Source of the DNA: Candidatus Altiarchaeota archaeon
GTDB taxonomy: Archaea; Altiarchaeota; Altiarchaeia; IMC4; SCGC-AAA252-I15
Direction of reading: 5' to 3'
Length of the DNA stretch: 64,000 nt
Assembly: GCA_043800705.1 (NCBI GenBank)
Contig: JAZDMS010000010.1
Location: forward strand, 2,570 to 66,569
A program made the position numbers and the translations under genes. The notes under the pieces were generated by a model that was given only the letters and a program-made list of their open reading frames with translations, was not told where the DNA came from and ran no database searches. Of this stretch, positions 1 through 64,000 are shown one piece after another (the stretch's first letter is position 1; each line of letters begins with the position of its first letter).

Positions 1-68
1 CAGGCGACGAAACAGGCTCAAAATGGTCTAAACCGCTGGTCATAGCCGCCGCGGCGGGCATACTCCTG

Positions 69-497
69 ATGCTTGCCTTCGCGGCATTGTTCATCGGCGT
101 CATCATGTGGCAGCTTGGGGTGTTCAACGTAGGGGCTGGGTCCGAGGCCACAGTAACGTCCATCGGCTTCGCGAAGATCAAGCCCATGCTCGCTGCTGCG
201 TCGTTCACGAGCGACGGGAAATTCAACGGAGTGTTCACCAACGGGGCGGGGGCGGAGATAGCTGTGAATAAGTCGGGCTTGACAGTTGAGAGCCCGGAAG
301 GTGTCCCTTGCCGTTCGGTCTCCGTCGACAATCCGAAGGTCGTCGCGGGGGACAACCTCAGGATCACGGCGTCCGGGTGCCCGCATGCGAGCGACTACAT
401 GTATACCCTCAAGGTGACGATACCCTATAGGGTGTCGTTCGCCAACGTCCAGACAAACCATGTTGAGATGGGCACCATCCGCGGCCCGGTAGAGTAA
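69..497 (+). CDS. Small secreted or membrane-anchored protein with a hydrophobic N-terminus. The frame is open to the window start, so the gene may be 5'-truncated here.
   Basis: There is no in-frame stop upstream of the ATG at 69. The N-terminus is a long hydrophobic segment (PLVIAAAAGILLMLAFAALFIGVIMW) followed by a Gly/Thr/Val-rich region, which looks like a pilin or S-layer-associated small protein. Confidence 0.35.
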   Translation: MLAFAALFIGVIMWQLGVFNVGAGSEATVTSIGFAKIKPMLAAASFTSDGKFNGVFTNGAGAEIAVNKSGLTVESPEGVPCRSVSVDNPKVVAGDNLRITASGCPHASDYMYTLKVTIPYRVSFANVQTNHVEMGTIRGPVE

Positions 498-527
498 TCT
501 TTTTAAGCGGACATATAATATTTCTAC

Positions 528-1127
528 ATGACTCTGACGCAAGATGAGGGCAGGGACCTCGTGGCATATGCGCGCGCGGTCCTCGAAGCAAATTTCGGCG
601 GGGGCAAGCCCCAGATCCCGCCGTCCCTGGAGGCAGTCTTCCAGGAGAGGCTCGGCGTCTTCGTCACCCTGCAGACAAAGGGCGAACTGAGGGGCTGCAT
701 CGGATTCCCTGAGCCGTCCCACCCCCTCGGGTACGCGCTCGAACATGCAGCCTTGTCCGCAGCGTTGGAGGATCCGAGGTTCCCCCCGGTTGGGGGGGAT
801 GAACTTTCCGACATAACTGTCGAAGTCTCGGTGCTCACGAGGCCAGAGCTCATGGAGGTCGCAGATCCGGGAGAATATGCGAAGAGGATACGCGTCGGCT
901 GCGACGGGCTCATAGCCGAGCTCGGATGGAGCCGCGGGCTCCTTCTTCCGCAGGTGCCGGTCGAATGGAAATGGGATGCGGAAGAATTCCTGATGCAGAC
1001 CTGCAACAAGGCCGACCTGCCGTTGACCGCATACATGGAGAAGGGATTCAAGCTGTACTCCTTTCAGGCGCAGATATTCCATGAGGAAAGGCCGCGCGGG
1101 AATGTCGTCGAACACAGGATTAGTTGA
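528..1127 (+). CDS. AMMECR1-domain protein
   Basis: Conserved LRGCIG motif and the overall AMMECR1 pattern. A TATA-like acatataatatt lies about 25 nt upstream of the ATG. Confidence 0.8.
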   Translation: MTLTQDEGRDLVAYARAVLEANFGGGKPQIPPSLEAVFQERLGVFVTLQTKGELRGCIGFPEPSHPLGYALEHAALSAALEDPRFPPVGGDELSDITVEVSVLTRPELMEVADPGEYAKRIRVGCDGLIAELGWSRGLLLPQVPVEWKWDAEEFLMQTCNKADLPLTAYMEKGFKLYSFQAQIFHEERPRGNVVEHRIS

Positions 1128-1767
1128 ATGTTATAACGGCCTCGTCGCCGTCTTTTAGCCTGTGTTTTTCCCTGAGGTTCTCGGCGGCTATAAGTTCTAT
1201 GTCCCTCCTGTGGTGGGTCCTCTCCGGGATGATGACATGGCATTCTATCGTCCTTGCTCTCACGTGCAGCCTCACGGGGGTGAGCCCAATCCTGCCGAAG
1301 CTTCTTGCGCCGGAGGCGAACCCGGATATGTCAATCGTCTTCTCGGTGTTCATGTCCGGTTTCTCGCCCTTGAACCTCACGTTCAACGTGCCCGGATAAG
1401 GCATGTAATGCAGCGCCTCCTCGATCCTTGAGGCGTATTCTTTGACATAGTATGCGCCTTCGCCGATGCCTGATGCGATAACGCCGTCGAACGACTGCTT
1501 CATCTCGGAATCTAGGAATCGACCGATGCCTGAGTGGATATTGCGCAGCACCTTCACCCCATCCGGGGTGAATGATAAGCTGAAGGCTCTGCCGGTTTTC
1601 AGCCTAATTATCCACCCCCTGTCTTCAAGATCTTTCAGATACCTGGACGCAGTCTGCTGTGAGCGTCCGAGCATCTGCCCCAACTCGCCTGTCGTCAGGT
1701 CGAAGCTCTTCGCAGAAGATCCGGCCTTCTGGGCCAACGCCACCAATACGGGCTCAAGCGATACCAT
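1120..1767 (-). CDS. ribK: Archaeal CTP-dependent riboflavin kinase with an N-terminal wHTH domain
   Basis: N-terminal HTH followed by an MJ0056-type riboflavin kinase domain (GTLNVRF...PVRLHV...IIPERTHH). Confidence 0.7.
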   Translation of the reverse strand: MVSLEPVLVALAQKAGSSAKSFDLTTGELGQMLGRSQQTASRYLKDLEDRGWIIRLKTGRAFSLSFTPDGVKVLRNIHSGIGRFLDSEMKQSFDGVIASGIGEGAYYVKEYASRIEEALHYMPYPGTLNVRFKGEKPDMNTEKTIDISGFASGARSFGRIGLTPVRLHVRARTIECHVIIPERTHHRRDIELIAAENLREKHRLKDGDEAVITFN

Positions 1768-1850
1768 TCCAACACCAACTGCCGGTAATACTCAAAATTA
1801 AGTAAAAGGTGGATAAATAGGGGTATGGGAAAAAGAGCATTGGGATAGAA

Positions 1851-2789
1851 TTATATCTCTATCCCCAGCTCCCTCGCGATCTCCTCGTACCGGTTGCGTA
1901 TCGTGACTTCCGTCACTCCCGCAAGACGGCCGGCGATGCCTTTCTGCGTCTGCTTGTCGTTCGTAATCTTTCCGGCAAGGTAAATCGCGGCCGCGGCGAC
2001 TCCTGTGGGTCCGCGGCCCGATGTGACTCCCTTCTCCCTCGCCTTCTCCAGGATCTCGATGGCCTTCGCCTCGGTCTCGCCTGAGAGTCCGAGCTCTGAG
2101 GCGAACCTTGGGACGTAGTCCATCGGCGTCGCGACAGGCATCCTGAGGCCGAGCCTCCTGCATGCGAACCTGTAGCTCCTTCCGATGTCCTTCTTTTTGA
2201 CTCCGCTGGCTTCTTCCAGTTCCTCCAGGGTCTTAGGGAGCTGATGCTTCCTCGAGATCAGGTAGATGATGGCGGCGACGACGGATTCGATGCTCCTTCC
2301 CCTCACAAGGCCCTTGTTGACGGCCTTTCGGTACCACATCGCGCATTCTTCCTTGATGTTGTTTGGGATGTTGAGGTATGCGCACATCCTGTCGAGCTCC
2401 GGCAGGGCGATGGACAGGTTCCTCTGGACGGAGTCGCTCATCCTGCTCCTCCTCTGCCATTTCCTTAGCCTGTACAGCTGCGCCTTCCTCTCAGGCTGGA
2501 TCGCGCCGCCGCGGATGTCCCGGTCGTATCTGTCGATTTCCGTCGTCAATCCCTTGTTGAGCTTGGCGAATTTGACTGGACCGCCGGTCCTTGCACGCTT
2601 GCTCTTCTGCTCCTCGTCGAAGGCCCTCCATTCGGGGCCGAAGTCGAACATCCCCTGCTCGAGGACGAATCCGCATTTTTTGCAGACGAGCTCTCCGTGC
2701 TTGTAGTCTGTGATTATGTTGGTTCCCTTGCATTCCGAGCAGACCATCTTGGGGTTGCCTCCGTCGGCGGGTTTCTTCTCTTCGCTCAT
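1851..2789 (-). CDS. tfb: Transcription initiation factor IIB
   Basis: N-terminal Zn ribbon (CSECKG...CKKCG) and two cyclin-like repeats. The Shine-Dalgarno-like GGAGGT sits before the ATG. Confidence 0.95.
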   Translation of the reverse strand: MSEEKKPADGGNPKMVCSECKGTNIITDYKHGELVCKKCGFVLEQGMFDFGPEWRAFDEEQKSKRARTGGPVKFAKLNKGLTTEIDRYDRDIRGGAIQPERKAQLYRLRKWQRRSRMSDSVQRNLSIALPELDRMCAYLNIPNNIKEECAMWYRKAVNKGLVRGRSIESVVAAIIYLISRKHQLPKTLEELEEASGVKKKDIGRSYRFACRRLGLRMPVATPMDYVPRFASELGLSGETEAKAIEILEKAREKGVTSGRGPTGVAAAAIYLAGKITNDKQTQKGIAGRLAGVTEVTIRNRYEEIARELGIEI

Positions 2790-2805
2790 TTTTACCTCCT
2801 CTAAA

Positions 2806-3060
2806 TCAATTGGACCTTATAGAGTCTCCGGGTTTGAGTGTGACGTTCGGTTTGGCTTTGACTACGATGTACGGTTTTTCAACGGGGCCTATGATGTCGG
2901 AGACCGTGCCTGCGGCTCCGCCCCGCTCATTATATACCGTGGAGCCGATGCCGGGCGGCTTCGGCGCAGACCTGACTACGACCTGGTCCCCCACAATAGA
3001 AATTACCTCGCCTGTATCCAATGTAGAACTCACCAAAACTAGGAATAATATAAGCAACAC
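2806..3060 (-). CDS. gar1: H/ACA ribonucleoprotein component Gar1
   Basis: LDTGEVISIVGDQVVVRS...GTVSDIIGPVEKPYIVVK matches the Gar1 core. The ORF starts with GTG; the true start may be the internal GTG at 3031-3033. The TFB-Gar1 synteny is typical of archaea. Confidence 0.7.
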   Translation of the reverse strand: MLLILFLVLVSSTLDTGEVISIVGDQVVVRSAPKPPGIGSTVYNERGGAAGTVSDIIGPVEKPYIVVKAKPNVTLKPGDSIRSN

Positions 3061-3117
3061 TCATTTAAATACCCGTGTGCAGGGCTTATTTGGCATATAT
3101 TCTGTCAATAAACGGTT

Positions 3118-4005
3118 TTATGGCTGGGAAGGACGTTTCTTTTTTATGACGGTTACTCCTGATGGAAGATAATGGTGGATTGTTTCATCCATCTTGGCCA
3201 TCCTCTCCTCGGGAGTTATCCCCAATTTTGTGTCCAGTTCATTCGGGACTTCCATAATGTGTATCCTCGTCAGGGCTTCTGTCGCCATGCGCAGGTGGTC
3301 TGTCCAGTCCTTCTCGGGCATGACCCTGATGTAGACTGCGTCTTTGCCCTTGGCAATCGCCACGATGTTGCTGACGTTGGATATGTGTCTCTCTGTCTCG
3401 AACTCGAGTTGTCCGTCTGCCATGCATCTGATTCCGACGCCGAATCGGTCCAGGTCCTCCCGGGCGACCGCCTCTGTCAGTTCTGCGGCACGCATAATCC
3501 TGGGGCTGCCTTCTTGGGTTTCCTCGCTTTTTTCACATAATTCAACAGTCAGGGAGGGGGCTATTCGGGCGGTGAGGCTAATATCGGCTGTTGGCTTCAA
3601 TGCAACAAGACCACTGTTATTTCTTTCGAAATCAAAATGCGCCCTTTCGATCCTGTCAATATCCTCGACCTCCAAACCGATGCTCTTAAGGTCTTTTGAG
3701 CCGAAAATCTCGTGCAGAACCAGTAATAGGTTCAATCCTAATTGTCTATCTCTTGTCTTGCCTCTATTGTCTGAGAGGAATTTTCCAACGGAGTTAACTC
3801 CTCTGGCACCGACCGCCTTCAGAATCGTTCGGGCCTCGTCAGGCTTTAAGGTCATGGCACCCTGGGCTATCTGCCCGATTTTCCCACTCAAGTCATCATT
3901 CAACTCTTTGGGGTCGATTCTGACGACGAGCCTTCCGGATCCATACCTGCCGGACATGTCGTAGAAAAGTTCCGCCATCGGTAATAACTTGGGGTGGGGA
4001 GGCAA
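3118..4005 (-). CDS. Conserved hypothetical protein of unknown function
   Basis: A 295-aa ORF in a coherent gene array between gar1 and thyX. No recognisable motif. The likely start is the internal MAELFYDM. Confidence 0.45.
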   Translation of the reverse strand: MPPHPKLLPMAELFYDMSGRYGSGRLVVRIDPKELNDDLSGKIGQIAQGAMTLKPDEARTILKAVGARGVNSVGKFLSDNRGKTRDRQLGLNLLLVLHEIFGSKDLKSIGLEVEDIDRIERAHFDFERNNSGLVALKPTADISLTARIAPSLTVELCEKSEETQEGSPRIMRAAELTEAVAREDLDRFGVGIRCMADGQLEFETERHISNVSNIVAIAKGKDAVYIRVMPEKDWTDHLRMATEALTRIHIMEVPNELDTKLGITPEERMAKMDETIHHYLPSGVTVIKKKRPSQP

Positions 4006-4043
4006 TAAGCTCGCATTTTTTACCCTATCTCCTATTATCTACC

Positions 4044-4631
4044 GTGAAAGTCACGCTTCTGAGGATCACGCAGGATCCTGAAGAACTCATCGCCTCCAGT
4101 GCGCGGATCTGCTACGCTTCGGAGCCGAAGGCCCAGGACGCGGACAAGAAACTCATCCGGAATCTCAGGGACTGGGGGCATTTCAGCGCATTCGAGCACT
4201 CCAGCGCGACATTCCAAGTGGAGGGGGTGTCGAGGGCATGCACCCACCAGCTGGTCCGGCACAGGATTGCGTCCTACAACCAGCAGAGCCAGCGGTACGT
4301 CAACGAGAAGGGCTTCGAATACGTGACGCCGGCCACCGTGGAGAAGGACCCGAAGGCGAAGAAAAAGTACGACCAGACAGTCGAAGCGGTGCGGAAAGCC
4401 TACGAGGAGCTCATTGCCCTCGGAATCCCCAAGGAGGACGCCAGGTTCCTTCTGCCGAACGCATGCGCCACGAAGATAGTGCTCACCATGAACTTCCGCG
4501 AGCTTAGGCACTTCATCAAGTTGCGGGGCGCAAAGGACGCCCAGTGGGAGATAAGGCAGCTGGCGCATGAGATGCTGGCGATCCTGAAGGAAAAGGCGCC
4601 GAACGTCTTCGACGACCTTATGCCCTCCTAA
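4044..4631 (+). CDS. thyX: Flavin-dependent thymidylate synthase ThyX
   Basis: ThyX motif RHRIASYNQQSQRY (RHRxxxxxS). Confidence 0.85.
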   Translation: MKVTLLRITQDPEELIASSARICYASEPKAQDADKKLIRNLRDWGHFSAFEHSSATFQVEGVSRACTHQLVRHRIASYNQQSQRYVNEKGFEYVTPATVEKDPKAKKKYDQTVEAVRKAYEELIALGIPKEDARFLLPNACATKIVLTMNFRELRHFIKLRGAKDAQWEIRQLAHEMLAILKEKAPNVFDDLMPS

Positions 4632-4712
4632 GGCCTAATCGGGCCATTTTAACCCTCCTTCAAGGTTAGGGGGCTTATAATAGCTATATACCATAATATC
4701 TTCGGTATCATC

Positions 4713-5738
4713 ATGGAACTACTGGAGCAGCTGTGCAGGGCCGATGGCATATCGGGTTACGAGGGGAATATAGCGGCGATAATGACGAAGGAGCTTAAGA
4801 AGTCGTGCGACGACGTCTTCACCGACAAGTTCGGCAATGTCATCGGGAAGAAGGGCAAAGGCGCCAAGAAGATCATGCTCGCCGCCCACATGGACGAAGT
4901 CGGCCTCCTCATAAAGCACGTCACCAAGGAGGGCTACCTGTATTTCGTGAAAGTCGGCGGCATAGATGACCGTCTGCTCGTCGACCAGCGGGTCGTCATC
5001 AAGACGAAGAATGGGGACGTCGTCGGGATAATCGGCTCGAAGCCGCCGCACCTGCAGAGGGACGATGAGCGGAAGAAGGTCATAAAATATGAGGACATGT
5101 TCATCGACATCGGAGCATCATCGAAGAAGGATGCGGAAAAGATCGTCGAACTCGGCGACCCCGTGATATTCGAACCGTCTTTCGGGAAGCTCGGGAAGGA
5201 CCTGCACTACGGGAAGGCTGTGGACAACCGCGCGGGATGCTACATACTACTCAAGGTGATGGAGAAGATACCCTCCAACATCAACGCCACAATCTACGCG
5301 GTCGGCTCATGCCAGGAGGAGGTCGGACTCAAGGGAGCAAGGGTCGCCGCATTCAGGATAGACCCAGACTATGCCCTGGCCCTGGACACGACGCTCGCAG
5401 GCGACACCCCCGGCATAAAGGAGACTGAAAGCAGCCTGAAAGTAGGAAAAGGCCCGGCCATCACCCTTCTGGAGGCTGCAGGCCGCGGAGTCATTACCCA
5501 CCCGAAGGTGAGGGACGTCCTGATGAAAACGGCGAAGAAGAAGAGGATACCTATCCAGATTGACGTCCTCGAAGGCGGCATGACGGACGCTGCTATAATC
5601 TATCTGACCCGTGAAGGGATACCCTCCGGGGTCATAAGCGTGGCGACCAGATATATCCATGGTTCGGCTGCGGTTTTCAGCATGGTGGACGTGAACAACG
5701 CCATAAAACTCACCGTCGAGGCTGTGAAGAATCTCTGA
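4713..5738 (+). CDS. M42 family aminopeptidase (TET/FrvX-like)
   Basis: M42 pattern: AHMDEVG, GKAVDNRAG, QEEVGLKGA. Confidence 0.85.
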   Translation: MELLEQLCRADGISGYEGNIAAIMTKELKKSCDDVFTDKFGNVIGKKGKGAKKIMLAAHMDEVGLLIKHVTKEGYLYFVKVGGIDDRLLVDQRVVIKTKNGDVVGIIGSKPPHLQRDDERKKVIKYEDMFIDIGASSKKDAEKIVELGDPVIFEPSFGKLGKDLHYGKAVDNRAGCYILLKVMEKIPSNINATIYAVGSCQEEVGLKGARVAAFRIDPDYALALDTTLAGDTPGIKETESSLKVGKGPAITLLEAAGRGVITHPKVRDVLMKTAKKKRIPIQIDVLEGGMTDAAIIYLTREGIPSGVISVATRYIHGSAAVFSMVDVNNAIKLTVEAVKNL

Positions 5739-5742
5739 GGAA

Positions 5743-6237
5743 ATGTCAGGCATAGAAAAAACGGCGAAGACTGTGTTCGCCGTCATTGTCGGCGCGGTTC
5801 TCTACTCAATCCTCAACTGGATACCCCTCTTGGGGGCCGCAGCGGCGGGAGCATATACCGGCTACGGCTCAGGCGGCGGGTTCAGGCGAGGGTTCAGGAA
5901 TGCGGCATATGCCGCAACCATCGGCGGCCTCCTAGTCATATGCTTGGCATATGTATACGCCCTGACGGACCTAACCGGTGCGAACAAAACGCTGATCATG
6001 TTCGTCGGATGGGTCCTCCTGGTCTGGCACATCGCCGGCGTACTTATCGCAGGATTAGCGGGGGGCCTCGGAGCCGTAGGCAACGACATCAACAAGCTGA
6101 TTCCGACCGGACTGAGGGAAGTGATCACCAAGCCCCGGAAGAAGTCCGCAGTCGACTATGCTATCTGCCCCGGATGCGGCCAGGGAAACGTCGTCTCAGC
6201 CAAGACGTGCATAGGCTGCGGAATCGGCCTCCCATGA
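5743..6237 (+). CDS. Membrane protein with a C-terminal zinc-ribbon
   Basis: Four predicted TM helices, then CPGCGQG...CIGCG. Confidence 0.5.
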   Translation: MSGIEKTAKTVFAVIVGAVLYSILNWIPLLGAAAAGAYTGYGSGGGFRRGFRNAAYAATIGGLLVICLAYVYALTDLTGANKTLIMFVGWVLLVWHIAGVLIAGLAGGLGAVGNDINKLIPTGLREVITKPRKKSAVDYAICPGCGQGNVVSAKTCIGCGIGLP

Positions 6238-6797
6238 AAAAGCTCCAAGAAATGGTGGAAAATAACCTGTGGCTGGCGTTGATCGCGGCCGCCTCGTTCA
6301 CGGCGGCGGTGCCTGTAGGCCTGCTGATTTACCCCCTGGTCAGCGACAGGCTCCCGTCTCTTCTACAGGACGCATTCGGCGGGATAATGGGCGGCCCCGA
6401 CTGGCTCGTGATATTCAATGTTTTCGCACGCAACACGACCGCGTCAATCGTCATGATGCTGCTTGGTGTGACGATCGTTCTGCCCCTTGCGGCGCTATTC
6501 GCGAACGGCCTGCTAGTGGGGCTCGTCTTCAGGTTCGCCTCCGACAGGGGATTGGACCCGGTAAAGATTGCCATTGGAATAATCCCTCACGGCATATTGG
6601 AGCTGCCTGCGATCTTCCTGTCTGCCGCGCTTGGGATGCGGGTAGGGCTGCAGCTTGCGACACAGCGGGGCCGGCGCCTGGCTGCGGGATGGGATGCCGC
6701 GAAGGAGGCCGCCGCAGTCTATTTATCCCTGGTTAGCCCGCTTCTTTTGATCGCCGCAGCGGTGGAGATACTCGTGTCAAAGAACCTCATAGGATAG
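6234..6797 (+). CDS. SpoIIM/DUF95-family membrane protein
   Basis: The internal ATG at 6234 is the likely start. The upstream part of the listed ORF is an Arg-rich shadow of the preceding gene. HGILELPAIFLSAALG motif. Confidence 0.55.
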   Translation: MKKLQEMVENNLWLALIAAASFTAAVPVGLLIYPLVSDRLPSLLQDAFGGIMGGPDWLVIFNVFARNTTASIVMMLLGVTIVLPLAALFANGLLVGLVFRFASDRGLDPVKIAIGIIPHGILELPAIFLSAALGMRVGLQLATQRGRRLAAGWDAAKEAAAVYLSLVSPLLLIAAAVEILVSKNLIG

Positions 6798-6824
6798 GAA
6801 ATTCAGATGCCGTAGATTGCCAGC

Positions 6825-8546
6825 ATGAAAAGAAGGGAAAAAAACGCCGAAGGAATCTTCGAAAAGCCGCATGGCAGGGCAGTGGCGTTAGTATTCGTCC
6901 TTGCCCTTCTTGCGCGCGGCGCCCCGGACGTGTTCTTCCACATGAATTACGGCTGGCATGCCACCAACCATGCGGAGGCCTGGTTCTATGCGGAGGTCAT
7001 GGACGGGCTCAGGACGCCGGCCAACGGGGCATCCGACCCGACGGTCTGGCTGCTTAGGGCTTTCGGCGTGTTATTCCCCGGCGGGAGCTCGTTCCATGCG
7101 GTGATAGCCGCCTCGGCCATCCTCTCATCCTTCACTGCAGTCGCATTATACTTTTTGGCGGATGAACTCTACGGCAGGAAGTCCGCACTCATCGCGGGCG
7201 TCGCATGGGCGACGATGTCGGAGCCCATAGCGCTCGGCATATCCGGTTTCACCCACGACCACCTGCAGCTGTTGCTCATCTCCTTGGCGATACTGTCCGC
7301 GATAAAATCACTCACCTCCTCTGGATGGGCGAGGCCCCTCTTCGCGGCGGCATTCGTGGCGGCGGTCTTCCTCGGCTCAAGGATCAACGACGGCATATGG
7401 GTCGGATTCGCAGTCGCCGCAATGGCGGTGTCCCACATCCTCCTGCAGCAGAGTCCCGCGCTTCGAAGGAGGATGAGTCCCGAGACGATCTACCTCGTCT
7501 GCATCTGCTTCCTCGTCATCGCCTCAATAGCATCCGGCTTCACCATACTCAAAGACATTCTCGAAGCGCAGCTTGAGGGCCTGCCGCAGGGGAGGCTCGG
7601 CAGCTTCGACGTCGTGCCGACGACGCCCGCCATCTTCTGGCTGCGCTACAACGTCCTCCTCTTCATGGTTCCGTACGGCCTGCTGGCTGCTTTCAGGCGG
7701 AAGGACGTGCCTGCGATAATGCTCACCGTCTTCGGCGTCATCTTTTCCCTGATGATGGACCGCGGCGGCAGGATAAGCGACCTAGGGATCGCACTCCTGT
7801 TCGCGGTTGCGGCATCGGATTGGGGTGTCGGACCCGTGAAAGGCATTTTCTCGCGGCGGAATACCCTGAAGGCGACGATCGTCATATCCGCTGTCACATT
7901 CATCCTCTTCGCATCATTCGCCTCCTCCGGCCCGAAGTACTCCGCGCTCTACCTGCTGACCGGCGCGGTGTTGGCGCATTCTCTGATGACCTTCAGGGGG
8001 GCGCATAGCCTCGCGGTCATATTGCTTGCCGCGTCCGCGGCAGGATTTGGGACCGCGGTGTTCTACGTCACGGACATCCCCAGGGAAAACCTCCTCACAG
8101 AAGCCGAATACGACGTCTTAAACTGGCTCGGAACCCAAGGCCGCGATGGGCGGATTCTCACAGGCTGGGACAGGGGCCACATGGCCGAATACATAACCCG
8201 CATGGGGTCGGTGTCGAACGCCGGAGTATACGACAAACCGATCCACGACCTCCTGTGGCTGGAACCCGGCGCATCGGCGGCTGGCCTGAGGGGTGCGGGA
8301 GTCACCCACATACTCATGAACAGCGCGAACTACAACGTCTACGAGGACGCCTCCGGAAGGACATATACACGCATCGTCGGCAGCCTAGTGCAATCTCCCG
8401 AGAAGCCGCTTTCGAAGCAGGCCCTCAACAGGACAGCGATCTATTCCATGAGATACCTCGACGGAGGGGGGCATTTCACCCTCATACGATCAAAGCAGGA
8501 CGCGGCCACAGGGATACGGGCATACATCTACGAAGTCAACCCCTGA
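6825..8546 (+). CDS. aglB: Polytopic GT-C membrane glycosyltransferase, probably a short AglB/STT3-type oligosaccharyltransferase with a degenerate WWDYG motif
   Basis: About 13 TM helices followed by a C-terminal soluble domain. ILTGWDRGHMAEYITRMG aligns with the STT3 WWDYGYWI region. Confidence 0.45.
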   Translation: MKRREKNAEGIFEKPHGRAVALVFVLALLARGAPDVFFHMNYGWHATNHAEAWFYAEVMDGLRTPANGASDPTVWLLRAFGVLFPGGSSFHAVIAASAILSSFTAVALYFLADELYGRKSALIAGVAWATMSEPIALGISGFTHDHLQLLLISLAILSAIKSLTSSGWARPLFAAAFVAAVFLGSRINDGIWVGFAVAAMAVSHILLQQSPALRRRMSPETIYLVCICFLVIASIASGFTILKDILEAQLEGLPQGRLGSFDVVPTTPAIFWLRYNVLLFMVPYGLLAAFRRKDVPAIMLTVFGVIFSLMMDRGGRISDLGIALLFAVAASDWGVGPVKGIFSRRNTLKATIVISAVTFILFASFASSGPKYSALYLLTGAVLAHSLMTFRGAHSLAVILLAASAAGFGTAVFYVTDIPRENLLTEAEYDVLNWLGTQGRDGRILTGWDRGHMAEYITRMGSVSNAGVYDKPIHDLLWLEPGASAAGLRGAGVTHILMNSANYNVYEDASGRTYTRIVGSLVQSPEKPLSKQALNRTAIYSMRYLDGGGHFTLIRSKQDAATGIRAYIYEVNP

Positions 8547-8607
8547 CCCTCCCTCCTTTTCCTGCCTTGCCTATCAGCCTCTAATACCTCGGCTACGACT
8601 GAGCCCC

Positions 8608-9909
8608 TCAGGAACCGGATCCGTTGAGCTTAGTCAGGCACATCTCCTCCTTTTCCGGCGCGTACGACGCGAAGACGCTGTCATACGGGAACCCGATGAG
8701 CTGCCTCTCCATCAGGAACGACAGCAACGCAGTCGCGACGATCGAGAACAGTATCGTCGCATAGACCAGCTCCTTTATAAAAATGCCCTTCTCCATTCCC
8801 GCCTGGGCGGGAAGCGTGGCAAGGACCGCGGCGGCCAGGCCGATGGGCATGATAACCGCAGCCAGCGACGCGTCCCTCTTCGGGATGGACCTGTCAAAGG
8901 ACAGCCTGACTGTGAGGATCCTAACGGAGAAGACGAGGACGGTCGCGATCAGGCCCAAGGCGAAGATGCCGAGGTTATGCAGGAGAATGGACATCCCCAG
9001 ATAGACGAAGAAGAACGTCTTGAGCAGGAATCCGACCTCTCCGACGAACTCCTTCTCCGTCTGGTTCAGGCTTATCGGCCTCAGCGCGATCCTCTTCCCG
9101 CCGAAGATGGGGATCCTCAGGTCGTGGTAGCCGTTCGGGACGATGTTCTTTATGTTCCCCAACGTCACGCCCATCGCAAGGGAGGAGATGGCGCCGCTGA
9201 AACCGAGCGCCTCGGTCAGGCCGTAGGTGATGAACACGAACGCGGGCGTCAGGAAGATGCTGTTCTCCAAGTGGCGGATCCCGGAAAGCGCCGAAGACCA
9301 TGCGAAGGCGAAAAGGCCCCCTATGACGGCGGCAAGGAAGAAGGATGCGATTATCTGGCCCACCACGGCACCGGGCCTCAGGTCGTGGTAGGTCACCGAC
9401 TGGATGAGCGCCAGGGTGACTACGATGCATAACACGTCGCTGAACGTGGACTCCAGGACGAGCATCGTCTTCGTGTCGCCTTGGAGGCGGACCTTCTCGA
9501 CCATCGGGATCACGATGGCGGAGGACGTGCCGCCGAGGATGGCGCCGAGGATCATCCCCTCCCGGAGGGACAGACCCATCCCGACGGATGCGAGCATCAT
9601 GATCCCGACGATGAAAAGGAAATTGCATACCGTGAGCTTCACCCCACCGCCTAGCGACTTGCGGATGGTCGTGAAATTCAGCCCTATCCCGCCTTCGAAT
9701 AGTATGATGACGAGGGTGATGCTTATGAAGACGTCGCCCACGTCGCCGAAGAAATCCGGGCTGACAAGGCCCGTCACAGGGCCCATCAGCAGGCCGATAA
9801 GCACGAGCGGGAGCACGTCCGGGATCCTGGTCTTCTCGAAGAGGCTGGCGAACAGGTGCGCGATGAATATCAGGAAACCCACCGAAAACACGATAGCCGA
9901 CACATCCAA
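8608..9909 (-). CDS. Na+/H+ (cation:proton) antiporter, NhaP/CPA1 type
   Basis: 12-TM sodium/hydrogen exchanger pattern. Confidence 0.8.
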   Translation of the reverse strand: MDVSAIVFSVGFLIFIAHLFASLFEKTRIPDVLPLVLIGLLMGPVTGLVSPDFFGDVGDVFISITLVIILFEGGIGLNFTTIRKSLGGGVKLTVCNFLFIVGIMMLASVGMGLSLREGMILGAILGGTSSAIVIPMVEKVRLQGDTKTMLVLESTFSDVLCIVVTLALIQSVTYHDLRPGAVVGQIIASFFLAAVIGGLFAFAWSSALSGIRHLENSIFLTPAFVFITYGLTEALGFSGAISSLAMGVTLGNIKNIVPNGYHDLRIPIFGGKRIALRPISLNQTEKEFVGEVGFLLKTFFFVYLGMSILLHNLGIFALGLIATVLVFSVRILTVRLSFDRSIPKRDASLAAVIMPIGLAAAVLATLPAQAGMEKGIFIKELVYATILFSIVATALLSFLMERQLIGFPYDSVFASYAPEKEEMCLTKLNGSGS

Positions 9910-9991
9910 GTCACAACACCTTCGAATATCCGGATTCTATTGCGACTGGGGAAATATAACATGCGTCGCTGACAAGGCTGAAAACGCCCTC

Positions 9992-10699
9992 CTACTTACC
10001 CATGGCCTTTGCCCTGAGATCCTTTGGCATGAGCTCGATCGCGTACCTCAAAGCGGTCCTCGGCATCCTGTCCTTATTCTTCATGACATACTCGAAGACC
10101 TCCGCCTGGTGCGTCCTGCTGCCCTCCTTCAGGAGCCACCCGTACCCCTTCCTGACCAGGTCTTCTTTGTCCATAAGGAGGATGTCCGATATCTCAAAGG
10201 CCTCCTCCAGGAACCTCCCCCCCTTCGCTGGGACTATCAATGATACGGCAGAGGCCCTCCTCAGCCACATATTGCGGGATTTCGCCCACCTCTTGAGGCC
10301 AACTATCCGGTCCGGGAACTTGTCGATGTAGGCTCCGACAGTATGGTTGCATAACGTGTCGCACGTGGCCCAGTTGCCGACGTATGCTCCGATCCACCTC
10401 TCGAACGTCGCGAAATCCCCCTCCACGAACCGGTGCCGAATGCCATAAGACCAGGTGCATGCGACGAAGGACTCCTCCATGTATCCGGACCCGAAGAGAA
10501 CTTCACAAAGGCGAAAGACATGTTCCTTGCCTGATCCTTCGACCTCTCTGAAGTATTTCTTGGCGATCCTTCCCACGGTCGCCGACTTGATCCCATAGAT
10601 CTTCACCTCCTGCTTGAAGAACCGCTGTGCGGAGGTCCTCGTCCTTTCGTCGGCGTTGTCCCTCAATTCCTCCCTTATCTCGTGCAATATGCTATCCAT
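9992..10699 (-). CDS. DNA alkylation repair protein (AlkD-like HEAT-repeat glycosylase family)
   Basis: Family-level similarity (...WVRKGYGWLLKE..., TALRYA). Confidence 0.65.
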   Translation of the reverse strand: MDSILHEIREELRDNADERTRTSAQRFFKQEVKIYGIKSATVGRIAKKYFREVEGSGKEHVFRLCEVLFGSGYMEESFVACTWSYGIRHRFVEGDFATFERWIGAYVGNWATCDTLCNHTVGAYIDKFPDRIVGLKRWAKSRNMWLRRASAVSLIVPAKGGRFLEEAFEISDILLMDKEDLVRKGYGWLLKEGSRTHQAEVFEYVMKNKDRMPRTALRYAIELMPKDLRAKAMGK

Positions 10700-10717
10700 G
10701 AACTGTCACGAAACGCA

Positions 10718-10909
10718 CTAAGCATAGGCGGGCGGGTTCTTCCCTGATCCCCGGACTTTCTTCATCCCTACGACCGCGAAGACGAGGCCCAGGACCGTAT
10801 AGGCCGGAGACCTCATCCCCCAGCCGAACACGTAATTGGCGGCGTTCAAAAGCAGCATGAAGAACCCCGCGCCCGCCATCACATATCCTCCGATTTCCTC
10901 CTTTTTCAT
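10718..10909 (-). CDS. Small membrane protein
   Basis: A 63-aa ORF with two hydrophobic helices. Confidence 0.3.
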   Translation of the reverse strand: MKKEEIGGYVMAGAGFFMLLLNAANYVFGWGMRSPAYTVLGLVFAVVGMKKVRGSGKNPPAYA

Positions 10910-10925
10910 GATATGCCCCTCCCCT

Positions 10926-11393
10926 CTATCCCACGTCCGCGACTATCACGACGTAGTTCTTGCCGTATGCTTTCGCGCACTTCGGACAGGTCGTATACCA
11001 CATGTACGTTTTTTTGACGGAAAAGCCCCTTCCTTTTGCGTACGACTCAAAGTCCTTGCACCACTTCCCCGTATCACTGAATGGGCCTTCGTAGGCCTTG
11101 CACAGGAATTTCCCGCTCAAGGCGGCGTTCTTCGCGCCCGGGATGTCCTTGTCGACTGCAAGGAGTAGGTCCATGTTCCACATCGACGTATGGTCTGACA
11201 GGCAGAGATTGTCCGGCATGGTCGCCCCAGCACCCTCCACCGCCTCAAGGAGCCTTTTGATCACTGTGCCGAAGTTCAACGGCATGTAAAACAGCGTGAA
11301 CACGCTGTCTTTTACGAACCGTTTATCCGTCCACTCAACTACCTTCCCGTCCCAGGAACCGTAGTCCGGCTTCGGACAACATCCTGTCTCCAT
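10926..11393 (-). CDS. Hypothetical Cys-containing protein
   Basis: A 155-aa ORF; not recognised. Confidence 0.4.
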   Translation of the reverse strand: METGCCPKPDYGSWDGKVVEWTDKRFVKDSVFTLFYMPLNFGTVIKRLLEAVEGAGATMPDNLCLSDHTSMWNMDLLLAVDKDIPGAKNAALSGKFLCKAYEGPFSDTGKWCKDFESYAKGRGFSVKKTYMWYTTCPKCAKAYGKNYVVIVADVG

Positions 11394-11452
11394 GGAATAA
11401 CATTCCCCTCATGGGGATAAAATACCAAGTCAGAGGGCTGGAATACTAATGT

Positions 11453-12166
11453 CTAGGCTTGGAACGACAGCACAAGGTAGTACGTCCCCGCAAGTATGAC
11501 GACTATTGCCGCCGTCTTCCGGGTCCATTGTTCAATCTGCCTTATCTTCCCCATGTACTGCCCCAGTTTGGCGAGGCTTCGGGAGAGTATGGCCGAGGAG
11601 ACGATGACCGGCAGGCCCGTCGCCAGGGCGAACGCCGACGGTATGGCCACTCCGTCGTGGGCTTTGAGTGCGAGGGGTATCATCATGCCGAAGTAGAGCA
11701 CCGCGCTGAACGGGCAGAATGCGAGGGCGAACAATACGCCAAGGAGAAATGCTCCGGCATACCCCAAGTCGGCGAGTGTTTTCCCAAGTCTGTCCATCCT
11801 GTCGCCCCCCACCATAAAGTCGAATTTTATCGCCTCCAGCATCACAAGGCCTGTGAATACCAAAACCGGCCCGATCATTTTTCCCCCATAAGATTGCAGG
11901 AACGAGGATATCTGCTGCGTGTTCAGCCCCATATACACGATAAGGCTCGCAAGAGCCGCGTAGGAGAACATGCGGCCTATGGTGTAGATTATGCCCAATA
12001 GCACCGTCTGCCTGCCGTCCCCGATCCTGCGGGATATGAACGCGATCGCAGTAATGTTCGTCGTCAGCGGACATGGGCTGATAGCCGTCATGAGGCCGAT
12101 GAAGAATGCCGCGATGACGGGTACGTTGCTTGAGCCCATCGTCTCCATGAAAGCCATCAATTCCAT
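11453..12166 (-). CDS. ccdA: Cytochrome c-type biogenesis/thiol-disulfide transporter CcdA (DsbD family)
   Basis: Six TM helices. Conserved Cys in TM1 (ISPCPL) and in the second half (AFCPFS). Confidence 0.8.
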   Translation of the reverse strand: MELMAFMETMGSSNVPVIAAFFIGLMTAISPCPLTTNITAIAFISRRIGDGRQTVLLGIIYTIGRMFSYAALASLIVYMGLNTQQISSFLQSYGGKMIGPVLVFTGLVMLEAIKFDFMVGGDRMDRLGKTLADLGYAGAFLLGVLFALAFCPFSAVLYFGMMIPLALKAHDGVAIPSAFALATGLPVIVSSAILSRSLAKLGQYMGKIRQIEQWTRKTAAIVVILAGTYYLVLSFQA

Positions 12167-12167
12167 C

Positions 12168-12701
12168 TTAGCTCAGGTCCCCTGCAAGCCTCCTTTCCAG
12201 AACTCCCTTAAGATAGCCCATATACTCCTTCTCGTCGTTGAGCTTGTACCATACCCTGGTGTCCTCCTCCATCGTGAACCTGCCGTCCTGGTATGTGCCG
12301 ATCATGAGTGAGGAACCTGCCGCGCCGTATCTTTCCGTTATCTCCGCGTTCTGCGCCAGCTCCACGTTGATGCGGCCGAATGTGAGTCTCCCGGATTCCA
12401 TCTCGTCCTTGAAGTGGGTGTTCACCGTCTTCTCTGCCAGGGCCCCCAGCGTCTTGCACGACCAGCACTGGCTCGTCCTGTGGAAATGATAAATCTCCAC
12501 CTTCACGTCGCCGACTGGCTTTTCGACCGCACGGATCGTCGTGGTTGTCGTCGCGGCAGCGGGTTCGCCACCTCTGGGTGTCATGGCGGCTGCGACAAGT
12601 ATCGCCACCAATGCCATGAAGGCGATGATTGGCAGGCTTCCCGGCCGTCTCCTATCGCCCGAGTTCTTCGACGAGTTTTCCGACCTTTTCCTCGATTTCA
12701 T
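12168..12701 (-). CDS. Membrane-anchored thioredoxin-fold protein with a CxxC motif
   Basis: N-terminal TM, a poly-Thr linker and a CWSC motif. It sits directly upstream of ccdA in the same operon. Confidence 0.55.
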   Translation of the reverse strand: MKSRKRSENSSKNSGDRRRPGSLPIIAFMALVAILVAAAMTPRGGEPAAATTTTTIRAVEKPVGDVKVEIYHFHRTSQCWSCKTLGALAEKTVNTHFKDEMESGRLTFGRINVELAQNAEITERYGAAGSSLMIGTYQDGRFTMEEDTRVWYKLNDEKEYMGYLKGVLERRLAGDLS

Positions 12702-13050
12702 CCCTTATCCTCCTATACGATTCGATAGGCTTCCCCGCCGGGTCAACAAGCATCCAATCGACGGTCTTTTCCGGCGGCGCGGCCGGGCAGCTTTTTACGC
12801 AGCCCATCGTGATGATCCTTTCGGCGGTTTCTACCATCTCGAAAGTCAGATTCTTGGGCTTCTGATTTGAGATTCCTATTCCTCTCTCCCCCATGACCTC
12901 TACTGCAAGGGGCTTTATCGAGTCCGCAGCCTTGAGGCCTGCGCTTAGACCGATATAGCCGGGATTTTTGTTGATGTGGTTGAAGAATCCCCCGGCCATC
13001 TGGCTTCTTGCAGAGTTCTCATGGCAGACGAAGAGGATGTATTTTTTCAC
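12652..13050 (-). CDS. arsC: Arsenate reductase, LMW-PTP type
   Basis: [12 protein letters not shown]-loop; about 130 aa. Confidence 0.8.
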
Positions 13051-13793
13051 GGCTTTTTCGCCTCCACCCTGATGCTCTCCACAGGCAGTCCTCCATATTG
13101 CCTGTCGCTTATGTCCCCGTCTTCTGAGCTGACTTTAACATCGAATCCCGCATTCTCGATCATCTTGAGGTAGTCGTCTCGGAGTTCGGCCCCGGCTACG
13201 CAGCCGACCAGGAGCCCCTTATCGTCCAAGAGTTCCTTCGGCAACCTCTTCAGAAGGACCATGTCGGAGACCACCAGCCTCCCGCCTTTCTTCAGGACCC
13301 TGTAGGCCTCCTTGAACACGCCGGGCTTGTCTGGGGAGAGGTTGATGACGCAGTTGCTTATGACATAGTCCACGGAATCGTCGTCCACAGGGAGCTTTTC
13401 GATGTCGCCAAGCCGGAATTCAACGTTCCTATACGCGTATTTTTCGGCGTTTTCCCTGGCTTTCGCAATCATCTCCTCTGTCATGTCGACTCCGATGACC
13501 TTCCCCGTTTTTCCGACCTTTCTGGCTGCGAGGAAGCAGTCGAATCCCGCCCCCGAACCCAGGTCCAATACCGTGCTCCCCTTCGTTATGGCCGCTATCG
13601 CGGTCGGATTGCCGCATCCGAGGCCGAGGTTCGCGTCAGGCACGGCCTTCACATCCTCTTCCGAGTATCCTATGGACTTAGCGATGTCCTCGTTCGATGA
13701 GCCGCCGCAGCTGCATCCGCATGAGCATCCCTTCGATTCCGCGATCTTCCCATAGCCTTCCTTCACGATCCTCTTCACATGGTCCTTCTTCAT
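13047..13793 (-). CDS. arsM: Arsenite S-adenosylmethionine methyltransferase
   Basis: SAM motif [11 protein letters not shown] and Cys-rich N-terminus (CSCGCSCGG). Confidence 0.8.
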
Positions 13794-13797
13794 TTCG

Positions 13798-14073
13798 TCA
13801 CCTCTTTCCCATACCCTGTGCGACCTTGATCATCCCCTTGACGGATTCGTCCGCCAGGCTGTAGTATACGCTCAATCCCTCCTTCCTCGACTTCAGGATC
13901 CCCGCCTCGTGCAGAATCTTCAGGTGTGCGCTCGTCGTCGGCTGGCTCTTCCCGGTCGCAGGAATTATCTCGCAGACGCACTTCTCGCAGCAGCTCAGCA
14001 TCTTCACAATCCCGAGGCGCGTCGGGTCTCCGAGCGCCTTGAATACCCTAGCCTGTCTCTCTATAGCTTCCAT
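13798..14073 (-). CDS. arsR: ArsR family metalloregulator
   Basis: wHTH with metal-site CCEKCVCE. Confidence 0.85.
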
Positions 14074-15092
14074 GTTCTCCTCGCATACAATGAGATATTC
14101 ACGAGCCCCATCATGGCCGGCACCTCGATCAGGGGGCCGATCACGGCTGCGAACGCCTGCCCCGAATTTATCCCGAAGACGGCTATCGCGACCGCTATCG
14201 CAAGCTCGAAGTTGTTGCTGGCGGCGGTGAATGCCAGCGTCGCAGTCCTCTCATATCCGACCCTGAGCCAGATGCCCATCAGGAACGACACCGCGAACAT
14301 TACGATAAAGTAGATCAGAAGCGGCAGCGCTATCCTGACGACGTCAAGCGGTATCCTTATGATGTACTCCCCTTTGAGGGAGAACATCACGACGATGGTG
14401 AAAAGGAGCGCAAGAAGCGTCATCGGGCTTATCTTCGGTATGAACTTGGAATAATACCAGTCTACGCCTTTGGCTCTCGTCAGCGCAAGCCACGTCAGGA
14501 AACCGCAGATGAACGGGATGCCGAGGTATATGAAGACGCTCTCTGCGATCTGCCAGACGGATATTTCCACTGCAAGCCCGCCCAGGCCGATCCAAGCCGG
14601 CAAGACCGTGATGAAGACGTACGCATAAGCCGAATAAAGGAACACCTGAAACAGGGAGTTGAACGCGACCAGCGTCGCCGCATACTCAGTGCTCCCCCCA
14701 GCCAGCTCGTTCCAGACTATAACCATCGCTATGCAGCGGGCGAGGCCGATGAGTGTCAGCCCCACCATATACTCCGGATAGTCCCTCAGGAAGACGGCTG
14801 CGAGTGCGAACATCAGGAGCGGGCCGATTATCCAGTTCTGGGCAAGGGACAGCAATAGCACCTTGTAGTCCTTGAAGACCCCCCCGAGCTTGTCGTATCG
14901 GACCTTCGCAAGCGGCGGATACATCATCAGGATCAGGCCCAATGCGATGGGGATCGAGGTCGTGCCGACCGAAAGTCCGGTGATGGCCTTCGGGACTTCC
15001 GGTGCCGCATATCCCAAAAGCACCCCGAACACGATTGCAGACCCTATCCATGCCGTCAGATACCTGTCAATGTAAGACAATCCGCCCTTCAT
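14061..15092 (-). CDS. acr3: Arsenite efflux transporter ACR3
   Basis: ACR3 family pattern across 10 TM helices. Confidence 0.85.
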
Positions 15093-15107
15093 ATGCTACC
15101 TCCATCC

Positions 15108-16187
15108 TCAAACCCGGAACATTCCATAAATCAACCCCGACACTGTAGTGAAGATTATGATCATAAGCACGTATGCCGCCGTCCTCCTGTCTCCGATGAA
15201 TCTTCTCACGACTAGGATGCTCGCCAATGAGATGACCGGGTCCGCCAATAGATACGCGAGGAGCGGCCCTTTGGCCATCCCTATGGAGAGGAACATCTTC
15301 GCCATCGGAACCTCGACGAGGGTCGGGAAATACATGAAGACGCCGAACAGGGAGGCGATCAGGTTGGCTGAGACGGTGTTGGAGCCCATGTGCTGCGCCA
15401 GGAAGTCCCCGGGAAGCGCCGCAGTAAGGACGCCTGCGATGAATATCCCCGCCAGAAGCAGCGGGAATATCTTCTTCGTGAAGATCCACGTCTCGGACAG
15501 CCACGCGGCCAGCTCGTCATTCGTGAAATACGCCCTTGCGAACGGGGCTAGCATGACGATCAGGAGGCCGATCGCGGCATACCTCAAAACACCGTCTACT
15601 CTCGTTCCGACTATGAGGATCGAGACCAATGCCGCGAAGAAGACCGAAAGCCTGTGCCTCCGGAGGAAATGCGGGCTCTTGTCCCCGTGCAGACCGACGC
15701 TTGCCGTTTGGGCTGTCTGCTTTCTGTCCTCATCGTCTTCGCCGAACATCTTCGAGATGATCAGCCCTATGATGATAGCGAACGTCACAGAGAGGATTAT
15801 GCGGGCGAGCGCGAAATCCCATCCGAGGACGCTGCCCGTGAACGTGATCGCCAGAATGTTCGTCGCGGGCGCGGTGTACAGGAACGCCAGCGCGGGTCCG
15901 ATTCCGGCCCCCTTCTTCTTGATGCCCGCGAAGAGCGGAAGGATCGTGCACGAGCAGACCGCAAGAAGTAGGCCCCCGGCGACGGCATAGGTGTAGGCCT
16001 TGTATTTCGGGACGTCCTCCCCCAAATAGGCAATGATCTTCTCCTTCGGCAGGAGCGCGGACATGGCGCCGGCGATGAAAAACGCGGGGACCAGGCAGGT
16101 GAGGACGTGGGCTGACAGATACTCCCCGACCGCATAGAAACCCGCAGACAATAGCACAGAAGCGTCCATCGCATTCAGCCGATCCAC
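15108..16187 (-). CDS. arsP: ArsP-type permease (DUF318; organoarsenical efflux)
   Basis: A CSC motif in a TM helix (LAVCSCTILP), matching the ArsP TPFcSCS signature. It is in an operon with arsM. Confidence 0.65.
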   Translation of the reverse strand: MDRLNAMDASVLLSAGFYAVGEYLSAHVLTCLVPAFFIAGAMSALLPKEKIIAYLGEDVPKYKAYTYAVAGGLLLAVCSCTILPLFAGIKKKGAGIGPALAFLYTAPATNILAITFTGSVLGWDFALARIILSVTFAIIIGLIISKMFGEDDEDRKQTAQTASVGLHGDKSPHFLRRHRLSVFFAALVSILIVGTRVDGVLRYAAIGLLIVMLAPFARAYFTNDELAAWLSETWIFTKKIFPLLLAGIFIAGVLTAALPGDFLAQHMGSNTVSANLIASLFGVFMYFPTLVEVPMAKMFLSIGMAKGPLLAYLLADPVISLASILVVRRFIGDRRTAAYVLMIIIFTTVSGLIYGMFRV

Positions 16188-16405
16188 TTCCTGATCTCCT
16201 CGACGGAGGCGATCTTTCCGGATGACATGACCTTTCCGTCCAAGACAAGGGCCGGAGTCATCATGACGCCGTAGGCCACGATCCTGTCCATGTCCTCGAC
16301 CTTCACTATGTCGGCCTCCGCCCCGGATTCCTCGACCGCCTTCTTGGCGTTCTCAAGGAGCCTCTTGCACTTCGGGCAACCCATGCCCAGGATCTCGATC
16401 CTCAT
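16175..16405 (-). CDS. Small thioredoxin-family protein (redox-active disulfide protein, MTH895/TM0996-like)
   Basis: CPKC motif; 76 aa. It is the first gene of the ars operon. A TATA-like atatataaatata lies upstream. Confidence 0.7.
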   Translation of the reverse strand: MRIEILGMGCPKCKRLLENAKKAVEESGAEADIVKVEDMDRIVAYGVMMTPALVLDGKVMSSGKIASVEEIRKWIG

Positions 16406-16472
16406 CGGAAGTATATAGAGACATTTGAATATATAAATATAGTTCTTGCCTGGTTTTTCACCCTTCTGTCCC

Positions 16473-16856
16473 CTAAGCCGTTATCAATTTCAGGTATTCC
16501 GCCCTTCCGCTCCTTCTGCACGCCCTGATTAGCTCGCCCACCTTAGCGGACTCTCCCTCCAAGATGAACAGCTCCAGGCATTTGCCCCCACCCACCTGGT
16601 TGTGTATGAGCGTCTTAATCAGGCCTTCGAATTCATGTCTCGCCTTGGAGAACGCATTTTCGTGTTTTTCGTCGTGTATCAACACCAGGATGCCGGATAC
16701 CCTCCCCTCAGACTTTTCTAGCAGATTCAGCTCCTTCGACAGGTAATGTACGGACGACTTGACCGCGTCCGAGCGGCCCTTGTACCCCCCGGAACCTACC
16801 ATCCTGTCGATCTCCCGTATCGTCTCTTCAGGCAGAGAAACGCTGATGACCGTCAT
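16473..16856 (-). CDS. Ribbon-helix-helix transcriptional regulator, NikR-like
   Basis: N-terminal RHH (MTVISVSLPEETIREIDRMV) and a C-terminal ACT-like domain with His/Cys residues. Confidence 0.55.
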   Translation of the reverse strand: MTVISVSLPEETIREIDRMVGSGGYKGRSDAVKSSVHYLSKELNLLEKSEGRVSGILVLIHDEKHENAFSKARHEFEGLIKTLIHNQVGGGKCLELFILEGESAKVGELIRACRRSGRAEYLKLITA

Positions 16857-16888
16857 TTTATTAAATTAACCGGCTAAACCCCGGAATA

Positions 16889-16916
16889 TTATTAACTTAC
16901 TTATAAATATTAATAA
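16889..16916. promoter_or_regulatory. Palindromic candidate operator TTATTAA-N14-TTAATAA in the divergent promoter region between the nikR-like gene and the ZIP transporter. It overlaps a TATA-like cttataaata.
   Basis: A perfect 7-bp inverted repeat read directly in the 72-bp AT-rich intergenic region. Confidence 0.35.
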
Positions 16917-16928
16917 CATCATCCTCTT

Positions 16929-17666
16929 ATGGTTTTACTGTCCATCCTATTGAGCGTCGCCCTGATAAGCGGCCTGTCCCTAGTCGGGGTCTTCAGCCTG
17001 TCGATCGGGCGAAAGAACCTTCATGAGCTTCTCTCCCTCTTTCTGGCGTTCGCATCGGGGACGATGCTCGCGACGGCCTTCGTCCACATGATCCCCGAGG
17101 CGTTCCACGAGGCGGGCGAGGACGCAGCAAAATACGTGCTCCTAGGGCTCATAGTGTTCTTCTTCCTGGAGCGGTTCATCCACTGGCACCACTGCGGCAA
17201 GGAGGAATGCCACATCAAACCGGCCGCCTACCTCAGCATCATCGGGGATGCGGTGCACAACTTCTTCGACGGGGCGATAATAGCATCGGCATACCTCGCG
17301 GACGTGAGGCTGGGTTTGGTCACGACCGCTGCGATAGCGATGCACGAGATCCCCCAGGAATTCGGCGACTTCACCGTCCTCATGCACTCCGGCATGAAGG
17401 TCCGCAAAGCCCTCACATACAACTTCATCTCCGCCCTCACGGCCTTCCTCGGAGCCATCATAGGATACGTGGCCCTAAGCCAGGTAGAGACTCTGATACC
17501 CTACGCGATAGCCATATCCGCAGGCGGCCTCATATATGTCTCGACTGCGGACCTGATACCCGAGCTCCACAAGGAAAAACGCAGAACGATGCTCGTGGCG
17601 CAGACCGTGGCGCTTCTACTCGGGCTCTTTATCATAGCCGCAGCCACGACCCTGATGGCGCACTGA
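16929..17666 (+). CDS. zupT: ZIP family metal transporter (ZupT-like)
   Basis: HEIPQEFGDF and His-rich TM motifs. Confidence 0.85.
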   Translation: MVLLSILLSVALISGLSLVGVFSLSIGRKNLHELLSLFLAFASGTMLATAFVHMIPEAFHEAGEDAAKYVLLGLIVFFFLERFIHWHHCGKEECHIKPAAYLSIIGDAVHNFFDGAIIASAYLADVRLGLVTTAAIAMHEIPQEFGDFTVLMHSGMKVRKALTYNFISALTAFLGAIIGYVALSQVETLIPYAIAISAGGLIYVSTADLIPELHKEKRRTMLVAQTVALLLGLFIIAAATTLMAH

Positions 17667-17672
17667 AGCATC

Positions 17673-18480
17673 TCACGTCTTCGTCGCATTGGCGTCGACG
17701 GCTTCGAACCTCTGCCTGCAGTATAAGCACGGTAGCATGTGGCTTTTCACAATCTTCCTGAGCCTCCGGTATTTGGCCCCGTTCCATATCTCATCCAAGC
17801 CCTGCGTGAATATGTTCCCGAAGCTTTCACCGATCTGGCGGCAGGGTATCGCTAGTTTTTTCTGCGATTGTCGCATCTGTTTCCACCCTCGATGGCTTTC
17901 TGGGCTTCGTCAACCATCCTCCTCCTCTGCAGGGCCTCCAGATCCAGCGGCGGAAATTTCATATAGTTTATGCTGTTGTCTTCCCCTACGTAGCCGGATT
18001 CGACCAGCCTGGAAAGCATCCGCCTGCCGGAGTCCTTCTGGGGGATGTTGGAGAAGTGGAAGCACTGGTGCTTTACGGCGTATACCGCCATCTCAAGCAA
18101 TAACGCCTGCATGGGCGACATCCCCCGGTGAGCTCGAAAAAATCCCTGTTTGAGGCCGTGTGGGGCGACACGACCAGCTCGACATCCAGTTCCCCTCTTG
18201 ATCTCTCTTGGCTGTGTTTTATGATGCCTAATGTAAGCGCCCTGGGGGACTTATCCTCCAGCAAACACCACCCAATACCCTCGTCGGCAACCCCGATAAT
18301 CCCCCCCAAATCCTTCTTCCCCACCCGTTTGGCAAGCCTGACGGCATCCTTCTTCTGGCGTAAAGACAAACCGCTCCAAGGCATCAACTCGTAGTAACCC
18401 ATCCCATAAAATATAGCCAATACAAAAATAAAACAAAAATCGGCGAGGCTAAAATCCCTTAAAATCCGGCATGCCACCAT
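17673..18480 (-). pseudogene. Disrupted radical-SAM/SPASM-domain protein gene, split over three frames
   Basis: Three consecutive minus-strand ORFs overlap in different frames. The C-terminus has a SPASM-like Cys pattern (NRCDN...PCRQIGESFGNI...DEIWN...PCLYC). The middle part has FFELTGG (GGEP-like). No CxxxCxxC motif is found. Frame breaks sit next to homopolymers (C7 at 18301-18307, T6 at 17856-17861). Confidence 0.35.
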
Positions 18481-18589
18481 CAGGGCTCCCTAATCGGCCT
18501 TTCAAGTATTTTAAAGAACAGTCCATATATATAGAATCTCAACAAAACCTCATTAGAATCGCCATAAACGCAAAATAAACAATTCATAT

Positions 18590-18672
18590 GCGGGGGTACC
18601 CGAGCGGCCAAAGGGGCAGGACTTAAGATCCTGTGACGCAGGTCTTCGAGGGTTCAAATCCCTTCCCCCGCA
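18590..18672 (+). tRNA. tRNA-Leu (anticodon TAA), class II with a long variable arm
   Basis: Acceptor stem GCGGGGG/CCCCCGC, anticodon stem CAGGA/TCCTG, loop CTTAAGA, T-arm GGGTTCAAATCCC. No encoded CCA. Confidence 0.85.
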
Positions 18673-18725
18673 ATCCTCGTAGGAGTCGTTTCCAGTATTT
18701 AACGAAAAAAGTAATGAATTAGAAG

Positions 18726-19220
18726 ATGAAACTAGGATTAGTAGGAAAGATAGTACTGGCTGTGTTGATTCTTATTATAGGATATTATGTATTGGGTAAG
18801 ATTCTCTTTGCTATCTTTTCCAGTAGTGTCGAATGTCATGATAAAAGCAATGGGTGGTATTGTAATGGAAACATGCCCGTGCCAATCTTCATGTTTTTCA
18901 TACAAGGTGAGTATGAGAAGAAGTGTGTCGCTGAAGGAGGGATTACTAACTGGGGCCATGGATTACTTTCAGTCGTATGCGAACTTCCATTAGACGATGC
19001 AGGAAAGACATGTACTAGTGCGTCACATTGCAAAGGCCCATGCTATGTTGAAGAAGAATATCTGAAATCTAAGTTCCCAGAGATAAAGCCTCATGAGTAT
19101 TTTGGGCTTGATTGTAGGGATTGCAAGGCACAATGCTATAAGTATAATGTGACCTGCAATGGATTTCCACCCTACACCTTAGATGACAATGGGAAAATAG
19201 CAGGGAAAATGATATGCTAG
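18726..19220 (+). CDS. Small cysteine-rich secreted or membrane-anchored protein (12 Cys)
   Basis: N-terminal TM/signal anchor and 12 Cys in about 130 extracellular residues. AT-rich codon usage unlike the flanking genes. Confidence 0.45.
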   Translation: MKLGLVGKIVLAVLILIIGYYVLGKILFAIFSSSVECHDKSNGWYCNGNMPVPIFMFFIQGEYEKKCVAEGGITNWGHGLLSVVCELPLDDAGKTCTSASHCKGPCYVEEEYLKSKFPEIKPHEYFGLDCRDCKAQCYKYNVTCNGFPPYTLDDNGKIAGKMIC

Positions 19221-19334
19221 TATTTGTAATGCCAATACTTGATACATCCTTGACTCTTTTTATTACCAGACTTGTATAAGACTATTACACGGGTTGTGTA
19301 ATCCGTTAGAGAAACGAGGCCTGTGCGGTGGACG

Positions 19335-19372
19335 CTTCCCCCGCAAACAAATAAAGGGTTCAAATCCTTTCC
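19335..19372 (+). repeat. att-like remnants: cttcccccgca plus agggttcaaatcctttcc, copies of the tRNA-Leu 3' region
   Basis: An 11-nt exact match and a 17/18-nt match to tRNA-Leu positions covering the T-arm and acceptor 3' strand. Confidence 0.5.
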
Positions 19373-19431
19373 TATCTGTTGTTAGCACGATACTTTATAG
19401 GTCTATAATGCTATAGTATTATGGTGATACT

Positions 19432-19638
19432 ATGAACACAACTATCCAAGTCAATATAGAAACCAAGAATGTTCTGGAGAGGGTCAAGGAAACGTATCAT
19501 GTAAAATCTTATGATGATGCCATCCGTAAGTTAATCAACACAAAAACGCAGAGCCTATATGGTAGCTTGGCCACAAAGAAGAACATGCAGATGAAGGACA
19601 TACTAGCGGGTTTGAGAGATAAAAATGACCGGGATTAG
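19432..19638 (+). CDS. vapB: Putative VapB-type antitoxin
   Basis: A 68-aa ORF overlapping the downstream PIN gene by 14 nt. Confidence 0.5.
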   Translation: MNTTIQVNIETKNVLERVKETYHVKSYDDAIRKLINTKTQSLYGSLATKKNMQMKDILAGLRDKNDRD

Positions 19639-20008
19639 GCTATTGATAGATTCCAGCATTTGGCTGGCCTACTTTCTCGCTTTAGAGGGGAAAGTTGCTA
19701 CCCTAATTGACTCTGAAGAAAATACACTTTACACATCAGTCATTAGCCTGCATGAAGTGCAAAAAAAATTGGCGAAGATGGGCCACACCAGCCATCAGAT
19801 TGCTAAAGCCATCGCTTTCATGAAACAGAACAGTGTGCTCGTACAAATAGACGCTAAGATAGCGGAGGCATCAGTCGCCCACTGCAGAGAACATGGACTG
19901 CACACAGTCGATGCCCTCATATATGAAACAGCAGTAGAAAACAAATGTACTCTACTGACTGGGGACTACGACTTCAAAAACCTCCCCAACACAGAGATAT
20001 TCAGGTAA
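19625..20008 (+). CDS. vapC: PIN-domain toxin VapC
   Basis: PIN acidic residues (LLIDSS, TVDALIYETA, LLTGDYDF). Confidence 0.8.
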   Translation: MTGIRLLIDSSIWLAYFLALEGKVATLIDSEENTLYTSVISLHEVQKKLAKMGHTSHQIAKAIAFMKQNSVLVQIDAKIAEASVAHCREHGLHTVDALIYETAVENKCTLLTGDYDFKNLPNTEIFR

Positions 20009-20053
20009 AGCCTGGGCCGGAAGACCGTAGACGGAGGACTGGAGACTTTCCCG

Positions 20054-20068
20054 ATCCCTTCCCCCGCA
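20054..20068 (+). repeat. att-like direct repeat atcccttcccccgca, identical to the 3' terminal 15 nt of tRNA-Leu
   Basis: Exact 15-nt match to 18658-18672. Confidence 0.55.
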
Positions 20069-20210
20069 TAGGTAAATACGCAACTGTCAACCTGATCGTT
20101 TAAAGGGTATTACTCTAAGCTGATACCTTAGGTAGAACCCATTCACCACGCTGGTTTGGTTGTTGGTCTGGCTTTCCTACGCTATTTTTCCATAATTTTT
20201 TTTAGGCCTT

Positions 20211-20341
20211 TTTTTTATTGGCTTCGATTATCCTTTTTCTTCTCTTGTCTAATTTATTCATCCTGCGCGTTTTTGCCATAATCCTTTCAACTTTATTTTT
20301 CATTGGCTTCAATTACCCTATTTCCCCTCTTGTTTAATATA
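20211..20341. repeat. Two imperfect ~40-nt direct repeats (attggcttcRattaYcct...ctcttgtYtaat) spaced ~87 nt apart, iteron-like
   Basis: Read directly: about 75% identity between the copies. Located between convergent genes. Confidence 0.3.
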
Positions 20342-20366
20342 TGCGGTTTTACTTGTATTGTGGCTG

Positions 20367-20762
20367 TCACATTTCGTGGTCGGCACCTTTCCCCGATTGG
20401 TAATCCCTGTGGTTTTGCACCAGTTCCATGAAGTGTCGCTTGTCATATACGATGCTATCCTCCATTTGGCCGTAGCTAACGGATATTTTACCCTGCTTGT
20501 TCACTCGGGCGTCGAAATGTTTCCACTTGCCGTCGCAGACGTACAGTAGCTCGCTGCCCAGGTCTTTGGCGAAGTGTAGGGTGATGCCTGCCTCATGGCT
20601 CCACTGGACCAGTTTCTCGACGCTGCGGGCCTGTTTGGGGGGCTGTAGATTCTTCTTGCAGCGGGGGCAGATCTCCTTGTCGCCAGTGTATTGGGCGACC
20701 TTGTATCTGGGTGTGAACTTTTTGCTGCATTTGGGGCAGAGATGGAACTTGTGCGTTGTCAT
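20367..20762 (-). CDS. Zn-ribbon protein with a possible PD-(D/E)xK/DUF559-like nuclease fold
   Basis: CPKC...CPRC at the N-terminus; ELLYVCDGKWKHFDAR resembles the DUF559 (Vsr-like) core. Confidence 0.4.
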   Translation of the reverse strand: MTTHKFHLCPKCSKKFTPRYKVAQYTGDKEICPRCKKNLQPPKQARSVEKLVQWSHEAGITLHFAKDLGSELLYVCDGKWKHFDARVNKQGKISVSYGQMEDSIVYDKRHFMELVQNHRDYQSGKGADHEM

Positions 20763-21572
20763 GGCGTATTCACTCCTTAGCTTAGTCTATTATTACTTCG
20801 CCCTTGGGGCCAATAAAGCAGGCGCAGACTCGACTATAAGGCTGTGAGGTGTTGGTCTACACGCTTTTTTTCACTGCCTCCATTTTACACACACATGCCA
20901 GCGCTCCAATTGATTTCATCGTTGATACCCCGCTGCTCTGCAGCGGGGACGTATGTGCACGTATCCTCTACGTATAGCTAATAAATAGGATATTGGATCA
21001 TTTTGGTTAATTTTTTTGTCTTGTGGCGCGTTTAACTGCCTTCTTGTAATTGTGTTTGTTTTTTGCTGTGTTGCACAATTAGTTGGGGTTTTTCGTTTTT
21101 TCCCTCTTATGCTCTTTGCATCTTTTGGTATGCCCCTATTTTACATGCTGCTTCTTGCAGCGTGCCTGTTTCGCTTGTTGCCCTAATTTGCTCTCCGAAA
21201 ATCCGTTTTATTATGCTTGTCGACTGAATACTGCGGGCTTTTGCCCGCAGATGAAGTGTGCCTCGTAAATCATTGGGTGCGGGGGTTTGAATCCCCTCTG
21301 CGTTTGTCCACTAGGTGCAGAAGCGGATGGGCAGGGTGTCTTCCGTGAGGGGGTTGTTTGACCCCCTTGGGATTGTTCATGGCCGGATTAAGTCGTGCGA
21401 CTTTATATCCTTCGCGGTTTTTGCGTGTTTTAAGGCGTTTGTGCTATAAGTTTGGGTGGAAACCAAGAGCGCTACGGAGCCAAGGACGACTAAGAAGAAG
21501 ACGGCCGCCAATAAGCGGTTTAACAAGATGAGGCATAATACCGAGGGCAAGCGGGGCCGCAGGTAAGCGTTT

Positions 21573-21860
21573 TTGTCTCTTGTTATGCGTTATCCTAAGC
21601 AGCTTGGGCGGATGGGGAGGTCGAGGCGGGGCAGCATATTTCTCACGAACCCTAGGGGTGAGTCCTTCAACGTCCACCAGACCGTGGCCTATATCTGGGA
21701 TAATGCGTCCGGTTCGAAGACGATCCAGGAGATATCCGACTCGCTGATGGAGGCCTTGCAGGTGAGGGAGGAGGACCGTGAGGGTGAGCGGGAGAATGTC
21801 CTCCTGGCGTTTAGGGATTTGGAGCGCAAGTCCCTGATAGAGTACAGGGTCGGGAAGTAG
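21573..21860 (+). CDS. PqqD-like peptide chaperone (RiPP recognition element)
   Basis: SFNVHQTVAYIWDNASGSKTIQEISDSLMEAL...VLLAFRDLERKSLIE matches the PqqD pattern. Confidence 0.6.
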   Translation: MSLVMRYPKQLGRMGRSRRGSIFLTNPRGESFNVHQTVAYIWDNASGSKTIQEISDSLMEALQVREEDREGERENVLLAFRDLERKSLIEYRVGK

Positions 21861-21893
21861 GCCGGTCCGGTCTGTCGAGGCCGCTGATATCGT

Positions 21894-23681
21894 TCACGGG
21901 GGTTTGCGCATTTTGTCTCTCATCTGGTATGCGTATTCTAGGTTTTCATTGGTGCTTGTGTCGTCGGGGTTGATCCTTTTGGCTGCCTCGTATTCTCTGA
22001 TGGCTTTTTCGGGCTCTCCACGTGCGAGGTAGGCGGTTCCCAGGTTGCTTCGGGCTTCGTAGTAGTATGGGTTGGATACTATCGCCAGGCCGTATTCTTC
22101 GGCAGCCTCGGCGGTCCTGTTTGTCCTGATGTATGTGTTTCCCAGGTTTAGGTGGGCGTAGGGCCTCAGGGAGTCGATTCGGACCGCTTCCTTGAGCGCT
22201 TTTTCTGCTTTGGCGTATTCTCCGGCGCTGTTGTATGCTTCGCCGAGGTTGTTGTGGGCTTCGTAGTGGTTCGGGCTGTGTTCGACCGCCTTCAGATAAT
22301 ACTCGAGCGCCTTTTGGCTCTGTCCCAGGCTGGCGTATTCCCTGCCGAGGTTGTTGTATGGGTTGTACATCCCCGTGCCTTCTATGTCCGCCCTGTAGCC
22401 CCCGTTGTTGACAAGTAGCATGAGAACCGCCAATGCGATTGCTGGTTTTATCAGGGTTTTGCCGCTTCGCCATATGTCCCAGAGGCGCCATATGGCGTGG
22501 GCGCAAAAGAGGATCACGGCAAGGATGAGGGTTATCCTGAATCTGCCCTTGACGAAGAACAATATGAACGAGGCTGCGTAGGCGATCATGAATATGCCGG
22601 TCGGCCGGGCTTTTCTGTTGCCGATGCTATAGGCCGCGCCGAGGATGCCAAGGGGCGCTATCAGCGCCATGGTCGGTATCATGTATCCGAGTATTCCTTG
22701 GTCTTTCTCGAACCAGTAGTCCTCCATGTCCGGTATCTCGTAGGCGTTGACGTATAGCATCGCCTTACGCAGCATCAGGGCGGCCCACCCGGCGGGGTCT
22801 GAGGTCATGTATGTTATCGCCTTGTCCCGAAGCAGTGCGTCCGCTTCGAGGATGCTTCGGCCGCGTGGGGTATATTCGTCCTGTTCGATGTAGTATGCGT
22901 TCCCTGAAGAGTGTATCAGTTCGTTCAGGGGCGTGAATGTCCCCGTCGCCTTCGGGTTGTTGCCTATGTAGAGGTTGACGCCGAAGTTGCCCGTCACGGG
23001 GGCTATGCCCCCTGCCATCATGTTCCTGGCGGTGATCGGGGCGACTGCCACCAATGCGCCGACAAGCAGCCAGGCTGCGGCGTGCCTTGATTTTTTTCGT
23101 GTCGGGTAGAGCCAGTTCATTGCGAGAATCAGCGGCAGGATCACGAGTATGTTCGATTTGCCCCAAGCGCTGATGCCCAATACTACCCCCGCCAGCGCCC
23201 AGGTTTGGGGCTTCCCTTCATCGTAGGCTTTGGTAAGGAGGTATATGAGGGCGGCATTGACGAATATCAGGACCGGCTCGGATAGGATGGTCCCCGTATA
23301 GAATACTAGCGGCCCGTATACCGCCGCCATGAGCCCGGCCGTGAGGCCGGTCCTCGCATCGTAGACTCGTTCCCCGAGGAGTTGGATGATTGTGCACGCC
23401 AGCGCCTCCATTATCGCCTGGACGATAAATACCGCCGCGATGTCGTGGCCGAATACAACGTGGATTGCGGCAAGGAAGTATGTGTACAGCGGCCCAAGCT
23501 GGTAGACGCCTCCCTGAATCGGCCCCTGTTCGATGATGGCATGGGCTGCCAGGTCGTATGTCTTGGAGTCGAACATCAGCGTCGTATGGAAAGGGCTTGA
23601 GAGCGCCTGGGAGACATAGACGAGCCTGATGGAAAGCGCAAGGAAGAAGACGAAGGCTCTGGCGTACGAAGTCGAGTTCAT
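21894..23681 (-). CDS. PMT/ArnT-like (GT39/PMT_2) polytopic glycosyltransferase with C-terminal TPR repeats
   Basis: About 11 TM helices, then about 5 TPR repeats. Confidence 0.6.
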   Translation of the reverse strand: MNSTSYARAFVFFLALSIRLVYVSQALSSPFHTTLMFDSKTYDLAAHAIIEQGPIQGGVYQLGPLYTYFLAAIHVVFGHDIAAVFIVQAIMEALACTIIQLLGERVYDARTGLTAGLMAAVYGPLVFYTGTILSEPVLIFVNAALIYLLTKAYDEGKPQTWALAGVVLGISAWGKSNILVILPLILAMNWLYPTRKKSRHAAAWLLVGALVAVAPITARNMMAGGIAPVTGNFGVNLYIGNNPKATGTFTPLNELIHSSGNAYYIEQDEYTPRGRSILEADALLRDKAITYMTSDPAGWAALMLRKAMLYVNAYEIPDMEDYWFEKDQGILGYMIPTMALIAPLGILGAAYSIGNRKARPTGIFMIAYAASFILFFVKGRFRITLILAVILFCAHAIWRLWDIWRSGKTLIKPAIALAVLMLLVNNGGYRADIEGTGMYNPYNNLGREYASLGQSQKALEYYLKAVEHSPNHYEAHNNLGEAYNSAGEYAKAEKALKEAVRIDSLRPYAHLNLGNTYIRTNRTAEAAEEYGLAIVSNPYYYEARSNLGTAYLARGEPEKAIREYEAAKRINPDDTSTNENLEYAYQMRDKMRKPP

Positions 23682-23750
23682 GTGAGAGGAAGAATGAAAT
23701 ATAAAAATAAAAGAAGGGAGAGGGGGGGTGATCCCCTCTTTGCGTCAGAT

Positions 23751-24341
23751 CTATGGCCAGAGGTTTATCCGCTGGTCGGTCATGACGTCGGGTGTCGTGA
23801 ATTCGACGATCGTTGGCTGTCCTACCCTGGGTATGACCTTCAGCCTGACCTTCTGGTTCTCGGAGATGTTCTCTGCAGACGCGAACGTCACTTTGATGAC
23901 GTCCCCCCTGCTGAGGTATCCCACCTCATAGTCCGGCCCCTGCTTGACGTAGGCGACCGCGAAGTTTACCGTAGATGATGTTCCCCCATTCCCTGAGTAG
24001 TCCAGGTTCTGTGTGGTTTCAGCGGTGTCGACCGTTACGACGGTGTTGTTCAGGTTCATGGACTCGCTGCCTGCCTGAAGCCTCATGAGGAACTCGATGT
24101 CCTCCAGGTTGTGGCCGCTTCTGGCGTCGGTTCCCATGACTGAGACCGCTTCGGCTCCTGTCGAGACGCCTTCCTCGGCCTGTCCGCCTGTCACCAATGC
24201 CCTCTGTTGTAGGCTGCCTGCAGTCGATATCAAGACCGCCGCCGCCACTGCTGCTACCAGAATCACTGCGATAAAAATAATCAGTGTTCCGACTCCCGTA
24301 CTTCCCTTGTTTTTTGTCCTCATATTTTCCCCCTCAATCAA
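23751..24341 (-). CDS. flaB: Archaellin (FlaB/ArlB-type flagellin), a class III signal-peptide protein
   Basis: KGSTGVGTLIIFIAVILVAAVAAAVLISTAGSLQQRA is the signature archaellin N-terminus. Confidence 0.75.
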   Translation of the reverse strand: MIEGENMRTKNKGSTGVGTLIIFIAVILVAAVAAAVLISTAGSLQQRALVTGGQAEEGVSTGAEAVSVMGTDARSGHNLEDIEFLMRLQAGSESMNLNNTVVTVDTAETTQNLDYSGNGGTSSTVNFAVAYVKQGPDYEVGYLSRGDVIKVTFASAENISENQKVRLKVIPRVGQPTIVEFTTPDVMTDQRINLWP

Positions 24342-24480
24342 TTATCATATAGCTGGATAGCTTTGTTATGAATTTCCCTTTTTAGTTTAAAAACCATCCG
24401 GTTCGGATTTTGTCCCTAATATGGCACTGTAGCCGGTTGAGGCTAATCTATTTTTGGTGAACTGGGTGGTATTTAGCAGT

Positions 24481-25026
24481 TTATGGGATTATTGCATTAT
24501 ATTTGTGGACGAGTTCGACGGTCTTTTCCGCGGCCTTTTTTATGTCTTTCACGTTTTTCACGCCTGTTATGATTATCTTCCCGGACCTGAAGACGAGCAT
24601 TACGCTTTTAGGCTCGTCGAGCCGGTAGACTAGTCCCGGGAACTGTTCGGGCTCGTATTCGGCGTTGTAGCATTCTATTGCGAGCTGGTCCAGGTTGACC
24701 TTGACGCCAACGCTCGAGCTGGCGACGATGTTTTGGACTACGACATTCGGCTTACCCTTGGCTTTGATACCGCCTTCGGAAAGCTTCTTCAGAAGCTGCT
24801 TCACCGCGGAGTCGATGTCTTCCATCGTCCGCGCGCCTGTGCAGATGACTTTCCCGCTTGAGAAGATCAGCATGGCGAGCTTCGGATCGTGTATCCGGAA
24901 GACCGCTCCGGGGAAGTTTTCGGGGTTGTACTCTATGCCCTTGACCCTTCCTACGAACTTTTTCAGGTCTATTTTTACTTCGAGCGTGATCGCGGAAACC
25001 ATGTTTTCGATCTTGATCTCGGGCAT
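24481..25026 (-). CDS. tbp: TATA-box binding protein
   Basis: Two TBP repeats. The start is taken at the internal MPEIKIENMV; the longer listed ORF adds a non-conserved extension. Confidence 0.9.
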   Translation of the reverse strand: MPEIKIENMVSAITLEVKIDLKKFVGRVKGIEYNPENFPGAVFRIHDPKLAMLIFSSGKVICTGARTMEDIDSAVKQLLKKLSEGGIKAKGKPNVVVQNIVASSSVGVKVNLDQLAIECYNAEYEPEQFPGLVYRLDEPKSVMLVFRSGKIIITGVKNVKDIKKAAEKTVELVHKYNAIIP

Positions 25027-25052
25027 TTTCAGTGTATATTTAATGCCCCCCA

Positions 25053-25060
25053 TTATATAA
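25053..25060 (-). promoter_or_regulatory. TATA box TTATATAA about 27 nt upstream of the tbp ATG (leaderless-type promoter)
   Basis: The reverse complement of 25027-25070 reads cgcTTATATAAtggggggcattaaatatacactgaaaATG. Confidence 0.4.
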
Positions 25061-25063
25061 GCG

Positions 25064-25717
25064 ATGATCGTCGTGGACTCGAGCAGCGTGATTTCGCTCG
25101 CAGTAAACTGTCTTTGTTCCGTCCTTGAGCAGTTCGGGACCGGTTTCACAATCACACCGAAGGTCTATGAGGAGATAATCACAAGGCCTTCCGGAAACCG
25201 GCGTTTCTCCCTGGAGTCCATGCGCATCAGGCGGCTCGTCTCATCGGGAGCCGTTATTGTGCAGTCGCCCAAGACCGGGCTCTGCGACGATGTCATTTCC
25301 GCAGCCAACAGGATATACTCCATCAGGGGGCGGGACCTGAAGATCATCCACCCCGCCGAGTCCGAGGCGATCGGCTTGGCTGGGGAGATCGGGGCGAAGG
25401 CCCTCCTGATAGACGAGCGCACTACGAGGCTCCTCGTCGAGGACCCGATCGAGCTCAGGGACCTCCTCTCGTACCGCAACAGGGCCGAGGTGAGGATAAA
25501 CGAGGCATGGCTTCGGAAGCTGAAGGACGTCATGCCGAAGATGCCGATTATCCGATCAGCTGAGATAGTGGCCATAGCCTATGAGAAGGGGTATCTGACG
25601 AGGCTGCACGACGTCGAGGACAAGGGCGTCCTCACCGCCGCGCTCTCAGCCTTGAAGTATTCCGGCTGCGCGATAACGTGGGAAGAGATAGAGGAGTACC
25701 AGAAGGCCGTCATCTAG
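25064..25717 (+). CDS. PIN-domain-like protein with a C-terminal extension
   Basis: MIVVDSSSVISL start and ALLIDERTTRL acidic motif. Confidence 0.45.
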   Translation: MIVVDSSSVISLAVNCLCSVLEQFGTGFTITPKVYEEIITRPSGNRRFSLESMRIRRLVSSGAVIVQSPKTGLCDDVISAANRIYSIRGRDLKIIHPAESEAIGLAGEIGAKALLIDERTTRLLVEDPIELRDLLSYRNRAEVRINEAWLRKLKDVMPKMPIIRSAEIVAIAYEKGYLTRLHDVEDKGVLTAALSALKYSGCAITWEEIEEYQKAVI

Positions 25718-25719
25718 GC

Positions 25720-26709
25720 TTATACTTCAAGCCTGCTGAATTCTCGCAGACTACATGGCAATCCTTGGGAGGTTATCCGGAAATACGTTTCGGGGGGTGT
25801 TTTTCCGGGGACCACTTCCGTCACGTATCCCTGCGAACCAAGCGTCGCAACGAGCTTGGAGGCGTACGTTTCCTTATGCAATTGGACATGGGCCTCATCT
25901 ATCGCTTTCCTCTCATCCCTCGTGAAAGCCGCGCATGCCAGGTCGAAGCAGTCGATGAGCGCTTTTCCTCCCGGTTTGAGGCTGTTTAGTACGTTCTCCA
26001 GGGCTCGGGGAGTGTCGGCTGCATCGTATAGGACAAATGTGGACTGGACTATGTCCACCTGGGCTGGAAGCGTGAAATCCTCGATGGACCTGAGGATGAA
26101 GTGGTCGAAGCCGGGGATTGTGCTTTTTGTTTTGGCTCGCCTTGTCCATTCTCGGACGAGGTCATCCCTTATGCTGCCGTCTTCGGATTTGGATTCAGGG
26201 ACTTTCCAGGCGGAAAGCCCTATGGCGTCGTGCCTTAGGGTGCTGCCAAGATCCCTGCGAAGGGTGCCCAGGAGCGGCAGGAACCCCCAGCGGCTGCTCA
26301 GCCTTTCCGCGATCTCGCGCCTTCGCCTCACTTGGGGATATTCCTCGATGTCTGCTCCGATAAGTAGGATTCGTTCTGCGAAGAGGAACTTTGCAGTGAA
26401 ACTGTCATCCGCGTTTCCGGGGCCGATGACTAGCAGAACCGGCCGTTCGCCTGATGATGCCTTCTTCTTAAGGGTTTCGTAGACCTCTTGGCGCTGGCTT
26501 CTGAAGCCGCCTTCATAGCGTAGGTAACCGTCTTCTTCCGTCGATATTCTTCGGTATCGGAGAAGCTTAGGCAGCAGTGCGGGCTCTATCTCAGCTGACA
26601 GGGGGCGTTCGACGATGTTCAATTCTGGCGGGCGCATTTTATCCGCATCAGCGTTTTTCTGCGGCATATTCCCCCTCATGGTTCGCGTAATCCCTTCTAT
26701 TGATGTCAA
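25720..26709 (-). CDS. Hypothetical protein, possibly a class I methyltransferase-like fold
   Basis: VLLVIGPGNAD and LKPGGKALID motifs; weak. Confidence 0.35.
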   Translation of the reverse strand: MTSIEGITRTMRGNMPQKNADADKMRPPELNIVERPLSAEIEPALLPKLLRYRRISTEEDGYLRYEGGFRSQRQEVYETLKKKASSGERPVLLVIGPGNADDSFTAKFLFAERILLIGADIEEYPQVRRRREIAERLSSRWGFLPLLGTLRRDLGSTLRHDAIGLSAWKVPESKSEDGSIRDDLVREWTRRAKTKSTIPGFDHFILRSIEDFTLPAQVDIVQSTFVLYDAADTPRALENVLNSLKPGGKALIDCFDLACAAFTRDERKAIDEAHVQLHKETYASKLVATLGSQGYVTEVVPGKTPPETYFRITSQGLPCSLREFSRLEV

Positions 26710-27238
26710 CCCAGTGGCTGAATTCCTCCAGTTGGACTTTCATCTTCGACGGAATGGCCCTCCCGTATTCCGACAGCCAGCCGTTGTCGGCGAACTCCTT
26801 CGGCAGCGTGTCGTCTTGGACCTTGGCCCGCCTGATGAACTCGGCCAGGCCAGAGCACCTGATTATGCTGTGACGAGGCTGCAGGACTCCGCTCCATGTT
26901 GCCCAGACCTTGAATACGGTGTCTGGGAAGCGGCCTCCTCCGAGGTCGACTGCGAGGACGTCGCATCTTGGAGCGTGTTTTCTGACGAGACTGAGGGTGT
27001 CGAATCCCCTGGCGTCGCCGCAGACGTAGACTACGTTGTCATGTTTTTCGGCGATTTCCGACAGGGCCTTCACGCAGTCCTTCCCCTTGTCGATGAGGAT
27101 GGCGCGCCCTGCTTTGGCAAGGTATGTGTCGGTCGAGCGCCCGACGTGTGGGCCGATCTCGACGACGGTGTCGGCCTCCCTGACGGTCTTTGCAAGGAGG
27201 TTCCTGTATGCTACTACGTCGTAGACGACTGATATCAT
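26648..27238 (-). CDS. SAM-dependent methyltransferase (class I Rossmann)
   Basis: Motif I VVEIGPHVGRST. Confidence 0.5.
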   Translation of the reverse strand: MISVVYDVVAYRNLLAKTVREADTVVEIGPHVGRSTDTYLAKAGRAILIDKGKDCVKALSEIAEKHDNVVYVCGDARGFDTLSLVRKHAPRCDVLAVDLGGGRFPDTVFKVWATWSGVLQPRHSIIRCSGLAEFIRRAKVQDDTLPKEFADNGWLSEYGRAIPSKMKVQLEEFSHWVDINRRDYANHEGEYAAEKR

Positions 27239-27333
27239 TGTTAATTTTAAAGCAGTACATCTATAATATAGGGACGTTTATGGCATTTTTTGGATCGGCT
27301 GATGTTTCGTTTTTTGGCTTCGGAGGCATTTGA

Positions 27334-30300
27334 ATGCGGTTGACCCGGTTGGAGTTGAAGGGGTTCAAGTCTTTCAGGGAAAAGACCGTCCTGGAGTACC
27401 CGGACAAGTTCATGGGCATCGTCGGCCCCAACGGCTCCGGCAAGAGCAACATCACCGAGGCCATATGCTTTGTCTTGGGGAAGTCCAGGGGCCTGAGGGC
27501 CGCTAACCTGCAGGAGCTCATCTTCAACGGCGGCATAGGCGGGCAGCCCGCCCAGAAGGCCGTTGTTGCGATCACTTTGAAGGACAACAGCGGCCAGAGG
27601 CACAGGATCTGCCGCATCGTCGACCGCGACGGGAATTCTCAGTACAAGCTGGATGACAAGAGGACGACCCGCCAGCACGTGATGGAGATCGTCGGCGACT
27701 CCGAGTACAACATCATCCTCCAAGACGACATAACGAAGGTCGTCGAGATGAAGCCGAAGGACAGGCGAAGGATAATCGACGACCTGTGCGGCATCGGCAT
27801 CTATGACGAGAAGAGGGACAAGGCCCTCGGGGAGCTGGAGAAGGTCGAGGAGCGGATCTCCCAGACTCACATCATACTCGGCGAGAAGCAGGGCTACATG
27901 CACGAGCTGAGGAAGGAGCGCGACGAAGCCCTCAAGTACCTCAAGGTCAGGGACGAGCTTAGGAGCTCGAAGGCGACCATCCTTTACAAGGACATAACGA
28001 GTTTCGAGCGAAGGAGCGAGAAGATAGAAGCGGAGTCCGCAGAGCTGAAGAAGGGGCGCGAGGAGGCGTTAAAGAGGATTTCGGACGTTAAGTCAGATAT
28101 CGGGCAGCAGACGGACAGGCTCAAGGCGGTCAATTCGGAGATTATTCGCCTCGAGGAGGAGAAGAAGGGAACGAAGATCACCGAGGTCAGGGGCGAAATC
28201 GCCAGGCACGAGGACCGGGTCGGCCTGTTCACGAAGCAGCTTGAGGCTCTCGTATCGGAGGAGTCGGACAAGAAGGATAACCTCAGCCTCGTTTTGGCGC
28301 AGAACCGGGAGAACGAGGCCCTTTTGAACGAATGTGGCGTGCGGCATTCCGCGTTCGTCAAAGAGGTCGAGTCCGAGGCGAAGAAGACCGTCGACTCCGC
28401 GCTCGAATCCGAGCTGGACGTCGCAAAGAACAGGGTCTTCGAGGCGCGTTCCTCGATCAAGGCAATCCGGGAGCTGAACCAGAAGAAGCTCCAGGAGGCT
28501 GCGGCCCTCAAGGGCGAGAGGGAGAGCATCGAGGCGAAGATGAAGGCCTGCATAAGCGAGGAGCAGGGAGTCCTCAAGGATGCCGAGAAATATCAGCTCG
28601 AAAACGACCAGTCCCTGGCGGACTTCAAGAGGTTCGAAGGCGAATACGATCTTTCAAACAACTCGGTAAACGACGTGCACCAGAGGCTGGAGGGGCAGAG
28701 GATCCTTCTAACGAGGAAGCAGAGCGAGCTTTCCACGATCCTCCGGGCTTCGGGGGGTATGCAGCATGCGGTCCGCGCCGTGGTCGGGCTGAAGAAGGTC
28801 ATACCCGGCATATTCGGCCCTGTATCGCAGCTTGGGCAGGTGAAGGACAGGTCGTACGAGCTAGCCCTGCAGGTTGCGGCGGGCTCAAGGATGCAGTACG
28901 TGGTCGTGTCATCCGTCAACGACGCTGCGAAGTGCATAGACTACCTCCGGCAGAAGAAGATCGGCAGGTGCACGTTCCTCCCCCTGGACAAGGTCAAGTC
29001 CAAGACGACCGACAAGGCCCCCAAGGATTCCCTAGGCTTTGCGAGAGACCATGTCCAATACTCTAGCAAGTTTTCAACAGTCTTCGAATACGTCTTCGGG
29101 GATACTATCCTGGTCAAGGACATAGAGACCGCGAAGAGGATCGGCATAGGCGAATGGAGGATGGCCACGCTGGACGGCGACCTCCTGGAGCTGTCGGGCG
29201 CGATGACCGGAGGCCACGTCGGCGAACGCTACGAGATAACGTTCTCCAACATCGAGGAGCTGGAGCGGGAGACGGCGGCGCTGGAATCGTCAGTCGCATC
29301 GCTGGAGGCAGAATACGAGGAGAAGGTCGCATCGAGGAAGAAGCTCGACGCCTCCCTGATGATGCTGAGGGAGCGGATACGCAAGAGCAAGGAGGGCCTG
29401 GACGCGTCGGGGTATCAGAACAACCTCTCCTCGGAGCGCAGGAGCGCGTTCAGGGCGAGCCTCAACAAGGCCGTCGACAGCCTTTCCGCGCTGGAGCGGG
29501 AGATGCAGGACAACGCAGTCGAGATAACGAAGCTGGAGCGGACCGCAAGCGCCGAGGAGAAGAGTATCAACGAGCTGGCGGAGCGCAGAAACCGGGGAGC
29601 GGTCACGAAGGTCGACTCGCTGAAGGACGCACTCCGCGACCTGGAGGTCCAGAAGACGAAGCTCACAGAGAAGGCAGGCTTCCTCAAACAGCAGGCGGAG
29701 CAGCTTAAGGCCAGGCTGGCCGAGATCGCGCCATCCCGGGACATGATAGAGGGCGAGATCAAGTCGCTTGAGGGAAACATCCACAAGCTCCGATTCGAAC
29801 TCGACGGCCTGGAGAAGGCCCACCACTCCGTGCACGGAGAGATCGCGAAGCTCATCGAGGAGAGGGGAAATGTCGAGGTCCAGATCACGGAGCTCTCATC
29901 CAGGATAGGCGAGACCGAACGGGGAATGGAGGGCGCTGCCCAGAGGCTCCAGGACTATATGGTCGAAAAGGCGACGATAAACACCCGCCTGGACGACCTG
30001 CGTAGGGAATACGGCAAATATGAGGGCGTGGCGCTCATAGAGAAGGCCGTAAAGGAGCTGACGGACCTTGCCGAGAAGCTGGAGCGGGACCTGACTGCGT
30101 TCGGCTCCGTCAACCTGAGGTCTGTGGAGACGTATGAGGTCATCAAGAAGGAGTTCGATGAGATCAACGCCAAGCTCGACACCCTCAAGAGCGAAAGGCA
30201 GAGCATATTCGATTTCATGGACAAGATAGAGTCCAAGAAGCGGGACACGTTCATGGAGGCCTTCGACAAGGTGAAGGCCAACTTCGAACGCATCTACGCG

Positions 30301-30801
30301 CAGCTCGCAGACGGAAAGGGCACGCTCATACTCGACAACCCGATGAACATATCCGAAAGCGGGCTCATAATCACCGCATCCCCGGGCGGCAAGAGGGTGA
30401 TGTCCCTCGACGCGATGAGCGGGGGCGAGAAGGTCCTCACATCCAGCGCGTTCCTCCTCGGCCTACAGCAGTACAAGCCGGCGTACTTCTACATCGTGGA
30501 TGAACTGGACGCCGCCTTGGACAAGAGGAACTCTTCGAGGCTCGCCGAGATGCTTGCCGCATCATCGAGCCAGTTCCTGATGGTCACCCACAACATGAAC
30601 ATGCTCAAGTACATGGACTCCGCGATCGGGGTCTCCATGACTAATGGGTCCAGCCAGATAGTCGGGGTCAGGTTCTCGGCGGAGAAGCAGGCCCCAATCG
30701 AGACCGCCCTGCCGAAGGAGGAGGCCGGCGGGGACGTCGACGCCGACGAGCTGGAGCCCGTAATACCGGAAGCGCCGACGGACGGGAAGACTGCGGGCTG
30801 A
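27334..30801 (+). CDS. smc: Chromosome segregation protein SMC
   Basis: Walker A GPNGSGKSN, long coiled coils, hinge, signature LSGGEK and Walker B. A GGAGG Shine-Dalgarno sits 8 nt upstream. Confidence 0.95.
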   Translation: MRLTRLELKGFKSFREKTVLEYPDKFMGIVGPNGSGKSNITEAICFVLGKSRGLRAANLQELIFNGGIGGQPAQKAVVAITLKDNSGQRHRICRIVDRDGNSQYKLDDKRTTRQHVMEIVGDSEYNIILQDDITKVVEMKPKDRRRIIDDLCGIGIYDEKRDKALGELEKVEERISQTHIILGEKQGYMHELRKERDEALKYLKVRDELRSSKATILYKDITSFERRSEKIEAESAELKKGREEALKRISDVKSDIGQQTDRLKAVNSEIIRLEEEKKGTKITEVRGEIARHEDRVGLFTKQLEALVSEESDKKDNLSLVLAQNRENEALLNECGVRHSAFVKEVESEAKKTVDSALESELDVAKNRVFEARSSIKAIRELNQKKLQEAAALKGERESIEAKMKACISEEQGVLKDAEKYQLENDQSLADFKRFEGEYDLSNNSVNDVHQRLEGQRILLTRKQSELSTILRASGGMQHAVRAVVGLKKVIPGIFGPVSQLGQVKDRSYELALQVAAGSRMQYVVVSSVNDAAKCIDYLRQKKIGRCTFLPLDKVKSKTTDKAPKDSLGFARDHVQYSSKFSTVFEYVFGDTILVKDIETAKRIGIGEWRMATLDGDLLELSGAMTGGHVGERYEITFSNIEELERETAALESSVASLEAEYEEKVASRKKLDASLMMLRERIRKSKEGLDASGYQNNLSSERRSAFRASLNKAVDSLSALEREMQDNAVEITKLERTASAEEKSINELAERRNRGAVTKVDSLKDALRDLEVQKTKLTEKAGFLKQQAEQLKARLAEIAPSRDMIEGEIKSLEGNIHKLRFELDGLEKAHHSVHGEIAKLIEERGNVEVQITELSSRIGETERGMEGAAQRLQDYMVEKATINTRLDDLRREYGKYEGVALIEKAVKELTDLAEKLERDLTAFGSVNLRSVETYEVIKKEFDEINAKLDTLKSERQSIFDFMDKIESKKRDTFMEAFDKVKANFERIYAQLADGKGTLILDNPMNISESGLIITASPGGKRVMSLDAMSGGEKVLTSSAFLLGLQQYKPAYFYIVDELDAALDKRNSSRLAEMLAASSSQFLMVTHNMNMLKYMDSAIGVSMTNGSSQIVGVRFSAEKQAPIETALPKEEAGGDVDADELEPVIPEAPTDGKTAG

Positions 30802-30880
30802 ACCTGATTGACCTCTATCTGTGATCCCGTAAGCGCGGCATACTTGATTTAAAAACCTGGGCTCATTATCCTTTGGAAGG

Positions 30881-31336
30881 ATGGATGTCAGGAAAGCTTC
30901 GGTTAGGGACGTCGATGCGATCAGGGCTCTGATAGACGTCTATTCCAGGCAGGGCAAGATGCTATCCCGCAGCCTCAGCTACCTCTACGACAACATCAGG
31001 GACTATTTCGTCGTCGAGGAAGGCGGCAGGGTGATCGGCTGCGTCGGCCTCCACATCACATGGAGCGACCTTGCGGAGATCAAGAGCCTAGCAGTCGACC
31101 CGGTCCACCAGCAGAAGGGCGTGGGGAGAGCCCTCCTTGAGGCGACGTTCAGGGAGGCTAAGGAATTCGGCATATCCCGGCTATTCACCCTGACCCTGGA
31201 GCCTGATTTCTTCACCAGGCACGGTTTCAGGGTGATTCCGCGGGAGTCGCTGCCGATGAAGATCTGGGGCGAATGCATACAGTGCCCGAAATACCCAGAA
31301 TGCGACGAGGTCGCCTTGGAATACCCCCTCAAATGA
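30881..31336 (+). CDS. GNAT family N-acetyltransferase (short ArgA-like)
   Basis: Q/RxxGxG/A motif (QQKGVGRALL). Confidence 0.7.
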   Translation: MDVRKASVRDVDAIRALIDVYSRQGKMLSRSLSYLYDNIRDYFVVEEGGRVIGCVGLHITWSDLAEIKSLAVDPVHQQKGVGRALLEATFREAKEFGISRLFTLTLEPDFFTRHGFRVIPRESLPMKIWGECIQCPKYPECDEVALEYPLK

Positions 31337-31342
31337 GTTGGC

Positions 31343-32047
31343 TCAGGCCATATCGTGGAAGACCCTCTCGTTCGGGTACAGGTTGATGCCGGTGTCCTCT
31401 ATGCGGTAGACAGTCTCGGTCGTCTTGTGTTTCGTACCCCTCATCTTCAGGACCTCGAGGGTCCTGACCCGCTCCTGCCCGACCTTCTTGTAGTAGAGCT
31501 TGATCCAGCCGTCGACGATGTATGTGAGGCCGAAGGGTGTGTAGTCCTGAGACGATTCAGAGACTATCAGCGTCGTCACGTTCCAGCTCTTCAGCTTTTC
31601 GAAAAGGCGCTGGACAGCGGTCCGCTGTTTTGATTCGTTCTCGTAGTTGAGGACGAAGGCGGAGATGCTGTCGAGGACTATGCGCTTCGCCTGCATCTGG
31701 ATTATCTCCTGCTCGATGCCGAGGGATCCCTTGTCGAGGAAGTCCTTCATCTTCTGCGACGTGCATTCGAAGAACAGGAAGTTGCCGGCGTTCTCGTACT
31801 CCTCGATGTTGTATCCGAACCTGGCCATGTTATGGGTGAAGCTCTTCTTGGTCTCCTCGACGCTGATGTACACCCCCCTCTCGCCGGCCTTGACGCCGGC
31901 CAGGAGATACTGCAGCGCGAACGTCGATTTGCCGCTTCCGGGATCCCCCTCCAGGAGGTTGACGCTGTCCTCCTTGAATCCTCCCTCCATGAGCTCGTCG
32001 AGTTTACCGACGCCCGTAGACTTCCTTCCCGTCTCTGTCCTGTCCAT
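31343..32047 (-). CDS. KaiC-like RecA-superfamily ATPase (single domain; ArlH/FlaH-like)
   Basis: Walker A GDPGSGKST and a KaiC-type core; about 230 aa. Confidence 0.75.
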   Translation of the reverse strand: MDRTETGRKSTGVGKLDELMEGGFKEDSVNLLEGDPGSGKSTFALQYLLAGVKAGERGVYISVEETKKSFTHNMARFGYNIEEYENAGNFLFFECTSQKMKDFLDKGSLGIEQEIIQMQAKRIVLDSISAFVLNYENESKQRTAVQRLFEKLKSWNVTTLIVSESSQDYTPFGLTYIVDGWIKLYYKKVGQERVRTLEVLKMRGTKHKTTETVYRIEDTGINLYPNERVFHDMA

Positions 32048-32049
32048 GT

Positions 32050-32742
32050 TTAATCAGTCCCGAAGACCCTCTCGTTCGGGTACAGGTTGATGCCTTTGTC
32101 CTCTATCCTGTAGACGACCTCGGTCGCATCGTGCTTCGTACCCCTCATCTTCAGCACCTCGATCGTGCGTATCCTCTCGCGGCCGCTCTTTTTGTAGTAG
32201 AGGCGTATCCATCCGTCGACGAGGTATGATGCCCAGTTGTTGTTGTGCTGGGTGTGTGCCGCCTCGGCGATGACGAGCGTGGTCAGCCCCCAGCTTCTGA
32301 GCTTCTCGAAGAGCCGGTGGACCGCAGCCCTCTGTTTGGCTTCGGTCTCATAGAGCGTTACGAAGGCGGATATGCTGTCCAGGACGAGCCTTTTCGCATG
32401 TATCTCCGTTATCTTGTCCTCTATCCCTATCGTTCCCTTGTCGAGGGATTCCTTCAGCTTCTGGGGGTTGCATTCGTAGAAGAACAGGCTGCCTTCCTTC
32501 TCGTATTTTGCGAGGTCGAAGCCGTAGTAGCCCATGTTCTCGAAGAAGTTCTCCCTGCTCTCCTCGACGCTGATGTATATCCCGTTCTCGCCTGCGTTTA
32601 TGCCTGCGACGACATAGGACACAGAGAGCGTGGATTTGCCGCTGCCTGCGTCGCCTTCCACCAGCGTTATGCTCTTCTCCTTCAGGCCCCCCTGTATGAG
32701 GCTGTCGAGGTTTGGGATGCCAGTGGGTCGGCGTGCGTTCAT
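32050..32742 (-). CDS. KaiC-like RecA-superfamily ATPase, a paralogue of the preceding gene
   Basis: Walker A GDAGSGKST. Collinear similarity to 31343-32047 (…KMRGTKH…INLYPNERVF in both). Confidence 0.75.
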   Translation of the reverse strand: MNARRPTGIPNLDSLIQGGLKEKSITLVEGDAGSGKSTLSVSYVVAGINAGENGIYISVEESRENFFENMGYYGFDLAKYEKEGSLFFYECNPQKLKESLDKGTIGIEDKITEIHAKRLVLDSISAFVTLYETEAKQRAAVHRLFEKLRSWGLTTLVIAEAAHTQHNNNWASYLVDGWIRLYYKKSGRERIRTIEVLKMRGTKHDATEVVYRIEDKGINLYPNERVFGTD

Positions 32743-32774
32743 CTTTCAACTATTGGCCTTTCCACATAATAAGG

Positions 32775-33512
32775 CTAATACCAGCCGTACTTCCTTTTTT
32801 GCCTACGCTGCTGGGTGCCCCAGGATTTCACTGTAAGGCCTCGCAGGATCACGTCCGGATCGCTTCTGTCCTTGGCCCTTCCGGCGTATTCCTCCGTATT
32901 CTTCCCAACTGCCGCCTTGGACTGCGCCTCCGTGAGCCCCAGCATCATCCCCCCGTCCGCCAAGTCGTGCGGGCTTCTCACGTCTAGGTCCGTGCGGGCG
33001 CCGCAGCCCAAAACGACATTTACGCCGTACTTTCTTGCGACCCTGATGTTCTGGCCGATGCGCCCAAGCAGCCTGGCACGCCTCATCCCGTTCGCGTGTA
33101 GGACGTTGCCTGCGTTGACTAGGTATCCGACTCTCCTCTCCGCCATGAAGGCAGCCATCACGTGGTCGATGCCCCCGCTCCACTGGTCTACGAGGTCGCG
33201 CTCCTCGTTCATTTCGGGGTTCACGATGAGGTCGACCTCCCAGGACTCGGAAGCCGCCCTTGCCGCGTCCTCGTTGCGGCCGTCCACGACTACGAGGTCC
33301 GCACCCAGGTCGAGGGCCTTATGTGCTGCCTTCTCAGGGGCTTCCGAGATTATGGCGCCGACGAGGACATTTCTCCCCCTCTTCCTCGCTGATTCCGCGA
33401 ATCCCCTGAAGTCTGCGCCGAATTCGCACGCTGCGAGGATGCCGTCCCATCCGAGCCGGATGTGGGCCTCAAGGGTCGCAGGGTCCGTGAGTAGGTCATA
33501 GCATTTCATCAA
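32775..33512 (-). CDS. rnp3: RNase P protein component 3 (Rpp30/p30, TIM-barrel)
   Basis: Family-level pattern (VDLIVNPE...); about 240 aa. Confidence 0.5.
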   Translation of the reverse strand: MMKCYDLLTDPATLEAHIRLGWDGILAACEFGADFRGFAESARKRGRNVLVGAIISEAPEKAAHKALDLGADLVVVDGRNEDAARAASESWEVDLIVNPEMNEERDLVDQWSGGIDHVMAAFMAERRVGYLVNAGNVLHANGMRRARLLGRIGQNIRVARKYGVNVVLGCGARTDLDVRSPHDLADGGMMLGLTEAQSKAAVGKNTEEYAGRAKDRSDPDVILRGLTVKSWGTQQRRQKRKYGWY

Positions 33513-33999
33513 GCAGCTCCGCCGCGGACCTCAGCGCGTTCTCCCTGCTGGCGGGGTAGGCCGCCAGCTTGAATGTCACATGGATTGGGTCCTTATGTTC
33601 CAGGACCATCTTGCCGCCTTTGGCTTCGGCCTTGCTCAGGCGCAGGTACATGTTGCAGTCGTCGTCGACATGGTCTTCGAGCCTCTCCCTCAGGAGCCTC
33701 TTGTCGTATTCGTCCAGTCCGCGCAGGACCTTGGATGCGAACTCCCTCACCTCCTTCTGTCTTGTGAGCCTGGCCGTAAGCTCGACGATCTCGCTTTTGA
33801 ACACACCCCCGTCGGCCTCAGGCTCGAGGACCGTTTCATCGACCTTCGTGTCCGCAGGCAAGAGGCCCTTCAGGATCTCGCGAAGGGCTTCCGAGGCCTC
33901 CTTCGGCGAGAATGCGCGGACAGTGATGTGGTGGGCTTTCACGGTAAAATAGAAGACGGATTGGATTATTAAGGGATGTATTTCTTCAAGAGATTCCAA
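33496..33999 (-). CDS. Hypothetical protein, possibly RNA-processing associated given its neighbourhood
   Basis: A 167-aa ORF overlapping the rnp3 start; not recognised. Confidence 0.35.
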   Translation of the reverse strand: MESLEEIHPLIIQSVFYFTVKAHHITVRAFSPKEASEALREILKGLLPADTKVDETVLEPEADGGVFKSEIVELTARLTRQKEVREFASKVLRGLDEYDKRLLRERLEDHVDDDCNMYLRLSKAEAKGGKMVLEHKDPIHVTFKLAAYPASRENALRSAAELLDEML

Positions 34000-34009
34000 C
34001 TATCTTACC

Positions 34010-35593
34010 GTGGAAGCCGAGGTGCATGGAAAACAGTTCAGAAAGGCTGCTTTAGTCAGCCAGTTTCGGCAGGGTAAGCCGGCGGAGGAGGCATTGGCCT
34101 ACATGGTGAAGAAATTCCACCAGGATATGCCCCCCGAGGAAGTCAGACGGCTATATTCGCACATGAACCCGTCCCCCCTGAAGTTTTCGAGGCTACCCCC
34201 AGAGCAGGTATCAGAGGCATACCGAAGACAAAGGCAGAGGCAGAAGGAGAGGGCAGATAGGATCGGGCAGAAGAAGCTTGGCAGATCGCTTACGCCCGCC
34301 ACTCGTAAAAAAATCGCCGAGGCGGGTATGGGCAGGGTGATGTCGGAGGAATCGAAAAAGAAGATAAGCGCCGCCAATACCGGGAAAATTGTCAGCCCAG
34401 AGACTAGGGAGAAGCTTCGGAAGGCGAAACTTGGCACAACCCAAAGCGAAGAGACCAAGGAGAAGAAACGCAAGGCCAGCCTTGGCAGAGTCGTCACCCC
34501 CCAAACCCGGGGGAGATTGAGCAAGGCATTAATGGGCCATAGCGTAAGTCCTGAAGCTAGGGAGAAGATTGCCGATGCCGCTAGAATGAGGACCGGCAGA
34601 AAAAATTCATTCTTCGGGAGGCATCATACGCCGGAGACAAAAAAAAGGCTGAGTGAACGGATGTCTGGCGAAATGCACCCGATGTTTGGCAAACACCTAT
34701 CTGAAGAGGCAAGGCGAAAAATAAGCGAGTCTAAAAAAGGACCTAAGAATCCGATGTTTGGCGTGCATAAACCTCATAGCCCTGAAACAAAAAAAAGCAT
34801 AAGCGAGTCTCTGTTAAGCTTCAATAAGGTGTTCTCTGCCAAGGGCGGTGGCGAGACAATTGACGTGCCTGCCATCGACGACGAGGACATGTCACTGATA
34901 TCTGATGCATTGTCGAGGCACAGGGATTTGGGCATCCTCTACTGTGTGGCGAAAATTGACAGAAATAAGGCTGACCGCCTTGTCTCCTCGCACAAGTTGG
35001 ACGTGCGTCGCATGGTGGAGGAGAGACTTACACCCTACAAACTCGCACCGGATAGCGGGATAATGCTCGCCTGGGTTTACCTCATGGCTAAAGAACTAGG
35101 GGTGGATATTTCCCCGTCCGAGGAACATGCCATCATCATAGGGGGAGAGGCAAAGCGGCTTATGGCGAACGTTAAGGGGTCTGACGTAGTCGACTACATC
35201 GATGTAATCGACTTTGCAGAGCTCTCCTCAACGATGCCACAGATCGGCATCAGAGCGGATTATAAAGAAGTCGAGGAACCTATGAGGACACACCTCATCT
35301 GTTTTTTGGCTGATGCCAGGCATAGGGCAAAAAAGTTATGGAAGGATTTGCGAACTGCCAGGACAGAAAATGAGTTGGATGAATCGAACCGTAACCTGGG
35401 CAGCATGACGGCTTCGATACTCCTCAACATGGGGCGCATGGGCTTCGGGGCGGATGTCACAGGCGATGATTGGGATATAATGGCCTCCCGGCTGGAGTCC
35501 TTCAGGGAATCAAATAACGCCTCAGGAATCGCATGGATGCATTATGCCCTGAGGGAAATCTCCAAATACTATCCTCTTAAGGCCAGACCTTGA
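34010..35593 (+). CDS. NUMOD3 tandem-repeat DNA-binding protein (8-9 repeats) with a C-terminal domain of unknown function and no nuclease domain
   Basis: Repeats of [ST]xE[AT][RK]xK[IL]SxAxxG with a ~22-aa period between residues 90 and 260. GTG start. Confidence 0.65.
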   Translation: MEAEVHGKQFRKAALVSQFRQGKPAEEALAYMVKKFHQDMPPEEVRRLYSHMNPSPLKFSRLPPEQVSEAYRRQRQRQKERADRIGQKKLGRSLTPATRKKIAEAGMGRVMSEESKKKISAANTGKIVSPETREKLRKAKLGTTQSEETKEKKRKASLGRVVTPQTRGRLSKALMGHSVSPEAREKIADAARMRTGRKNSFFGRHHTPETKKRLSERMSGEMHPMFGKHLSEEARRKISESKKGPKNPMFGVHKPHSPETKKSISESLLSFNKVFSAKGGGETIDVPAIDDEDMSLISDALSRHRDLGILYCVAKIDRNKADRLVSSHKLDVRRMVEERLTPYKLAPDSGIMLAWVYLMAKELGVDISPSEEHAIIIGGEAKRLMANVKGSDVVDYIDVIDFAELSSTMPQIGIRADYKEVEEPMRTHLICFLADARHRAKKLWKDLRTARTENELDESNRNLGSMTASILLNMGRMGFGADVTGDDWDIMASRLESFRESNNASGIAWMHYALREISKYYPLKARP

Positions 35594-35697
35594 GTGGCCC
35601 TATCTGCTTGACGGTTAATGCTCTCTTTTCCCGGATTCCCCCCTCCCGGCCTCCATCTCCTACAGCCTCAACCTGGGGGGATGACGACTCAGGGTTA

Positions 35698-36369
35698 TTA
35701 ACCGGTCTTTGGTATCAGGTCGCAGAAGAAGAACCTCCCGTCCTTTGACGTGATCTCTCCCCTTTCGAATCGGACCGGTTTCCCGAACCCTGGCCCGTCG
35801 TATGCGAACGTGTGGAATTCCCCGTTCTCGCCGCATGGGTCCGCGTCGGAGGGAAGGCTTTTCAGGAATTCCCCGTCGTATTCCCTCCCCGCCAGGTCCT
35901 CGTCCAGCTCGCAGCCGTCGACGCACGTCACTATCGCCTTGTACCCCCGTGCGATGAAATCTCTCGCAAGGGCTGCGGTATCCTCCTTCCACAGCGGGAA
36001 GACAGCTTCCATCCCGGCTCTGGCGAGCCTGTCGGTCCTGTACGCCCTGAGGTCCTCGAGGAAGATGTCGCCGAACGCGACTGCGGAGATCCCCTCTCCC
36101 TTTTTCCCCTCCAGGATGGCGCCCATCGCGCCCTCGTAGTCCGTGTTGGTGTGGTCCTTGCCGAGTCCGACCTCGGTCAGCGGCAGGCCCAAGGATTCCG
36201 CCTGCATCCTCAGTAGCTCGATCCTGACCCCGTGCATGAAGACGCGGCCGAAGTCGGAATTGTATGTGCTCAGAAGCGCGGCGACATCGTATTTTCCCTC
36301 GCGTCTCAGGCGTTCCAGCGCTAGTAGGCTGTCTTTTCCGCCGCTCCAGGAAAGTATGGCATTCGGCAT
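35698..36369 (-). CDS. dph6: Diphthine-ammonia ligase (Dph6-like PP-loop ATPase)
   Basis: PP-loop SWSGGKDS at the N-terminus. Confidence 0.7.
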   Translation of the reverse strand: MPNAILSWSGGKDSLLALERLRREGKYDVAALLSTYNSDFGRVFMHGVRIELLRMQAESLGLPLTEVGLGKDHTNTDYEGAMGAILEGKKGEGISAVAFGDIFLEDLRAYRTDRLARAGMEAVFPLWKEDTAALARDFIARGYKAIVTCVDGCELDEDLAGREYDGEFLKSLPSDADPCGENGEFHTFAYDGPGFGKPVRFERGEITSKDGRFFFCDLIPKTG

Positions 36370-36371
36370 GT

Positions 36372-38501
36372 CTACTTGATCTTCGATCCCGCCTTGGCGC
36401 TCTTCTCAGGCTGCAAAAGAACGGGCGCGCCTTTTTCGTCGGAGGCCGCAAGCAGCATCCCCTGGCTTTCCACTCCCCGGAGCTTGGCAGGCTGGAGGTT
36501 CGCGACCACTATTATCTGTTTCCCCACCATCTCCTCCTTCGGGTAGCTGGCCTTTATCCCTGCAACTATCGTTCTGTCCCCGAGTTCGCCCAGGTCGACC
36601 TTCAGCACCATCAGCTTGTCAGCGTTCGGGTGGTCGCTGGCCTCCTTCACCACACCCACCCTCAGGTCCACCCTGTTGAACTCTTCGTAATCTACCATAG
36701 GCTTCACCTCTTTATCGGCCTTCGATTTTCGGTCCTCGGCTTTCTGTTCTCGGTTTTCAGTTTTCGGTTTTCCGTCTTCTGCATTTTTCTTCTTAGGGCC
36801 GTGGGCTGAAGACTGGAAACTGAGAACTGCAGACTGCGAACTTCCCTCAGGAAGGTATTTCCCCCTGAATTCATCCATCTTCTTGTCCTCGAGCTTCACG
36901 TACAGGGCCTTCGCCTTGCCTATCATGTGCCCGCCTTTTACTCCGAGTTTCTTGGCTTCATCCCATCTTTGGCCGTGGGCGGAGCCTTCGAGGGCGAGCA
37001 TCTTCCAAATCCTATCTGCTGTAGATGGCAGAAGCGGCGCGGCGGTTATCGCCAGTGAACGGATGAGGTTCGCGCAGAGGTATAGTGTGTTGCCGCCTTT
37101 GTTCTTCCAAGGCTCCCTCGCCTGGAAGTATTTGTTGCCTTCCTGTGCGAGCGTCATTAGCGCGCTCGTCGCGTTTATGAAGTCGAGGCGGTCGATCCTC
37201 GATGCGACCTCGTCCTGCTGCTTCGAGACGAACTCGGTGAGCCTTTTGTCCTCCTCGTCGAACTCCACGGGATTAGGCACTACGCCCCCCTCCCTCTCTA
37301 TGAACGTCAATACCCTGTTGACGAGGTTCCCGAGGGTTGCGATGAGCTCGTTGTTGACCCTCTCCTTGAAGTCCGCGAGCGAGAAATCGCTGTCCGACGT
37401 CTGCGGCGTGATAGTCAGAAGATAGTACCTCACCTGGTCGGGGTCGAACTCCCGTACGCAGTCGTGCAGCCATAGGACCCACTTCCTCGACGTGCTCATC
37501 TTCCTGCCCTCCAGGTTCAGGAACTCGTTGGAGGCTATCTGCCACGGGAGGTTGTATTTCCCGTTGGCCATGATGACTGCAGGCCAGATTATCGTATGGA
37601 AGGGGATGTTGTCCTTTCCTATGAAATGGATTATCTTCGATTTCGGGTCGAGCCAGTACTTCTCCCACTCATCAGGCTTCCCCATCTTTTGCGCCCACTC
37701 CATCGTCGAACTTATGTATCCGATGGGCGCGTCGAACCAGACGTAGAGGACCTTGCCTTCCGCGCCTTCGACAGGCACCGGTATCCCCCAGTTGAGGTCC
37801 CTCGTTATGGAGCGGTCCTGCAGACCCTCCCTTATCCAGCCCAGCGCGAAGTTCCTGGCGTTCGCAGGCCAGTGCCTGTTGCCCTCGACCCATGTCCTCA
37901 GGGGCTCGCTCATCTCGCTCAGCTTGAAGAACCAATGCGACGTCTCCCTCATCTCCGGCGTGTCCCTGCAGATGACGCAGTAGGGGTCCTTCAGCTCCTG
38001 GGGCTCAAGCTGCGCAGAACACTTCTCGCACTGGTCCCCGCGCTCGTCCTGGGCCCCGCACTTTGGGCAGACGCCCTTGACATAGCGGTCCGGGAGGAAC
38101 CTTCTGCAATTGGGGCAATACGGCCGCAGGACAGTCTTCTTCTCTATCAGCCCCTTCTTCATTATGGTGGCGAATATGTCCTGGGATACCTCGTAGTGTA
38201 TGGGTCTGCTCGTTCCGCTGAAGTTGTCAAACATGACTCCTATGGCGTCGAACGCGGCGACGTGCATGTCGTGGTACTTGTCCACGAGCTCCTTCGGGCT
38301 CACGCCCTCCTGCTCCGCCGCCACAGATATCGCGGTTCCGTGCTCGTCGGTGCCGCAGATGTACAGGACGTCGTCGCCGATCATCCTGTGGTATCTGACG
38401 TAGACGTCGGCGGGCACATAGCAGCCTATGGCGTGGCCTATATGGATGGGGCCGTTGGCGTAAGGCAGGGCCGCGGTCACGAGGATGCGTTCTTTCGCCA
38501 T
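36372..38501 (-). CDS. metG: Methionyl-tRNA synthetase with a C-terminal tRNA-binding domain
   Basis: HIGH and KMSTS motifs, Zn knuckles CPNC...CPKC, and a C-terminal EMAP-like domain. Confidence 0.95.
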   Translation of the reverse strand: MAKERILVTAALPYANGPIHIGHAIGCYVPADVYVRYHRMIGDDVLYICGTDEHGTAISVAAEQEGVSPKELVDKYHDMHVAAFDAIGVMFDNFSGTSRPIHYEVSQDIFATIMKKGLIEKKTVLRPYCPNCRRFLPDRYVKGVCPKCGAQDERGDQCEKCSAQLEPQELKDPYCVICRDTPEMRETSHWFFKLSEMSEPLRTWVEGNRHWPANARNFALGWIREGLQDRSITRDLNWGIPVPVEGAEGKVLYVWFDAPIGYISSTMEWAQKMGKPDEWEKYWLDPKSKIIHFIGKDNIPFHTIIWPAVIMANGKYNLPWQIASNEFLNLEGRKMSTSRKWVLWLHDCVREFDPDQVRYYLLTITPQTSDSDFSLADFKERVNNELIATLGNLVNRVLTFIEREGGVVPNPVEFDEEDKRLTEFVSKQQDEVASRIDRLDFINATSALMTLAQEGNKYFQAREPWKNKGGNTLYLCANLIRSLAITAAPLLPSTADRIWKMLALEGSAHGQRWDEAKKLGVKGGHMIGKAKALYVKLEDKKMDEFRGKYLPEGSSQSAVLSFQSSAHGPKKKNAEDGKPKTENREQKAEDRKSKADKEVKPMVDYEEFNRVDLRVGVVKEASDHPNADKLMVLKVDLGELGDRTIVAGIKASYPKEEMVGKQIIVVANLQPAKLRGVESQGMLLAASDEKGAPVLLQPEKSAKAGSKIK

Positions 38502-38577
38502 GGTAGAAACGTTGGAGCTTGAGATAATAAATTATGGGGCGGCGTATTTATCGGTGGTCCTACAGACCGCCCCGCAC

Positions 38578-38892
38578 CTAGAGGTGCTTCTGCAGCTTGG
38601 CCAGCATCTTATCCTTTGGTAGCGCTCCGACGATCCTGTCCACGAGCTTGCCATCCTTGAATACGAGCAGGGTGGGTATGCTCATGACCTGGTATTTCAC
38701 CGCAGGCCCCTTGTGTTCGTCGATGTTGACCCTGTAGAAGGAGGCCTTGCCCTGAAGCTGGCCGGACAACTCCTCCATTAAGGGGGCTATCATCATGCAC
38801 GGCCCGCACCAGGGCGCCCAGAAGTCCACGACGACCAAGCCGCTTGATGCGGCTTGGTCGAACTCGGACTCCGTCAGCTCTCGTACTGCCAT
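38578..38892 (-). CDS. trxA: Thioredoxin
   Basis: WCGPC active site. Its start overlaps the upstream gene's stop by ATGA. Confidence 0.85.
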   Translation of the reverse strand: MAVRELTESEFDQAASSGLVVVDFWAPWCGPCMMIAPLMEELSGQLQGKASFYRVNIDEHKGPAVKYQVMSIPTLLVFKDGKLVDRIVGALPKDKMLAKLQKHL

Positions 38893-40661
38893 CAGCATCC
38901 GCCCGTGGCTGCAACTCCTCCGGTTGAGCCGCTGAGTGTCTTCTCGCAGCCTGCCCATCCCTGGTTGTACAGGCAGAGGTTGGTCTTGATCGCGTCCGCT
39001 GCGATGCCCTGGAACTTGTATTTGTTGTTCGCAAGCCATGTCGGGCTGCCGGTCACGGAAAGCTGCTCTGTTAAGGCGAAGCTCTCCTTGAGGAGGTTCT
39101 TGCCTTCTTCGCCTTCGGCGCATGTCTTGAGCTTGGCTGCGTCCATTCCGTTGTCTGTCGCGCACTTTTGCCAGTCGCCCTTCATGTCGGCGTTTCTGCA
39201 CCATATGTAGTCCATATAATCGAAGTTGTTGGGGTAGTTCTTGATGGCGCATATCTCCCTAAGATCCTCGTCGACTTCCGGCTGTCCGTGGAGGCTGGTA
39301 AACGTGCCTTTCGCCTCGTTGTATGTGCCTATGAAGTGGATGTCGAATTTCAGGTCATTGAAGGTGGCTATGACCTCCTTCATCGAGTTCAGGGCCTGCA
39401 ACCCGTACGGGCACTGGCTCATCACGAACACGTCGAGTTTCTTCGGTATCTCCTGCCTGCAGCTCATCCTGCCCTTGCACAGGTCCTCGCTGCAGTGTTC
39501 GTTCGTGGCGTCGCAGTACGGGTCCCATGTGGCGCCGATCTTCAGGCTCATGTAGTTCCCCGCCTCAAAGAGGTAGTTCTTTACGTCTGCGTAGCCCGGG
39601 TCCTGCGTGACCTTCTTCTCGAAAAGGAACGCTGGCAGGAGTTTGACCTGTGTGGCGTCATAGAGCGACTTGCCCTCCGGGCTGGAATAGTCCAGGTTCT
39701 TTATCTGGACCCCCGGGAACATCGTCTTGAGCCTGCCTTCGAACATCGTCGTGTCACAGCTCTTGCAGAGCTTGTCGCTCAATACGGTGACCTGGAAATC
39801 CAGGGGCTTGGGAATTTTATCGCATGCTTCGGGCTTGACTGCGAGGACCCCGCATATTGCCCTTATGAAATCCGCCTCCTTTCTGCCGCCGTTATATGCG
39901 TTCCCGTTGAGGAACATCGTCGGGCTGCCTCTTGCGCCCGCACTCGTGGCAGCCTCCAGGGAGGCCTTGAGGAGCTGCTTGCCTTCGTCGCCCGTGGAGC
40001 AGGCCGTCATCTTAGCGACGTCCATGCCGCTGCCTGTTGCGCATGATTCCCATGCGGTGCTTCTGATGTTCTTATCCCTGCATACTACGTAGTCCATCCA
40101 TTTGTAATCCTGCGGGTAGTATTTCATCGCGCACAGCTCGCGGATGTTCTCGTCGACTTCCGTCTGGCCGTGTAGGCTCTCGAACTTGCCGTCGCCTGCG
40201 TCGTCGGCTATGTAGTTTACTGTGAGGTCTATTGAGCCGCCCATCTTCTTCAGCACGGGGGCTATCGCATCCAAGACCTGCACCCCGTATGGGCACTGGC
40301 TCATTATGTAGAAATCCAGTTTTGCCTTGTCGCCGGTCGCGCGCGCCGGTTGGGTCGTGCCCGGTATGCTCGTTGTCGTCGATACCGTTGCATCGTCGCC
40401 AAGGTTTGTTAGAAGCAAGTATCCGATGGCGAGCACTGCGATGACGAGTAAGGCTGCTAACGCCTTTTCAAGGGGGAATGCGTATCCGGCGCCAGCGTCC
40501 TTTGCGGCCTTAGCGTGCGTGGGTGCCGCTTCGACCTTGTGTTTGGCTGGGGTTTTCCTTGGTGCGCGCCTTTTTTTGGCTTCCGCCTTGCGCGTCGTCT
40601 TCGCTTTTATCTCGACTACTGGGCTGGGTGTTCCAATATCTGTATTCTCTTCATCCGCCAT
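38892..40661 (-). CDS. Membrane-anchored protein with two tandem GILT/DsbA-like thioredoxin-fold domains
   Basis: Lys-rich cytoplasmic N-tail, one TM, then duplicated domains each with MSQCPYG, LHGQxEVDExxRExC (GILT-like CQHGxxECxxN) and a GSPTxFxNG cis-Pro region. Confidence 0.5.
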   Translation of the reverse strand: MADEENTDIGTPSPVVEIKAKTTRKAEAKKRRAPRKTPAKHKVEAAPTHAKAAKDAGAGYAFPLEKALAALLVIAVLAIGYLLLTNLGDDATVSTTTSIPGTTQPARATGDKAKLDFYIMSQCPYGVQVLDAIAPVLKKMGGSIDLTVNYIADDAGDGKFESLHGQTEVDENIRELCAMKYYPQDYKWMDYVVCRDKNIRSTAWESCATGSGMDVAKMTACSTGDEGKQLLKASLEAATSAGARGSPTMFLNGNAYNGGRKEADFIRAICGVLAVKPEACDKIPKPLDFQVTVLSDKLCKSCDTTMFEGRLKTMFPGVQIKNLDYSSPEGKSLYDATQVKLLPAFLFEKKVTQDPGYADVKNYLFEAGNYMSLKIGATWDPYCDATNEHCSEDLCKGRMSCRQEIPKKLDVFVMSQCPYGLQALNSMKEVIATFNDLKFDIHFIGTYNEAKGTFTSLHGQPEVDEDLREICAIKNYPNNFDYMDYIWCRNADMKGDWQKCATDNGMDAAKLKTCAEGEEGKNLLKESFALTEQLSVTGSPTWLANNKYKFQGIAADAIKTNLCLYNQGWAGCEKTLSGSTGGVAATGGC

Positions 40662-40843
40662 TTTTCAAACCTCGCAAAAATGCAATAATAAAAATCGTGT
40701 CATATACTACGAAAATGCGGTATAAAAAGAGCGCGACATGCGATCCAGGGCTTTAAGGGATGTCCAAGTCAGCAACCGAACCTTTATCCCATTATATTTA
40801 TTCCCAGTGTATCTATTAATCAAAAACTTCAAAGGATAAGATA

Positions 40844-42754
40844 ATGATCGGTCCCTTCTATGCGGATTCGCTGGTTTTTCTGGTATTTTTCCCGGTTATA
40901 GCGGGTTCGATATTGATGTTTCTACCCACTGAGAGGGTTCGTAAGTCGTTTGGCTACATCTCCTCGTTGGGCATTCTGCTCATGTCGTTCTATGTGATCT
41001 ACTCGTCATTCGACGCCCCAGCGACGCACTATCTGATAGCCGATAGCCCCCTGAATGAGGCGATGCTAGCGATCGAGGCATTGATCGCACTATATATCAT
41101 ATTCCGGAGCGCCAGATGCGGGAAGGCGCTCCCCATAGTGTTGGTGCTTTTGCAGTCCGCATGCGTGATATGGTCAGAACTCGGGTACCCCGCCGCCCAA
41201 GCCTCAGGGAACAGTCTCTTCCTGGACAGCCTGTCCGTCATCATGGTTTCAATAATCGGGATCATAGGAAGCCTGATATGCGTCTATTCGTTCGGCTACA
41301 TGGGCAATTACCACGCCCGAAACCGTGAGCTGAAGGATCGCAGAGGCGTATTCTACTACGTTATGTTTGCGTTCCTTTCGGCGATGTTTGGGCTGGTCCT
41401 TTCCGACAGCCTCAAATGGGTCTACTTCTTCTGGGAGGTTACGACCCTATGCTCCTTCATACTAATCGGATACACCAGAACCAATGATTCCATAAAAAAC
41501 TCGTTCAATGCACTGACAATGAACCTGCTGGGGGGCATAGCATTCGCATTCGCGATCCTATACCTGAGTTCACTGGCGGAGCCGAACCTCACGATCGACG
41601 GCATCCTCCGGGCGAACAAGGCAATAGTCCTCGTTCCAGTAGTCCTCGTGGGTTTCGCAGCCCTCACGAAATCCGCCCAGCTGCCATTCTCATCCTGGCT
41701 TGTCGGGGCCATGGTCGCACCCACTCCCGTATCCGCCCTCCTGCACTCCAGTACGATGGTCAAGGCGGGCGTCTACCTCCTCGTCAGGTTCGCACCCGTG
41801 TTCGAAGGAACGGTATCGGGGACCATGCTCTCCCTGCTGGGGGGCGTCACGTTCCTCGTAACCTCCATGATCTCGGTATCCCAGAAAAATGCGAAAAAGG
41901 TCCTGGCATACTCCACCATCGCAAACCTCGGACTCATCGTCGCCTGCGCTGGGGTCGGCACATATGAGGCCGTATGGGCCGCCGTCCTTCTGATAATATT
42001 CCATGCACTGGCGAAGTCCCTCATGTTCCTGGCGGTCGGGACCGTGGAGCAGAAGATAAGCAGCAAGGACATAGAGGACATGGAGGGCCTCATCATCCGG
42101 ATGCCGAAGATATCCGTGATGATGATAATCGGGATCGCCGGGATGTTCCTCGCGCCTTTCGGGATGCTGATCAGCAAATGGGCGACGCTGAAGGCATTCA
42201 TCGACTCGAACCCGGTCCTGGTCGGCATCGTCGCGTTCGGCAGCGGCGTCACGGTCTTCTTCTGGTCAAAGTGGCTCGGCAAGATAATCGTCGTCAACAG
42301 GGCATACAAGCAGGTCGAAGGCAGTATCAGCGCCGAGGAATGGACTGCCCTCTACAGTCTCATGATGCTGACCATCGGCATATGCGTCCTCTTCCCGCTG
42401 GTGTCTCAGCATTTCGTCGAACCTTATGTCTATCAGGTCTACGGCAGGACCACGCACCTCAGCCAGGACAACCTAATGATCATGCTTTTCATGCTCGCTG
42501 TGATACTCCTGACTCCATTCTGCCTCCTGTACTACAAAGGCGAAAGGAGGCATATCTCCCCGTACATGGGCGGCAGGACCGTGGCGGATTCGAAATTCCT
42601 CGGCACCTTCGGCATCCGGCGGGAGATGTCCCTGAAGAACTACTACCTGGAGTCGGTCTTTGGCGAGGCGAAACTCATGAAACTCGCCCTTCCACTGTGC
42701 ATCATGCTCATCGCGGCAATGCTTATCTTCAGCATGACGGGAGTGGCGCTATGA
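40844..42754 (+). CDS. echA: Energy-converting hydrogenase antiporter-like membrane subunit EchA (NuoL/MrpA-like)
   Basis: About 16 TM helices with a NuoL-like pattern. First gene of a six-gene cluster. Confidence 0.75.
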   Translation: MIGPFYADSLVFLVFFPVIAGSILMFLPTERVRKSFGYISSLGILLMSFYVIYSSFDAPATHYLIADSPLNEAMLAIEALIALYIIFRSARCGKALPIVLVLLQSACVIWSELGYPAAQASGNSLFLDSLSVIMVSIIGIIGSLICVYSFGYMGNYHARNRELKDRRGVFYYVMFAFLSAMFGLVLSDSLKWVYFFWEVTTLCSFILIGYTRTNDSIKNSFNALTMNLLGGIAFAFAILYLSSLAEPNLTIDGILRANKAIVLVPVVLVGFAALTKSAQLPFSSWLVGAMVAPTPVSALLHSSTMVKAGVYLLVRFAPVFEGTVSGTMLSLLGGVTFLVTSMISVSQKNAKKVLAYSTIANLGLIVACAGVGTYEAVWAAVLLIIFHALAKSLMFLAVGTVEQKISSKDIEDMEGLIIRMPKISVMMIIGIAGMFLAPFGMLISKWATLKAFIDSNPVLVGIVAFGSGVTVFFWSKWLGKIIVVNRAYKQVEGSISAEEWTALYSLMMLTIGICVLFPLVSQHFVEPYVYQVYGRTTHLSQDNLMIMLFMLAVILLTPFCLLYYKGERRHISPYMGGRTVADSKFLGTFGIRREMSLKNYYLESVFGEAKLMKLALPLCIMLIAAMLIFSMTGVAL

Positions 42755-43611
42755 ACATCCTCTACGGCATCCTATACCTCGTGGCGGCACCCCTAATGGG
42801 GGGCCTCGTCGTCGGAGCTGACAGGATCATCACCGCCAGGATGCAAGGGAGGGTCGGCCCGCCGCTTCTGCAGCCTTTCTACGACGTGCTTAAGCTTATG
42901 GAGAAGGAGAAGGTCGTCGTCACCAGGGCGCAGAACCTGTTCATATTCGCTTATATCGTGTTCATGGCGCTGACAGGCGCACTCTTCTTCGCCGGAGGCG
43001 ACTTCCTCCTCGTGATCTTCGCCATGACCCTCGCGCACATATTCATCGTCCTCGGCGCATACTCCGCCAACTCCCCCTATAGCTTCATCGGCGCGGAAAG
43101 GGAGCTGATACAGATAATGGCGTTCGAGCCCATGATAATACTCGTCGCGACCGGCATGTATCTGGTCGCCAAGAGCTTCTACATCAGCGACCTCGTAAGG
43201 ACTGATGCGCCTCTCATAGCATACCTTCCGGGGCTGTTCCTGGGCTTCGTATATGTCCTCAACATCAAGCTTAGGAAGTCCCCCTTCGACCTTTCCTCCT
43301 CCCATCATGCGCACCAGGAGATCGTCAAAGGCATAACCACCGAATTCTCCGGGTCGAGCCTCGGGCGGATCGAGATAGCCCACTGGTACGAGACAATCCT
43401 GCTTATGGGCTTCATATACCTGTTCTTCGGATTCAACCCTGTCATCGCGATCTTCGCGGTGATGCTGGTCTACCTCATCGAGCTTCTGGTCGACAACTCA
43501 TTCCCCAGATACAAATGGGAACTTGCATTCCAGAACTCCTGGGCAGCCGCATTCTTCCTGGGCATGGGCAACATAATAATGCTATGGTACTACCTCCGGG
43601 GTGGTATGTGA
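42751..43611 (+). CDS. echB: Ech hydrogenase membrane subunit EchB (NuoH/HycD-like)
   Basis: ATGA overlap with echA and a NuoH-like pattern. Confidence 0.75.
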   Translation: MNILYGILYLVAAPLMGGLVVGADRIITARMQGRVGPPLLQPFYDVLKLMEKEKVVVTRAQNLFIFAYIVFMALTGALFFAGGDFLLVIFAMTLAHIFIVLGAYSANSPYSFIGAERELIQIMAFEPMIILVATGMYLVAKSFYISDLVRTDAPLIAYLPGLFLGFVYVLNIKLRKSPFDLSSSHHAHQEIVKGITTEFSGSSLGRIEIAHWYETILLMGFIYLFFGFNPVIAIFAVMLVYLIELLVDNSFPRYKWELAFQNSWAAAFFLGMGNIIMLWYYLRGGM

Positions 43612-44054
43612 TGACGTTCCTCAGAAAGTCCCCGTGGATAATCCACTACAACGCGACCAGCTGCAACGGCTGCGACATAGAGGTTATCGCCTCCTTCGGC
43701 CCCACATACGACCTGGAGAGGTTCGGGATAGTGAACACCGGCAACCCGAAGCACGCGGACATCCTCATCATAACCGGCTCCGTGAACGAGCAGAGCGTCG
43801 AAGTCGTAAAAAACCTGTACTCCCAGATGCCTGAGCCTAAGGTCGTCGTCGCAGTCGGCATATGCGCCACCTCCGGAGGCGTGTTCAGGGAATGCTACAA
43901 CGTAATGGGCGGCATCGACAAGGTCCTGCCTGTCGACGTGTACGTGCCGGGATGCGCCGCAAGGCCGGAATCGATAATAGACGGCATCTTGAAGTCCCTG
44001 GAAATACTCGAGGGAAAAAAACGCAAGATCCAGGAAAAGAGGATGAAAAAATGA
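43611..44054 (+). CDS. echC: Ech hydrogenase small subunit EchC (NuoB-like, [4Fe-4S])
   Basis: CNGCDIE...GICATSGG...PGCAARP cysteine ligand pattern. Confidence 0.85.
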   Translation: MTFLRKSPWIIHYNATSCNGCDIEVIASFGPTYDLERFGIVNTGNPKHADILIITGSVNEQSVEVVKNLYSQMPEPKVVVAVGICATSGGVFRECYNVMGGIDKVLPVDVYVPGCAARPESIIDGILKSLEILEGKKRKIQEKRMKK

Positions 44055-44410
44055 CGTACGAGAACCAGCCCGTAAGGGCCATCGAAGACAACCAGCTACT
44101 GGCGTCCGTCGAAGAGCACAAACGGCTCGGATACCGGCTCGTCCAGATATCATGCACAGCCCTCGACCCCGACAGGTTAGAAGTCACCTACTCATTCGAC
44201 AAGGACCTCAGCTTCGAGAACCTGCGCGTCACGGCCTCCAAGGGTACGATCCTCCCGAGCATAAGCGGCATATTCAAAGGCTCATTCCTCTACGAGAACG
44301 AGATAAAGGAGCTATTCGGGCTCGGATTCAAGGATATCAGCGTCGACTACAACGGGACCCTGTACAAGAAGCGGAAGGAAACGCCGTTCGCCATCGAGGA
44401 GAAAAAATAA
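44051..44410 (+). CDS. echD: Ech hydrogenase subunit EchD (NuoC-like)
   Basis: ATGA overlap with echC; 119 aa; assigned by position in the conserved echABCDEF order. Confidence 0.6.
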   Translation: MTYENQPVRAIEDNQLLASVEEHKRLGYRLVQISCTALDPDRLEVTYSFDKDLSFENLRVTASKGTILPSISGIFKGSFLYENEIKELFGLGFKDISVDYNGTLYKKRKETPFAIEEKK

Positions 44411-44411
44411 A

Positions 44412-45491
44412 ATGCCAAAAAAGACCGTAATACCGTTCGGGCCACAGCACCCCATACTCCCCGAACCCATACACCTGGACCTCGTAATGGACGACGAAAA
44501 GGTGATAGACGCGCTACCGTCGATAGGATACATACACCGCGGCCTAGAGAAGCTCGTCGAAAAGAGGGAATACCAGGAATACGTCTATGTGGTCGAGAGG
44601 ACTTGCGGCATATGCAGCTACATCCACGGACTCTCATACTGCCAGGCCGTAGAGGGGATAATGAACGTGGAAGTCCCCGAACGCGCCCTATTCCTCAGAA
44701 CCATCGGCTCGGAGTATTCGAGGATGCACAGCCACCTCTTGATACTCGGCTGCATCGCCGACGCGATGGGCTTCGAGAACCTCTTCATGGGCTTCCTCAA
44801 GGCAAGGGAACGCGTCCTGGACCGGATGGAGGAAAGCCTCGGCGGAAGGGTCATACAGGGCACGTGCAAGATAGGGGGCGTCAGACGGGACATCGACGGG
44901 GAAACCCTAGACCGGATGGCCGAAGAGCTGCAGGAAACAGAGCTGGAGATAAAGGAGCTCACAAAAGTCCTCCTAAAAGACGACGCAGTGAAGCACAGGA
45001 TGAGGGCGGTGGGGCCATTGAGCAAGGAAGACGCATACCTGCTAGGAGCGGTCGGCCCCGTGGGTAAGGGAAGCGGCCTGAAGATCGACATGCGGCAGCG
45101 CGGATACGCGGCCTATGGGCGGATAAGGTTCGAGCCGATCACGGAATCCCAAGGCGACTGCTACGCCCGGAACTCCGTCCGCGCCAGGGAGATAATCCAG
45201 TCCGCGGACATAATCAGGCAGTGCATCAAGAAGATCCCCGACGGCCCGATAGAGGCAAAGGTTGCGGGGAACCCGGACGGGGAGCACTTCTCCAGAGTCG
45301 AGCAGCCCAGGGGCGAAGCCATACACTACGCCAAAGGAAACGGCACGAAATTCCTCCAGCGGTTTCGTATCAGGACCCCCACCTTCGCCAACGTCCCACC
45401 GCTCGTGCACATGCTCAAGGGCGCAGACCTCGCGGACGTGCCGGTGATAATACTATCCATCGACCCGTGCATCAGCTGCACTGAGAGGTAA
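44412..45491 (+). CDS. echE: Ech [NiFe] hydrogenase large subunit EchE
   Basis: N-terminal RTCGIC and C-terminal DPCISC Ni-binding motifs. Confidence 0.9.
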   Translation: MPKKTVIPFGPQHPILPEPIHLDLVMDDEKVIDALPSIGYIHRGLEKLVEKREYQEYVYVVERTCGICSYIHGLSYCQAVEGIMNVEVPERALFLRTIGSEYSRMHSHLLILGCIADAMGFENLFMGFLKARERVLDRMEESLGGRVIQGTCKIGGVRRDIDGETLDRMAEELQETELEIKELTKVLLKDDAVKHRMRAVGPLSKEDAYLLGAVGPVGKGSGLKIDMRQRGYAAYGRIRFEPITESQGDCYARNSVRAREIIQSADIIRQCIKKIPDGPIEAKVAGNPDGEHFSRVEQPRGEAIHYAKGNGTKFLQRFRIRTPTFANVPPLVHMLKGADLADVPVIILSIDPCISCTER

Positions 45492-45495
45492 GACG

Positions 45496-45882
45496 ATGAC
45501 ACACATGCAAATGGCGAAAAACACGATAAAGGCCCTATTCAGCAGGCCCTCAACCCTCATGTACCCGAAAAAGCCGGCGAAGAAGAAGGATATAACGCGG
45601 GGCCGCCTCGAAAACGACATCGCTAAATGCGTATTCTGCGGCATGTGCCAGAGGATATGCCCCGCCGACGCCATAACCGTAGAGCGGCCGAACAAGTCAT
45701 GGGAAGTGGACCGCTACCGCTGCGTCGTATGCGGCGCATGCGTCGGAGTCTGCCCCGTAAAATCCCTGCGGATGGACACGGACTACACGAAACCCTCATC
45801 GACCAAGGAATTGAAAGACAGGCTCCACTACGAACCCCCCCAAAAAACCGCAGACATCGGCGGAAAAAACAACCCGGCATAA
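45496..45882 (+). CDS. echF: Ech hydrogenase 2x[4Fe-4S] ferredoxin subunit EchF (NuoI-like)
   Basis: CVFCGMCQRICP and CVVCGACVGVCP. Confidence 0.85.
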   Translation: MTHMQMAKNTIKALFSRPSTLMYPKKPAKKKDITRGRLENDIAKCVFCGMCQRICPADAITVERPNKSWEVDRYRCVVCGACVGVCPVKSLRMDTDYTKPSSTKELKDRLHYEPPQKTADIGGKNNPA

Positions 45883-45909
45883 ATGCAGCCAAAATGAATC
45901 GCAACCCCC

Positions 45910-47058
45910 CTAACAATGCTTTGCGTCGGCATCTGCCAAGTACCCCCTCGACGCCATATACCACAGGACGATGATCAAGGGTAAGGCATACTTCTCCCAT
46001 ATGATGAACGAGAAAGCCACGACCAGACAGTTGAAACAGACCATGAGCGATGGAAGGCCGAGCCGCTGAAACCTTAGGACGGCCAAGGCAGCCAACATGT
46101 AATATGCCGCGATGCGCAGAGGCTCTCCAGCGAAGCCAGCCAAGAACGTATCGAATATCCCCATCGTCTTGATGGGATAAACCCCCGGGTTCCCGTAAGG
46201 GGGGAATGACACGAACAACGCAAAGAGCACAACCATAACCGGCACCACAGACTTGCGAGGGCGTCTCAACCACCCGAAGCCGAACAACAATGACTCTACC
46301 AAGACATAATACAACCCGACCATCGAAAGAAGGAAAAGGCTGTATTCCGGATGCAACCCCAACATGGACGGCTTCGGAGAAAGGCCCGGAGGCCCGAATC
46401 CGCCGAAGAGAAGATACCACCCTAAAAGGGACATCGAAGCCATCACATGGGGTGCGGCAGAAGCCAACCGCCTCCTGGAACCTGAAAACAACTCCCATGC
46501 CGCGATGGCAGCGGGGAAGCAGACCATGAACTGCCTTGACGAGACCGCCAGGACGAAGAATAACCCGCTGACCCATCCCTTACCCCGCTCGTAAGCCAGG
46601 AACCCGCACAGCACAAAGAACGACGCCACCATGTCCGTGTATGCGTAGGCGGAAGCCAGCCAGAAATACGGGAACAAGAACAGGCCCACCAAAGGCCGGA
46701 ACCTGCATCCCCTGGCCACGATACAGGCAACCGCGAAGGAGACGAGGAAATTGGTCGCCCTGGCGCCGGAGACACCGAACCCGAAGGTCCGCTCAAGAAG
46801 GGAAAACAGATAAAACACCAGCGGCGTAGGATAGACCCCAGACACCTTCCCGGAATATCCGCGAAGCGCCTCGATATCCGGCATGACCCCCCCTGAAGAG
46901 AAAGCCAAAACGGACGGCCAGAAGAACCGCTCATCGTTTCGCGCATCGAACATTAGCGCCGGCGCGAGGAGGAACGCAATAAGATAAACGGCCATGACGG
47001 CGAACAGGCATCCGTTCTTACAGGAAACCCCCCCCAATACCCGCATAATCCCCTCCAT
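45910..47058 (-). CDS. Polytopic membrane protein, possibly a GT-C glycosyltransferase
   Basis: About 11 TM helices. TATA-like ATATAAATAA about 35 nt upstream. Confidence 0.45.
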   Translation of the reverse strand: MEGIMRVLGGVSCKNGCLFAVMAVYLIAFLLAPALMFDARNDERFFWPSVLAFSSGGVMPDIEALRGYSGKVSGVYPTPLVFYLFSLLERTFGFGVSGARATNFLVSFAVACIVARGCRFRPLVGLFLFPYFWLASAYAYTDMVASFFVLCGFLAYERGKGWVSGLFFVLAVSSRQFMVCFPAAIAAWELFSGSRRRLASAAPHVMASMSLLGWYLLFGGFGPPGLSPKPSMLGLHPEYSLFLLSMVGLYYVLVESLLFGFGWLRRPRKSVVPVMVVLFALFVSFPPYGNPGVYPIKTMGIFDTFLAGFAGEPLRIAAYYMLAALAVLRFQRLGLPSLMVCFNCLVVAFSFIIWEKYALPLIIVLWYMASRGYLADADAKHC

Positions 47059-47116
47059 AACGCATCAGTTTCACATAACCATTGCCGCTAGAATTATTTA
47101 TATCCCGCCAAAAATC

Positions 47117-47205
47117 GGAAGTCTTCTGTCTACTGTTTCCAGTCTTCTGTCTTTGGTTTCCGCTCTTCGGTCTACCGTCTTCAGTTTCCGGTCTTCGGTC
47201 TAGTT
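47117..47205. repeat. Four tandem copies of a 21-nt unit tttccRStcttcKgtctWNNg in the 5' region of the membrane-protein gene
   Basis: Read directly. Units at 47117-47135, 47136-47156, 47157-47177 and 47185-47205. Confidence 0.5.
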
Positions 47206-47242
47206 GAAACTCAGGACAGAGGACTGTGGACTTGATAATAAT

Positions 47243-47420
47243 AATGGGCCCGCCCGGATTCTTGAAAAAGCCTTCGGCTTTTTACATCCAGGCGGGTGCG
47301 TGAGACGAGACGCCAGTGGGAAGATAAGAAATGGGCCCGCCCGGATTTTTCCAAAAAAGCGCCTCGCGCTTTTTACATCCGTGCGGGTTCGCGAGACGAA
47401 TTCGCTTCGGAAAGATACTA
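47243..47420 (-). repeat. Two tandem ~89-nt units, each carrying a copy of the 3'-terminal 17 nt of tRNA-Val plus an A-tract/hairpin/T-tract terminator-like element
   Basis: atgggcccgcccggatt occurs at 47243, 47330 and 47421 (the real tRNA end). The hairpins are gccttcggc and gcgcctcgcgc, each flanked by A5-6 and T5-6. Confidence 0.6.
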
Positions 47421-47421
47421 A

Positions 47422-47496
47422 TGGGCCCGCCCGGATTTGAACCGGGGACCTCCGCCATGTCAAGGCGACGTCATAGCCGGACTAGACCACGAGCCC
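47422..47496 (-). tRNA. tRNA-Val (anticodon GAC)
   Basis: Cloverleaf on the minus strand: acceptor GGGCTCG/CGGGCCC, anticodon stem TCGCC/GGCGG, loop TTGACAT, T-arm CCCGG-TTCAAAT-CCGGG. Confidence 0.8.
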
Positions 47497-47717
47497 TTTT
47501 TTTTGTTGGTTGTTTGTTGTTCTTTTTCCAGAGGGGCTGGAGCGGAGCGGAATGCCCTCCTTCGCCAGCCTTAGTAAGGCTGCCATGAGGCCTTTTTGTG
47601 GGTATTAATAAGTGCTTCAGGGTTTATTAGCGTTAGTTTTTGTTTGTAGCGTGCGTTGTTTTTATCATCAACAACATATTCGCATCGGATTTAAGGCTGT
47701 GATTCGCAGAATTATCC

Positions 47718-49130
47718 ATGGTATCGAGGCAGGCTAGGCGGCGGGGAAACGGAGAGAATCCTCCAAGCCCCGAGGTAAGAGACCTGCCGACGATGCGTTT
47801 CAAAGGCGAGGATTCAAAAAGCAGCCGCGGCTCAGGCAAGCAGGATATGTTACCTGGGATGACGCCCGCCGAAATATTCGCCGTAGGCACGTCTGTTCTG
47901 GGAGCGAAACGCAGGTTATATGGATCAATCCGCCAGGTCGACGGTCGATTGAGGGGCCTCAGCTCCGCGAATGCGGAGGAGGCCCATGCGGCTCGCCAAT
48001 TTCTAGCGGAAACGATGAGCCGGATCACTGGGAGGTCTGTCGAAGCCGATGCATTCCAAAGCGCCGTTTGGCATGATGGTACGGTTTCTTTCAAAGGAGC
48101 AGGGGCATCCAGAGGATTCGCTCGCATGTCAAAAAATGGGGCGTCAGAAGAATACGACGCGGTTTCAGAAAAGCTGGGTTTTCAGGGCACAGGAGGCGTC
48201 TGTTTCAGGGGGGCGGGCAGGAGCGTCGGCGAGGAGGGGGGTGTCACTTTCGTCCGCTCCATCCGTCGAAAAGATGTGATCTCACATGAGGCTGAGCACA
48301 GAGCGGACTTACTGGTCAGGGAGAGGTATCTGGCCAATCGTGCAATCACCGAATTAAAATCGTTTTCCAGAAACGTTCAGGCAGGGACTTGGAGCTGGGA
48401 GCAGGTTAAAAGGAGTTTTTTCGATTATTATATGAAGAAGAATTGGGGCACCCATCGGTTGTCGGCGGAAGAGCTGAGGGATGCAAGGAAGCAGATAGTG
48501 CGGGCGGTCGATAACGCGGAGAAGCTGGTCGAAAAGGTGGCCGATGAGCATCTGAAAAAAGGTTACTCGCCGGAAGACTCCCGCAAGCGCGGATACCAGC
48601 GGCTGAGGAACATACTCGAAGGCTCCCTGATGCTCGGTCAATTCAACGAAGTCGCGGAAGACGTCCTCTCGGGGAGGATAGGCAGCAGGGAGGCCGTCAA
48701 CTCGAACCTGCGAAAATCTCAGCGGATGCTTTCGGAGACGAGGCCGGCTCCGTGGATGCCAAGCCGGGAGACTGGAACCAAGGCCGTCCCCCCTTCAGTC
48801 AACCTGGGGCGGCGTGTCGGCCTCCTGGAGCGGGTTGTCGATGCCCCTTTCCCTGCTGGTGGGGGGAGGATTGCTGGCAGGGTTCGCCTCATTGGTCCTG
48901 CCGAGGATGTGGTGGACGACCTGCTTCAAGAGCGGTTTCGGCTGTCATCGGACCGTTTCCGGCGGGTCGTCGAATCTCAAAGCGCAGAGCGTAGCATGGG
49001 GGCTGTCAAAGAAGATCGTGTGAGGCCCGCGAAGGAGGATCTGGTAGCGGACGGTCGGTCGGAGGATGACGAACGGGAGGCATCAGATCCGGAAGCTAAA
49101 CCGAAGCGTCACAAGGGTTCTGATCAATGA
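47718..49130 (+). CDS. Hypothetical hydrophilic 470-aa protein with no recognisable domains
   Basis: Long ORF with host-like GC, next to the tRNA-Val repeat cluster. Confidence 0.45.
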   Translation: MVSRQARRRGNGENPPSPEVRDLPTMRFKGEDSKSSRGSGKQDMLPGMTPAEIFAVGTSVLGAKRRLYGSIRQVDGRLRGLSSANAEEAHAARQFLAETMSRITGRSVEADAFQSAVWHDGTVSFKGAGASRGFARMSKNGASEEYDAVSEKLGFQGTGGVCFRGAGRSVGEEGGVTFVRSIRRKDVISHEAEHRADLLVRERYLANRAITELKSFSRNVQAGTWSWEQVKRSFFDYYMKKNWGTHRLSAEELRDARKQIVRAVDNAEKLVEKVADEHLKKGYSPEDSRKRGYQRLRNILEGSLMLGQFNEVAEDVLSGRIGSREAVNSNLRKSQRMLSETRPAPWMPSRETGTKAVPPSVNLGRRVGLLERVVDAPFPAGGGRIAGRVRLIGPAEDVVDDLLQERFRLSSDRFRRVVESQSAERSMGAVKEDRVRPAKEDLVADGRSEDDEREASDPEAKPKRHKGSDQ

Positions 49131-49175
49131 GATAAAAAAACAATTTGGGGGATTCTATCCCCATCCTTTGTTGGT

Positions 49176-49367
49176 TTATCGCTTCCTCTTCGTCACCCTC
49201 TTCTTCGAGTGTGCTTGGGGCTTGTGTTTGATCCTGGGGCCTCTTCCGAATCCGCATGCCGCGCATTCCTTCTTCCTCTGGTGGTAGCTTTTCTTTCCGC
49301 AGCGGGGGCATGTGACGTGGGTCTTCCTCTTTCCCCTTTTCCCGTGGCTTGTCGTTCCTTTCGTCAT
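49176..49367 (-). CDS. rpl37e: 50S ribosomal protein L37e
   Basis: Zn ribbon [21 protein letters not shown]. Confidence 0.9.
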
Positions 49368-49380
49368 TTTGGGGCTCCCT

Positions 49381-49587
49381 TTAGCTTATGAAGAGGATCA
49401 TGTCTCCGCGCAGGAACACTCTCCTGAACTTCTTCCCTACGTCGCCGTCCTGGAATTCTGCATCCTCCAGTACGAGGTTTATGTGTATGTCAAAGGCTTT
49501 TAGTTTGCCCCTGATCTCCATGCCGTTCTTCAGTCTCACGAGGATTTGGTTGTCCAATAGTTCGCCCAATGCGTCCAATGGTTTCAT
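49381..49587 (-). CDS. Sm-like (LSm/SmAP) protein
   Basis: Sm1 and Sm2 motifs ([20 protein letters not shown]...RGDMILFIS). Confidence 0.9.
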
Positions 49588-49656
49588 AGAAACACCTTTA
49601 AAATAATAATTTAGTTGTTTGTTTTAGATTATGTTCGCAGCCTTTAAAAATGTGTT

Positions 49657-50739
49657 TTGTCCCGTGTTCAGGATGTTCATATAGGTCCGCACTCATATCT
49701 TATCATGTCTTTTTGCCGTGAGCTGCGCCTTCACATCGGAAAGGTCCGCTCCGAGATGGGGAAGGTGGGCGCAGGCGCGTATTTCGGTTCGGGGGAGGTC
49801 GATGCCCTGTATCTCACTGGCAGGGAGACGGGTCGGGTGCTGGTGACTCAGTCGTCTGCAGTCCTCTGGGTCAAGGACGTTTATTTAGACCTGTATCACG
49901 ACCTTTACTCCTCTGGCGGGTATCCCCTGGAGGTGAGGGTCCACGACAAGGGCGATGTCGAGTCTTTCCTTAGGGGGATGCGTTCGAAGAGTGTATGCGT
50001 GTCTTCCGCGGACCAGAAGGAGGCCATGGGGAAGGCCTCCAATAAGCCGGTGTTCGTCGGCGACTTGGTCAAGGTCGCCCGGTCGGTGAAGACAAGGTGG
50101 GAGATCGGGTGTATAAGGAAGTCTTGCAGGATAGCTAAGGCAGGGATGCGGAAGGCGCGTGAGGTCATTGGCGTGGGCGTGCGGGAGTTGGATGCTGTTG
50201 CGGAGATAGAGGGCGAGATCCGAAGGAGGGGGTCGGAGGCGCCTCCGTTCAAGGGCGGCATGCTTCTTGCATCGGGCAGGCGTTCGGCTGACATCCATGC
50301 GAAGGCGTCTCTCAGGCGGATCGGCGACGGTCCGGTCGTTGTCGACCTGGGCGCCGTCTGCCGCGGATATTTCTCTGACATGACCCGGACATTTGCAGCC
50401 GGCCGCGTCTCCTCAGATGAACGATCTGTGATGTCGTTCGTGAAGGGCCTGCGCGACGAGGCCATAGACATGATCCGGCCTGGGATGTATGCGTCTTCGG
50501 TGCATCGGTTCGTGGACGGGCGGATCGAGGCTAAAGGCTATAAGTTCCATCATTTGAGCGGCCACGGCGTCGGCTTGGAGATACATGAGAATCCGAGCTT
50601 CAACCCCGACAATAGAATGCGTCTGAAGGCTGGGATGGTGTTCACAGTCGAGCCCGGGGTCTATCTGCCCGGCAGGTTCGGCGTCAGGTTCGAGGATACG
50701 GTCATATTGGCTAAGGGCGGCTGCGTCAAGCTCACTTAG
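49657..50739 (+). CDS. M24 family Xaa-Pro dipeptidase/aminopeptidase
   Basis: HGVGLEIHE and FTVEPG metal-ligand motifs. The start may be the downstream MSFCRELR. Confidence 0.8.
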   Translation: MSRVQDVHIGPHSYLIMSFCRELRLHIGKVRSEMGKVGAGAYFGSGEVDALYLTGRETGRVLVTQSSAVLWVKDVYLDLYHDLYSSGGYPLEVRVHDKGDVESFLRGMRSKSVCVSSADQKEAMGKASNKPVFVGDLVKVARSVKTRWEIGCIRKSCRIAKAGMRKAREVIGVGVRELDAVAEIEGEIRRRGSEAPPFKGGMLLASGRRSADIHAKASLRRIGDGPVVVDLGAVCRGYFSDMTRTFAAGRVSSDERSVMSFVKGLRDEAIDMIRPGMYASSVHRFVDGRIEAKGYKFHHLSGHGVGLEIHENPSFNPDNRMRLKAGMVFTVEPGVYLPGRFGVRFEDTVILAKGGCVKLT

Positions 50740-51004
50740 CCTTCATCTTCAGGTATTTGTGCGTCAGCCTCATCGCGTACGGCGTCTGGTCCGGAATCTT
50801 ATCCCTGGTTGTCCTATGGTCCTCAGCCACCATTTCGGCTGTGTGCTCGAGGATGGCCTTCCTCTCCTCCTTCGTCAGTGCGTTCCATATGTCTTTTGTG
50901 AGTTGGGCCTCCTCCTGGGAGGGTATGCCTTCGTCGGTGAATGGGAGGGATGCGATTCTTCTTTCAAACATTTCCCCGACCCCGATGAGCATCTCCCCGC
51001 TCAT
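50732..51004 (-). CDS. Small hypothetical protein
   Basis: A 90-aa ORF; not recognised. Confidence 0.3.
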   Translation of the reverse strand: MSGEMLIGVGEMFERRIASLPFTDEGIPSQEEAQLTKDIWNALTKEERKAILEHTAEMVAEDHRTTRDKIPDQTPYAMRLTHKYLKMKAK

Positions 51005-51205
51005 CGTTTGCCCTCTACAGCCCTTGAGGCCTTTTTGGGGGTGTATCTTGCAGCATGGTCGTTTAGGAGGTTGAAACGAGTGGGTATGGGGCCGATCATG
51101 TCGTCTTCTTTCAGCGGATTTGGCAGGTCGGTTTCCGATGTCGCCACCTTTCGCGCCTCTTTCGAAGCCATGGTTATTATCTTCCTGTTCTGCTATAAAT
51201 AATCC

Positions 51206-51526
51206 ATGGGCCGCTCGAGGGATAAGGGGGAGCAGAGGGATATTGCGCTCGAACGCGTCATGTTGCTTCTTGCCCAGGCCGAGTCTTTGGCGTCTGGGGG
51301 CGATCCGGGTTCAGCGTCTTCGAGGGTGAGGCTGGCGAACAGGATATGTCTCCGTTTCAATCTGCGCCTTCCGCCTGTTTTGAGGCTGCGGTACTGCCGC
51401 GGGTGCCTGTCGTATTTCACGTTATCGAATTCCCGCCGCAGGCTGGATCCGAGGAATCGGAGGCTTGTGGTCAGATGCCTCGCCTGTGGTAGATGCGCAT
51501 ACCGCCCGTATTTCAAGAAGGCTTAG
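51206..51526 (+). CDS. rnp4: RNase P protein component 4 (Rpp21/Rpr2)
   Basis: Zn ribbon CRGC...CLAC and about 105 aa. Confidence 0.65.
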   Translation: MGRSRDKGEQRDIALERVMLLLAQAESLASGGDPGSASSRVRLANRICLRFNLRLPPVLRLRYCRGCLSYFTLSNSRRRLDPRNRRLVVRCLACGRCAYRPYFKKA

Positions 51527-54500
51527 TCTTCTTCTTCACGAAACTTGTGATGTTGAGCATCAGCTTCTCGGCTGGTGACGGGGTCTTTGGCTGATTCGGC
51601 TCTGCGGCCTGCGGGGGTTTTGTTGTCTGTGCGGGAGGCTCCTGAGGCGGCGTTTTCACTGGCTCTTGCGGTTTCTTTTCATCCTTAGGTATGAGGGTTA
51701 TCCTGTGGCGTATGCCCTTCTTGCCTGAGCCGGCCGACGGCTGCGGTATTTGAGGCTTCGGCTGCTGGGGTATTGTCTGCGGGGCTTTTGGCGGTATTGT
51801 CTGGGGTTTGGGTTGTTGGGGCGGCGTCTGTTGCATCGGCTGTGTTGTCTGCTGTTTGGGTTGTTGGGGTATTGTCTGCGGGGCTTTTGGCGGTATTGTC
51901 TGGGGTTTGGGTTGTTGGGGCGGCGTCTGTTGCATCGGCTGTGTTGTCTGCGGCTTAGGCTGCATCGGTCTCATGGGGCCCGACTGCGTTGTGGCCGGCC
52001 TGGCCACCGGTTGTGTAAGTGGTCTCTGCATCTGCGGCATCGGGAATTTACCTGGAGGCTGCGGCTTGTATCCAGGCTGCGGCATCGGCGGCCTCTGAGG
52101 CTGGCCTGGCATCCTCGGCGGCAGCTGCCCCGGCGGAATCGGCCTGTACTGTCCCTGCGGCATCTGCTTGTATTGCATTGATACTGTCGACGGCTGTTTC
52201 TTGAGTATGATCGCTGCTGCGAGGATGAGGAGCGCGATGGTGACTACTACCGTAGAATTCATCCATCCCGAGGATGAGGTCGTCGGGGTCTGGGCTTTGT
52301 TCGAGTTGTCGATGATCTTCCTCGCCTTGGCATATCCGGCATAGTCTCCGCTTTCGTTGAACTTCCTTGACGCGTTCTCCGCGTATTCGGCGGCCTTCTT
52401 GAAATACGCCCCCCTCCAGTACAATTCCGCGTCGTTGTAGAGCATATTGGCCTCATACATATTGTTGGCTTTCTGGTAGAGCTTCAGCGATTTTTCGAAT
52501 CCCTCCGCGCTCGTGTTCTCGAACCATTTCATGGCCTCCTTCGCGTTCTCTGTCGCGTTTTCGAAGCTGCTCCTGTTGAGGGCTGCGGCCGCGGCGGCAT
52601 ATGATTCATCGCCTTTTATGGTGTCTACGGTCCTGTCAATCTTCGCCATATCCTCGGTCCTTCCCGCAAGTTCGAACGATTTTTTCGCGAATCCGAGGAG
52701 CATCTTGGCGGTATCGAGCCTGCCTTCCTTCAGCGCGCTCATCCCGTCCTCGTAGTACGTCTGCGCATTGTCCTGGTTTTTGGTGATTACTGTGAGATTC
52801 TGGCATTTAATGATGCCTTCGGTGTCGTTCAGGCTCCTGAAGAACGTCTTTGCGGCTTCGATGTATACCGACGCGTTGGAGTGCAGTCCGCTGTCGAAGT
52901 AGTATTTTCCTTCGAGGTAGTATTTTTCGGCCTCGATCCTGCGGAAGAGTATGTCGCTCCTGTCCATCCCCCCCGTGTCGTTTACCTGCCTGTAAGTTTC
53001 GGCCGCCCTCTGCAGCTGCTGCCCTGCGTCTTCGAAGTCGCCTTGCTCGTAGAGTCTCTGCGCGTCCTGGAGGATCCTGTCCGAGTCGATGCTCTCCAGG
53101 AGGTCGTCGCATTTGTCTATGCCCCTGATGTACTTGACCTTCGCGTATATCTCGCGGGCCTGGTTGATGAGGGGTATGGCTTCCGCGAAGTTGCCGACTC
53201 CCTTTTGTTCGAGGGCTTTGAGGTAGAGTGCGTCGCCTACCCCTATGCTCCTGCCCCTTCTGTCCCCGAATAGGTAGACTTTTCCGTTATCTGAGCCGAT
53301 GGCTATCTCCGGGGACCCGTCGCCTGTGAGGTCCGCGACCGCCGGCGATGACCTGACCGCGGACCCGGTATCGTGGCTGAACCTCCGGACGCCGGGGTAG
53401 TCGACGATGTAGAAGCTGCCTTCGTTGCTGCCGAATATGACCTCGATCGTGCCGTCGCCGTCGAGGTCGGCTAGCGCAGGGGAGGATTCGATCGGCTTGC
53501 TGAGCGTATACGTCCTGTTGTCCGTCCCGTCGGAGTTGACGAAATGGAGGTTTTTATCGCCGGCTCCGACTGCCAGCCCGTATCCTCCTTCGGGGAACAC
53601 GTCCCCGACCGCCGTGGATGATCTGATCGGACTGTCGATCGTGTGATTCCACAGGAGTCCGAGGCCGCTCAGGCTGATCGTGTCGGTGCCCCACACATCG
53701 TCTACCCGGACCCTCCTCGTCTCGGCAGTGCCCATCCACTGTATCTCCAGCCTGTATATCACTCCGTCCTCGGAGCCGACGATTATCCTCCCGGATTCGT
53801 CTATGGTCGGGGTCGCGCTAATGTCCCCCTTCGTAAGGTACTGCCAGACCTTGTAGGGGGGGTATTTCAGGACATAGATGATGTTGTCCGCTGAACCGAT
53901 GATGATCTCGTCTTTCCCGTCGATGTCGATGTCGTATATGGCTGGCGAGGAGTCGATCTTGTCCAGCGTCTTGTACGACCAGTCCTCGACTCCCTTGGAG
54001 TTGAGGGCGTATATCCTTCCATCCTCGGATCCGAACACTATCTTGTTGTCGGACTGCGGGTCGGTCTCGATGAGTGCGGGCGAAGACCTGACAGGCCCCC
54101 CCGTGGAGAAGTTCCATATGTGCCTTCCGCGGCTGTCCAAGAGGTAGAGCCTGCCGTCGTCGGAGCCGATGAGTATTTCGGTCTTTTGGTCTTTGAAGAC
54201 GTCAGCCGCGGTCGGCGACGACCTGACCGGCCCGCCGGTCTTGAACCTCCATTCAACCTCGCCCTGATAATCCAGGGCATAGACGTATCCGTCGGCGGAT
54301 CCGAACACGATCTCCTTGATGCCGTCCATGTCTATGTCTGATATCACCGGCGAGGACTCGACCTGGCCCCCCGTCTGGTAGTCCCAGAGGGCTCCGAAGT
54401 CGCTCATGTTGCACCAGGTTTCCGCGTCGCTCTCCCCGGTCCGCAGGAAATTCCCCCTGAACGTGGGCCAGTCTGCGGCCGCGGCGTTCTGTGCCAGGAT

Positions 54501-54533
54501 TAGTAGGATCGCGAGGTATGGGGCGCTTCTCAT
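51513..54533 (-). CDS. Large surface protein (signal peptide, PQQ-like beta-propeller repeats, a helical/TPR-like region, one TM helix and a Pro/Gln-rich repetitive tail)
   Basis: N-terminal signal MRSAPYLAILLILAQNAAAA. Repeats of the BamB/PQQ type (DGxxYALD...W). TM VVVTIALLILAAAIIL. The tail consists of QPKPQT-like repeats. Confidence 0.7.
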   Translation of the reverse strand: MRSAPYLAILLILAQNAAAADWPTFRGNFLRTGESDAETWCNMSDFGALWDYQTGGQVESSPVISDIDMDGIKEIVFGSADGYVYALDYQGEVEWRFKTGGPVRSSPTAADVFKDQKTEILIGSDDGRLYLLDSRGRHIWNFSTGGPVRSSPALIETDPQSDNKIVFGSEDGRIYALNSKGVEDWSYKTLDKIDSSPAIYDIDIDGKDEIIIGSADNIIYVLKYPPYKVWQYLTKGDISATPTIDESGRIIVGSEDGVIYRLEIQWMGTAETRRVRVDDVWGTDTISLSGLGLLWNHTIDSPIRSSTAVGDVFPEGGYGLAVGAGDKNLHFVNSDGTDNRTYTLSKPIESSPALADLDGDGTIEVIFGSNEGSFYIVDYPGVRRFSHDTGSAVRSSPAVADLTGDGSPEIAIGSDNGKVYLFGDRRGRSIGVGDALYLKALEQKGVGNFAEAIPLINQAREIYAKVKYIRGIDKCDDLLESIDSDRILQDAQRLYEQGDFEDAGQQLQRAAETYRQVNDTGGMDRSDILFRRIEAEKYYLEGKYYFDSGLHSNASVYIEAAKTFFRSLNDTEGIIKCQNLTVITKNQDNAQTYYEDGMSALKEGRLDTAKMLLGFAKKSFELAGRTEDMAKIDRTVDTIKGDESYAAAAAALNRSSFENATENAKEAMKWFENTSAEGFEKSLKLYQKANNMYEANMLYNDAELYWRGAYFKKAAEYAENASRKFNESGDYAGYAKARKIIDNSNKAQTPTTSSSGWMNSTVVVTIALLILAAAIILKKQPSTVSMQYKQMPQGQYRPIPPGQLPPRMPGQPQRPPMPQPGYKPQPPGKFPMPQMQRPLTQPVARPATTQSGPMRPMQPKPQTTQPMQQTPPQQPKPQTIPPKAPQTIPQQPKQQTTQPMQQTPPQQPKPQTIPPKAPQTIPQQPKPQIPQPSAGSGKKGIRHRITLIPKDEKKPQEPVKTPPQEPPAQTTKPPQAAEPNQPKTPSPAEKLMLNITSFVKKKTKPS
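51767..51964 (-). repeat. Near-perfect 99-bp (33-aa) in-frame tandem duplication inside the PQ-rich tail
   Basis: ggggtattgtctgcggggcttttggcggtattgtctggggtttgggttgttggggcggcgtctgttgcatcggctgtgttgtctgc occurs twice consecutively. It encodes QTTQPMQQTPPQQPKPQTIPPKAPQTIPQQPKx twice. Confidence 0.7.
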
Positions 54534-54569
54534 AGGGTTAATTAATGATGCGACTAAATCATATTAATA

Positions 54570-55283
54570 GTGAAGATGAGAAGCGTCAGCGGTCGGGGGC
54601 AGAGCGGCATCGAGCTCATCGTCGGCGTGGCACTCATCCTGGTGGTCTTTTTAATCGTGGTCCTGATGGTCATGGACAAGACCGCAGAGACCTCGAGGGT
54701 AAAAAGTCTCATCGACGCGCAGAGGGTCGGTGTCAGCATGAGGGACAACATCAACATGATAAACGATGAGGGTCCGGGATACTATGCCTACGTCTCGATT
54801 CCCGAGCGCATCCATGGCGGATACGAGTACGACATCATTGCGAGGAACAATGTCCTGGAGATCGTCTGGGAGGACAACGCGTGGACGACGAAGGTCATTC
54901 CCACGAACGTGACCATATACTGCCTCGACAAGGGTTACACCCTTAAAAACAGGATATTCTACGGCTCTGAAGGCATCGAGGTGACCTGCAACCGCCCGAA
55001 TCTGAGAGTCGTTCCTCACACCGTCGTCAGAACCCCTGGCAAGACCACAATCGACGTAGTGAACGACGCGCACGTCGACGCAGGTATTTTCAGGACGAGA
55101 TTCCAGACCAACTCCACGCCCTCGACATCATTCGCTGTCACGGCGGGGCTTGCTGCGGGCGATACTACAACCCTGGAATTCAACCTGCAAGCCAACAACT
55201 TCACATATTTCGCCGTCGACTATCTCGGCGACGTAAACGAGAGCATCGAATCCGACAACGGGATGAACGAGACCCTATCATGA
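54570..55283 (+). CDS. Type IV pilin-like protein with a class III signal peptide
   Basis: RG|QSGIELIVGVALILVVFLIVVL has Q at +1, E at +5 and a hydrophobic helix. There are many N-x-S/T sequons. TATA-like ttaattaat about 28 nt upstream. Confidence 0.6.
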   Translation: MKMRSVSGRGQSGIELIVGVALILVVFLIVVLMVMDKTAETSRVKSLIDAQRVGVSMRDNINMINDEGPGYYAYVSIPERIHGGYEYDIIARNNVLEIVWEDNAWTTKVIPTNVTIYCLDKGYTLKNRIFYGSEGIEVTCNRPNLRVVPHTVVRTPGKTTIDVVNDAHVDAGIFRTRFQTNSTPSTSFAVTAGLAAGDTTTLEFNLQANNFTYFAVDYLGDVNESIESDNGMNETLS

Positions 55284-55822
55284 AGCCAAATTCGGATCAA
55301 GGGCAGATGTTCAGCGGCGAGTTCATCCTCGGATTCATCCTGTTTGCCGTTGCGTTCGCCATGATGATCTCCCTCTGGGACACGACGACACGGGACGTCC
55401 TGCGGGCCGAAAGCATCAGGGAGATGAACGACGCAGCAGTCAACGCAGCGGAGACGCTCGTCAGGACGCCGGGCGTGCCTTCGGATTGGAACCGGTCGAA
55501 TGTCGCCTCCCTCGGCCTGGCCAACCAAAGCAGGATACTACACCCACTGAAGGTGAAGGAATTCGTCCATTACATGAGCACGAACGAGACCGGCCTCTGC
55601 GGCTCCGAGAAAAACTATCAATGCAACCTGCATATGCTCGGCCTCGGCGGATACGATTTCATGATGAACATATCGTACGTCAACGGGACGACCGTGAACG
55701 TGAACGGGACGCCCGCCTACGTCGGCCGCCCGCCCGTCAACGAGACCGAGCGGATCACGGTGCTTCGGACGACGATATTAAACGATGAAATAACAAGACT
55801 ATACCTGACGGTGTGGAAATGA
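55280..55822 (+). CDS. Type IV pilin-like protein with a class III signal peptide
   Basis: DQG|QMFSGEFILGFILFAVAFAMMISL. ATGA-coupled to the upstream gene. Confidence 0.55.
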   Translation: MKPNSDQGQMFSGEFILGFILFAVAFAMMISLWDTTTRDVLRAESIREMNDAAVNAAETLVRTPGVPSDWNRSNVASLGLANQSRILHPLKVKEFVHYMSTNETGLCGSEKNYQCNLHMLGLGGYDFMMNISYVNGTTVNVNGTPAYVGRPPVNETERITVLRTTILNDEITRLYLTVWK

Positions 55823-58800
55823 AAAGGGGGTATGCCATTATCCTGGACGCCGTGGTGGCGCTGACCTTCGTCCTGGTTATCATGGCGTCATTTCTCGGGA
55901 TCGTAAAGACGTCGTCAATCGTCTCCGAATCCAGCATGGTGCGGCTCCACTACGTATCCGAGGACGCGCTGGACGTGCTGAACAAGAAGGGCGTCCTAGA
56001 CTATGTCGGCGAGGAGTGGGCTGCGGCGGACGGCAACCGATCGAGCGGCCATTTCGCGAACGCCAACCTAACGTTATCGTCCTACCTGGAGCGCATCCTC
56101 CCCCCCAACGTCGGCTACCGGATCACGATAGACGACGATGTCGTCGCGGAGAACATCAGCCGGATCCCCCTGGATTCGTCGACTTCCCTGACCCACTCCA
56201 CCCGCCTGCTCGTCGGATACGGCAAAGGCCTTCCAACCCGGGGGAACGTCGCCAGGGCGGCATTGAACAACATCAAGGAGAAGGAAACCTCATCGTATAC
56301 GTACTTCGGGGGCTTCGTGGGGGAGGGCAATATAACAGTCTACGTCCGCGACATACCAGCAGACGCTGACATACTCAGCTGCTGCCTTGAGGTGAACACG
56401 CCATCGGACTACGACCTGTACATCAACGACCAGCTCGCAGGATCTTTCTCCCCCGTTTCATCGAGCGACATGTCTGCTACATTGAGGGACCGCTCCCAGA
56501 CCGGATGTCCCGTGCCTTCCGGCACCGGCAGCGGCTGCGTTGCGGGATGCTCACCCCTCATCTCCCCCGGCGAGGACAACGAGTTCGAGATCAGGTTTAC
56601 TGGCTCCGACATCAGCGAACAGTACGTCGGAGGGGGATACATCCACGTCCTGTACAACACAAACACCATGGACACCGACGAGGCTGTGAAGATGTCGAGG
56701 TACTATTTCCCGGGAATCGACGGCATCATCAACCTCTACGACTCCTTCTACGTGCCAGGGAGGCTTCAGTCCATGGATGCTAGGATACGGTACAAGAGCA
56801 ACTACTCCACATTCCTGGACATCGGCGACATCACCGTATTCAACTCAAGCGGAGGGGACCCCGACTGGCAGGAGGTCAACATATCCGACAGCAACTTCTT
56901 GACCATGGGGTTCATCTACTCGTCCGGCGGATTCCCCCAGGACCTGACATCGCTGAGCATGAACACCGTGCCGCTGAGGTTCGGCTCCAAGAACATCAGC
57001 CAGGTCATAGCGTCGGGGAACGCCGACGTCGTACTGATAACCGACGTCTCCGGCAGCATGGCCTGGCGCATCGGATACACGGACAGCACTTCGGGCACGA
57101 CCCGCGACTGCAACAGCCCGAACCTTTACGACGCCGACACCAGACGGATCAGCCTCGCGAAATGCCTCGACAAGCAGTTCATCAACACCGTCATGAACAG
57201 GAGCGGCAACAGGATGGCGCTCATATCCTTCGACGACCTCGCGGAAGCCGACGGCAGAAACCCGTACCACCTGACCGACGCGCAGAACAACGCGAGCCTC
57301 ATCGCCCAGATAAACAGCTACTCCAACAGCCCCTCCGGGGGGACATGCATATGCTGCGCCATAAATCTGGCATACGAAATCCTGCAGGCCGAACGCGACC
57401 CCGGAAAGGACGCATACATCATCGTCATGACCGACGGCATCGCGGGGAAGAACTGCGGCGGGTGCAGCTACGGCAGGGGCCCGATATTCACATCGAGCTT
57501 CGAGGACGCATCGGAAGCGTCAAGCTGGATGGTTGACCCTGTCAGGACGACGGCGTCCACGGGCTATTATTTCGGCATGTCCGACAACGGCTCAATCGGC
57601 GCGCATACGGGGGACAGCTACCTCGGAATCTGGGGCAACTTCACGGGATATCTCGTCCTAAACAGGACCAAGATCGACATATCCAACTATACCGACGTAA
57701 ATGTGAGCGTCTGGTACAGCTACGAGAGCACGGAATCGACCGACCGGTTGGCGTTCCTGTACTGGAACGGGACGCGCTGGAGGACGGTCTTCAACATAAC
57801 GAACCCAAACATCGGCAACGGGAACCAGGCCGCATGGCGCAACGCCTGGGCCCTCATCCCCTCGACCGTCGAGAACCTGACCCTCCAGTTCATGGGCAGG
57901 ACCGACAACACCTCCGAGAGGGAGCATGTGATGATAGACGACCTAGAGGTTCAGGGGCACGGCCTGTACACATGCGACAGCTGCGGCGGCAATTGCTCGA
58001 GCAAGACGGGGACGGACAGCTGCGGCGGAAACCCGTCGGACTGCTACAACAACGCATGCTATCCCGCCATATACGACACCATATGCTCCGCCAAGCGGGC
58101 GCACAACGACCTCGGCGCGGAGATCCGGTCAATCGGCTTCGGCCCAGCGACGGTGGGATGCCTGACCGCGGAAACCACGCTAATGGGCGTCGCAACATGC
58201 GGCGAGGGCGATTACTGCCCCGGCGGGAACGCCACAGCCGCGGCGTCATGCTATCTGAACTTCTCCACCCAGATATTTGACTCCTCAACGAGGAGCCAGT
58301 CCATCGTGTTCGGCGGCGCCTTCGAGGAGAGCGTCCTGGACCCGATCTCCTACATAGAGTTCACATTCGAGCCGGAGAACAGGTCCTCATACGGGGAAGT
58401 GTCGCTCAAGCGCTCCACATGCAGGTTCGCAGATACCGTCTCCTGCACCGGTGACATCGCAGTCCCGTCAGGGGCCGTCGTCTCGGACGCCAAGGTCACC
58501 TCATACTCCGGCCCCCAATGGACGGATTACGTGACCCTCGCATCGAGCGGCTCCCCCGACACGGTATACAACCTCGGAGCATGGGGCTCGGGATATCAGG
58601 TTCTCGGCGACCCTTTTATCGTCAACATCCCGGTCGAATACGTGGAATCCGACGTCAACAACGAGATATACGTGCGGACAGGCAACAGCTCAAGCTCCCC
58701 TACGGGATGCTCTCCCGACGACAAGGCGATATACACCCTCCGGATGCACACGATGGCGGGATACGGGGACGTCTTCCAGGACAACATCGGCTGCAACTGG

Positions 58801-59079
58801 ACGATACAGTTCGAGGACGACACATCGTTCACCTCCCCGCTGCCGTCGTCCTACAACGGCTCGGAATCATGCTACTTCACGAACGCCAGCATAGACTACG
58901 CCGACGACGACGCGATGAACGACGCCATCTACCGACTTCTCGTCCAGCTCGACCTGGACCGCAACGGGAAGGTCGACCTCCTCTTCGACCCGGCGATGAT
59001 AGAATTCGAACTCAGCCAGGCCAGCGGGATACAGTCCCTTTGGGGGCCGGCGAAATTCAAGCTCATAGTGTGGATGTGA
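55813..59079 (+). CDS. Large secreted adhesin-like protein: a pilin-like N-terminal anchor, a von Willebrand factor A domain with MIDAS motif, and lectin/MAM-like jellyroll domain(s)
   Basis: VLITDVSGSM...IIVMTDG (DxSxS...T...D). The N-terminus is KRGYAIILDAVVALTFVLVIM. There is a WxxxDDLEV-type jellyroll region. Its start overlaps the upstream pilin gene. Confidence 0.7.
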   Translation: MEMKRGYAIILDAVVALTFVLVIMASFLGIVKTSSIVSESSMVRLHYVSEDALDVLNKKGVLDYVGEEWAAADGNRSSGHFANANLTLSSYLERILPPNVGYRITIDDDVVAENISRIPLDSSTSLTHSTRLLVGYGKGLPTRGNVARAALNNIKEKETSSYTYFGGFVGEGNITVYVRDIPADADILSCCLEVNTPSDYDLYINDQLAGSFSPVSSSDMSATLRDRSQTGCPVPSGTGSGCVAGCSPLISPGEDNEFEIRFTGSDISEQYVGGGYIHVLYNTNTMDTDEAVKMSRYYFPGIDGIINLYDSFYVPGRLQSMDARIRYKSNYSTFLDIGDITVFNSSGGDPDWQEVNISDSNFLTMGFIYSSGGFPQDLTSLSMNTVPLRFGSKNISQVIASGNADVVLITDVSGSMAWRIGYTDSTSGTTRDCNSPNLYDADTRRISLAKCLDKQFINTVMNRSGNRMALISFDDLAEADGRNPYHLTDAQNNASLIAQINSYSNSPSGGTCICCAINLAYEILQAERDPGKDAYIIVMTDGIAGKNCGGCSYGRGPIFTSSFEDASEASSWMVDPVRTTASTGYYFGMSDNGSIGAHTGDSYLGIWGNFTGYLVLNRTKIDISNYTDVNVSVWYSYESTESTDRLAFLYWNGTRWRTVFNITNPNIGNGNQAAWRNAWALIPSTVENLTLQFMGRTDNTSEREHVMIDDLEVQGHGLYTCDSCGGNCSSKTGTDSCGGNPSDCYNNACYPAIYDTICSAKRAHNDLGAEIRSIGFGPATVGCLTAETTLMGVATCGEGDYCPGGNATAAASCYLNFSTQIFDSSTRSQSIVFGGAFEESVLDPISYIEFTFEPENRSSYGEVSLKRSTCRFADTVSCTGDIAVPSGAVVSDAKVTSYSGPQWTDYVTLASSGSPDTVYNLGAWGSGYQVLGDPFIVNIPVEYVESDVNNEIYVRTGNSSSSPTGCSPDDKAIYTLRMHTMAGYGDVFQDNIGCNWTIQFEDDTSFTSPLPSSYNGSESCYFTNASIDYADDDAMNDAIYRLLVQLDLDRNGKVDLLFDPAMIEFELSQASGIQSLWGPAKFKLIVWM

Positions 59080-59084
59080 TATAT

Positions 59085-61733
59085 ATGAAACGGAAAGGGA
59101 TGTTTTTCACGATATCGATAGTCCTGCTGGTAGTCCCGCTCATACTCTTCGTCGCATACTACTACACGTCCACGCAGACCAAGGTCCAGGACACGATATC
59201 AAAGGTCCGCTGCGACGAACTCCACTACTTCGTCGAAGACGTCAGGGAGGACATGGAACGGGCGCTCGTCATATTCGGCCGCAGGGCAGCCATCTATGCC
59301 CTAAGCGATGTCGTGGAAAAGGGCAGCTCCCTTGGCGGGTACGTCTTCAACTGCACCTCCACCTGCCGACTCGACTGCTCGAAGTTCGCCTTCGCAGTCA
59401 ACGGATCGGAGGCGGCGATCGCGGAGCTCTCCGTCTGCGGCACCCTCTACGGCAGGAACGTCTCGTACATGGCCAACCACACCCTCTCCCAGTGGATAAC
59501 CCGCATCGAAACCCACGGCTCGGACATGCACTTCAACGTCAGCATAGACCTGAAGAGCGTCGAGCTGGCGATGAGCGACCCGTGGACCTTCCACTCGTTC
59601 ACCAACAGCACGTTCAAGGTATACGACGAGGCCAAAGTCTGCTACTTTGTCGGCGACAGCGTGACGACGTCGTCGGCTACGTCCATCCTCGGCCTCGAAG
59701 ACCCCCTCTTCCCGCTTTACACAGGCGGCCAGATGGACAAATACATGCTGAATTGCACCGTCCCGATCATCCTCCAGCTCAAGGCCGGATGCAGCGCTGA
59801 CCCCGATTCGCCGGGCAACGGGACCGCCTCCGGCTACGTCGTCTTCGACTCCGATATCGGGGACGCTGACACATACTGCCAGAACACCCCCGGCATCAAT
59901 GGCCAGATCCTCGTCCTGGACGGCGGCTTCGGCAGCTGCAACGCATACGAGGGCGACTGCTTCAACGCAAGCAGCCCCAACCACTTCGCAGGCGTCTTGG
60001 ATTACGGGCCCAACAATCCTCAGAGCTTCATCAACAAATGCGATGTCACCATACCATGGCTCATGGACACCGGAGACATAGACGACGAGGCTCCAAGGAG
60101 CCCGCCAAGGAGGGTGCCGTCATGCGCCGGCGGCGACATAGCGGACGGCGAATGCATACAGCTGAGGAACAGCGGCCTTTGCGGCATACACGACATCCTG
60201 CTGGGGTGCCCGTCCGACAGGGTCAACACCACCTGCTACCAGGCAAGCAACGCAAGCCTCATGGGCGGCTTCGACGGGCCGAGCTTCTTCGACAGGCTCG
60301 ACGGGAGCCTTAGACTTGGAGAAAAATACCTCAACCAGAGCATGCTACATTTCAACACGACCCTGATAGGCGTCGAGACGCTCGTCAACCCCTACGTCCT
60401 CGACGACCACGACGTCAAGGTGAAATCAAACGCATCCTGGGTCGACTACCTTTACTGGAACGGAACGTACGGCTGCGCTGCCATCGGCACCTGCTCACTC
60501 GACGAATACAACTTCCGCTTCGACGACCCGCACGCGAGCATATACTCCGTAGACACCTCATGCGTGAACGTCACCGGCTGCGGAATATCGGAATCCTGCG
60601 TGGACGACGTCGACGAGGACCTCGACGGCCTGCCGGACTGGCTCGACCCATCATGCGCCGGCAGCTTCGCGGAATGCGGGACCATAATATCGTGCGACCC
60701 GACCGACAGCGACTACTGCGGGACATGCGACTACCAAAGCCCCAAGCCGATAGCGGAAAACACCCAGGCAACGTGCCTCAACTACGGATACAACGACACC
60801 GAATGGCACTTCTACTCGGTGACGCCGACCCAGGACGGCCTCTTAACCGTGAGATTCAACGGCACAGCCACCCCGACCGGGAACAAGAAAACAGACATGG
60901 TCGTATACAACTACACCGAAAGGGGCTGTTCGATCCCGGTCGAGCACGATTTCGACATGGAACGCAACTACGAGAATGCATTCTGCGTCGGCGCAGGCCA
61001 GACGTACGTCGTCGCCCTCGACTCGGACAGCGTATACGGCGAAAACGGCGCATACAACCTCTCCGTAACGCTGACGCCTGGCAGCCCCTCATGCCCCGCC
61101 GCTCCCTCGACCATGGAGTCGACATCCTCATCGTCGATCGCCGGCTCGTCGTCCTACTCCTCCAGCAGCATATTCAGCACCTCAAGCTACAGCTCAAGCT
61201 CCGCCAGCAGCTCAAGCAGCGTGCCATGCGGCTTCTTCGACGACATGGAAGACTCAGACAACGGCTGGACCCACGACGGAGCCAACGAGGACTGGGAGCG
61301 CGGAACCCCAACATGGCTGTCGGCAGACGGCAAATACGCATACTCCGGGACAGACTGCTGGGCCACAAACCTCAACGGCAACTACGCCAACAACATGAAC
61401 GGGACCCTCCTAAGCCCCCCCATATACATCCCCGCATCATCCTCCCCCCTCCTCCTGTTCCACGTCAAATACAGCATAGAATACTACAACTCCGGAACCG
61501 GGAAGGGGGACCGCGGATTCGTGGAAGCATCGTCTGACGGGATCAACTGGGACCGGCTGGGCGTCTACTCCAACACCGTATCCGACCAGTCACAGAACGG
61601 CTGGATACAGAAAACATACTCCCTCGACCCCTACCGGGGGGGCAATGTCCGGTTACGATACCGGCTCAGGTCCGACGGGAATATACGCCGAGCCGGCCTC
61701 TACATAGATGACGTAAACGTCACCTGCTCATAG
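59085..61733 (+). CDS. Large Cys-rich secreted protein with a Ser-rich linker and a C-terminal MAM/choice-of-anchor-J-like jellyroll domain
   Basis: The start is taken at MKRKGMFFTISIVLL; the upstream part of the listed ORF is a shadow frame of the preceding gene. About 50 Cys. Poly-Ser linker, then ...DCWATN...LLSPPIYI...RLRY...YIDDVNVTC. Confidence 0.6.
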   Translation: MKRKGMFFTISIVLLVVPLILFVAYYYTSTQTKVQDTISKVRCDELHYFVEDVREDMERALVIFGRRAAIYALSDVVEKGSSLGGYVFNCTSTCRLDCSKFAFAVNGSEAAIAELSVCGTLYGRNVSYMANHTLSQWITRIETHGSDMHFNVSIDLKSVELAMSDPWTFHSFTNSTFKVYDEAKVCYFVGDSVTTSSATSILGLEDPLFPLYTGGQMDKYMLNCTVPIILQLKAGCSADPDSPGNGTASGYVVFDSDIGDADTYCQNTPGINGQILVLDGGFGSCNAYEGDCFNASSPNHFAGVLDYGPNNPQSFINKCDVTIPWLMDTGDIDDEAPRSPPRRVPSCAGGDIADGECIQLRNSGLCGIHDILLGCPSDRVNTTCYQASNASLMGGFDGPSFFDRLDGSLRLGEKYLNQSMLHFNTTLIGVETLVNPYVLDDHDVKVKSNASWVDYLYWNGTYGCAAIGTCSLDEYNFRFDDPHASIYSVDTSCVNVTGCGISESCVDDVDEDLDGLPDWLDPSCAGSFAECGTIISCDPTDSDYCGTCDYQSPKPIAENTQATCLNYGYNDTEWHFYSVTPTQDGLLTVRFNGTATPTGNKKTDMVVYNYTERGCSIPVEHDFDMERNYENAFCVGAGQTYVVALDSDSVYGENGAYNLSVTLTPGSPSCPAAPSTMESTSSSSIAGSSSYSSSSIFSTSSYSSSSASSSSSVPCGFFDDMEDSDNGWTHDGANEDWERGTPTWLSADGKYAYSGTDCWATNLNGNYANNMNGTLLSPPIYIPASSSPLLLFHVKYSIEYYNSGTGKGDRGFVEASSDGINWDRLGVYSNTVSDQSQNGWIQKTYSLDPYRGGNVRLRYRLRSDGNIRRAGLYIDDVNVTCS

Positions 61734-61777
61734 TACTCGGATTTTAACCCGTCCGGGTAATCATTAAACTCCTTAGG

Positions 61778-63319
61778 ATGACAGAAATCAAGGCCAGACT
61801 TCTGGGGGGTGTACAGGAAAAAAAGAAGACCGGCGCCGAGAGGCTAAAGTCTATCCTGGAGGAGATAAAAACCAGAGGCACCGTCACGGAAAGCGAACTT
61901 GCCAAAGCCACAGAAATTGACAAGGCCGCCCTGAAAAAATACATCAAATACCTCAGCGACAACGGCCTGATAACCATACAACGGCGGTTCTTCAGGGCGG
62001 CTGAAATATCCGCCGCCGGGGGCAGAACCATGAAAACCCCCCCAAAACAGGAGGAACGCCCCCCGGAACCCTCCACGGAGGAAACAGCCGCAGAAGAACC
62101 CGACAGGGAGGAAAAACCTCCGCCTGCCCCGCCACAAAAAACGGGGGAAAATCAGGCACCTGCATCTGAGCCATTGCCTGAAAAGGAGCCGCCCGCCGAA
62201 CAGCCCCCCAAGGAGACGGAATCCCAGAAAACCGACCTGGAACCGAAAAGCCCCCCGATACAGGGAGGCGAGAAGGTCATACCCGCCACCGAAGCCGAAC
62301 TGAAGGAAGTGTGCGAGAGCCTCGTAACCGACTTCTTAGGCGTCATACGCCTCTTCGGAGAGATCCAGGGCAAATCGTACACCGCAGGCCTGCTCATAGA
62401 CAAGGGAGACATCATAGCATCCTCATTCGAGCACATGGACACGGTCGAGATCCTCTACGGAGACGAAGCCCTCAGACAGATGCAGGAGAAATTCTGCGGC
62501 ACCAGGGGAGACCTCGAGATCTACGAGCTGTCCGAGGAAGACCTCAACGAGTCCCTCATCAAGAACATCAACTACCTCCTCACCACCCCGATAAAGCTCT
62601 CGACCCTAAAGATAAAGATAAAGACGACAACCCCCCCTCCCGAGGAGAGACGATACATGTTCTCGAACCTCGCGTGCATGTTCAACCGCCCGGACCCCAA
62701 AGCCAAGGAAGAAAGGATGACGGTGCTGAAGGAGATGAAAAAGCGGAGGGTCGAGAAACTCAGCGGAGGACTCAACCTCGTCGACTTCGCAAGAAACCTC
62801 GTATTCGACCCTGCGAAGGCGAAACGGTTCGAGGAGCTGAGAAAGGCCATGCAGAAGACCGCGCCGGAACAAGGCCGCGAAGACCCCCGCAAGGCCGCAA
62901 GGTTCGAGGAATTGAAAAACCAGCGGATGCTGCTTAAGGGCATCATCCCCCAGCAGGGCGGTCCCATGTCCAAGGAAGAACGGATCGAAAAATTCAAACA
63001 GGAGCACAAACCAATACAGGCCCTGCCGGAGAAGCTGGACAAGATCCCTGTAAAAGCCGTCAAGGAGGGGAAAAAGATAGAGACGAACATCGACAGATTC
63101 TACGATTACGTCAAAAGCAATGGCAAGCTGAAGCTCAACGACGCACTGTCGCTAAAATTGAAGGTCAGCAAGACCCAGCTCGAAGCCTGGGCGATGATAC
63201 TGGAGGAGCACAGCCTCCTGGAACTCCGATACCCGACGATCGGGGAGCCTGAAGTCGCATACAACGCCCCGGAAAAACCGGTAAAAACGGATGATGCAGA
63301 TGGCAGAAAAAAAAGATAA
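61778..63319 (+). CDS. wHTH-domain protein with a Pro/Glu-rich linker and a C-terminal helical domain
   Basis: TVTESELAKATEIDKAALKKYIKYLSDNGLI wHTH at the N-terminus; a second HTH-like segment near the C-terminus. Confidence 0.5.
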   Translation: MTEIKARLLGGVQEKKKTGAERLKSILEEIKTRGTVTESELAKATEIDKAALKKYIKYLSDNGLITIQRRFFRAAEISAAGGRTMKTPPKQEERPPEPSTEETAAEEPDREEKPPPAPPQKTGENQAPASEPLPEKEPPAEQPPKETESQKTDLEPKSPPIQGGEKVIPATEAELKEVCESLVTDFLGVIRLFGEIQGKSYTAGLLIDKGDIIASSFEHMDTVEILYGDEALRQMQEKFCGTRGDLEIYELSEEDLNESLIKNINYLLTTPIKLSTLKIKIKTTTPPPEERRYMFSNLACMFNRPDPKAKEERMTVLKEMKKRRVEKLSGGLNLVDFARNLVFDPAKAKRFEELRKAMQKTAPEQGREDPRKAARFEELKNQRMLLKGIIPQQGGPMSKEERIEKFKQEHKPIQALPEKLDKIPVKAVKEGKKIETNIDRFYDYVKSNGKLKLNDALSLKLKVSKTQLEAWAMILEEHSLLELRYPTIGEPEVAYNAPEKPVKTDDADGRKKR

Positions 63320-64000
63320 GGAAGCGAAGGAGGCCGAAGTGCTGGACAGCTATGAGCTGGAGGCCGATGGGATAAAGACCCCCGTCCAGATAGTAATGAA
63401 GGACTTCGTCCCCCATTACAAGCTCATACTCCCCGAACTCGACGTCGCTACGATCGCGCTCATGGACGACATAAAGGACCGGCTCATATCCGGGGTTGAG
63501 ATGAGCACCAGCGAAATACTCGACCCCAAACAGCTCGGCCAGCTGACGAAGGAATTCTCTAACAGCGCCGACACCATCATAAACGAGGAACTGGGCAGCC
63601 TCAACGAAGACGTCAAAAAACACCTGGTCCACCGCATGCTCCACGAGCTCCTAGGACTCGACGAGATAGAATACTTCCTCTCCGACCCCAACCTCGAAGA
63701 GATCATCGTAAACTCCGCGTCGGAGCCGATAAGGGTCTACCACAAGAAGTGGGGCTGGCTCCTGACCAACATCACCCCTGTCAGCGAGATGCGGATACAG
63801 AACTACGCCAACACGATAGCGCGGCGCGTAGGGCGGGAAATAACGACATTGAACCCCCTCCTGGACGCCCACCTTGTCAGCAAGGACAGGGCGAACGCGA
63901 TACTCACGCCGATCGCCACCAAGGGAAACACCATCACCATCAGGAAATTCGCCCGCGACCCCTGGACAGCGACGGACTTCATTAACTCAGGCACCGCGTC
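63300..64000 (+). CDS. Type IV pilus/archaellum-family secretion ATPase (FlaI/ArlI/PilB-like), N-terminal part, 3'-truncated by the window end
   Basis: The ORF is open to the window end. EPIRVYHKKWGWLLTNI...DRANAILTPIATKGNTITIRKFARDPW aligns with the FlaI N-terminal domain (GHVYIVHKVFGPMRTSI...GSNLTVRKFSRVP). Confidence 0.8.
   Translation, partial: MAEKKDKEAKEAEVLDSYELEADGIKTPVQIVMKDFVPHYKLILPELDVATIALMDDIKDRLISGVEMSTSEILDPKQLGQLTKEFSNSADTIINEELGSLNEDVKKHLVHRMLHELLGLDEIEYFLSDPNLEEIIVNSASEPIRVYHKKWGWLLTNITPVSEMRIQNYANTIARRVGREITTLNPLLDAHLVSKDRANAILTPIATKGNTITIRKFARDPWTATDFINSGTA

Follow-up and report, generated by a model that had tools for sequence, protein, structure and literature searches.

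A putative type IV pilus-like adhesin locus with two giant modular pilin-like proteins in an Alti-2-type Altiarchaeota genome

Our analyses indicate that the end of a 64-kb stretch of DNA (the whole stretch analysed, hereafter the window) from an Alti-2-type Altiarchaeota genome probably encodes a type IV pilus (T4P)-like system, represented by its pilin/adhesin half and the start of its motor half. The most likely reading is that four pilin-like proteins, two of them giants with swappable binding domains, form a sticky pilus tip; DPANN archaea have a version of the system as well. A type-IV-pilus-like adhesin locus had been proposed in a sequence-only reading of this DNA, and this central proposal is supported by synteny, by the N-termini of the encoded proteins, and by their folds.

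Organization and conservation of the locus

The window is 100% identical to an NCBI Altiarchaeota MAG. Open reading frames and their translations across the 64-kb window recovered g1 to g6 where the sequence-only reading had placed them, namely four tightly coupled genes (54570-61733) followed by a wHTH gene and a truncated T2SSE-family ATPase gene:

51513..54533, minus strand: g0, 1006-aa secreted PQQ/FG-GAP beta-propeller protein (Pfam)
54534..54569, no strand: divergent intergenic region g0/g1, 36 bp (read from the sequence)
54570..55283, plus strand: g1, 237-aa pilin-like protein (translation, orthologue N-termini)
55280..55822, plus strand: g2, 180-aa pilin-like protein (translation, orthologue N-termini)
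55819..59079, plus strand: g3, 1086-aa modular pilin-like VWA protein (alternative GTG start 55813)
59085..61733, plus strand: g4, 882-aa Cys-rich modular pilin-like protein
61778..63319, plus strand: g5, 513-aa cytoplasmic protein (Pfam)
63291..64000, plus strand: g6, N-terminal 236 aa of a T2SSE/VirB11-family secretion ATPase (FlaI/PilB/TadA superfamily)

The ATGA overlap between g1 (identical at 100% to NCBI V1875_02380) and g2 implies translational coupling, and g2 and g3 overlap by ATGA too, provided that g3 starts at ATG 55819. From this ATG, in agreement with the NCBI annotation, g3 encodes 1086 aa, the 1088 aa reported earlier corresponding to the GTG at 55813. g4 starts 5 nt past g3, g5 follows after a 44-nt gap, and g6 overlaps g5 by 29 nt and continues past the window end. 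Two TATA-like elements rich in A/T, TTAATTAA and ATATTAATA, lie in the spacer between g0 and g1 and are presumed from their sequence to be the promoters of g0 and of the g1-g4 operon.

At least 10 Altiarchaeota loci show the same gene order, and one Nanoarchaeota genome (L018) has it in rearranged form. The order g0/g1/g2/g3/g4/g5/ATPase is kept in L001, L002, L004, L005, L007, L008, L010, L015 and L016 and, being conserved across many genomes, the arrangement from g0 to the ATPase is not a product of chance. The gene g0, read divergently from g1, keeps this adjacency in L001, L002, L004, L005, L007 and L015, as well as in L019/L020, which belong to another Altiarchaeota lineage and carry the cassette beside the ATPase without platform genes after it (in L019 the g3-g4 pair is duplicated as one unit). 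In the g0 protein a beta-propeller (Pfam Beta-prop_ACSF4, 4e-48, with FG-GAP and PQQ_2) precedes a helical, TPR-like region, after which come a single TM helix and a tail rich in Pro and Gln; the protein carries 15 N-x-S/T sequons against 4.5 +/- 1.9 in residue shuffles. From its synteny, g0 is a conserved neighbour that may serve as an accessory or envelope component.

Pilin-like N-termini and binding modules

Class III signals with Q+1 and E+5 had been assigned to the first two proteins; Q+1 holds for both and E+5 for g1, while the glutamate of g2 lies at +6. Conserved class-III-like N-termini are found in all four proteins, rather than in these two alone. The g1 leader ends in RG, with QSGIELIVG as the predicted mature N-terminus, and its orthologues share (K/R)G followed by Q(S/T)xxELI, whereas g2 has G followed by QMFSGEF, with its glutamate at +6 conserved in orthologues. 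Family-wide, the leader glycine precedes Q with E+5 in g1, Q with E+6 in g2, Y with D+6 in g3, and F, L or M with no acidic residue in g4. Leader lengths differ among relatives, yet the leaders always end in (K/R)G. In the g3 family, 60 of 72 homologues show [KR]x0-1G plus a hydrophobic stretch (58 of these 60 with an acidic residue at +6), and 63 of 71 g4 homologues show the motif, none with an acidic residue. The N-terminal modules of g3 and g4 are also related to each other by profile-to-profile comparison (E 5e-5, probability 67%). Given these conserved N-termini, the giants are modular pilin-like proteins.

The class III signal and pilin profiles PF04021, N_methyl and TIGR02537 did not match g1-g4 even at permissive thresholds, and only DUF7262 (g3, 9e-5) and DUF7287 (g2, weak full-length similarity, E 0.045) were reached, both below threshold. 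A g2 paralogue in L019 matches DUF7287 at 4e-4. No A24 prepilin peptidase occurs among the membrane proteins of the 64-kb window. The earlier assignment of g1 and g2 to EppA-processed, Epd-type pilins thus stands as a resemblance only, membership being unproven, with neither a PF04021 match nor a peptidase in the window. At its C-terminus g1 has an Ig-like domain (nt 55026-55265) that matches CARDB at 7e-5 (23.4 bits, cut-off 22.7); the protein would be one of the minor pilins, or possibly the major subunit.

The giants are modular as follows:

55819-55902, plus strand: g3 leader MKRG, then YAIILDAV... (G followed by Y, D at +6), and TM helix
After the TM helix: g3 N-terminal region, helical and beta
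57016-57453 and 58036-58293, plus strand: g3 VWA domain
57043-57057, plus strand: DVSGS of the g3 MIDAS, together with T509 and D539
57478-57963, plus strand: beta-strand insert inside the g3 VWA domain, read as a jelly roll
58330-59073, plus strand: g3 conserved C-terminal beta domain
59085-59168, plus strand: g4 TM helix (leader MKRKG, then MFFTISIV..., without an acidic residue)
59193-59684, plus strand: g4 long helix and three-stranded antiparallel sheet
Up to about 60584, plus strand: g4 conserved Cys-rich core
60732-61079, plus strand: g4 collagen-binding/PPC-like sandwich
61107-61220, plus strand: g4 disordered Ser-rich linker
61233-61724, plus strand: g4 C-terminal MAM domain

The VWA and MAM folds proposed earlier for the giants were confirmed by Pfam and by high-confidence AF2 models, both of which show a long N-terminal helix followed by beta-sheet (mean pLDDT 87.0 for g3 and 87.5 for g4). 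g3, described before as a VWA/MIDAS protein, matches VWA_2 (33.7 bits, cut-off 27, 6e-8); across 72 homologues D409 and D539 are invariant and S411, S413 and T509 are each kept in at least 90%, so that on these residues its MIDAS is judged intact. Foldseek matches of the g3 model comprise pilus-tip adhesins (S. sanguinis PilB 7ba2/7b7p, Mfa5 vWF 6tnj, SpaC 6m48) and jelly-roll folds (neuropilin MAM 5l73, CBM4/CBM22). Foldseek gives no aligned region for the latter, which we infer to belong to the VWA insert; by this model g3 carries at least one jelly-roll module. g4, as anticipated an 882-aa Cys-rich protein (34 cysteines, 3.9%, against 28, 2.6%, in g3), matches an InhA-like MAM profile at 34.1 bits (cut-off 26.9), and the fold matches of its model include MAM and collagen-binding domains. 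Its N-terminal ~500 aa have no solved-structure match among the matches listed, and homology to the pilin fold is therefore argued here from secondary-structure order alone. The modules are swapped among homologues, CUB, FG-GAP, BNR or integrin-beta occurring in relatives of g3 and Big, fn3 or Laminin_G_3 in those of g4.

The proteins had also been described as rich in N-x-S/T sequons, and g2 (7 against 2.1 +/- 1.4 in residue shuffles), g3 (27 against 12.2 +/- 3.2) and g4 (22 against 9.1 +/- 2.5) do exceed expectation, while cytoplasmic proteins of the window lie at it. This enrichment supports surface exposure, and heavy N-glycosylation as well as disulfide bonding is predicted for the exposed parts. 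Of three GT-C-like genes reported nearby, two are solid and the third is weak, and none is adjacent, the distances being about 7.5-48 kb:

6825-8546: GT-C-like gene, solid PMT_2 match
21894-23681: GT-C-like gene, solid PMT_2 match
45910-47058: GT-C-like gene, weak ALG10-like match

Glycosylation and N-terminal anchoring are common among archaeal surface proteins, and g1-g4, or at least g3 and g4, could be signal-anchored type II membrane adhesins, co-encoded and co-regulated with the motor and standing outside the filament. The absence of pilin or class III HMM matches in g1-g4, the lack of a prepilin peptidase within 64 kb, and the L019/L020 cassettes without platform genes speak for this explanation. 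We consider it unlikely, as a plain anchor needs neither an invariant glycine at the leader end nor a family-specific acidic residue that three families fix at +5/+6 and the fourth lacks; moreover, linkage to ATPase and platform genes persists across phyla, and a four-gene set with a K-like member resembles known tip complexes.

The motor half

The gene directly upstream of the ATPase, always g5 in the 17 loci where this position is conserved, is composed of:

61838-61987, plus strand: N-terminal wHTH (Pfam HTH_11 and MarR-like matches)
Between wHTH and DUF2226: Pro/Glu/Lys-rich linker
62243-62629, plus strand: DUF2226 (Pfam, 8e-6)
63059-63256, plus strand: conserved C-terminal segment of ~65 aa

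In the Nanoarchaeota locus the C-terminal segment alone is conserved, placed there after a membrane domain. No sequence relative of g5 was found in the PDB, and it is presumed to be a regulator or adaptor. A further explanation concerns the hami, the grappling-hook appendages of Candidatus Altiarchaeum hamiconexum. The organism is a member of the Altiarchaeota, and the hamus subunit has an N-terminal hydrophobic helix and was once suggested to follow a pilus-like assembly route (PMC4460559). That the locus encodes or assembles hami is nonetheless the least probable of the explanations weighed and is rejected on domain content: the hamus protein, which resembles S-layer proteins, has S_Layer_N, NosD and FKBP_C domains, none of which occurs in g1-g4. 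Furthermore, most Alti-2 genomes reportedly lack hamus homologues, and in IMC4_SM1, the one other Altiarchaeota genome reported with such a homologue, the DUF2226 gene stands alone, without adjoining cassette or ATPase.

The g6 fragment scores against NCBIfam FlaI (1e-17), BasE (1e-15) and TadA (2.5e-10), far below the cut-offs because it is truncated by the window end. It shares 73-78% identity with the full-length T2SSE ATPases (520-533 aa) of syntenic Altiarchaeota loci, and these orthologues match Pfam T2SSE (4.8e-33), their best solved relatives being A. fulgidus GspE (2oap, 2e-66), FlaI (7.5e-54) and CpaF (4.9e-48). By these sequence comparisons g6 is an archaeal pilus-type ATPase. In the relatives, two separate TadB/TadC-like platform (T2SSF) genes lie 3' of the ATPase, in the order ATPase, T2SSF_a, T2SSF_b in all 14 loci with enough downstream DNA, and the closest relatives have a KaiC-like ATPase gene nearby on the opposite strand. 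No platform gene lies inside the 64-kb window; the membrane partner that had been expected just past its end is borne out in the syntenic relatives, from which we infer the same two genes in this genome.

That the ATPase might belong to an archaellum operon extending past the window, with unrelated surface proteins upstream, was suggested by FlaI being the top NCBIfam family of the fragment, by a stand-alone archaellin-family gene at 23751-24341, and by the 'flagellar proteins' reported in Alti-2 genomes (PMC4975002). This is highly improbable and largely refuted. A full-length orthologue reaches 266 bits against the FlaI cut-off of 550, its best solved relative being afGspE; the archaellin gene is 30 kb distant on the other strand; and downstream of the ATPase the 14 related loci have two split T2SSF genes, in some cases together with KaiC, and never FlaF, FlaG, FlaH, a single FlaJ or any other archaellum gene. 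The earlier placement of the ATPase outside an archaellum operon is thereby upheld.

Known systems and a proposed tip complex

The locus had been likened to bacterial minor pilins with a PilY1 tip adhesin. The tip-adhesin idea stands, but PilY1 is a separate, non-pilin adhesin with a beta-propeller domain absent from g1-g4, whereas in this locus the adhesive modules form part of the pilins; since the giants are themselves pilin-like, HIJK, PilABC or TadG provide the better analogy. It had further been stated that no archaeal pilus with VWA and MAM-like proteins has been characterised. None is indeed known to have been studied in archaea, but large adhesin-like proteins were already predicted in archaeal TFF loci (PMC4858521; preprint 10.64898/2026.04.22.720090), and vWA and lectin modular pilins have been characterised in bacteria (PMC8179133, PMC9934059).

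In S. sanguinis PilA-PilB-PilC (PMC8179133, PMC9934059), minor pilins likewise share one operon, with a vWA module with MIDAS in one pilin, a ConA-like lectin module in another, and one member lacking the acidic residue, in an adhesion complex for which the pilus tip is the sole position predicted to accommodate it; PilB structures 7ba2 and 7b7p match the g3 model. PilABC differs in being bacterial, with three IPR012902-type N-methylated pilins instead of four proteins, and far smaller modules (PilB ~50 kDa, against roughly 115 for g3 and 97 kDa for g4, estimated from lengths). Its member without Glu5 is the small PilA, and there is no sequence homology beyond the VWA domain. HIJK complexes (GspH/I/J/K of T2SS, FimU-PilVWX of T4aP) share four pilin-like genes in one operon, a largest subunit without acidic residue that would cap the filament (its counterpart here being g4), and a proposed role in assembly priming and adhesin presentation, although no sequence or profile similarity of g1-g4 to GspH, GspI, GspJ or GspK was detected. 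The Tad/Flp pilus (TadA/CpaF, TadB, TadC, TadE, TadF, TadG) has two separate platform genes, a related ATPase, and small pseudopilins plus a vWA-containing pilin-like protein, TadG (PMC4858521). However, archaeal GspE and FlaI are nearer relatives of g6 than CpaF is, and the locus shows no TadE/TadG-family (PF07811/PF13400), secretin or RcpA-type gene or Flp-type short major pilin.

Among archaeal systems, M. maripaludis Epd and TFF 'System 1' (PMC4858521; 10.64898/2026.04.22.720090) resemble the locus in their Q+1 pilins, in having several minor pilins and a pair of platform genes, and in two large adhesin-like proteins with jelly rolls that are predicted to sit at the tip. Reports place System 1 in DPANN, and the Nanoarchaeota version of the present locus has QISIE and QSAME pilins. 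On the other hand, PF04021 is matched only weakly by a Nanoarchaeota homologue (E 0.012) and by neither g1 nor g2, no EppA-like peptidase is in the locus, KaiC linkage is described for clade 2 and not clade 1, and descriptions of Epd include neither VWA nor MAM modules. The euryarchaeal clade 2 or 'System 2' (e.g. Haloferax volcanii pil loci) shares the GspE-related ATPase and the reported KaiC association and large adhesin-like proteins, but is described with a single platform gene instead of two (10.64898/2026.04.22.720090). The pilin-like proteins also reach, always below gathering thresholds, the archaeal Pfam families of unknown function DUF7262, DUF7266 and DUF7287.

In the mechanism we propose, g1-g4 would enter the membrane by means of a class III signal, in which a short, basic leader with (K/R)G at its end precedes a hydrophobic helix of ~20-25 residues, and a prepilin peptidase encoded elsewhere would remove the leader. 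Contacts between N-terminal helices would then unite the four mature proteins in a complex that primes assembly and forms the tip. g4, the sole member without an acidic residue near its N-terminus, is proposed as the cap by analogy with the K subunit of bacterial HIJK, which lacks Glu5 and caps the tip (PMC9934059); g3 (D+6), g2 (E+6) and g1 (E+5) would follow beneath it in that order. A major subunit, perhaps g1 or the product of a gene elsewhere such as the archaellin-family gene at 23751-24341, would be polymerised underneath, powered by g6 and the two platform proteins placed past the window by synteny, with the KaiC-like ATPase and g5 regulating or adapting the motor.

No major pilin was identified within the window, and the machine might instead build a short pseudopilus or bindosome-like structure capturing substrates or polymers near the surface, with no long pilus. 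The BasE score of the g6 fragment nearly equals its FlaI score, polymers are possible ligands of the CBM-like, collagen-binding-like and MAM modules, and SPIII-bearing binding proteins have been proposed to functionalise archaeal TFF machines for scavenging (2026 preprint 10.64898/2026.04.22.720090). We regard this as quite unlikely: none of g1-g4 is an ABC-transporter solute-binding protein, no transporter genes flank the locus, a VWA-MIDAS and lectin pair is typical of pilus-tip adhesins, and archaeal systems often have their major-pilin genes at another site (PMC4858521).

The function of the proposed pilus tip would be adhesion to surfaces, polymers or partner cells. Binding would involve the VWA domain of g3 with its MIDAS, together with lectin-like jelly rolls present in both giants. 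If this is true, the exchange of g3 and g4 modules between lineages would retune binding specificity.

A conserved cassette of pilin-like genes next to a secretion ATPase

Six genes run on the forward strand from position 54570 to the window end, preceded by one divergent gene:

51513-54533, divergent from g1: g0, beta-propeller protein, 1006 aa
54570-55283, +: g1, small pilin-like protein, 237 aa
55280-55822, +: g2, small pilin-like protein, 180 aa
55819-59079, +: g3, VWA giant, 1086 aa (1088 aa from a GTG at 55813)
59085-61733, +: g4, Cys-rich MAM giant, 882 aa
61778-63319, +: g5, wHTH/DUF2226 protein, 513 aa
from 63291, +: g6, T2SSE-family ATPase, 236 aa up to the window end

The g1/g2 and g2/g3 junctions are ATGA overlaps, the distance from g3 to the start of g4 is 5 nt, g4 and g5 are separated by 44 nt, g5 and g6 overlap by 29 nt, and just 36 A/T-rich bases lie between g0 and g1. 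The arrangement proposed by the sequence-only reading, four coupled genes before a wHTH protein and an ATPase, is borne out by these overlaps and by domain searches, which identified a winged helix at the N-terminus of g5 together with DUF2226. Exact counterparts (100% identity) of the g1, g3 and g4 products occur in an NCBI MAG labelled ‘Candidatus Altiarchaeota archaeon’, where they fall in the locus-tag range V1875_02380 to V1875_02395 and are annotated as ‘vWA domain-containing’ or ‘hypothetical’.

With g5 as a query, 18 loci were recovered, nearly all of them from Altiarchaeota MAGs. BLAST comparisons with the window proteins indicated that the order g0 (opposite strand), g1, g2, g3, g4, g5, ATPase is kept in loci L001, L002, L004, L005, L007, L008, L010, L015 and L016, with identities of 30-58% for g0 to g5 and 58-78% for the ATPase; the cassette is also present, in rearranged form, in a Nanoarchaeota single-cell genome (L018). 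In all cases g5 lies directly upstream of the ATPase gene. Its C-terminal ~65 residues (window 63059-63256, ...LEAWAMILEEH.L.E..YP...) are the sole part kept in the Nanoarchaeota locus (L018 9536-10210), where they follow a multi-TM domain and not wHTH + DUF2226; what is essential for function may lie in this small domain, encoded beside the ATPase gene. A search of PDB sequences with g1 and g5 returned no useful relative. The locus is a real, widely conserved and uncharacterised version of a known type of system.

The g6 fragment, which family searches linked to the ATPases FlaI, BasE and TadA, shares 73-78% identity with full-length orthologues, which carry Pfam T2SSE (4.8e-33); it is a T2SSE/VirB11-family secretion ATPase, one of the criteria for a type IV filament system. 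Among solved relatives of a full-length orthologue, Archaeoglobus fulgidus GspE ranked best (2e-66), with FlaI and CpaF behind. The window ends inside this gene, and the content beyond 64000 is read from related loci only. Since 14/14 loci with enough sequence have a pair of separate T2SSF (TadB/TadC-like) genes downstream of the ATPase, the membrane partner predicted just past 64000 is well supported by synteny. In the closest relatives (L001, L002, L005, L007 and L008), the gene of a 240-aa KaiC-like ATPase, reading in the other direction, separates the ATPase from the first platform gene. The window itself contains two single-domain KaiC-like ATPases in tandem, at 31343-32047 (-) and 32050-32742 (-) (Pfam KaiC, 4e-59 and 2e-58); these lie ~30 kb off the pilus locus and are distinct from the KaiC-like gene expected right after the pilus ATPase.

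An origin of the ATPase in an unrelated archaellum operon, which the sequence-only reading had raised against itself, is contradicted both by the score of a g6 orthologue (266 bits vs the 550-bit FlaI equivalog cut-off) and by the genes behind the ATPase, which in no relative are the ArlF, ArlG, ArlH, ArlJ and ArlX set, a KaiC-like gene and two T2SSF genes being found instead. As to the cognate prepilin peptidase, whose location that reading had left to be established, no A24 enzyme (PibD, FlaK, EppA) was identified among the polytopic membrane proteins of the 64-kb window, most of which were scanned against Pfam, those at 8608-9909, 15108-16187 and 16929-17666 being judged by N-terminal sequence only. 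Inspection of the related loci likewise brought up no candidate for a dedicated 9-TM EppA.

Pilin-like N-termini of g1 to g4

Orthologue alignments revealed conserved pilin-like N-terminal patterns not in two proteins, as first proposed, but in all four (arrow, predicted cleavage site after the final Gly of the leader, from which positions are counted). The E of the g1 pattern, (K/R)G↓Q(S/T)xxELI, falls at +5, and that of the g2 pattern, (K/R)G↓Q(M/V)FSGEF, at +6 rather than +5; Q at +1 thus holds for both small pilins and E at +5 for g1 only. The giants follow with (K/R)G↓Y(A/G)xxxDA in g3, which places D at +6, and (K/R)G↓(F/Y/L/M)(F/L)(F/Y)T in g4, without an acidic residue. Leaders range from 3 to about 20 residues and always end with a basic residue and Gly, after which come ~20-25 hydrophobic residues. 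Within the g3 family the pattern was found in 60/72 homologues, 58 of these 60 having an acidic residue at +6; within the g4 family it was found in 63/71, none of the 63 having D or E at +1 to +8. Homologues of either giant lacking the pattern are mostly truncated gene calls.

Comparison of the g3 and g4 family profiles aligned their first ~55 positions (E 5e-5, probability 67%), including an LHYxxED motif after the helix common to both families, which gives modest support to a predicted N-terminal module shared by the two giants; direct pairwise comparison of their N-termini was marginal (E 0.032). Neither PF04021, PF07963 (N_methyl) nor TIGR02537 matched g1 to g4, even at permissive thresholds, and for this reason the class III assignment is based on motif conservation and not on membership of a known family. 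DUF7262, DUF7266 and DUF7287, archaeal Pfam families of unknown function for which a literature search gave no papers, were matched below threshold by proteins of the window and by paralogues at other loci. The four proteins, giants included, are pilin-like, and their class III signal is predicted from sequence. By the published definition (PMC8179133), a modular type IV pilin joins a class III signal and a pilin moiety to a functional module that is not peculiar to pili; in the models of g3 and g4, the putative pilin moiety consists of the N-terminal motif and a helix-then-sheet order, with no match to a pilin profile or fold.

The small pilins had been described as Epd-type. Their Q at +1 and the two platform genes of related loci agree with this description, g1 reads QSGIE, and some orthologues read QxSxE (the Epd motif being QxSxExxxL). 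The family match, however, failed: a Pfam scan at E<=10 reported PF04021 neither in g1 and g2, nor in their isolated N-termini, nor in orthologues, so that Epd membership is unsupported. A Nanoarchaeota homologue reached E 0.012 against PF04021 (16 bits vs a cut-off of 23.7). Besides g2, g3 and a short g4, the Nanoarchaeota locus codes for two extra small pilins, KRG↓QISIE and RA↓QSAME, with weak matches to Class_IIIsignal and DUF7266.

Elsewhere in the window, an archaellin-family gene (23751-24341, -) codes for a 196-aa protein with the N-terminus ...NKG↓STGVGTLIIFIAVILVAAVAA; it matches Pfam Arch_flagellin (1.4e-28) and scores 131.7 vs 210 bits, below the cut-off, against the NCBIfam flagellin model. 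This gene lies directly upstream of a PMT_2+TPR glycosyltransferase gene (21894-23681, -), with no archaellum operon nearby, and its product could be the major filament subunit of the pilus motor or part of an archaellum encoded elsewhere.

Modular architecture and surface features of the giants

The AlphaFold2 model of g3 (mean pLDDT 87.0) begins with an N-terminal TM helix, followed by a helical and beta region to ~residue 390, the VWA domain and a C-terminal domain that is conserved and rich in beta structure. A beta-strand insert at ~residues 554-715, which on the model is read as a jelly roll, splits the VWA domain. The VWA/MIDAS assignment made for the third gene proved sound by the criterion of a profile above threshold together with the DxSxS...T...D residues: VWA_2 scored 33.7 bits vs the Pfam cut-off of 27, the DVSGS motif lies at nt 57043-57057, and among 72 homologues D409 and D539 never vary, S411, S413 and T509 each being kept in at least 90%. 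Foldseek matches comprised vWA adhesins, namely the modular pilin PilB of S. sanguinis (7ba2, 7b7p), the vWF domain of the Mfa5 tip (6tnj) and the SpaC pilus adhesin, as well as MAM domains and CBM4/CBM22, the part of g3 behind the MAM and CBM matches not being given by the output. Relatives of g3 carry CUB, FG-GAP, BNR, GH115_C and integrin-beta-type domains, and its matches include Woesearchaeota, Aenigmarchaeota and Nanoarchaeota.

The model of g4 was of similar quality (mean pLDDT 87.5). The MAM-like lectin domain claimed for this Cys-rich protein was recovered as an InhA-like MAM domain above the Pfam threshold, profile and fold agreeing on a MAM/choice-of-anchor J jelly roll, and 34 cysteines were counted (28 in g3). 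Clear modules in the two giants are therefore the VWA with MIDAS, MAM and PPC/collagen-binding-like domains; relatives of g4 carry Big, fn3, Laminin_G_3 and toxin-receptor-binding modules. At E<=1e-3 the g4-family profile retrieved 1434 cluster representatives, and at E<=1e-30 it retrieved 202; a large share are 300-420 aa long and match the N-terminal ~230 positions only; the few named ones are from Micrarchaeota and Aenigmarchaeota. Across homologues the conserved parts are retained and the ligand-binding modules vary.

Several related loci depart from the basic composition. In another Altiarchaeota lineage (L019/L020, 2950-18847 of a 1.56-Mb contig) an expanded cassette contains g1, an extra DUF7287-like 196-aa pilin, g2 and the g3-g4 pair twice; no platform genes follow the ATPase there, and AglB/STT3 adjoins g0. 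At L010 (1-2673, +) the g2 homologue is fused to a far larger protein (at least 883 aa) sharing the g4-like sandwich, and at L008 (1077-7229) two to three g3-like genes are in tandem; modular growth and duplication therefore reach beyond g3 and g4. Directly after the Nanoarchaeota cassette (L018 166-4422, -), a 1418-aa secreted protein appears from its sequence to combine repeats of beta-helix type with multiple copies of a Cys-rich CxDGxDNDxDGxxDC motif and to end in a TM anchor, and is a possible further adhesin.

The sequon richness noticed in the exported proteins was confirmed against residue shuffles: N-x-S/T counts were 27 vs 12.2 +/- 3.2 in g3, 22 vs 9.1 +/- 2.5 in g4, 7 vs 2.1 in g2 and 15 vs 4.5 in g0, whereas cytoplasmic proteins of the window had no excess. 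The three GT-C-like glycosyltransferase genes reported nearby are reduced to two solid PMT_2 matches and one weak ALG10-like match, at distances of ~7.5-48 kb. The window also encodes a 589-aa protein (38892-40661, -) that contains 21 Cys, a single predicted TM segment and a pair of thiol-disulfide oxidoreductase domains of GILT/DsbA-like type, and a DsbD_2/CcdA-like membrane protein (11453-12166, -); their domain content suggests extracytoplasmic disulfide formation, on which the Cys-rich g3 and g4 would depend.

The rest of the window includes an arsenic-resistance-like cluster (12652-15092, -) of LMW phosphatase/ArsC-like, SAM methyltransferase (ArsM-like), ArsR-family HTH and SBF/ACR3-type transporter genes. 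A low-GC island at about 18000-21000 (GC 0.44-0.49 vs about 0.56-0.60 elsewhere) encodes a PIN-domain protein (19625-20008, 1.4e-15) as well as small ORFs without a family, such as 18726-19220, and may be a mobile or recently acquired segment. At 40844-45882, one gene resembles a membrane subunit of Mrp antiporters (Proton_antipo_M, 3.6e-51) and another the 49-kDa subunit of complex I or the large subunit of NiFe hydrogenases (1.8e-58); together they suggest, by sequence similarity, a membrane-bound hydrogenase or Mrp-type energy-converting complex. A putative 470-aa ORF at 47718-49130 (+) has no Pfam family at E<=0.01, and its GC3 (0.62) is below that of its neighbours.

Relation to known filaments and a candidate tip complex

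Most knowledge of type IV filaments in archaea comes from a handful of model species. To our knowledge, archaeal minor pilins and adhesins are almost entirely predictions, and we know of few attachment genes from uncultivated Altiarchaeota and DPANN.

Large adhesin-like proteins have already been predicted at clade 1 (Epd) pilus tips and at other archaeal TFF loci, and comparative genomics of archaea has noted KaiC linkage and a vWA-containing TadG (PMC4858521). In a 2026 preprint (10.64898/2026.04.22.720090), System 1, which has two platform genes, is described from DPANN, and several systems are said to include adhesin-like proteins, neither Altiarchaeota nor vWA being mentioned; an earlier comparison of Altiarchaeales genomes listed only ‘flagellar proteins’ in the Alti-2 core (PMC4975002). 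The present locus shares features with more than one of these groups: Q+1 pilins, two platform genes (in orthologous loci) and two large jelly-roll proteins are as in System 1/Epd, and an afGspE-like ATPase, KaiC linkage and DUF72xx-like pilins are as in clade/System 2. We found no paper describing this cassette or archaeal vWA/MAM modular pilins, the literature on Altiarchaeota and DPANN pili included. The earlier statement that no characterised archaeal pilus has VWA and MAM tips stands in this respect, but adhesin-like TFF proteins as such had been predicted before (PMC4858521).

Two other surface structures offer less satisfactory parallels. The hamus subunit of Ca. Altiarchaeum is S-layer-like, with S_Layer_N, NosD and FKBP_C domains (PMC4460559, PMC4975002), and these are absent from g0 to g5; IMC4_SM1, the one other Altiarchaeota genome reported with a hamus-protein homologue (PMC4975002), has the DUF2226 gene alone, without the cassette or ATPase alongside. 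The PilY1-like tip-adhesin logic invoked by the sequence-only reading is not supported, as there is no match to the PilY1 or Neisseria_PilC families, the only propeller, g0, is on the opposite strand and of PQQ/FG-GAP type, and the giants are themselves pilin-like at their N-termini.

A closer parallel is provided by bacterial minor pilins. In the HIJK complex, a bulky K subunit without Glu5 caps the filament, with no subunit above it (PMC9934059), and the adhesive tip complex of S. sanguinis is made of three minor pilins, namely PilA, PilB with its vWA module and PilC with its lectin module (PMC8179133, PMC9934059). The cassette resembles HIJK in having four coupled pilin-like genes and a bulky cap candidate, g4, that lacks the conserved acidic residue. 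Neither Pfam/NCBIfam nor the fold matches listed revealed homology to GspH, GspI, GspJ or GspK; the resemblance is one of function and organisation only.

By analogy with these systems, the four co-translated pilin-like proteins are probably the priming and tip complex of a type IV filament system. As g4 lacks the acidic residue, like the bacterial K subunit, and carries a MAM module, it would be the cap; g3 (VWA-MIDAS), g2 and g1 would lie beneath it, and the major subunit, for which g1 or a gene elsewhere are candidates, would be added below by g6 and the two platform proteins, with g5 and the KaiC-like ATPase as plausible regulator or adaptor. We infer leader cleavage, incorporation into a filament, subunit order and ligand type alike. 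The cassette may correspond in archaea to the priming complex of four minor pilins in bacteria, possibly as an ancestral form of it in which adhesins and pilins are fused, and the exchangeable VWA-insert and C-terminal modules could be determinants of partner or host recognition in Altiarchaeota and episymbiotic DPANN. Taken together, the reading of a host- or partner-recognition organelle of DPANN and Altiarchaeota that also preserves an ancient K-capped tip complex appears unlikely to us; if true, it would provide concrete candidate genes for attachment to hosts or to each other, and would suggest that the K-capped tip complex already existed before the type IV filaments of bacteria and archaea diverged.

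What we consider most interesting are the pilin-like giants, of which one family is consistently without the acidic residue, and the swapping of modules between Altiarchaeota and DPANN lineages. The locus constitutes a clean, phylum-wide conserved case of four coupled pilin-like genes, two of them coding for modular proteins of 880-1090 aa with a metal-dependent VWA site and lineage-variable lectin-like jelly rolls. Were the pilus model wrong, the genes would still delineate a large family of uncharacterised surface proteins, glycosylated and rich in disulfides, whose genes are linked to those of a pilus motor. If it is right, the ‘modular pilin’ and ‘K-capped tip complex’ principles would extend from bacteria to archaea, the label ‘flagellar proteins’ given to such genes in earlier genome surveys would be corrected, and testable candidates for surface and host attachment in Altiarchaeota and DPANN would become available.

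Follow-up and report, generated by a model that had tools for sequence, protein, structure and literature searches.

What does a large adhesin-type protein do when its gene lies among small pilin-like genes, and is it part of the pilus itself? The question is raised by g3, a gene in the type IV pilus operon of an uncultured Altiarchaeota archaeon, found in a stretch of 64,000 nucleotides (hereafter the window). From its domain architecture, metal-binding motif, family conservation and operon context, all established computationally, we infer that g3 is probably a modular minor-pilin-like subunit of an archaeal type IV pilus, with the tip or initiation complex as its most likely place.

The gene and its operon

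A single open reading frame occupies 55813..59079 on the forward strand, as an initial annotation of the window had described it, and gives 1088 aa when read from GTG. ATG 55819 is the likelier start, because the NCBI protein P0001 (100% identity, equal length of 1086 aa), the N-termini of the homologues (MKRGY, MRRGY or MKKGY) and an ATGA overlap with the stop codon of g2 (55820-55822) agree on it. Residue numbers refer to the 1086-aa version throughout (Table 1).

Table 1. Coordinates of g3, its parts and the neighbouring genes in the window
Feature	Position	Strand	Basis or remark
g1, 237-aa pilin-like protein	54570..55283	+	ORF; Pfam CARDB E 7e-5
g2, 180-aa pilin-like protein	55280..55822	+	N-terminus; weak Pfam DUF7287 (E 0.045)
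g3, 1086-aa modular protein	55819..59079	+	1088 aa if read from GTG 55813
Pilin-like N-terminal module, residues 1-150	55819..56268	+	homologue conservation, AF2, Pfam
Two beta-sandwich/jelly-roll-like domains, residues 154-391, conserved scaffold	56278..56991	+	AF2
VWA domain, residues ~400-828, split by nested insert	57016..58302	+	Pfam VWA_2, Foldseek
MIDAS D409-x-S411-x-S413	57043-57057	+	g3
MIDAS T509	57343-57345	+	g3
MIDAS D539	57433-57435	+	g3
Nested MAM/CBM-like jelly roll, residues ~550-723	57466..57987	+	AF2, Foldseek
Cys-rich linker after jelly roll, residues 724-744	57988-58050	+	g3
C-terminal scaffold domain, residues 832-1086	58312..59076	+	conservation, VWA-less members
Conserved terminal strand AKFKLIVW, residues 1078-1085	59050-59073	+	g3 C-terminus
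g4, 882-aa partner protein	59085..61733	+	Pfam InhA-like_MAM E 2.6e-8
g5, 513-aa winged-helix + DUF2226 protein	61778..63319	+	DUF2226 E 8e-6, HTH_11 E 1.3e-5
Pilus assembly ATPase (T2SSE/PilB/ArlI family), 5' part	63300..64000	+	translation; synteny

g3 is the third of four consecutive genes with class-III-like N-termini (a slash marks the putative cleavage site below). The first, g1, begins with ...SGRG/QSGIELIVGV and carries Glu at +5, has an alternative start at ATG 54576, and ends in a CARDB-like beta domain; its homologues occur in 37 of 79 related loci. The second, g2 (...DQG/QMFSGEFILGF, Glu at +6), starts within an ATGA overlap with the g1 stop and with its own stop codon overlaps the start of g3; a 5-nt gap makes the third junction of the run. 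The fourth, g4, has the pilin-like N-terminus MKRKG/MFFTISIVLL, in which the hydrophobic stretch has no acidic residue, followed by a Ser-rich linker and a C-terminal MAM-like jelly roll (NCBIfam choice-of-anchor J, E 3.6e-5). Across Altiarchaeota and DPANN, 47 of the 71 loci with room for it carry a g2-like gene directly upstream of the g3 homologue, and 48 of 62 carry a g4-like gene directly downstream. The overlap of g2 and g3 had been taken as a sign of stoichiometric co-expression with the minor pilins; the ATGA overlap is present and supports coupled expression, but it does not prove a stoichiometry. Four-base start/stop overlaps are also found in the syntenic locus L001.

The run of pilin-like genes is followed by g5 and then by the ATPase gene, and g5 keeps this position in L001 and in a second syntenic locus, L080. 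The ATPase gene (start at ATG 63300 or 63291) leaves the window at 64000; at its position L001 and L080 encode PF00437 T2SSE, followed by two PF00482 T2SSF platform genes, and an ATPase is encoded within 8 kb of the g3 homologue in 44 of 79 loci. A Woesearchaeota locus has two PilA-like genes (KGQAAMEF...) directly downstream, and another locus, L003, has two tandem VWA-plus-partner pairs. The operon context, with its pilin-like genes and the T2SSE and T2SSF genes of the syntenic loci, supports a pilus-associated adhesin. Against a filament subunit, there is no obvious major pilin gene in the g3 operon, and the sole other filament-subunit gene in the window belongs to the archaellin family and is 30 kb away.

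The pilin-like N-terminal module

The N-terminus of g3 was initially annotated as pilin-like, and the comparison with homologues bears this out. The sequence MKRG/YAIILDAVVALTFVLVIMASFLG (beginning YAIILD after the site) is a class-III-type start, in which a basic leader of 3-4 residues ending in K/R-G precedes a hydrophobic helix of about 25 residues, longer than the at least 20 aa expected of such a start. G4, D10 and A14 are kept in at least 90% of homologues, a basic residue precedes G4 in nearly all of 60 homologues, and Asp10, at +6 and inside the hydrophobic helix, is near-invariant. For a conventional Sec signal, the alternative raised with the initial annotation, this N-terminus is too long and of the wrong shape. 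By contrast, a typical Sec signal, MRSAPYLAILLILAQNAAA/A, opens the product of the neighbouring propeller gene; this gene encodes a separate PQQ/FG-GAP protein divergently upstream, and nothing ties it to g3.

In the AF2 model a long helix spans residues 5-56 (about 53 residues, of which the first 25 or so are hydrophobic), and two short helices and the strands 99-104, 107-112, 124-131 and 142-149 follow, the last two modelled as strands only with residues beyond 400 present. This predicted succession of helix, two helices and four strands is the order of the elements in type IV pilins. Pfam assigns the isolated module to DUF7262, a domain of unknown function, at 28.6 bits (cut-off 27), and the score in the full-length scan is 23.4 bits, below that cut-off. 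Among 20 family members, DUF7262 was found in five, DUF7288 in five and Pilin_N weakly in one (E 0.01), while full-length scans of 10 diverse homologues gave no pilin or DUF7262 match. A profile of the module retrieved 940 cluster representatives, and among the 150 of these matches that were listed it stands at the protein N-terminus in nearly all.

The same helix fits an uncleaved signal anchor equally well, which counts against the subunit reading. In line with a former proposal for TadG, g3 would then be a membrane-anchored accessory protein at the base of the pilus machine that helps in assembly or anchoring or acts as an adhesin close to the cell, and not a filament subunit. Foldseek of residues 1-400 against the PDB matched no solved pilin, giving weak double-jelly-roll matches alone, and no PDB sequence was retrieved with a profile of residues 1-135; a motif search revealed no prepilin peptidase gene in the window or in the 79 related loci; a protein of 1086 aa is sterically awkward in a filament except at its tip; and Makarova et al. 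cite the opinion that the pilus is anchored in the membrane by TadG (PMC4858521). Yet the near-invariant Gly after K/R at the boundary of leader and helix, and the conserved Asp within the helix, are hard to explain in a plain anchor, g3 lies within a series of pilin-like genes whose starts are coupled, and recent work assigns TadG/CpaL to a tip complex and not to the base (PMC13533445; PMC12075869). We regard a membrane anchor as rather unlikely. A further point against the subunit reading is that Tyr, the +1 residue of g3, is not known to be among those that the FlaFind pattern accepts at this position.

A conserved scaffold with exchangeable cargo

Relatives of g3 occur in at least 443 species-level MAGs of Altiarchaeota and DPANN, and all family members are known from MAGs. 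Two regions are common to them. The first comprises the N-terminal module and the two beta-sandwich domains, for which Foldseek gave weak matches only, to proteins with a double jelly roll (E >= 2e-4), and which carry the family-invariant glycines G164, G165, G168, G170, G272, G273 and G302. The second is the C-terminal domain, modelled by AF2 mostly as beta strands with one helix, which ends in the near-invariant SLWGPxxxKLxVW-COOH; this motif is found in essentially all full-length members, from 637 to 1700 aa, with W1085 invariant and W1075, G1076 and P1077 at least 90% conserved. In TadG/CpaL the last beta strand completes the sheet of the protein's own N-terminal pilin-like domain; for g3, a mutual-information (MI/APC) covariation scan gave no pair joining the N- and C-terminal regions.

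Members of 637-656 aa that lack the VWA domain correspond to residues 1-~390 plus 832-1086 of g3, and one of them, P0063 (644 aa), occupies the orthologous position in a fully syntenic operon. Judged from these sequences, the family is a constant scaffold (residues 1-400 and 832-1086) with a swappable middle, in which the VWA domain is itself a cassette. The exchangeable cassette, absent from the initial annotation, is the main architectural point.

g3 contains 27 N-X-S/T sequons against 12.2 +/- 3.0 in shuffled sequence (2.2-fold) and 28 cysteines, many of them conserved, and a gene for a DsbA/GILT-type oxidoreductase is present in the window; together these favour an extracellular location. 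Such a large protein, rich in predicted glycosylation sites and cysteines and built of adhesion-type domains, may also be read as an independent surface adhesin or S-layer-associated protein that is exported on its own and merely co-located with pilus genes, the more so as archaeal type IV filament loci often hold large adhesin-like or S-layer-like proteins (PMC4858521; bioRxiv 10.64898/2026.04.22.720090). We consider this improbable, since the order with the pilin-like neighbours is tight and conserved across phyla, the 4-nt overlaps are found both in the window and in L001, and g3 has neither a Sec-type signal nor a C-terminal anchor, its C-terminus being a conserved beta strand.

The VWA domain and its nested jelly roll

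The MIDAS announced by the initial annotation some 400 residues into the protein is complete (D409-V-S411-G-S413, T509, D539), in a domain that Pfam identifies as VWA_2 (PF13519; E 5.9e-8, 33.7 bits, cut-off 27). In a set of 60 diverse homologues every sequence keeps D409, S413 and D539, and S411 and T509 are each kept by at least 90%. The MIDAS is thus judged real and not a chance motif. Eight of 10 diverse homologues match VWA_2 and/or VWA above the curated cut-off, one is sub-threshold and one has no match. Structure prediction, proposed earlier as a check, returned a VWA fold: the AF2 model (mean pLDDT 86.2) shows an alpha/beta Rossmann-like fold over the domain, with block-mean pLDDT mostly 81-96, and vWA pilus adhesins are among its best PDB fold matches, namely PilB of S. 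sanguinis (7b7p/7ba2), Mfa5 (6tnj) and SpaC (6m48) at probability 1.0 and the vWA domain of RrgA (2ww8) at 0.96. That g3 might instead control the expression of pilus or archaellum genes as a cytoplasmic VWA protein of the ArnB type, as Makarova et al. link archaeal VWA proteins to type IV pilus regulation (PMC4858521), is highly improbable and effectively refuted by the predicted topology, given the N-terminal transmembrane helix, the 2.2-fold sequon enrichment and 28 cysteines with conserved positions, the extracellular adhesins among the Foldseek matches and the absence of any FHA or MoxR partner gene from the operon by Pfam.

A second domain is inserted about 10 residues past the MIDAS Asp, in the beta4-alpha5 loop of the VWA domain. 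AF2 predicts it as all-beta, a Pfam scan of it gave no match, and Foldseek matched it to the MAM domains of neuropilin (5l73) and meprin, CBM22 and CBM4-2, all at probability 1.0, as well as to the Kgp K1 adhesin, with target-normalised TM-scores of 0.5-0.65 for single-domain targets. The insert is confined to the six closest homologues; in most family members the same loop is a Cys-rich segment of ~63 aa, in a Micrarchaeota clade it reaches ~330 aa, and across the family the VWA loop after TDG is 11 to 342 residues long. The likeness first noted between this insert and the C-terminal domain of g4 proved real, though weak: BLASTP aligns 48 aa at E 0.003, and hhalign, run on two small profiles, gives probability 45% and E 2.2e-4 over 98 columns.

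Comparison with known pilus systems

Among characterized proteins, bacterial TadG/CpaL and PilB of S. sanguinis appear to be closer to g3 than PilY1 is. In Tad (type IVc) pili, TadE/F/G form tip complexes of which TadG is the modular backbone (PMC12075869), and the middle adhesin region of CpaL/TadG is dispensable, cells with CpaL delta-middle being still piliated (PMC13533445). Like g3, TadG/CpaL is large, has an N-terminal pilin-like module and a conserved extreme C-terminal beta strand, is encoded beside smaller minor pilins, and may come in paralogous sets, for which the two tandem pairs of L003 are the archaeal counterpart; its removable middle recalls the natural VWA-less orthologues. 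g3 differs in its archaeal host, its two extra beta-sandwiches and its 255-aa C-terminal domain, and with no TadE/Tad Pfam domains (PF07811, PF13400) in g3 and no detected sequence relation to TadG, the likeness would be an architectural analogy only.

PilB (PMC8179133) likewise fuses a pilin-type N-terminus to a vWA domain with a complete MIDAS and extra elements flanking it, is a predicted tip adhesin, and ranks among the best PDB fold matches of the full g3 model (E 6e-8 to 4e-7). In PilB, 420 aa in the crystal, the vWA domain is simply appended after a canonical pilin module, whereas that of g3 is inserted inside a larger scaffold and itself contains the nested jelly roll; g3 lacks the bacterial N-methylation motif, and the identity is ~12%.

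PilY1/PilC of type IVa pili, the analogue first proposed, shares with g3 large size, pilus association and a place among minor pilins. PilY1 is no pilin; an ordinary signal peptide serves for its export and a C-terminal beta-propeller for its docking. It is not the closest analogue, because g3 shows no propeller by Pfam (PF05567/IPR008707, no match at E <= 0.1) and brings its own class-III-like, pilin-like N-terminus; for the C-terminal region of g3 the model has mainly beta strands. PilY1 of P. aeruginosa does have an N-terminal vWA domain (cited in PMC8179133), and in the PilY1/PilC adhesins a C-terminal strand matters for tip-complex formation (PMC13533445); the terminal strand of g3 may have a role too. 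The tip adhesins RrgA, SpaC and Mfa5 share vWA, MIDAS and inserted arms or domains near the MIDAS, but are assembled by sortase linkage or type V strand exchange and have no pilin-like helix.

Within Archaea, the adhesin-like class-III proteins (DUF2341, clade 1/Epd-type loci, PMC4858521; see also bioRxiv 10.64898/2026.04.22.720090) are, like g3, large and encoded among minor pilins, beside an ATPase and two platform (TadC-like) genes, and are predicted to be tip adhesins by analogy; Pfam finds no DUF2341 in g3. Neither source describes a pilin-like family with a VWA domain: in PMC4858521 VWA occurs solely in cytoplasmic ArnB-type regulators, and the preprint mentions neither VWA nor Altiarchaeota.

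Proposed role

If g3 is the pilus subunit that we favour, its basic leader MKR-G would be cut off by a prepilin peptidase with its gene elsewhere in the genome, and the hydrophobic helix with Asp at +6 would first keep the protein in the membrane and later become part of the filament's helical core. The conserved scaffold (residues 1-400 and 832-1086) would bear exchangeable cargo, here a VWA domain whose intact MIDAS may use a bound divalent cation to take up the carboxylate of a ligand, in the manner of integrin I-domains and the vWA pilus adhesins. The jelly roll in the loop of the MIDAS Asp would sit at the binding face and may add or tune specificity, perhaps for glycans. g3 is most likely the sticky end of the pilus tip, in complex with the products of g1, g2 and g4, and its relatives are spread over hundreds of Altiarchaeota and DPANN genomes.

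Gene organization and translation start of g3

From 54570 to the end of the window the + strand carries a tight row of genes (see the table), in which the gene under study, g3, lies among the pilin-like genes g1, g2 and g4, followed by g5 and the 5' part of a sixth gene. The partial product of this sixth gene aligns with the PF00437 T2SSE ATPase of two syntenic Altiarchaeota loci, L001 and L080. Genes beyond the window end were read from these two loci, where two PF00482 T2SSF platform genes come directly after the ATPase. A winged-helix plus DUF2226 protein of the g5 type occupies the same position in both loci, and in the Altiarchaeota loci this position is always between the pilin-like genes and the ATPase. 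The stop of g5 overlaps the ATPase start by ~20 nt, likewise in L001, and the protein may serve as a dedicated regulator or as an assembly factor in the cytoplasm. Together, g1 to g5 and the ATPase gene make up an operon for a type IV pilus (type IV filament).

The initial annotation placed an ORF of 1088 aa at 55813-59079, with its start overlapping the upstream stop, and this ORF and its features are borne out once the start is shifted by 6 nt. As judged from sequence, ATG 55819 (1086 aa, the version numbered here) is a better start than the listed GTG 55813, since an NCBI protein from a Candidatus Altiarchaeota MAG (P0001, annotated just as "vWA domain-containing protein") has the same sequence and length from this ATG, the homologue N-termini MKRGY, MRRGY and MKKGY match the same reading, and the ATG forms an ATGA start/stop overlap with g2. 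The g1/g2 junction has the same type of overlap, and L001 shows 4-nt overlaps at all three junctions. The start of g4 lies 5 nt past the g3 stop, with a Shine-Dalgarno-like motif (GGATGTGAT, read from the sequence) ahead of it.

Features of the pilus operon, of the g3 protein and of the remaining window (a slash in an N-terminus marks the boundary after the glycine)
Feature	Position	Strand	Remarks
g1	54570-55283	+	237 aa; N-terminus ...SGRG/QSGIELIVGV
g2	55280-55822	+	180 aa; N-terminus ...DQG/QMFSGEFILGF
g3	55819-59079	+	1086 aa; N-terminus MKRG/YAIILDAVVAL
g4	59085-61733	+	882 aa; N-terminus MKRKG/MFFTISIVLL
g5	61778-63319	+	513 aa; winged-helix DNA-binding domain, Pro/Glu-rich linker, DUF2226
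Sixth gene, 5' part	from ~63300 to window end	+	partial product
g3 leader	residues 1-4		AlphaFold2 model
g3 helix	residues 4-56		kink near residue 30; first ~25 residues hydrophobic
g3 strands after two short helices	residues 99-104, 107-112, 124-131, 142-149		AlphaFold2 model
g3 beta-sandwich domains (two)	residues 154-391
g3 VWA domain	residues ~400-545 and 745-828
g3 all-beta domain	residues 550-723		170 residues, inserted inside VWA
g3 Cys-rich linker	residues 724-744		inserted inside VWA
g3 C-terminal region	residues 832-1086		mostly beta; last strand AKFKLIVW (1078-1085)
GGT-C510-I-C512-C513	57343-57360		three cysteines right after the MIDAS threonine of g3, each in 83-92% of members
Low-G+C stretch	18001-22000		G+C 0.44-0.49 vs ~0.56 elsewhere in the window
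tRNA gene	18590-18672		inside the low-G+C stretch
Interval with no listed ORF >=150 aa	19221-21893
Archaellin-family gene	23751-24341	-	Pfam Arch_flagellin E 1.4e-28; N-terminus MRTKNKG/STGVGTLIIFIAVILVAAVAA
TBP gene	24481-25155		adjoins the archaellin-family gene
NUMOD3 protein gene	34010-35593	+	527 aa; four NUMOD3 motifs (E 7e-30)
DsbA/GILT-type oxidoreductase gene	38892-40661	-	589 aa; two thioredoxin-fold GILT/DsbA-like domains
Propeller protein gene	51513-54533	-	1006 aa; divergent from the pilus operon
Tandem duplication in propeller gene tail	51766-51951		perfect 99-bp repeat, 1.9 copies, 100% match

Domain architecture of g3

All four products of g1 to g4 begin with a short basic leader, a glycine and a long hydrophobic stretch. 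The hydrophobic helix holds an acidic residue at position +5 (g1) or +6 (g2 and g3); there is none in g4 or in the listed g4-like N-termini of other loci. The top-most tip pseudopilin of bacteria, GspK, typically lacks the conserved Glu. The architecture of g3 was modeled by AlphaFold2 with a 60-sequence family alignment (mean pLDDT 86.2), and the order of elements in its N-terminal module is that of a type IV pilin.

The VWA domain of g3 matches Pfam VWA_2 over the curated cut-off (E 5.9e-8). Its MIDAS is complete (D409-x-S411-x-S413, T509, D539), and across 60 homologues that share 33-60% identity with g3, each of these residues is either invariant or conserved in 90% or more. The best Foldseek matches in the PDB include vWA pilus adhesins, namely Streptococcus sanguinis PilB (7b7p/7ba2, E 6e-8 to 4e-7), Mfa5 (6tnj), SpaC (6m48) and RrgA (2ww8). 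A further conserved cysteine, Cys546, comes after the MIDAS Asp, and together with C510, C512 and C513 it could form disulfides that stiffen the MIDAS loops, or an extra metal site.

The domain nested in VWA begins ~10 residues past the MIDAS Asp, in the beta4-alpha5 loop, and by the known VWA topology this position would lie at the ligand-binding face. Its Foldseek matches are MAM domains (neuropilin 5l73, meprins), CBM22, CBM4-2 and the gingipain K1 adhesin domain, at rmsd 4-9 Å over ~150-187 aligned columns. The jelly roll had been likened to the C-terminal domain of the next gene, and the likeness holds for the type of domain, a MAM fold, and is weak in sequence. The C-terminal domain of g4 is matched by the Pfam InhA-like MAM (E 2.6e-8) and NCBIfam choice-of-anchor-J (E 3.6e-5) models, and the g3 insert scanned alone gave no Pfam match. 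The two align by BLASTP at E 0.003 in their last strands (IDDLEV vs IDDVNV), and by hhalign with a probability of 45% (E 2.2e-4, 98 columns).

The g3 protein contains 27 N-X-S/T sequons, compared with 12.2 +/- 3.0 in shuffled sequences, and 28 cysteines, of which many are conserved. A DsbA/GILT-type oxidoreductase is encoded elsewhere in the window, which is consistent with extracytoplasmic disulfide formation for Cys-rich pilus proteins; a GILT-domain gene lies near the pilus operon of L001 as well. Taken together, the sequons, the cysteines and the oxidoreductase gene are consistent with g3 being an oxidized, glycosylated extracellular protein.

A conserved carrier with an exchangeable cassette

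A word-indexed search returned 231 g3 homologues, and relatives were confirmed at no fewer than 443 of 599 pattern-matched stretches from a species-representative genome set. The 76 loci that were kept are all from MAGs, mostly labelled Altiarchaeota, Micrarchaeota, Aenigmatarchaeota, Woesearchaeota or Nanoarchaeota. Two members are on short contigs binned as bacteria (L032, Candidatus Coatesbacteria; L072, Candidatus Kaiserbacteria), and these are probably mis-binned DPANN or Altiarchaeota contigs rather than cases of transfer to bacteria. Public annotation names the family "VWA domain-containing protein" or "hypothetical protein", in one case "Mg-chelatase subunit ChlD".

Conservation in this family extends beyond VWA and is highest in the N-terminal 400 and the last 255 residues. 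Essentially all full-length members (637-1700 aa) end in ...SLWGPxxxKLxVW plus 0-5 residues before the stop, and W1085 is invariant across the family alignment. A profile of residues 1-135 gave 940 cluster representatives in an exhaustive HMMER search, 327 of them at E <= 1e-10. Of the 150 representatives listed, which range from 83 to 2350 aa, nearly all have the match at the extreme N-terminus; a word-indexed search with the N-terminal profile gave 4 fragments only. On the other hand, the middle is variable. The loop after TDG comprises ~63 Cys-rich residues in the majority of members. Its form of 228-236 residues (the jelly roll) is confined to the six closest relatives of g3, and a Micrarchaeota clade has ~330 residues here, with a BNR/YCF48-like match in the single member that was scanned. 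VWA is absent altogether from four members of 637-656 aa, in which residues 1-~390 are fused directly to 832-1086, and one of them (P0063) occupies the orthologous position in the fully syntenic operon of L080. Given the conserved ends and the variable middle, g3 consists of a conserved carrier, made up of the N-terminal module, the two sandwiches and the C-terminal domain, and of a cargo site that is occupied by a VWA domain with its own nested jelly roll. This architecture was overlooked in the initial annotation.

Neighborhood of g3 homologues

Among the 79 related loci surveyed, a g2-like gene is directly upstream of the g3 homologue in 47 of the 71 with room for one, a g4-like gene directly downstream in 48 of 62, and an ATPase within 8 kb in 44 of all 79. 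In Woesearchaeota locus L002 the VWA protein is preceded by three small class-III proteins and followed by a g4-like protein of 321 aa, after which come two nearly identical PilA-like genes (152 aa, MKKGQAAMEF...); the ATPase, two platform genes and KaiC-like ATPases are transcribed divergently. Paralogous sets of tip-like genes also exist: a 1.56-Mb Altiarchaeota contig (L003, 4855-14999) has two tandem pairs of VWA protein and partner, and in Micrarchaeota L081 (1804-11261) a 1940-aa CARDB protein with the same N-terminal module (P0235) is directly upstream of the VWA protein.

The gene divergent from the operon encodes a protein with a Sec-type signal and a PQQ/FG-GAP beta-propeller; its middle is helical and TPR-like, and it also has a C-terminal transmembrane helix and a tail rich in Pro and Gln. 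The divergent arrangement recurs in L001 and L080, the large opposite-strand upstream gene of L003 has no Pfam matches, and homologues of the propeller protein occur at 7 of 79 loci in all. Since the docking domain of PilY1 is a propeller, a functional link of this protein to the pilus is conceivable by analogy. About 30 kb away from the operon stands a lone archaellin-family gene, whose scanned flanking ORFs (TPR/PMT_2, TBP, methyltransferase, SMC) include no archaellum gene. It could supply the missing major filament subunit of the pilus operon, or be part of an archaellum encoded elsewhere.

Elsewhere in the window, one protein carries NUMOD3, a DNA-binding motif typical of homing endonucleases, and the low-G+C stretch with its tRNA gene may be an integrated element or island.

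Possible role of g3 in the filament

In the best-supported reading, g3 is most likely a modular minor-pilin-like subunit. It would enter the filament via its N-terminal helix and display VWA and jelly roll, and its ligand binding would be cation-dependent through MIDAS. By the size argument made for PilB (PMC8179133), the tip is predicted to be the sole sterically plausible place for g3 in a filament. The initial annotation had proposed a PilY1-like tip-adhesin analogue; its adhesin-like and pilin-like character and its place in a pilus operon stand, the tip location is a prediction, and g3 is closer to TadG/CpaL and PilB than to PilY1. Homology to PilY1 was rejected for the lack of a propeller, and the N-terminal signal of g3 is of the pilin type, unlike the conventional one of PilY1. 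By sequence g3 does not belong to TadG, as it has no TadE/Tad domains, and PilB is an analogue of much simpler architecture.

A serious rival is an uncleaved signal anchor, by which g3 would be a cell-proximal accessory protein or adhesin. It stays serious because no solved pilin was matched by residues 1-400 in Foldseek, PDB sequence searches gave chance-level matches only (a methyltransferase at E 0.28 with the profile of residues 1-135; the Fe-S region of HdrA at E 0.47 with the whole protein), pilin-type Pfam evidence for the family is marginal, motif searches of the window and the 79 related loci found no prepilin peptidase gene, and the pilus operon contains no obvious major pilin gene. 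However, the glycine at the leader/helix boundary and the Asp within the helix are both conserved, and we regard the anchor as rather improbable. DUF7262, of unknown function and below cut-off in full-length scans, was not taken to prove that g3 is a pilin. In view of the conserved gene order, an unrelated surface adhesin is unlikely, and a cytoplasmic ArnB-type regulator is ruled out by topology, glycosylation sequons and cysteine content.

The minor-pilin-like reading can be carried further by comparison with bacteria. TadE/F/G minor pilins form tip complexes, with the large TadG as a backbone bearing a modular domain, and specificity differs between paralogous sets of tip proteins (PMC12075869); L003 likewise has its two tandem pairs. 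In CpaL/TadG, a middle region of ~470 residues is dispensable, and piliation requires the C-terminal strand, which fills in the sheet of the protein's own pilin-like domain at the N-terminus; beta-strand addition in tip complexes was recently proposed to be ancestral to all type IV filaments (PMC13533445). The natural VWA-less orthologues and the C-terminus conserved to its last residues are in line with this behavior. We tentatively suggest, as a possibility we would not yet favor, that the family is an archaeal PilK/GspK/TadG "licensing" subunit. The near-invariant ...KLxVW-COOH strand would fold back onto the N-terminal pilin-like module of the same protein, complete the beta sheet there and thereby prime assembly, and the exchangeable cassette (VWA, VWA plus MAM, VWA plus BNR propeller, or nothing) would decide the attachment targets of Altiarchaeota and episymbiotic DPANN, host cells included. 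A third observation in line with the bacterial case is that strands 124-131 and 142-149 are predicted only if residues beyond 400 are present; block 141-150 has a pLDDT of 48 in the 1-400 model vs 86 in the full model. An MI/APC covariation scan of the N-terminal 170 against the C-terminal 80 residues (199 sequences, Neff 167), in which indel and clade effects are dominant, gave no inter-region pair in the top 40. Pairing of the C-terminal strand with the N-terminal sheet in g3 is put forward as a hypothesis.

Implications for Altiarchaeota and DPANN

Large adhesin-like proteins are recognized in archaeal type IV pilus loci, among them the DUF2341 proteins of clade 1 loci (PMC4858521) and the "adhesin-like" proteins of a 2026 census (bioRxiv 10.64898/2026.04.22.720090). 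In the archaeal literature searched, VWA domains appear only as cytoplasmic ArnB-type regulators. Literature searches (DUF7262, DUF7287, DUF2226; DPANN with pilin and VWA) found no description of the g3 family, and no paper tying DPANN or Altiarchaeota pili to a VWA pilin or describing such a pilus adhesin. The principle of modular minor pilins and tip adhesins is established already; what the literature searched does not describe is the archaeal family, its carrier-plus-cassette architecture with a nested domain, its invariant C-terminus and its wide spread over Altiarchaeota and DPANN.

Modular pilins and tip adhesins are how simple type IV filaments gain specific functions, which has been worked out in bacteria only. 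The family would be a clearly defined archaeal counterpart in at least 443 species-level genomes, with a constant carrier and a natural cargo-swap series including cargo-less orthologues, and is a testable candidate for the attachment of Altiarchaeota and DPANN to surfaces or hosts. The invariant C-terminal strand also permits an archaeal test of the beta-strand-addition ancestry proposal (PMC13533445). If the licensing reading is true, Archaea too would license their tip complexes through beta-strand addition, and DPANN host attachment would have a concrete candidate determinant in this family. Two questions become directly testable with this large, unstudied family: by what means do DPANN and Altiarchaeota attach, and do Archaea share tip licensing?
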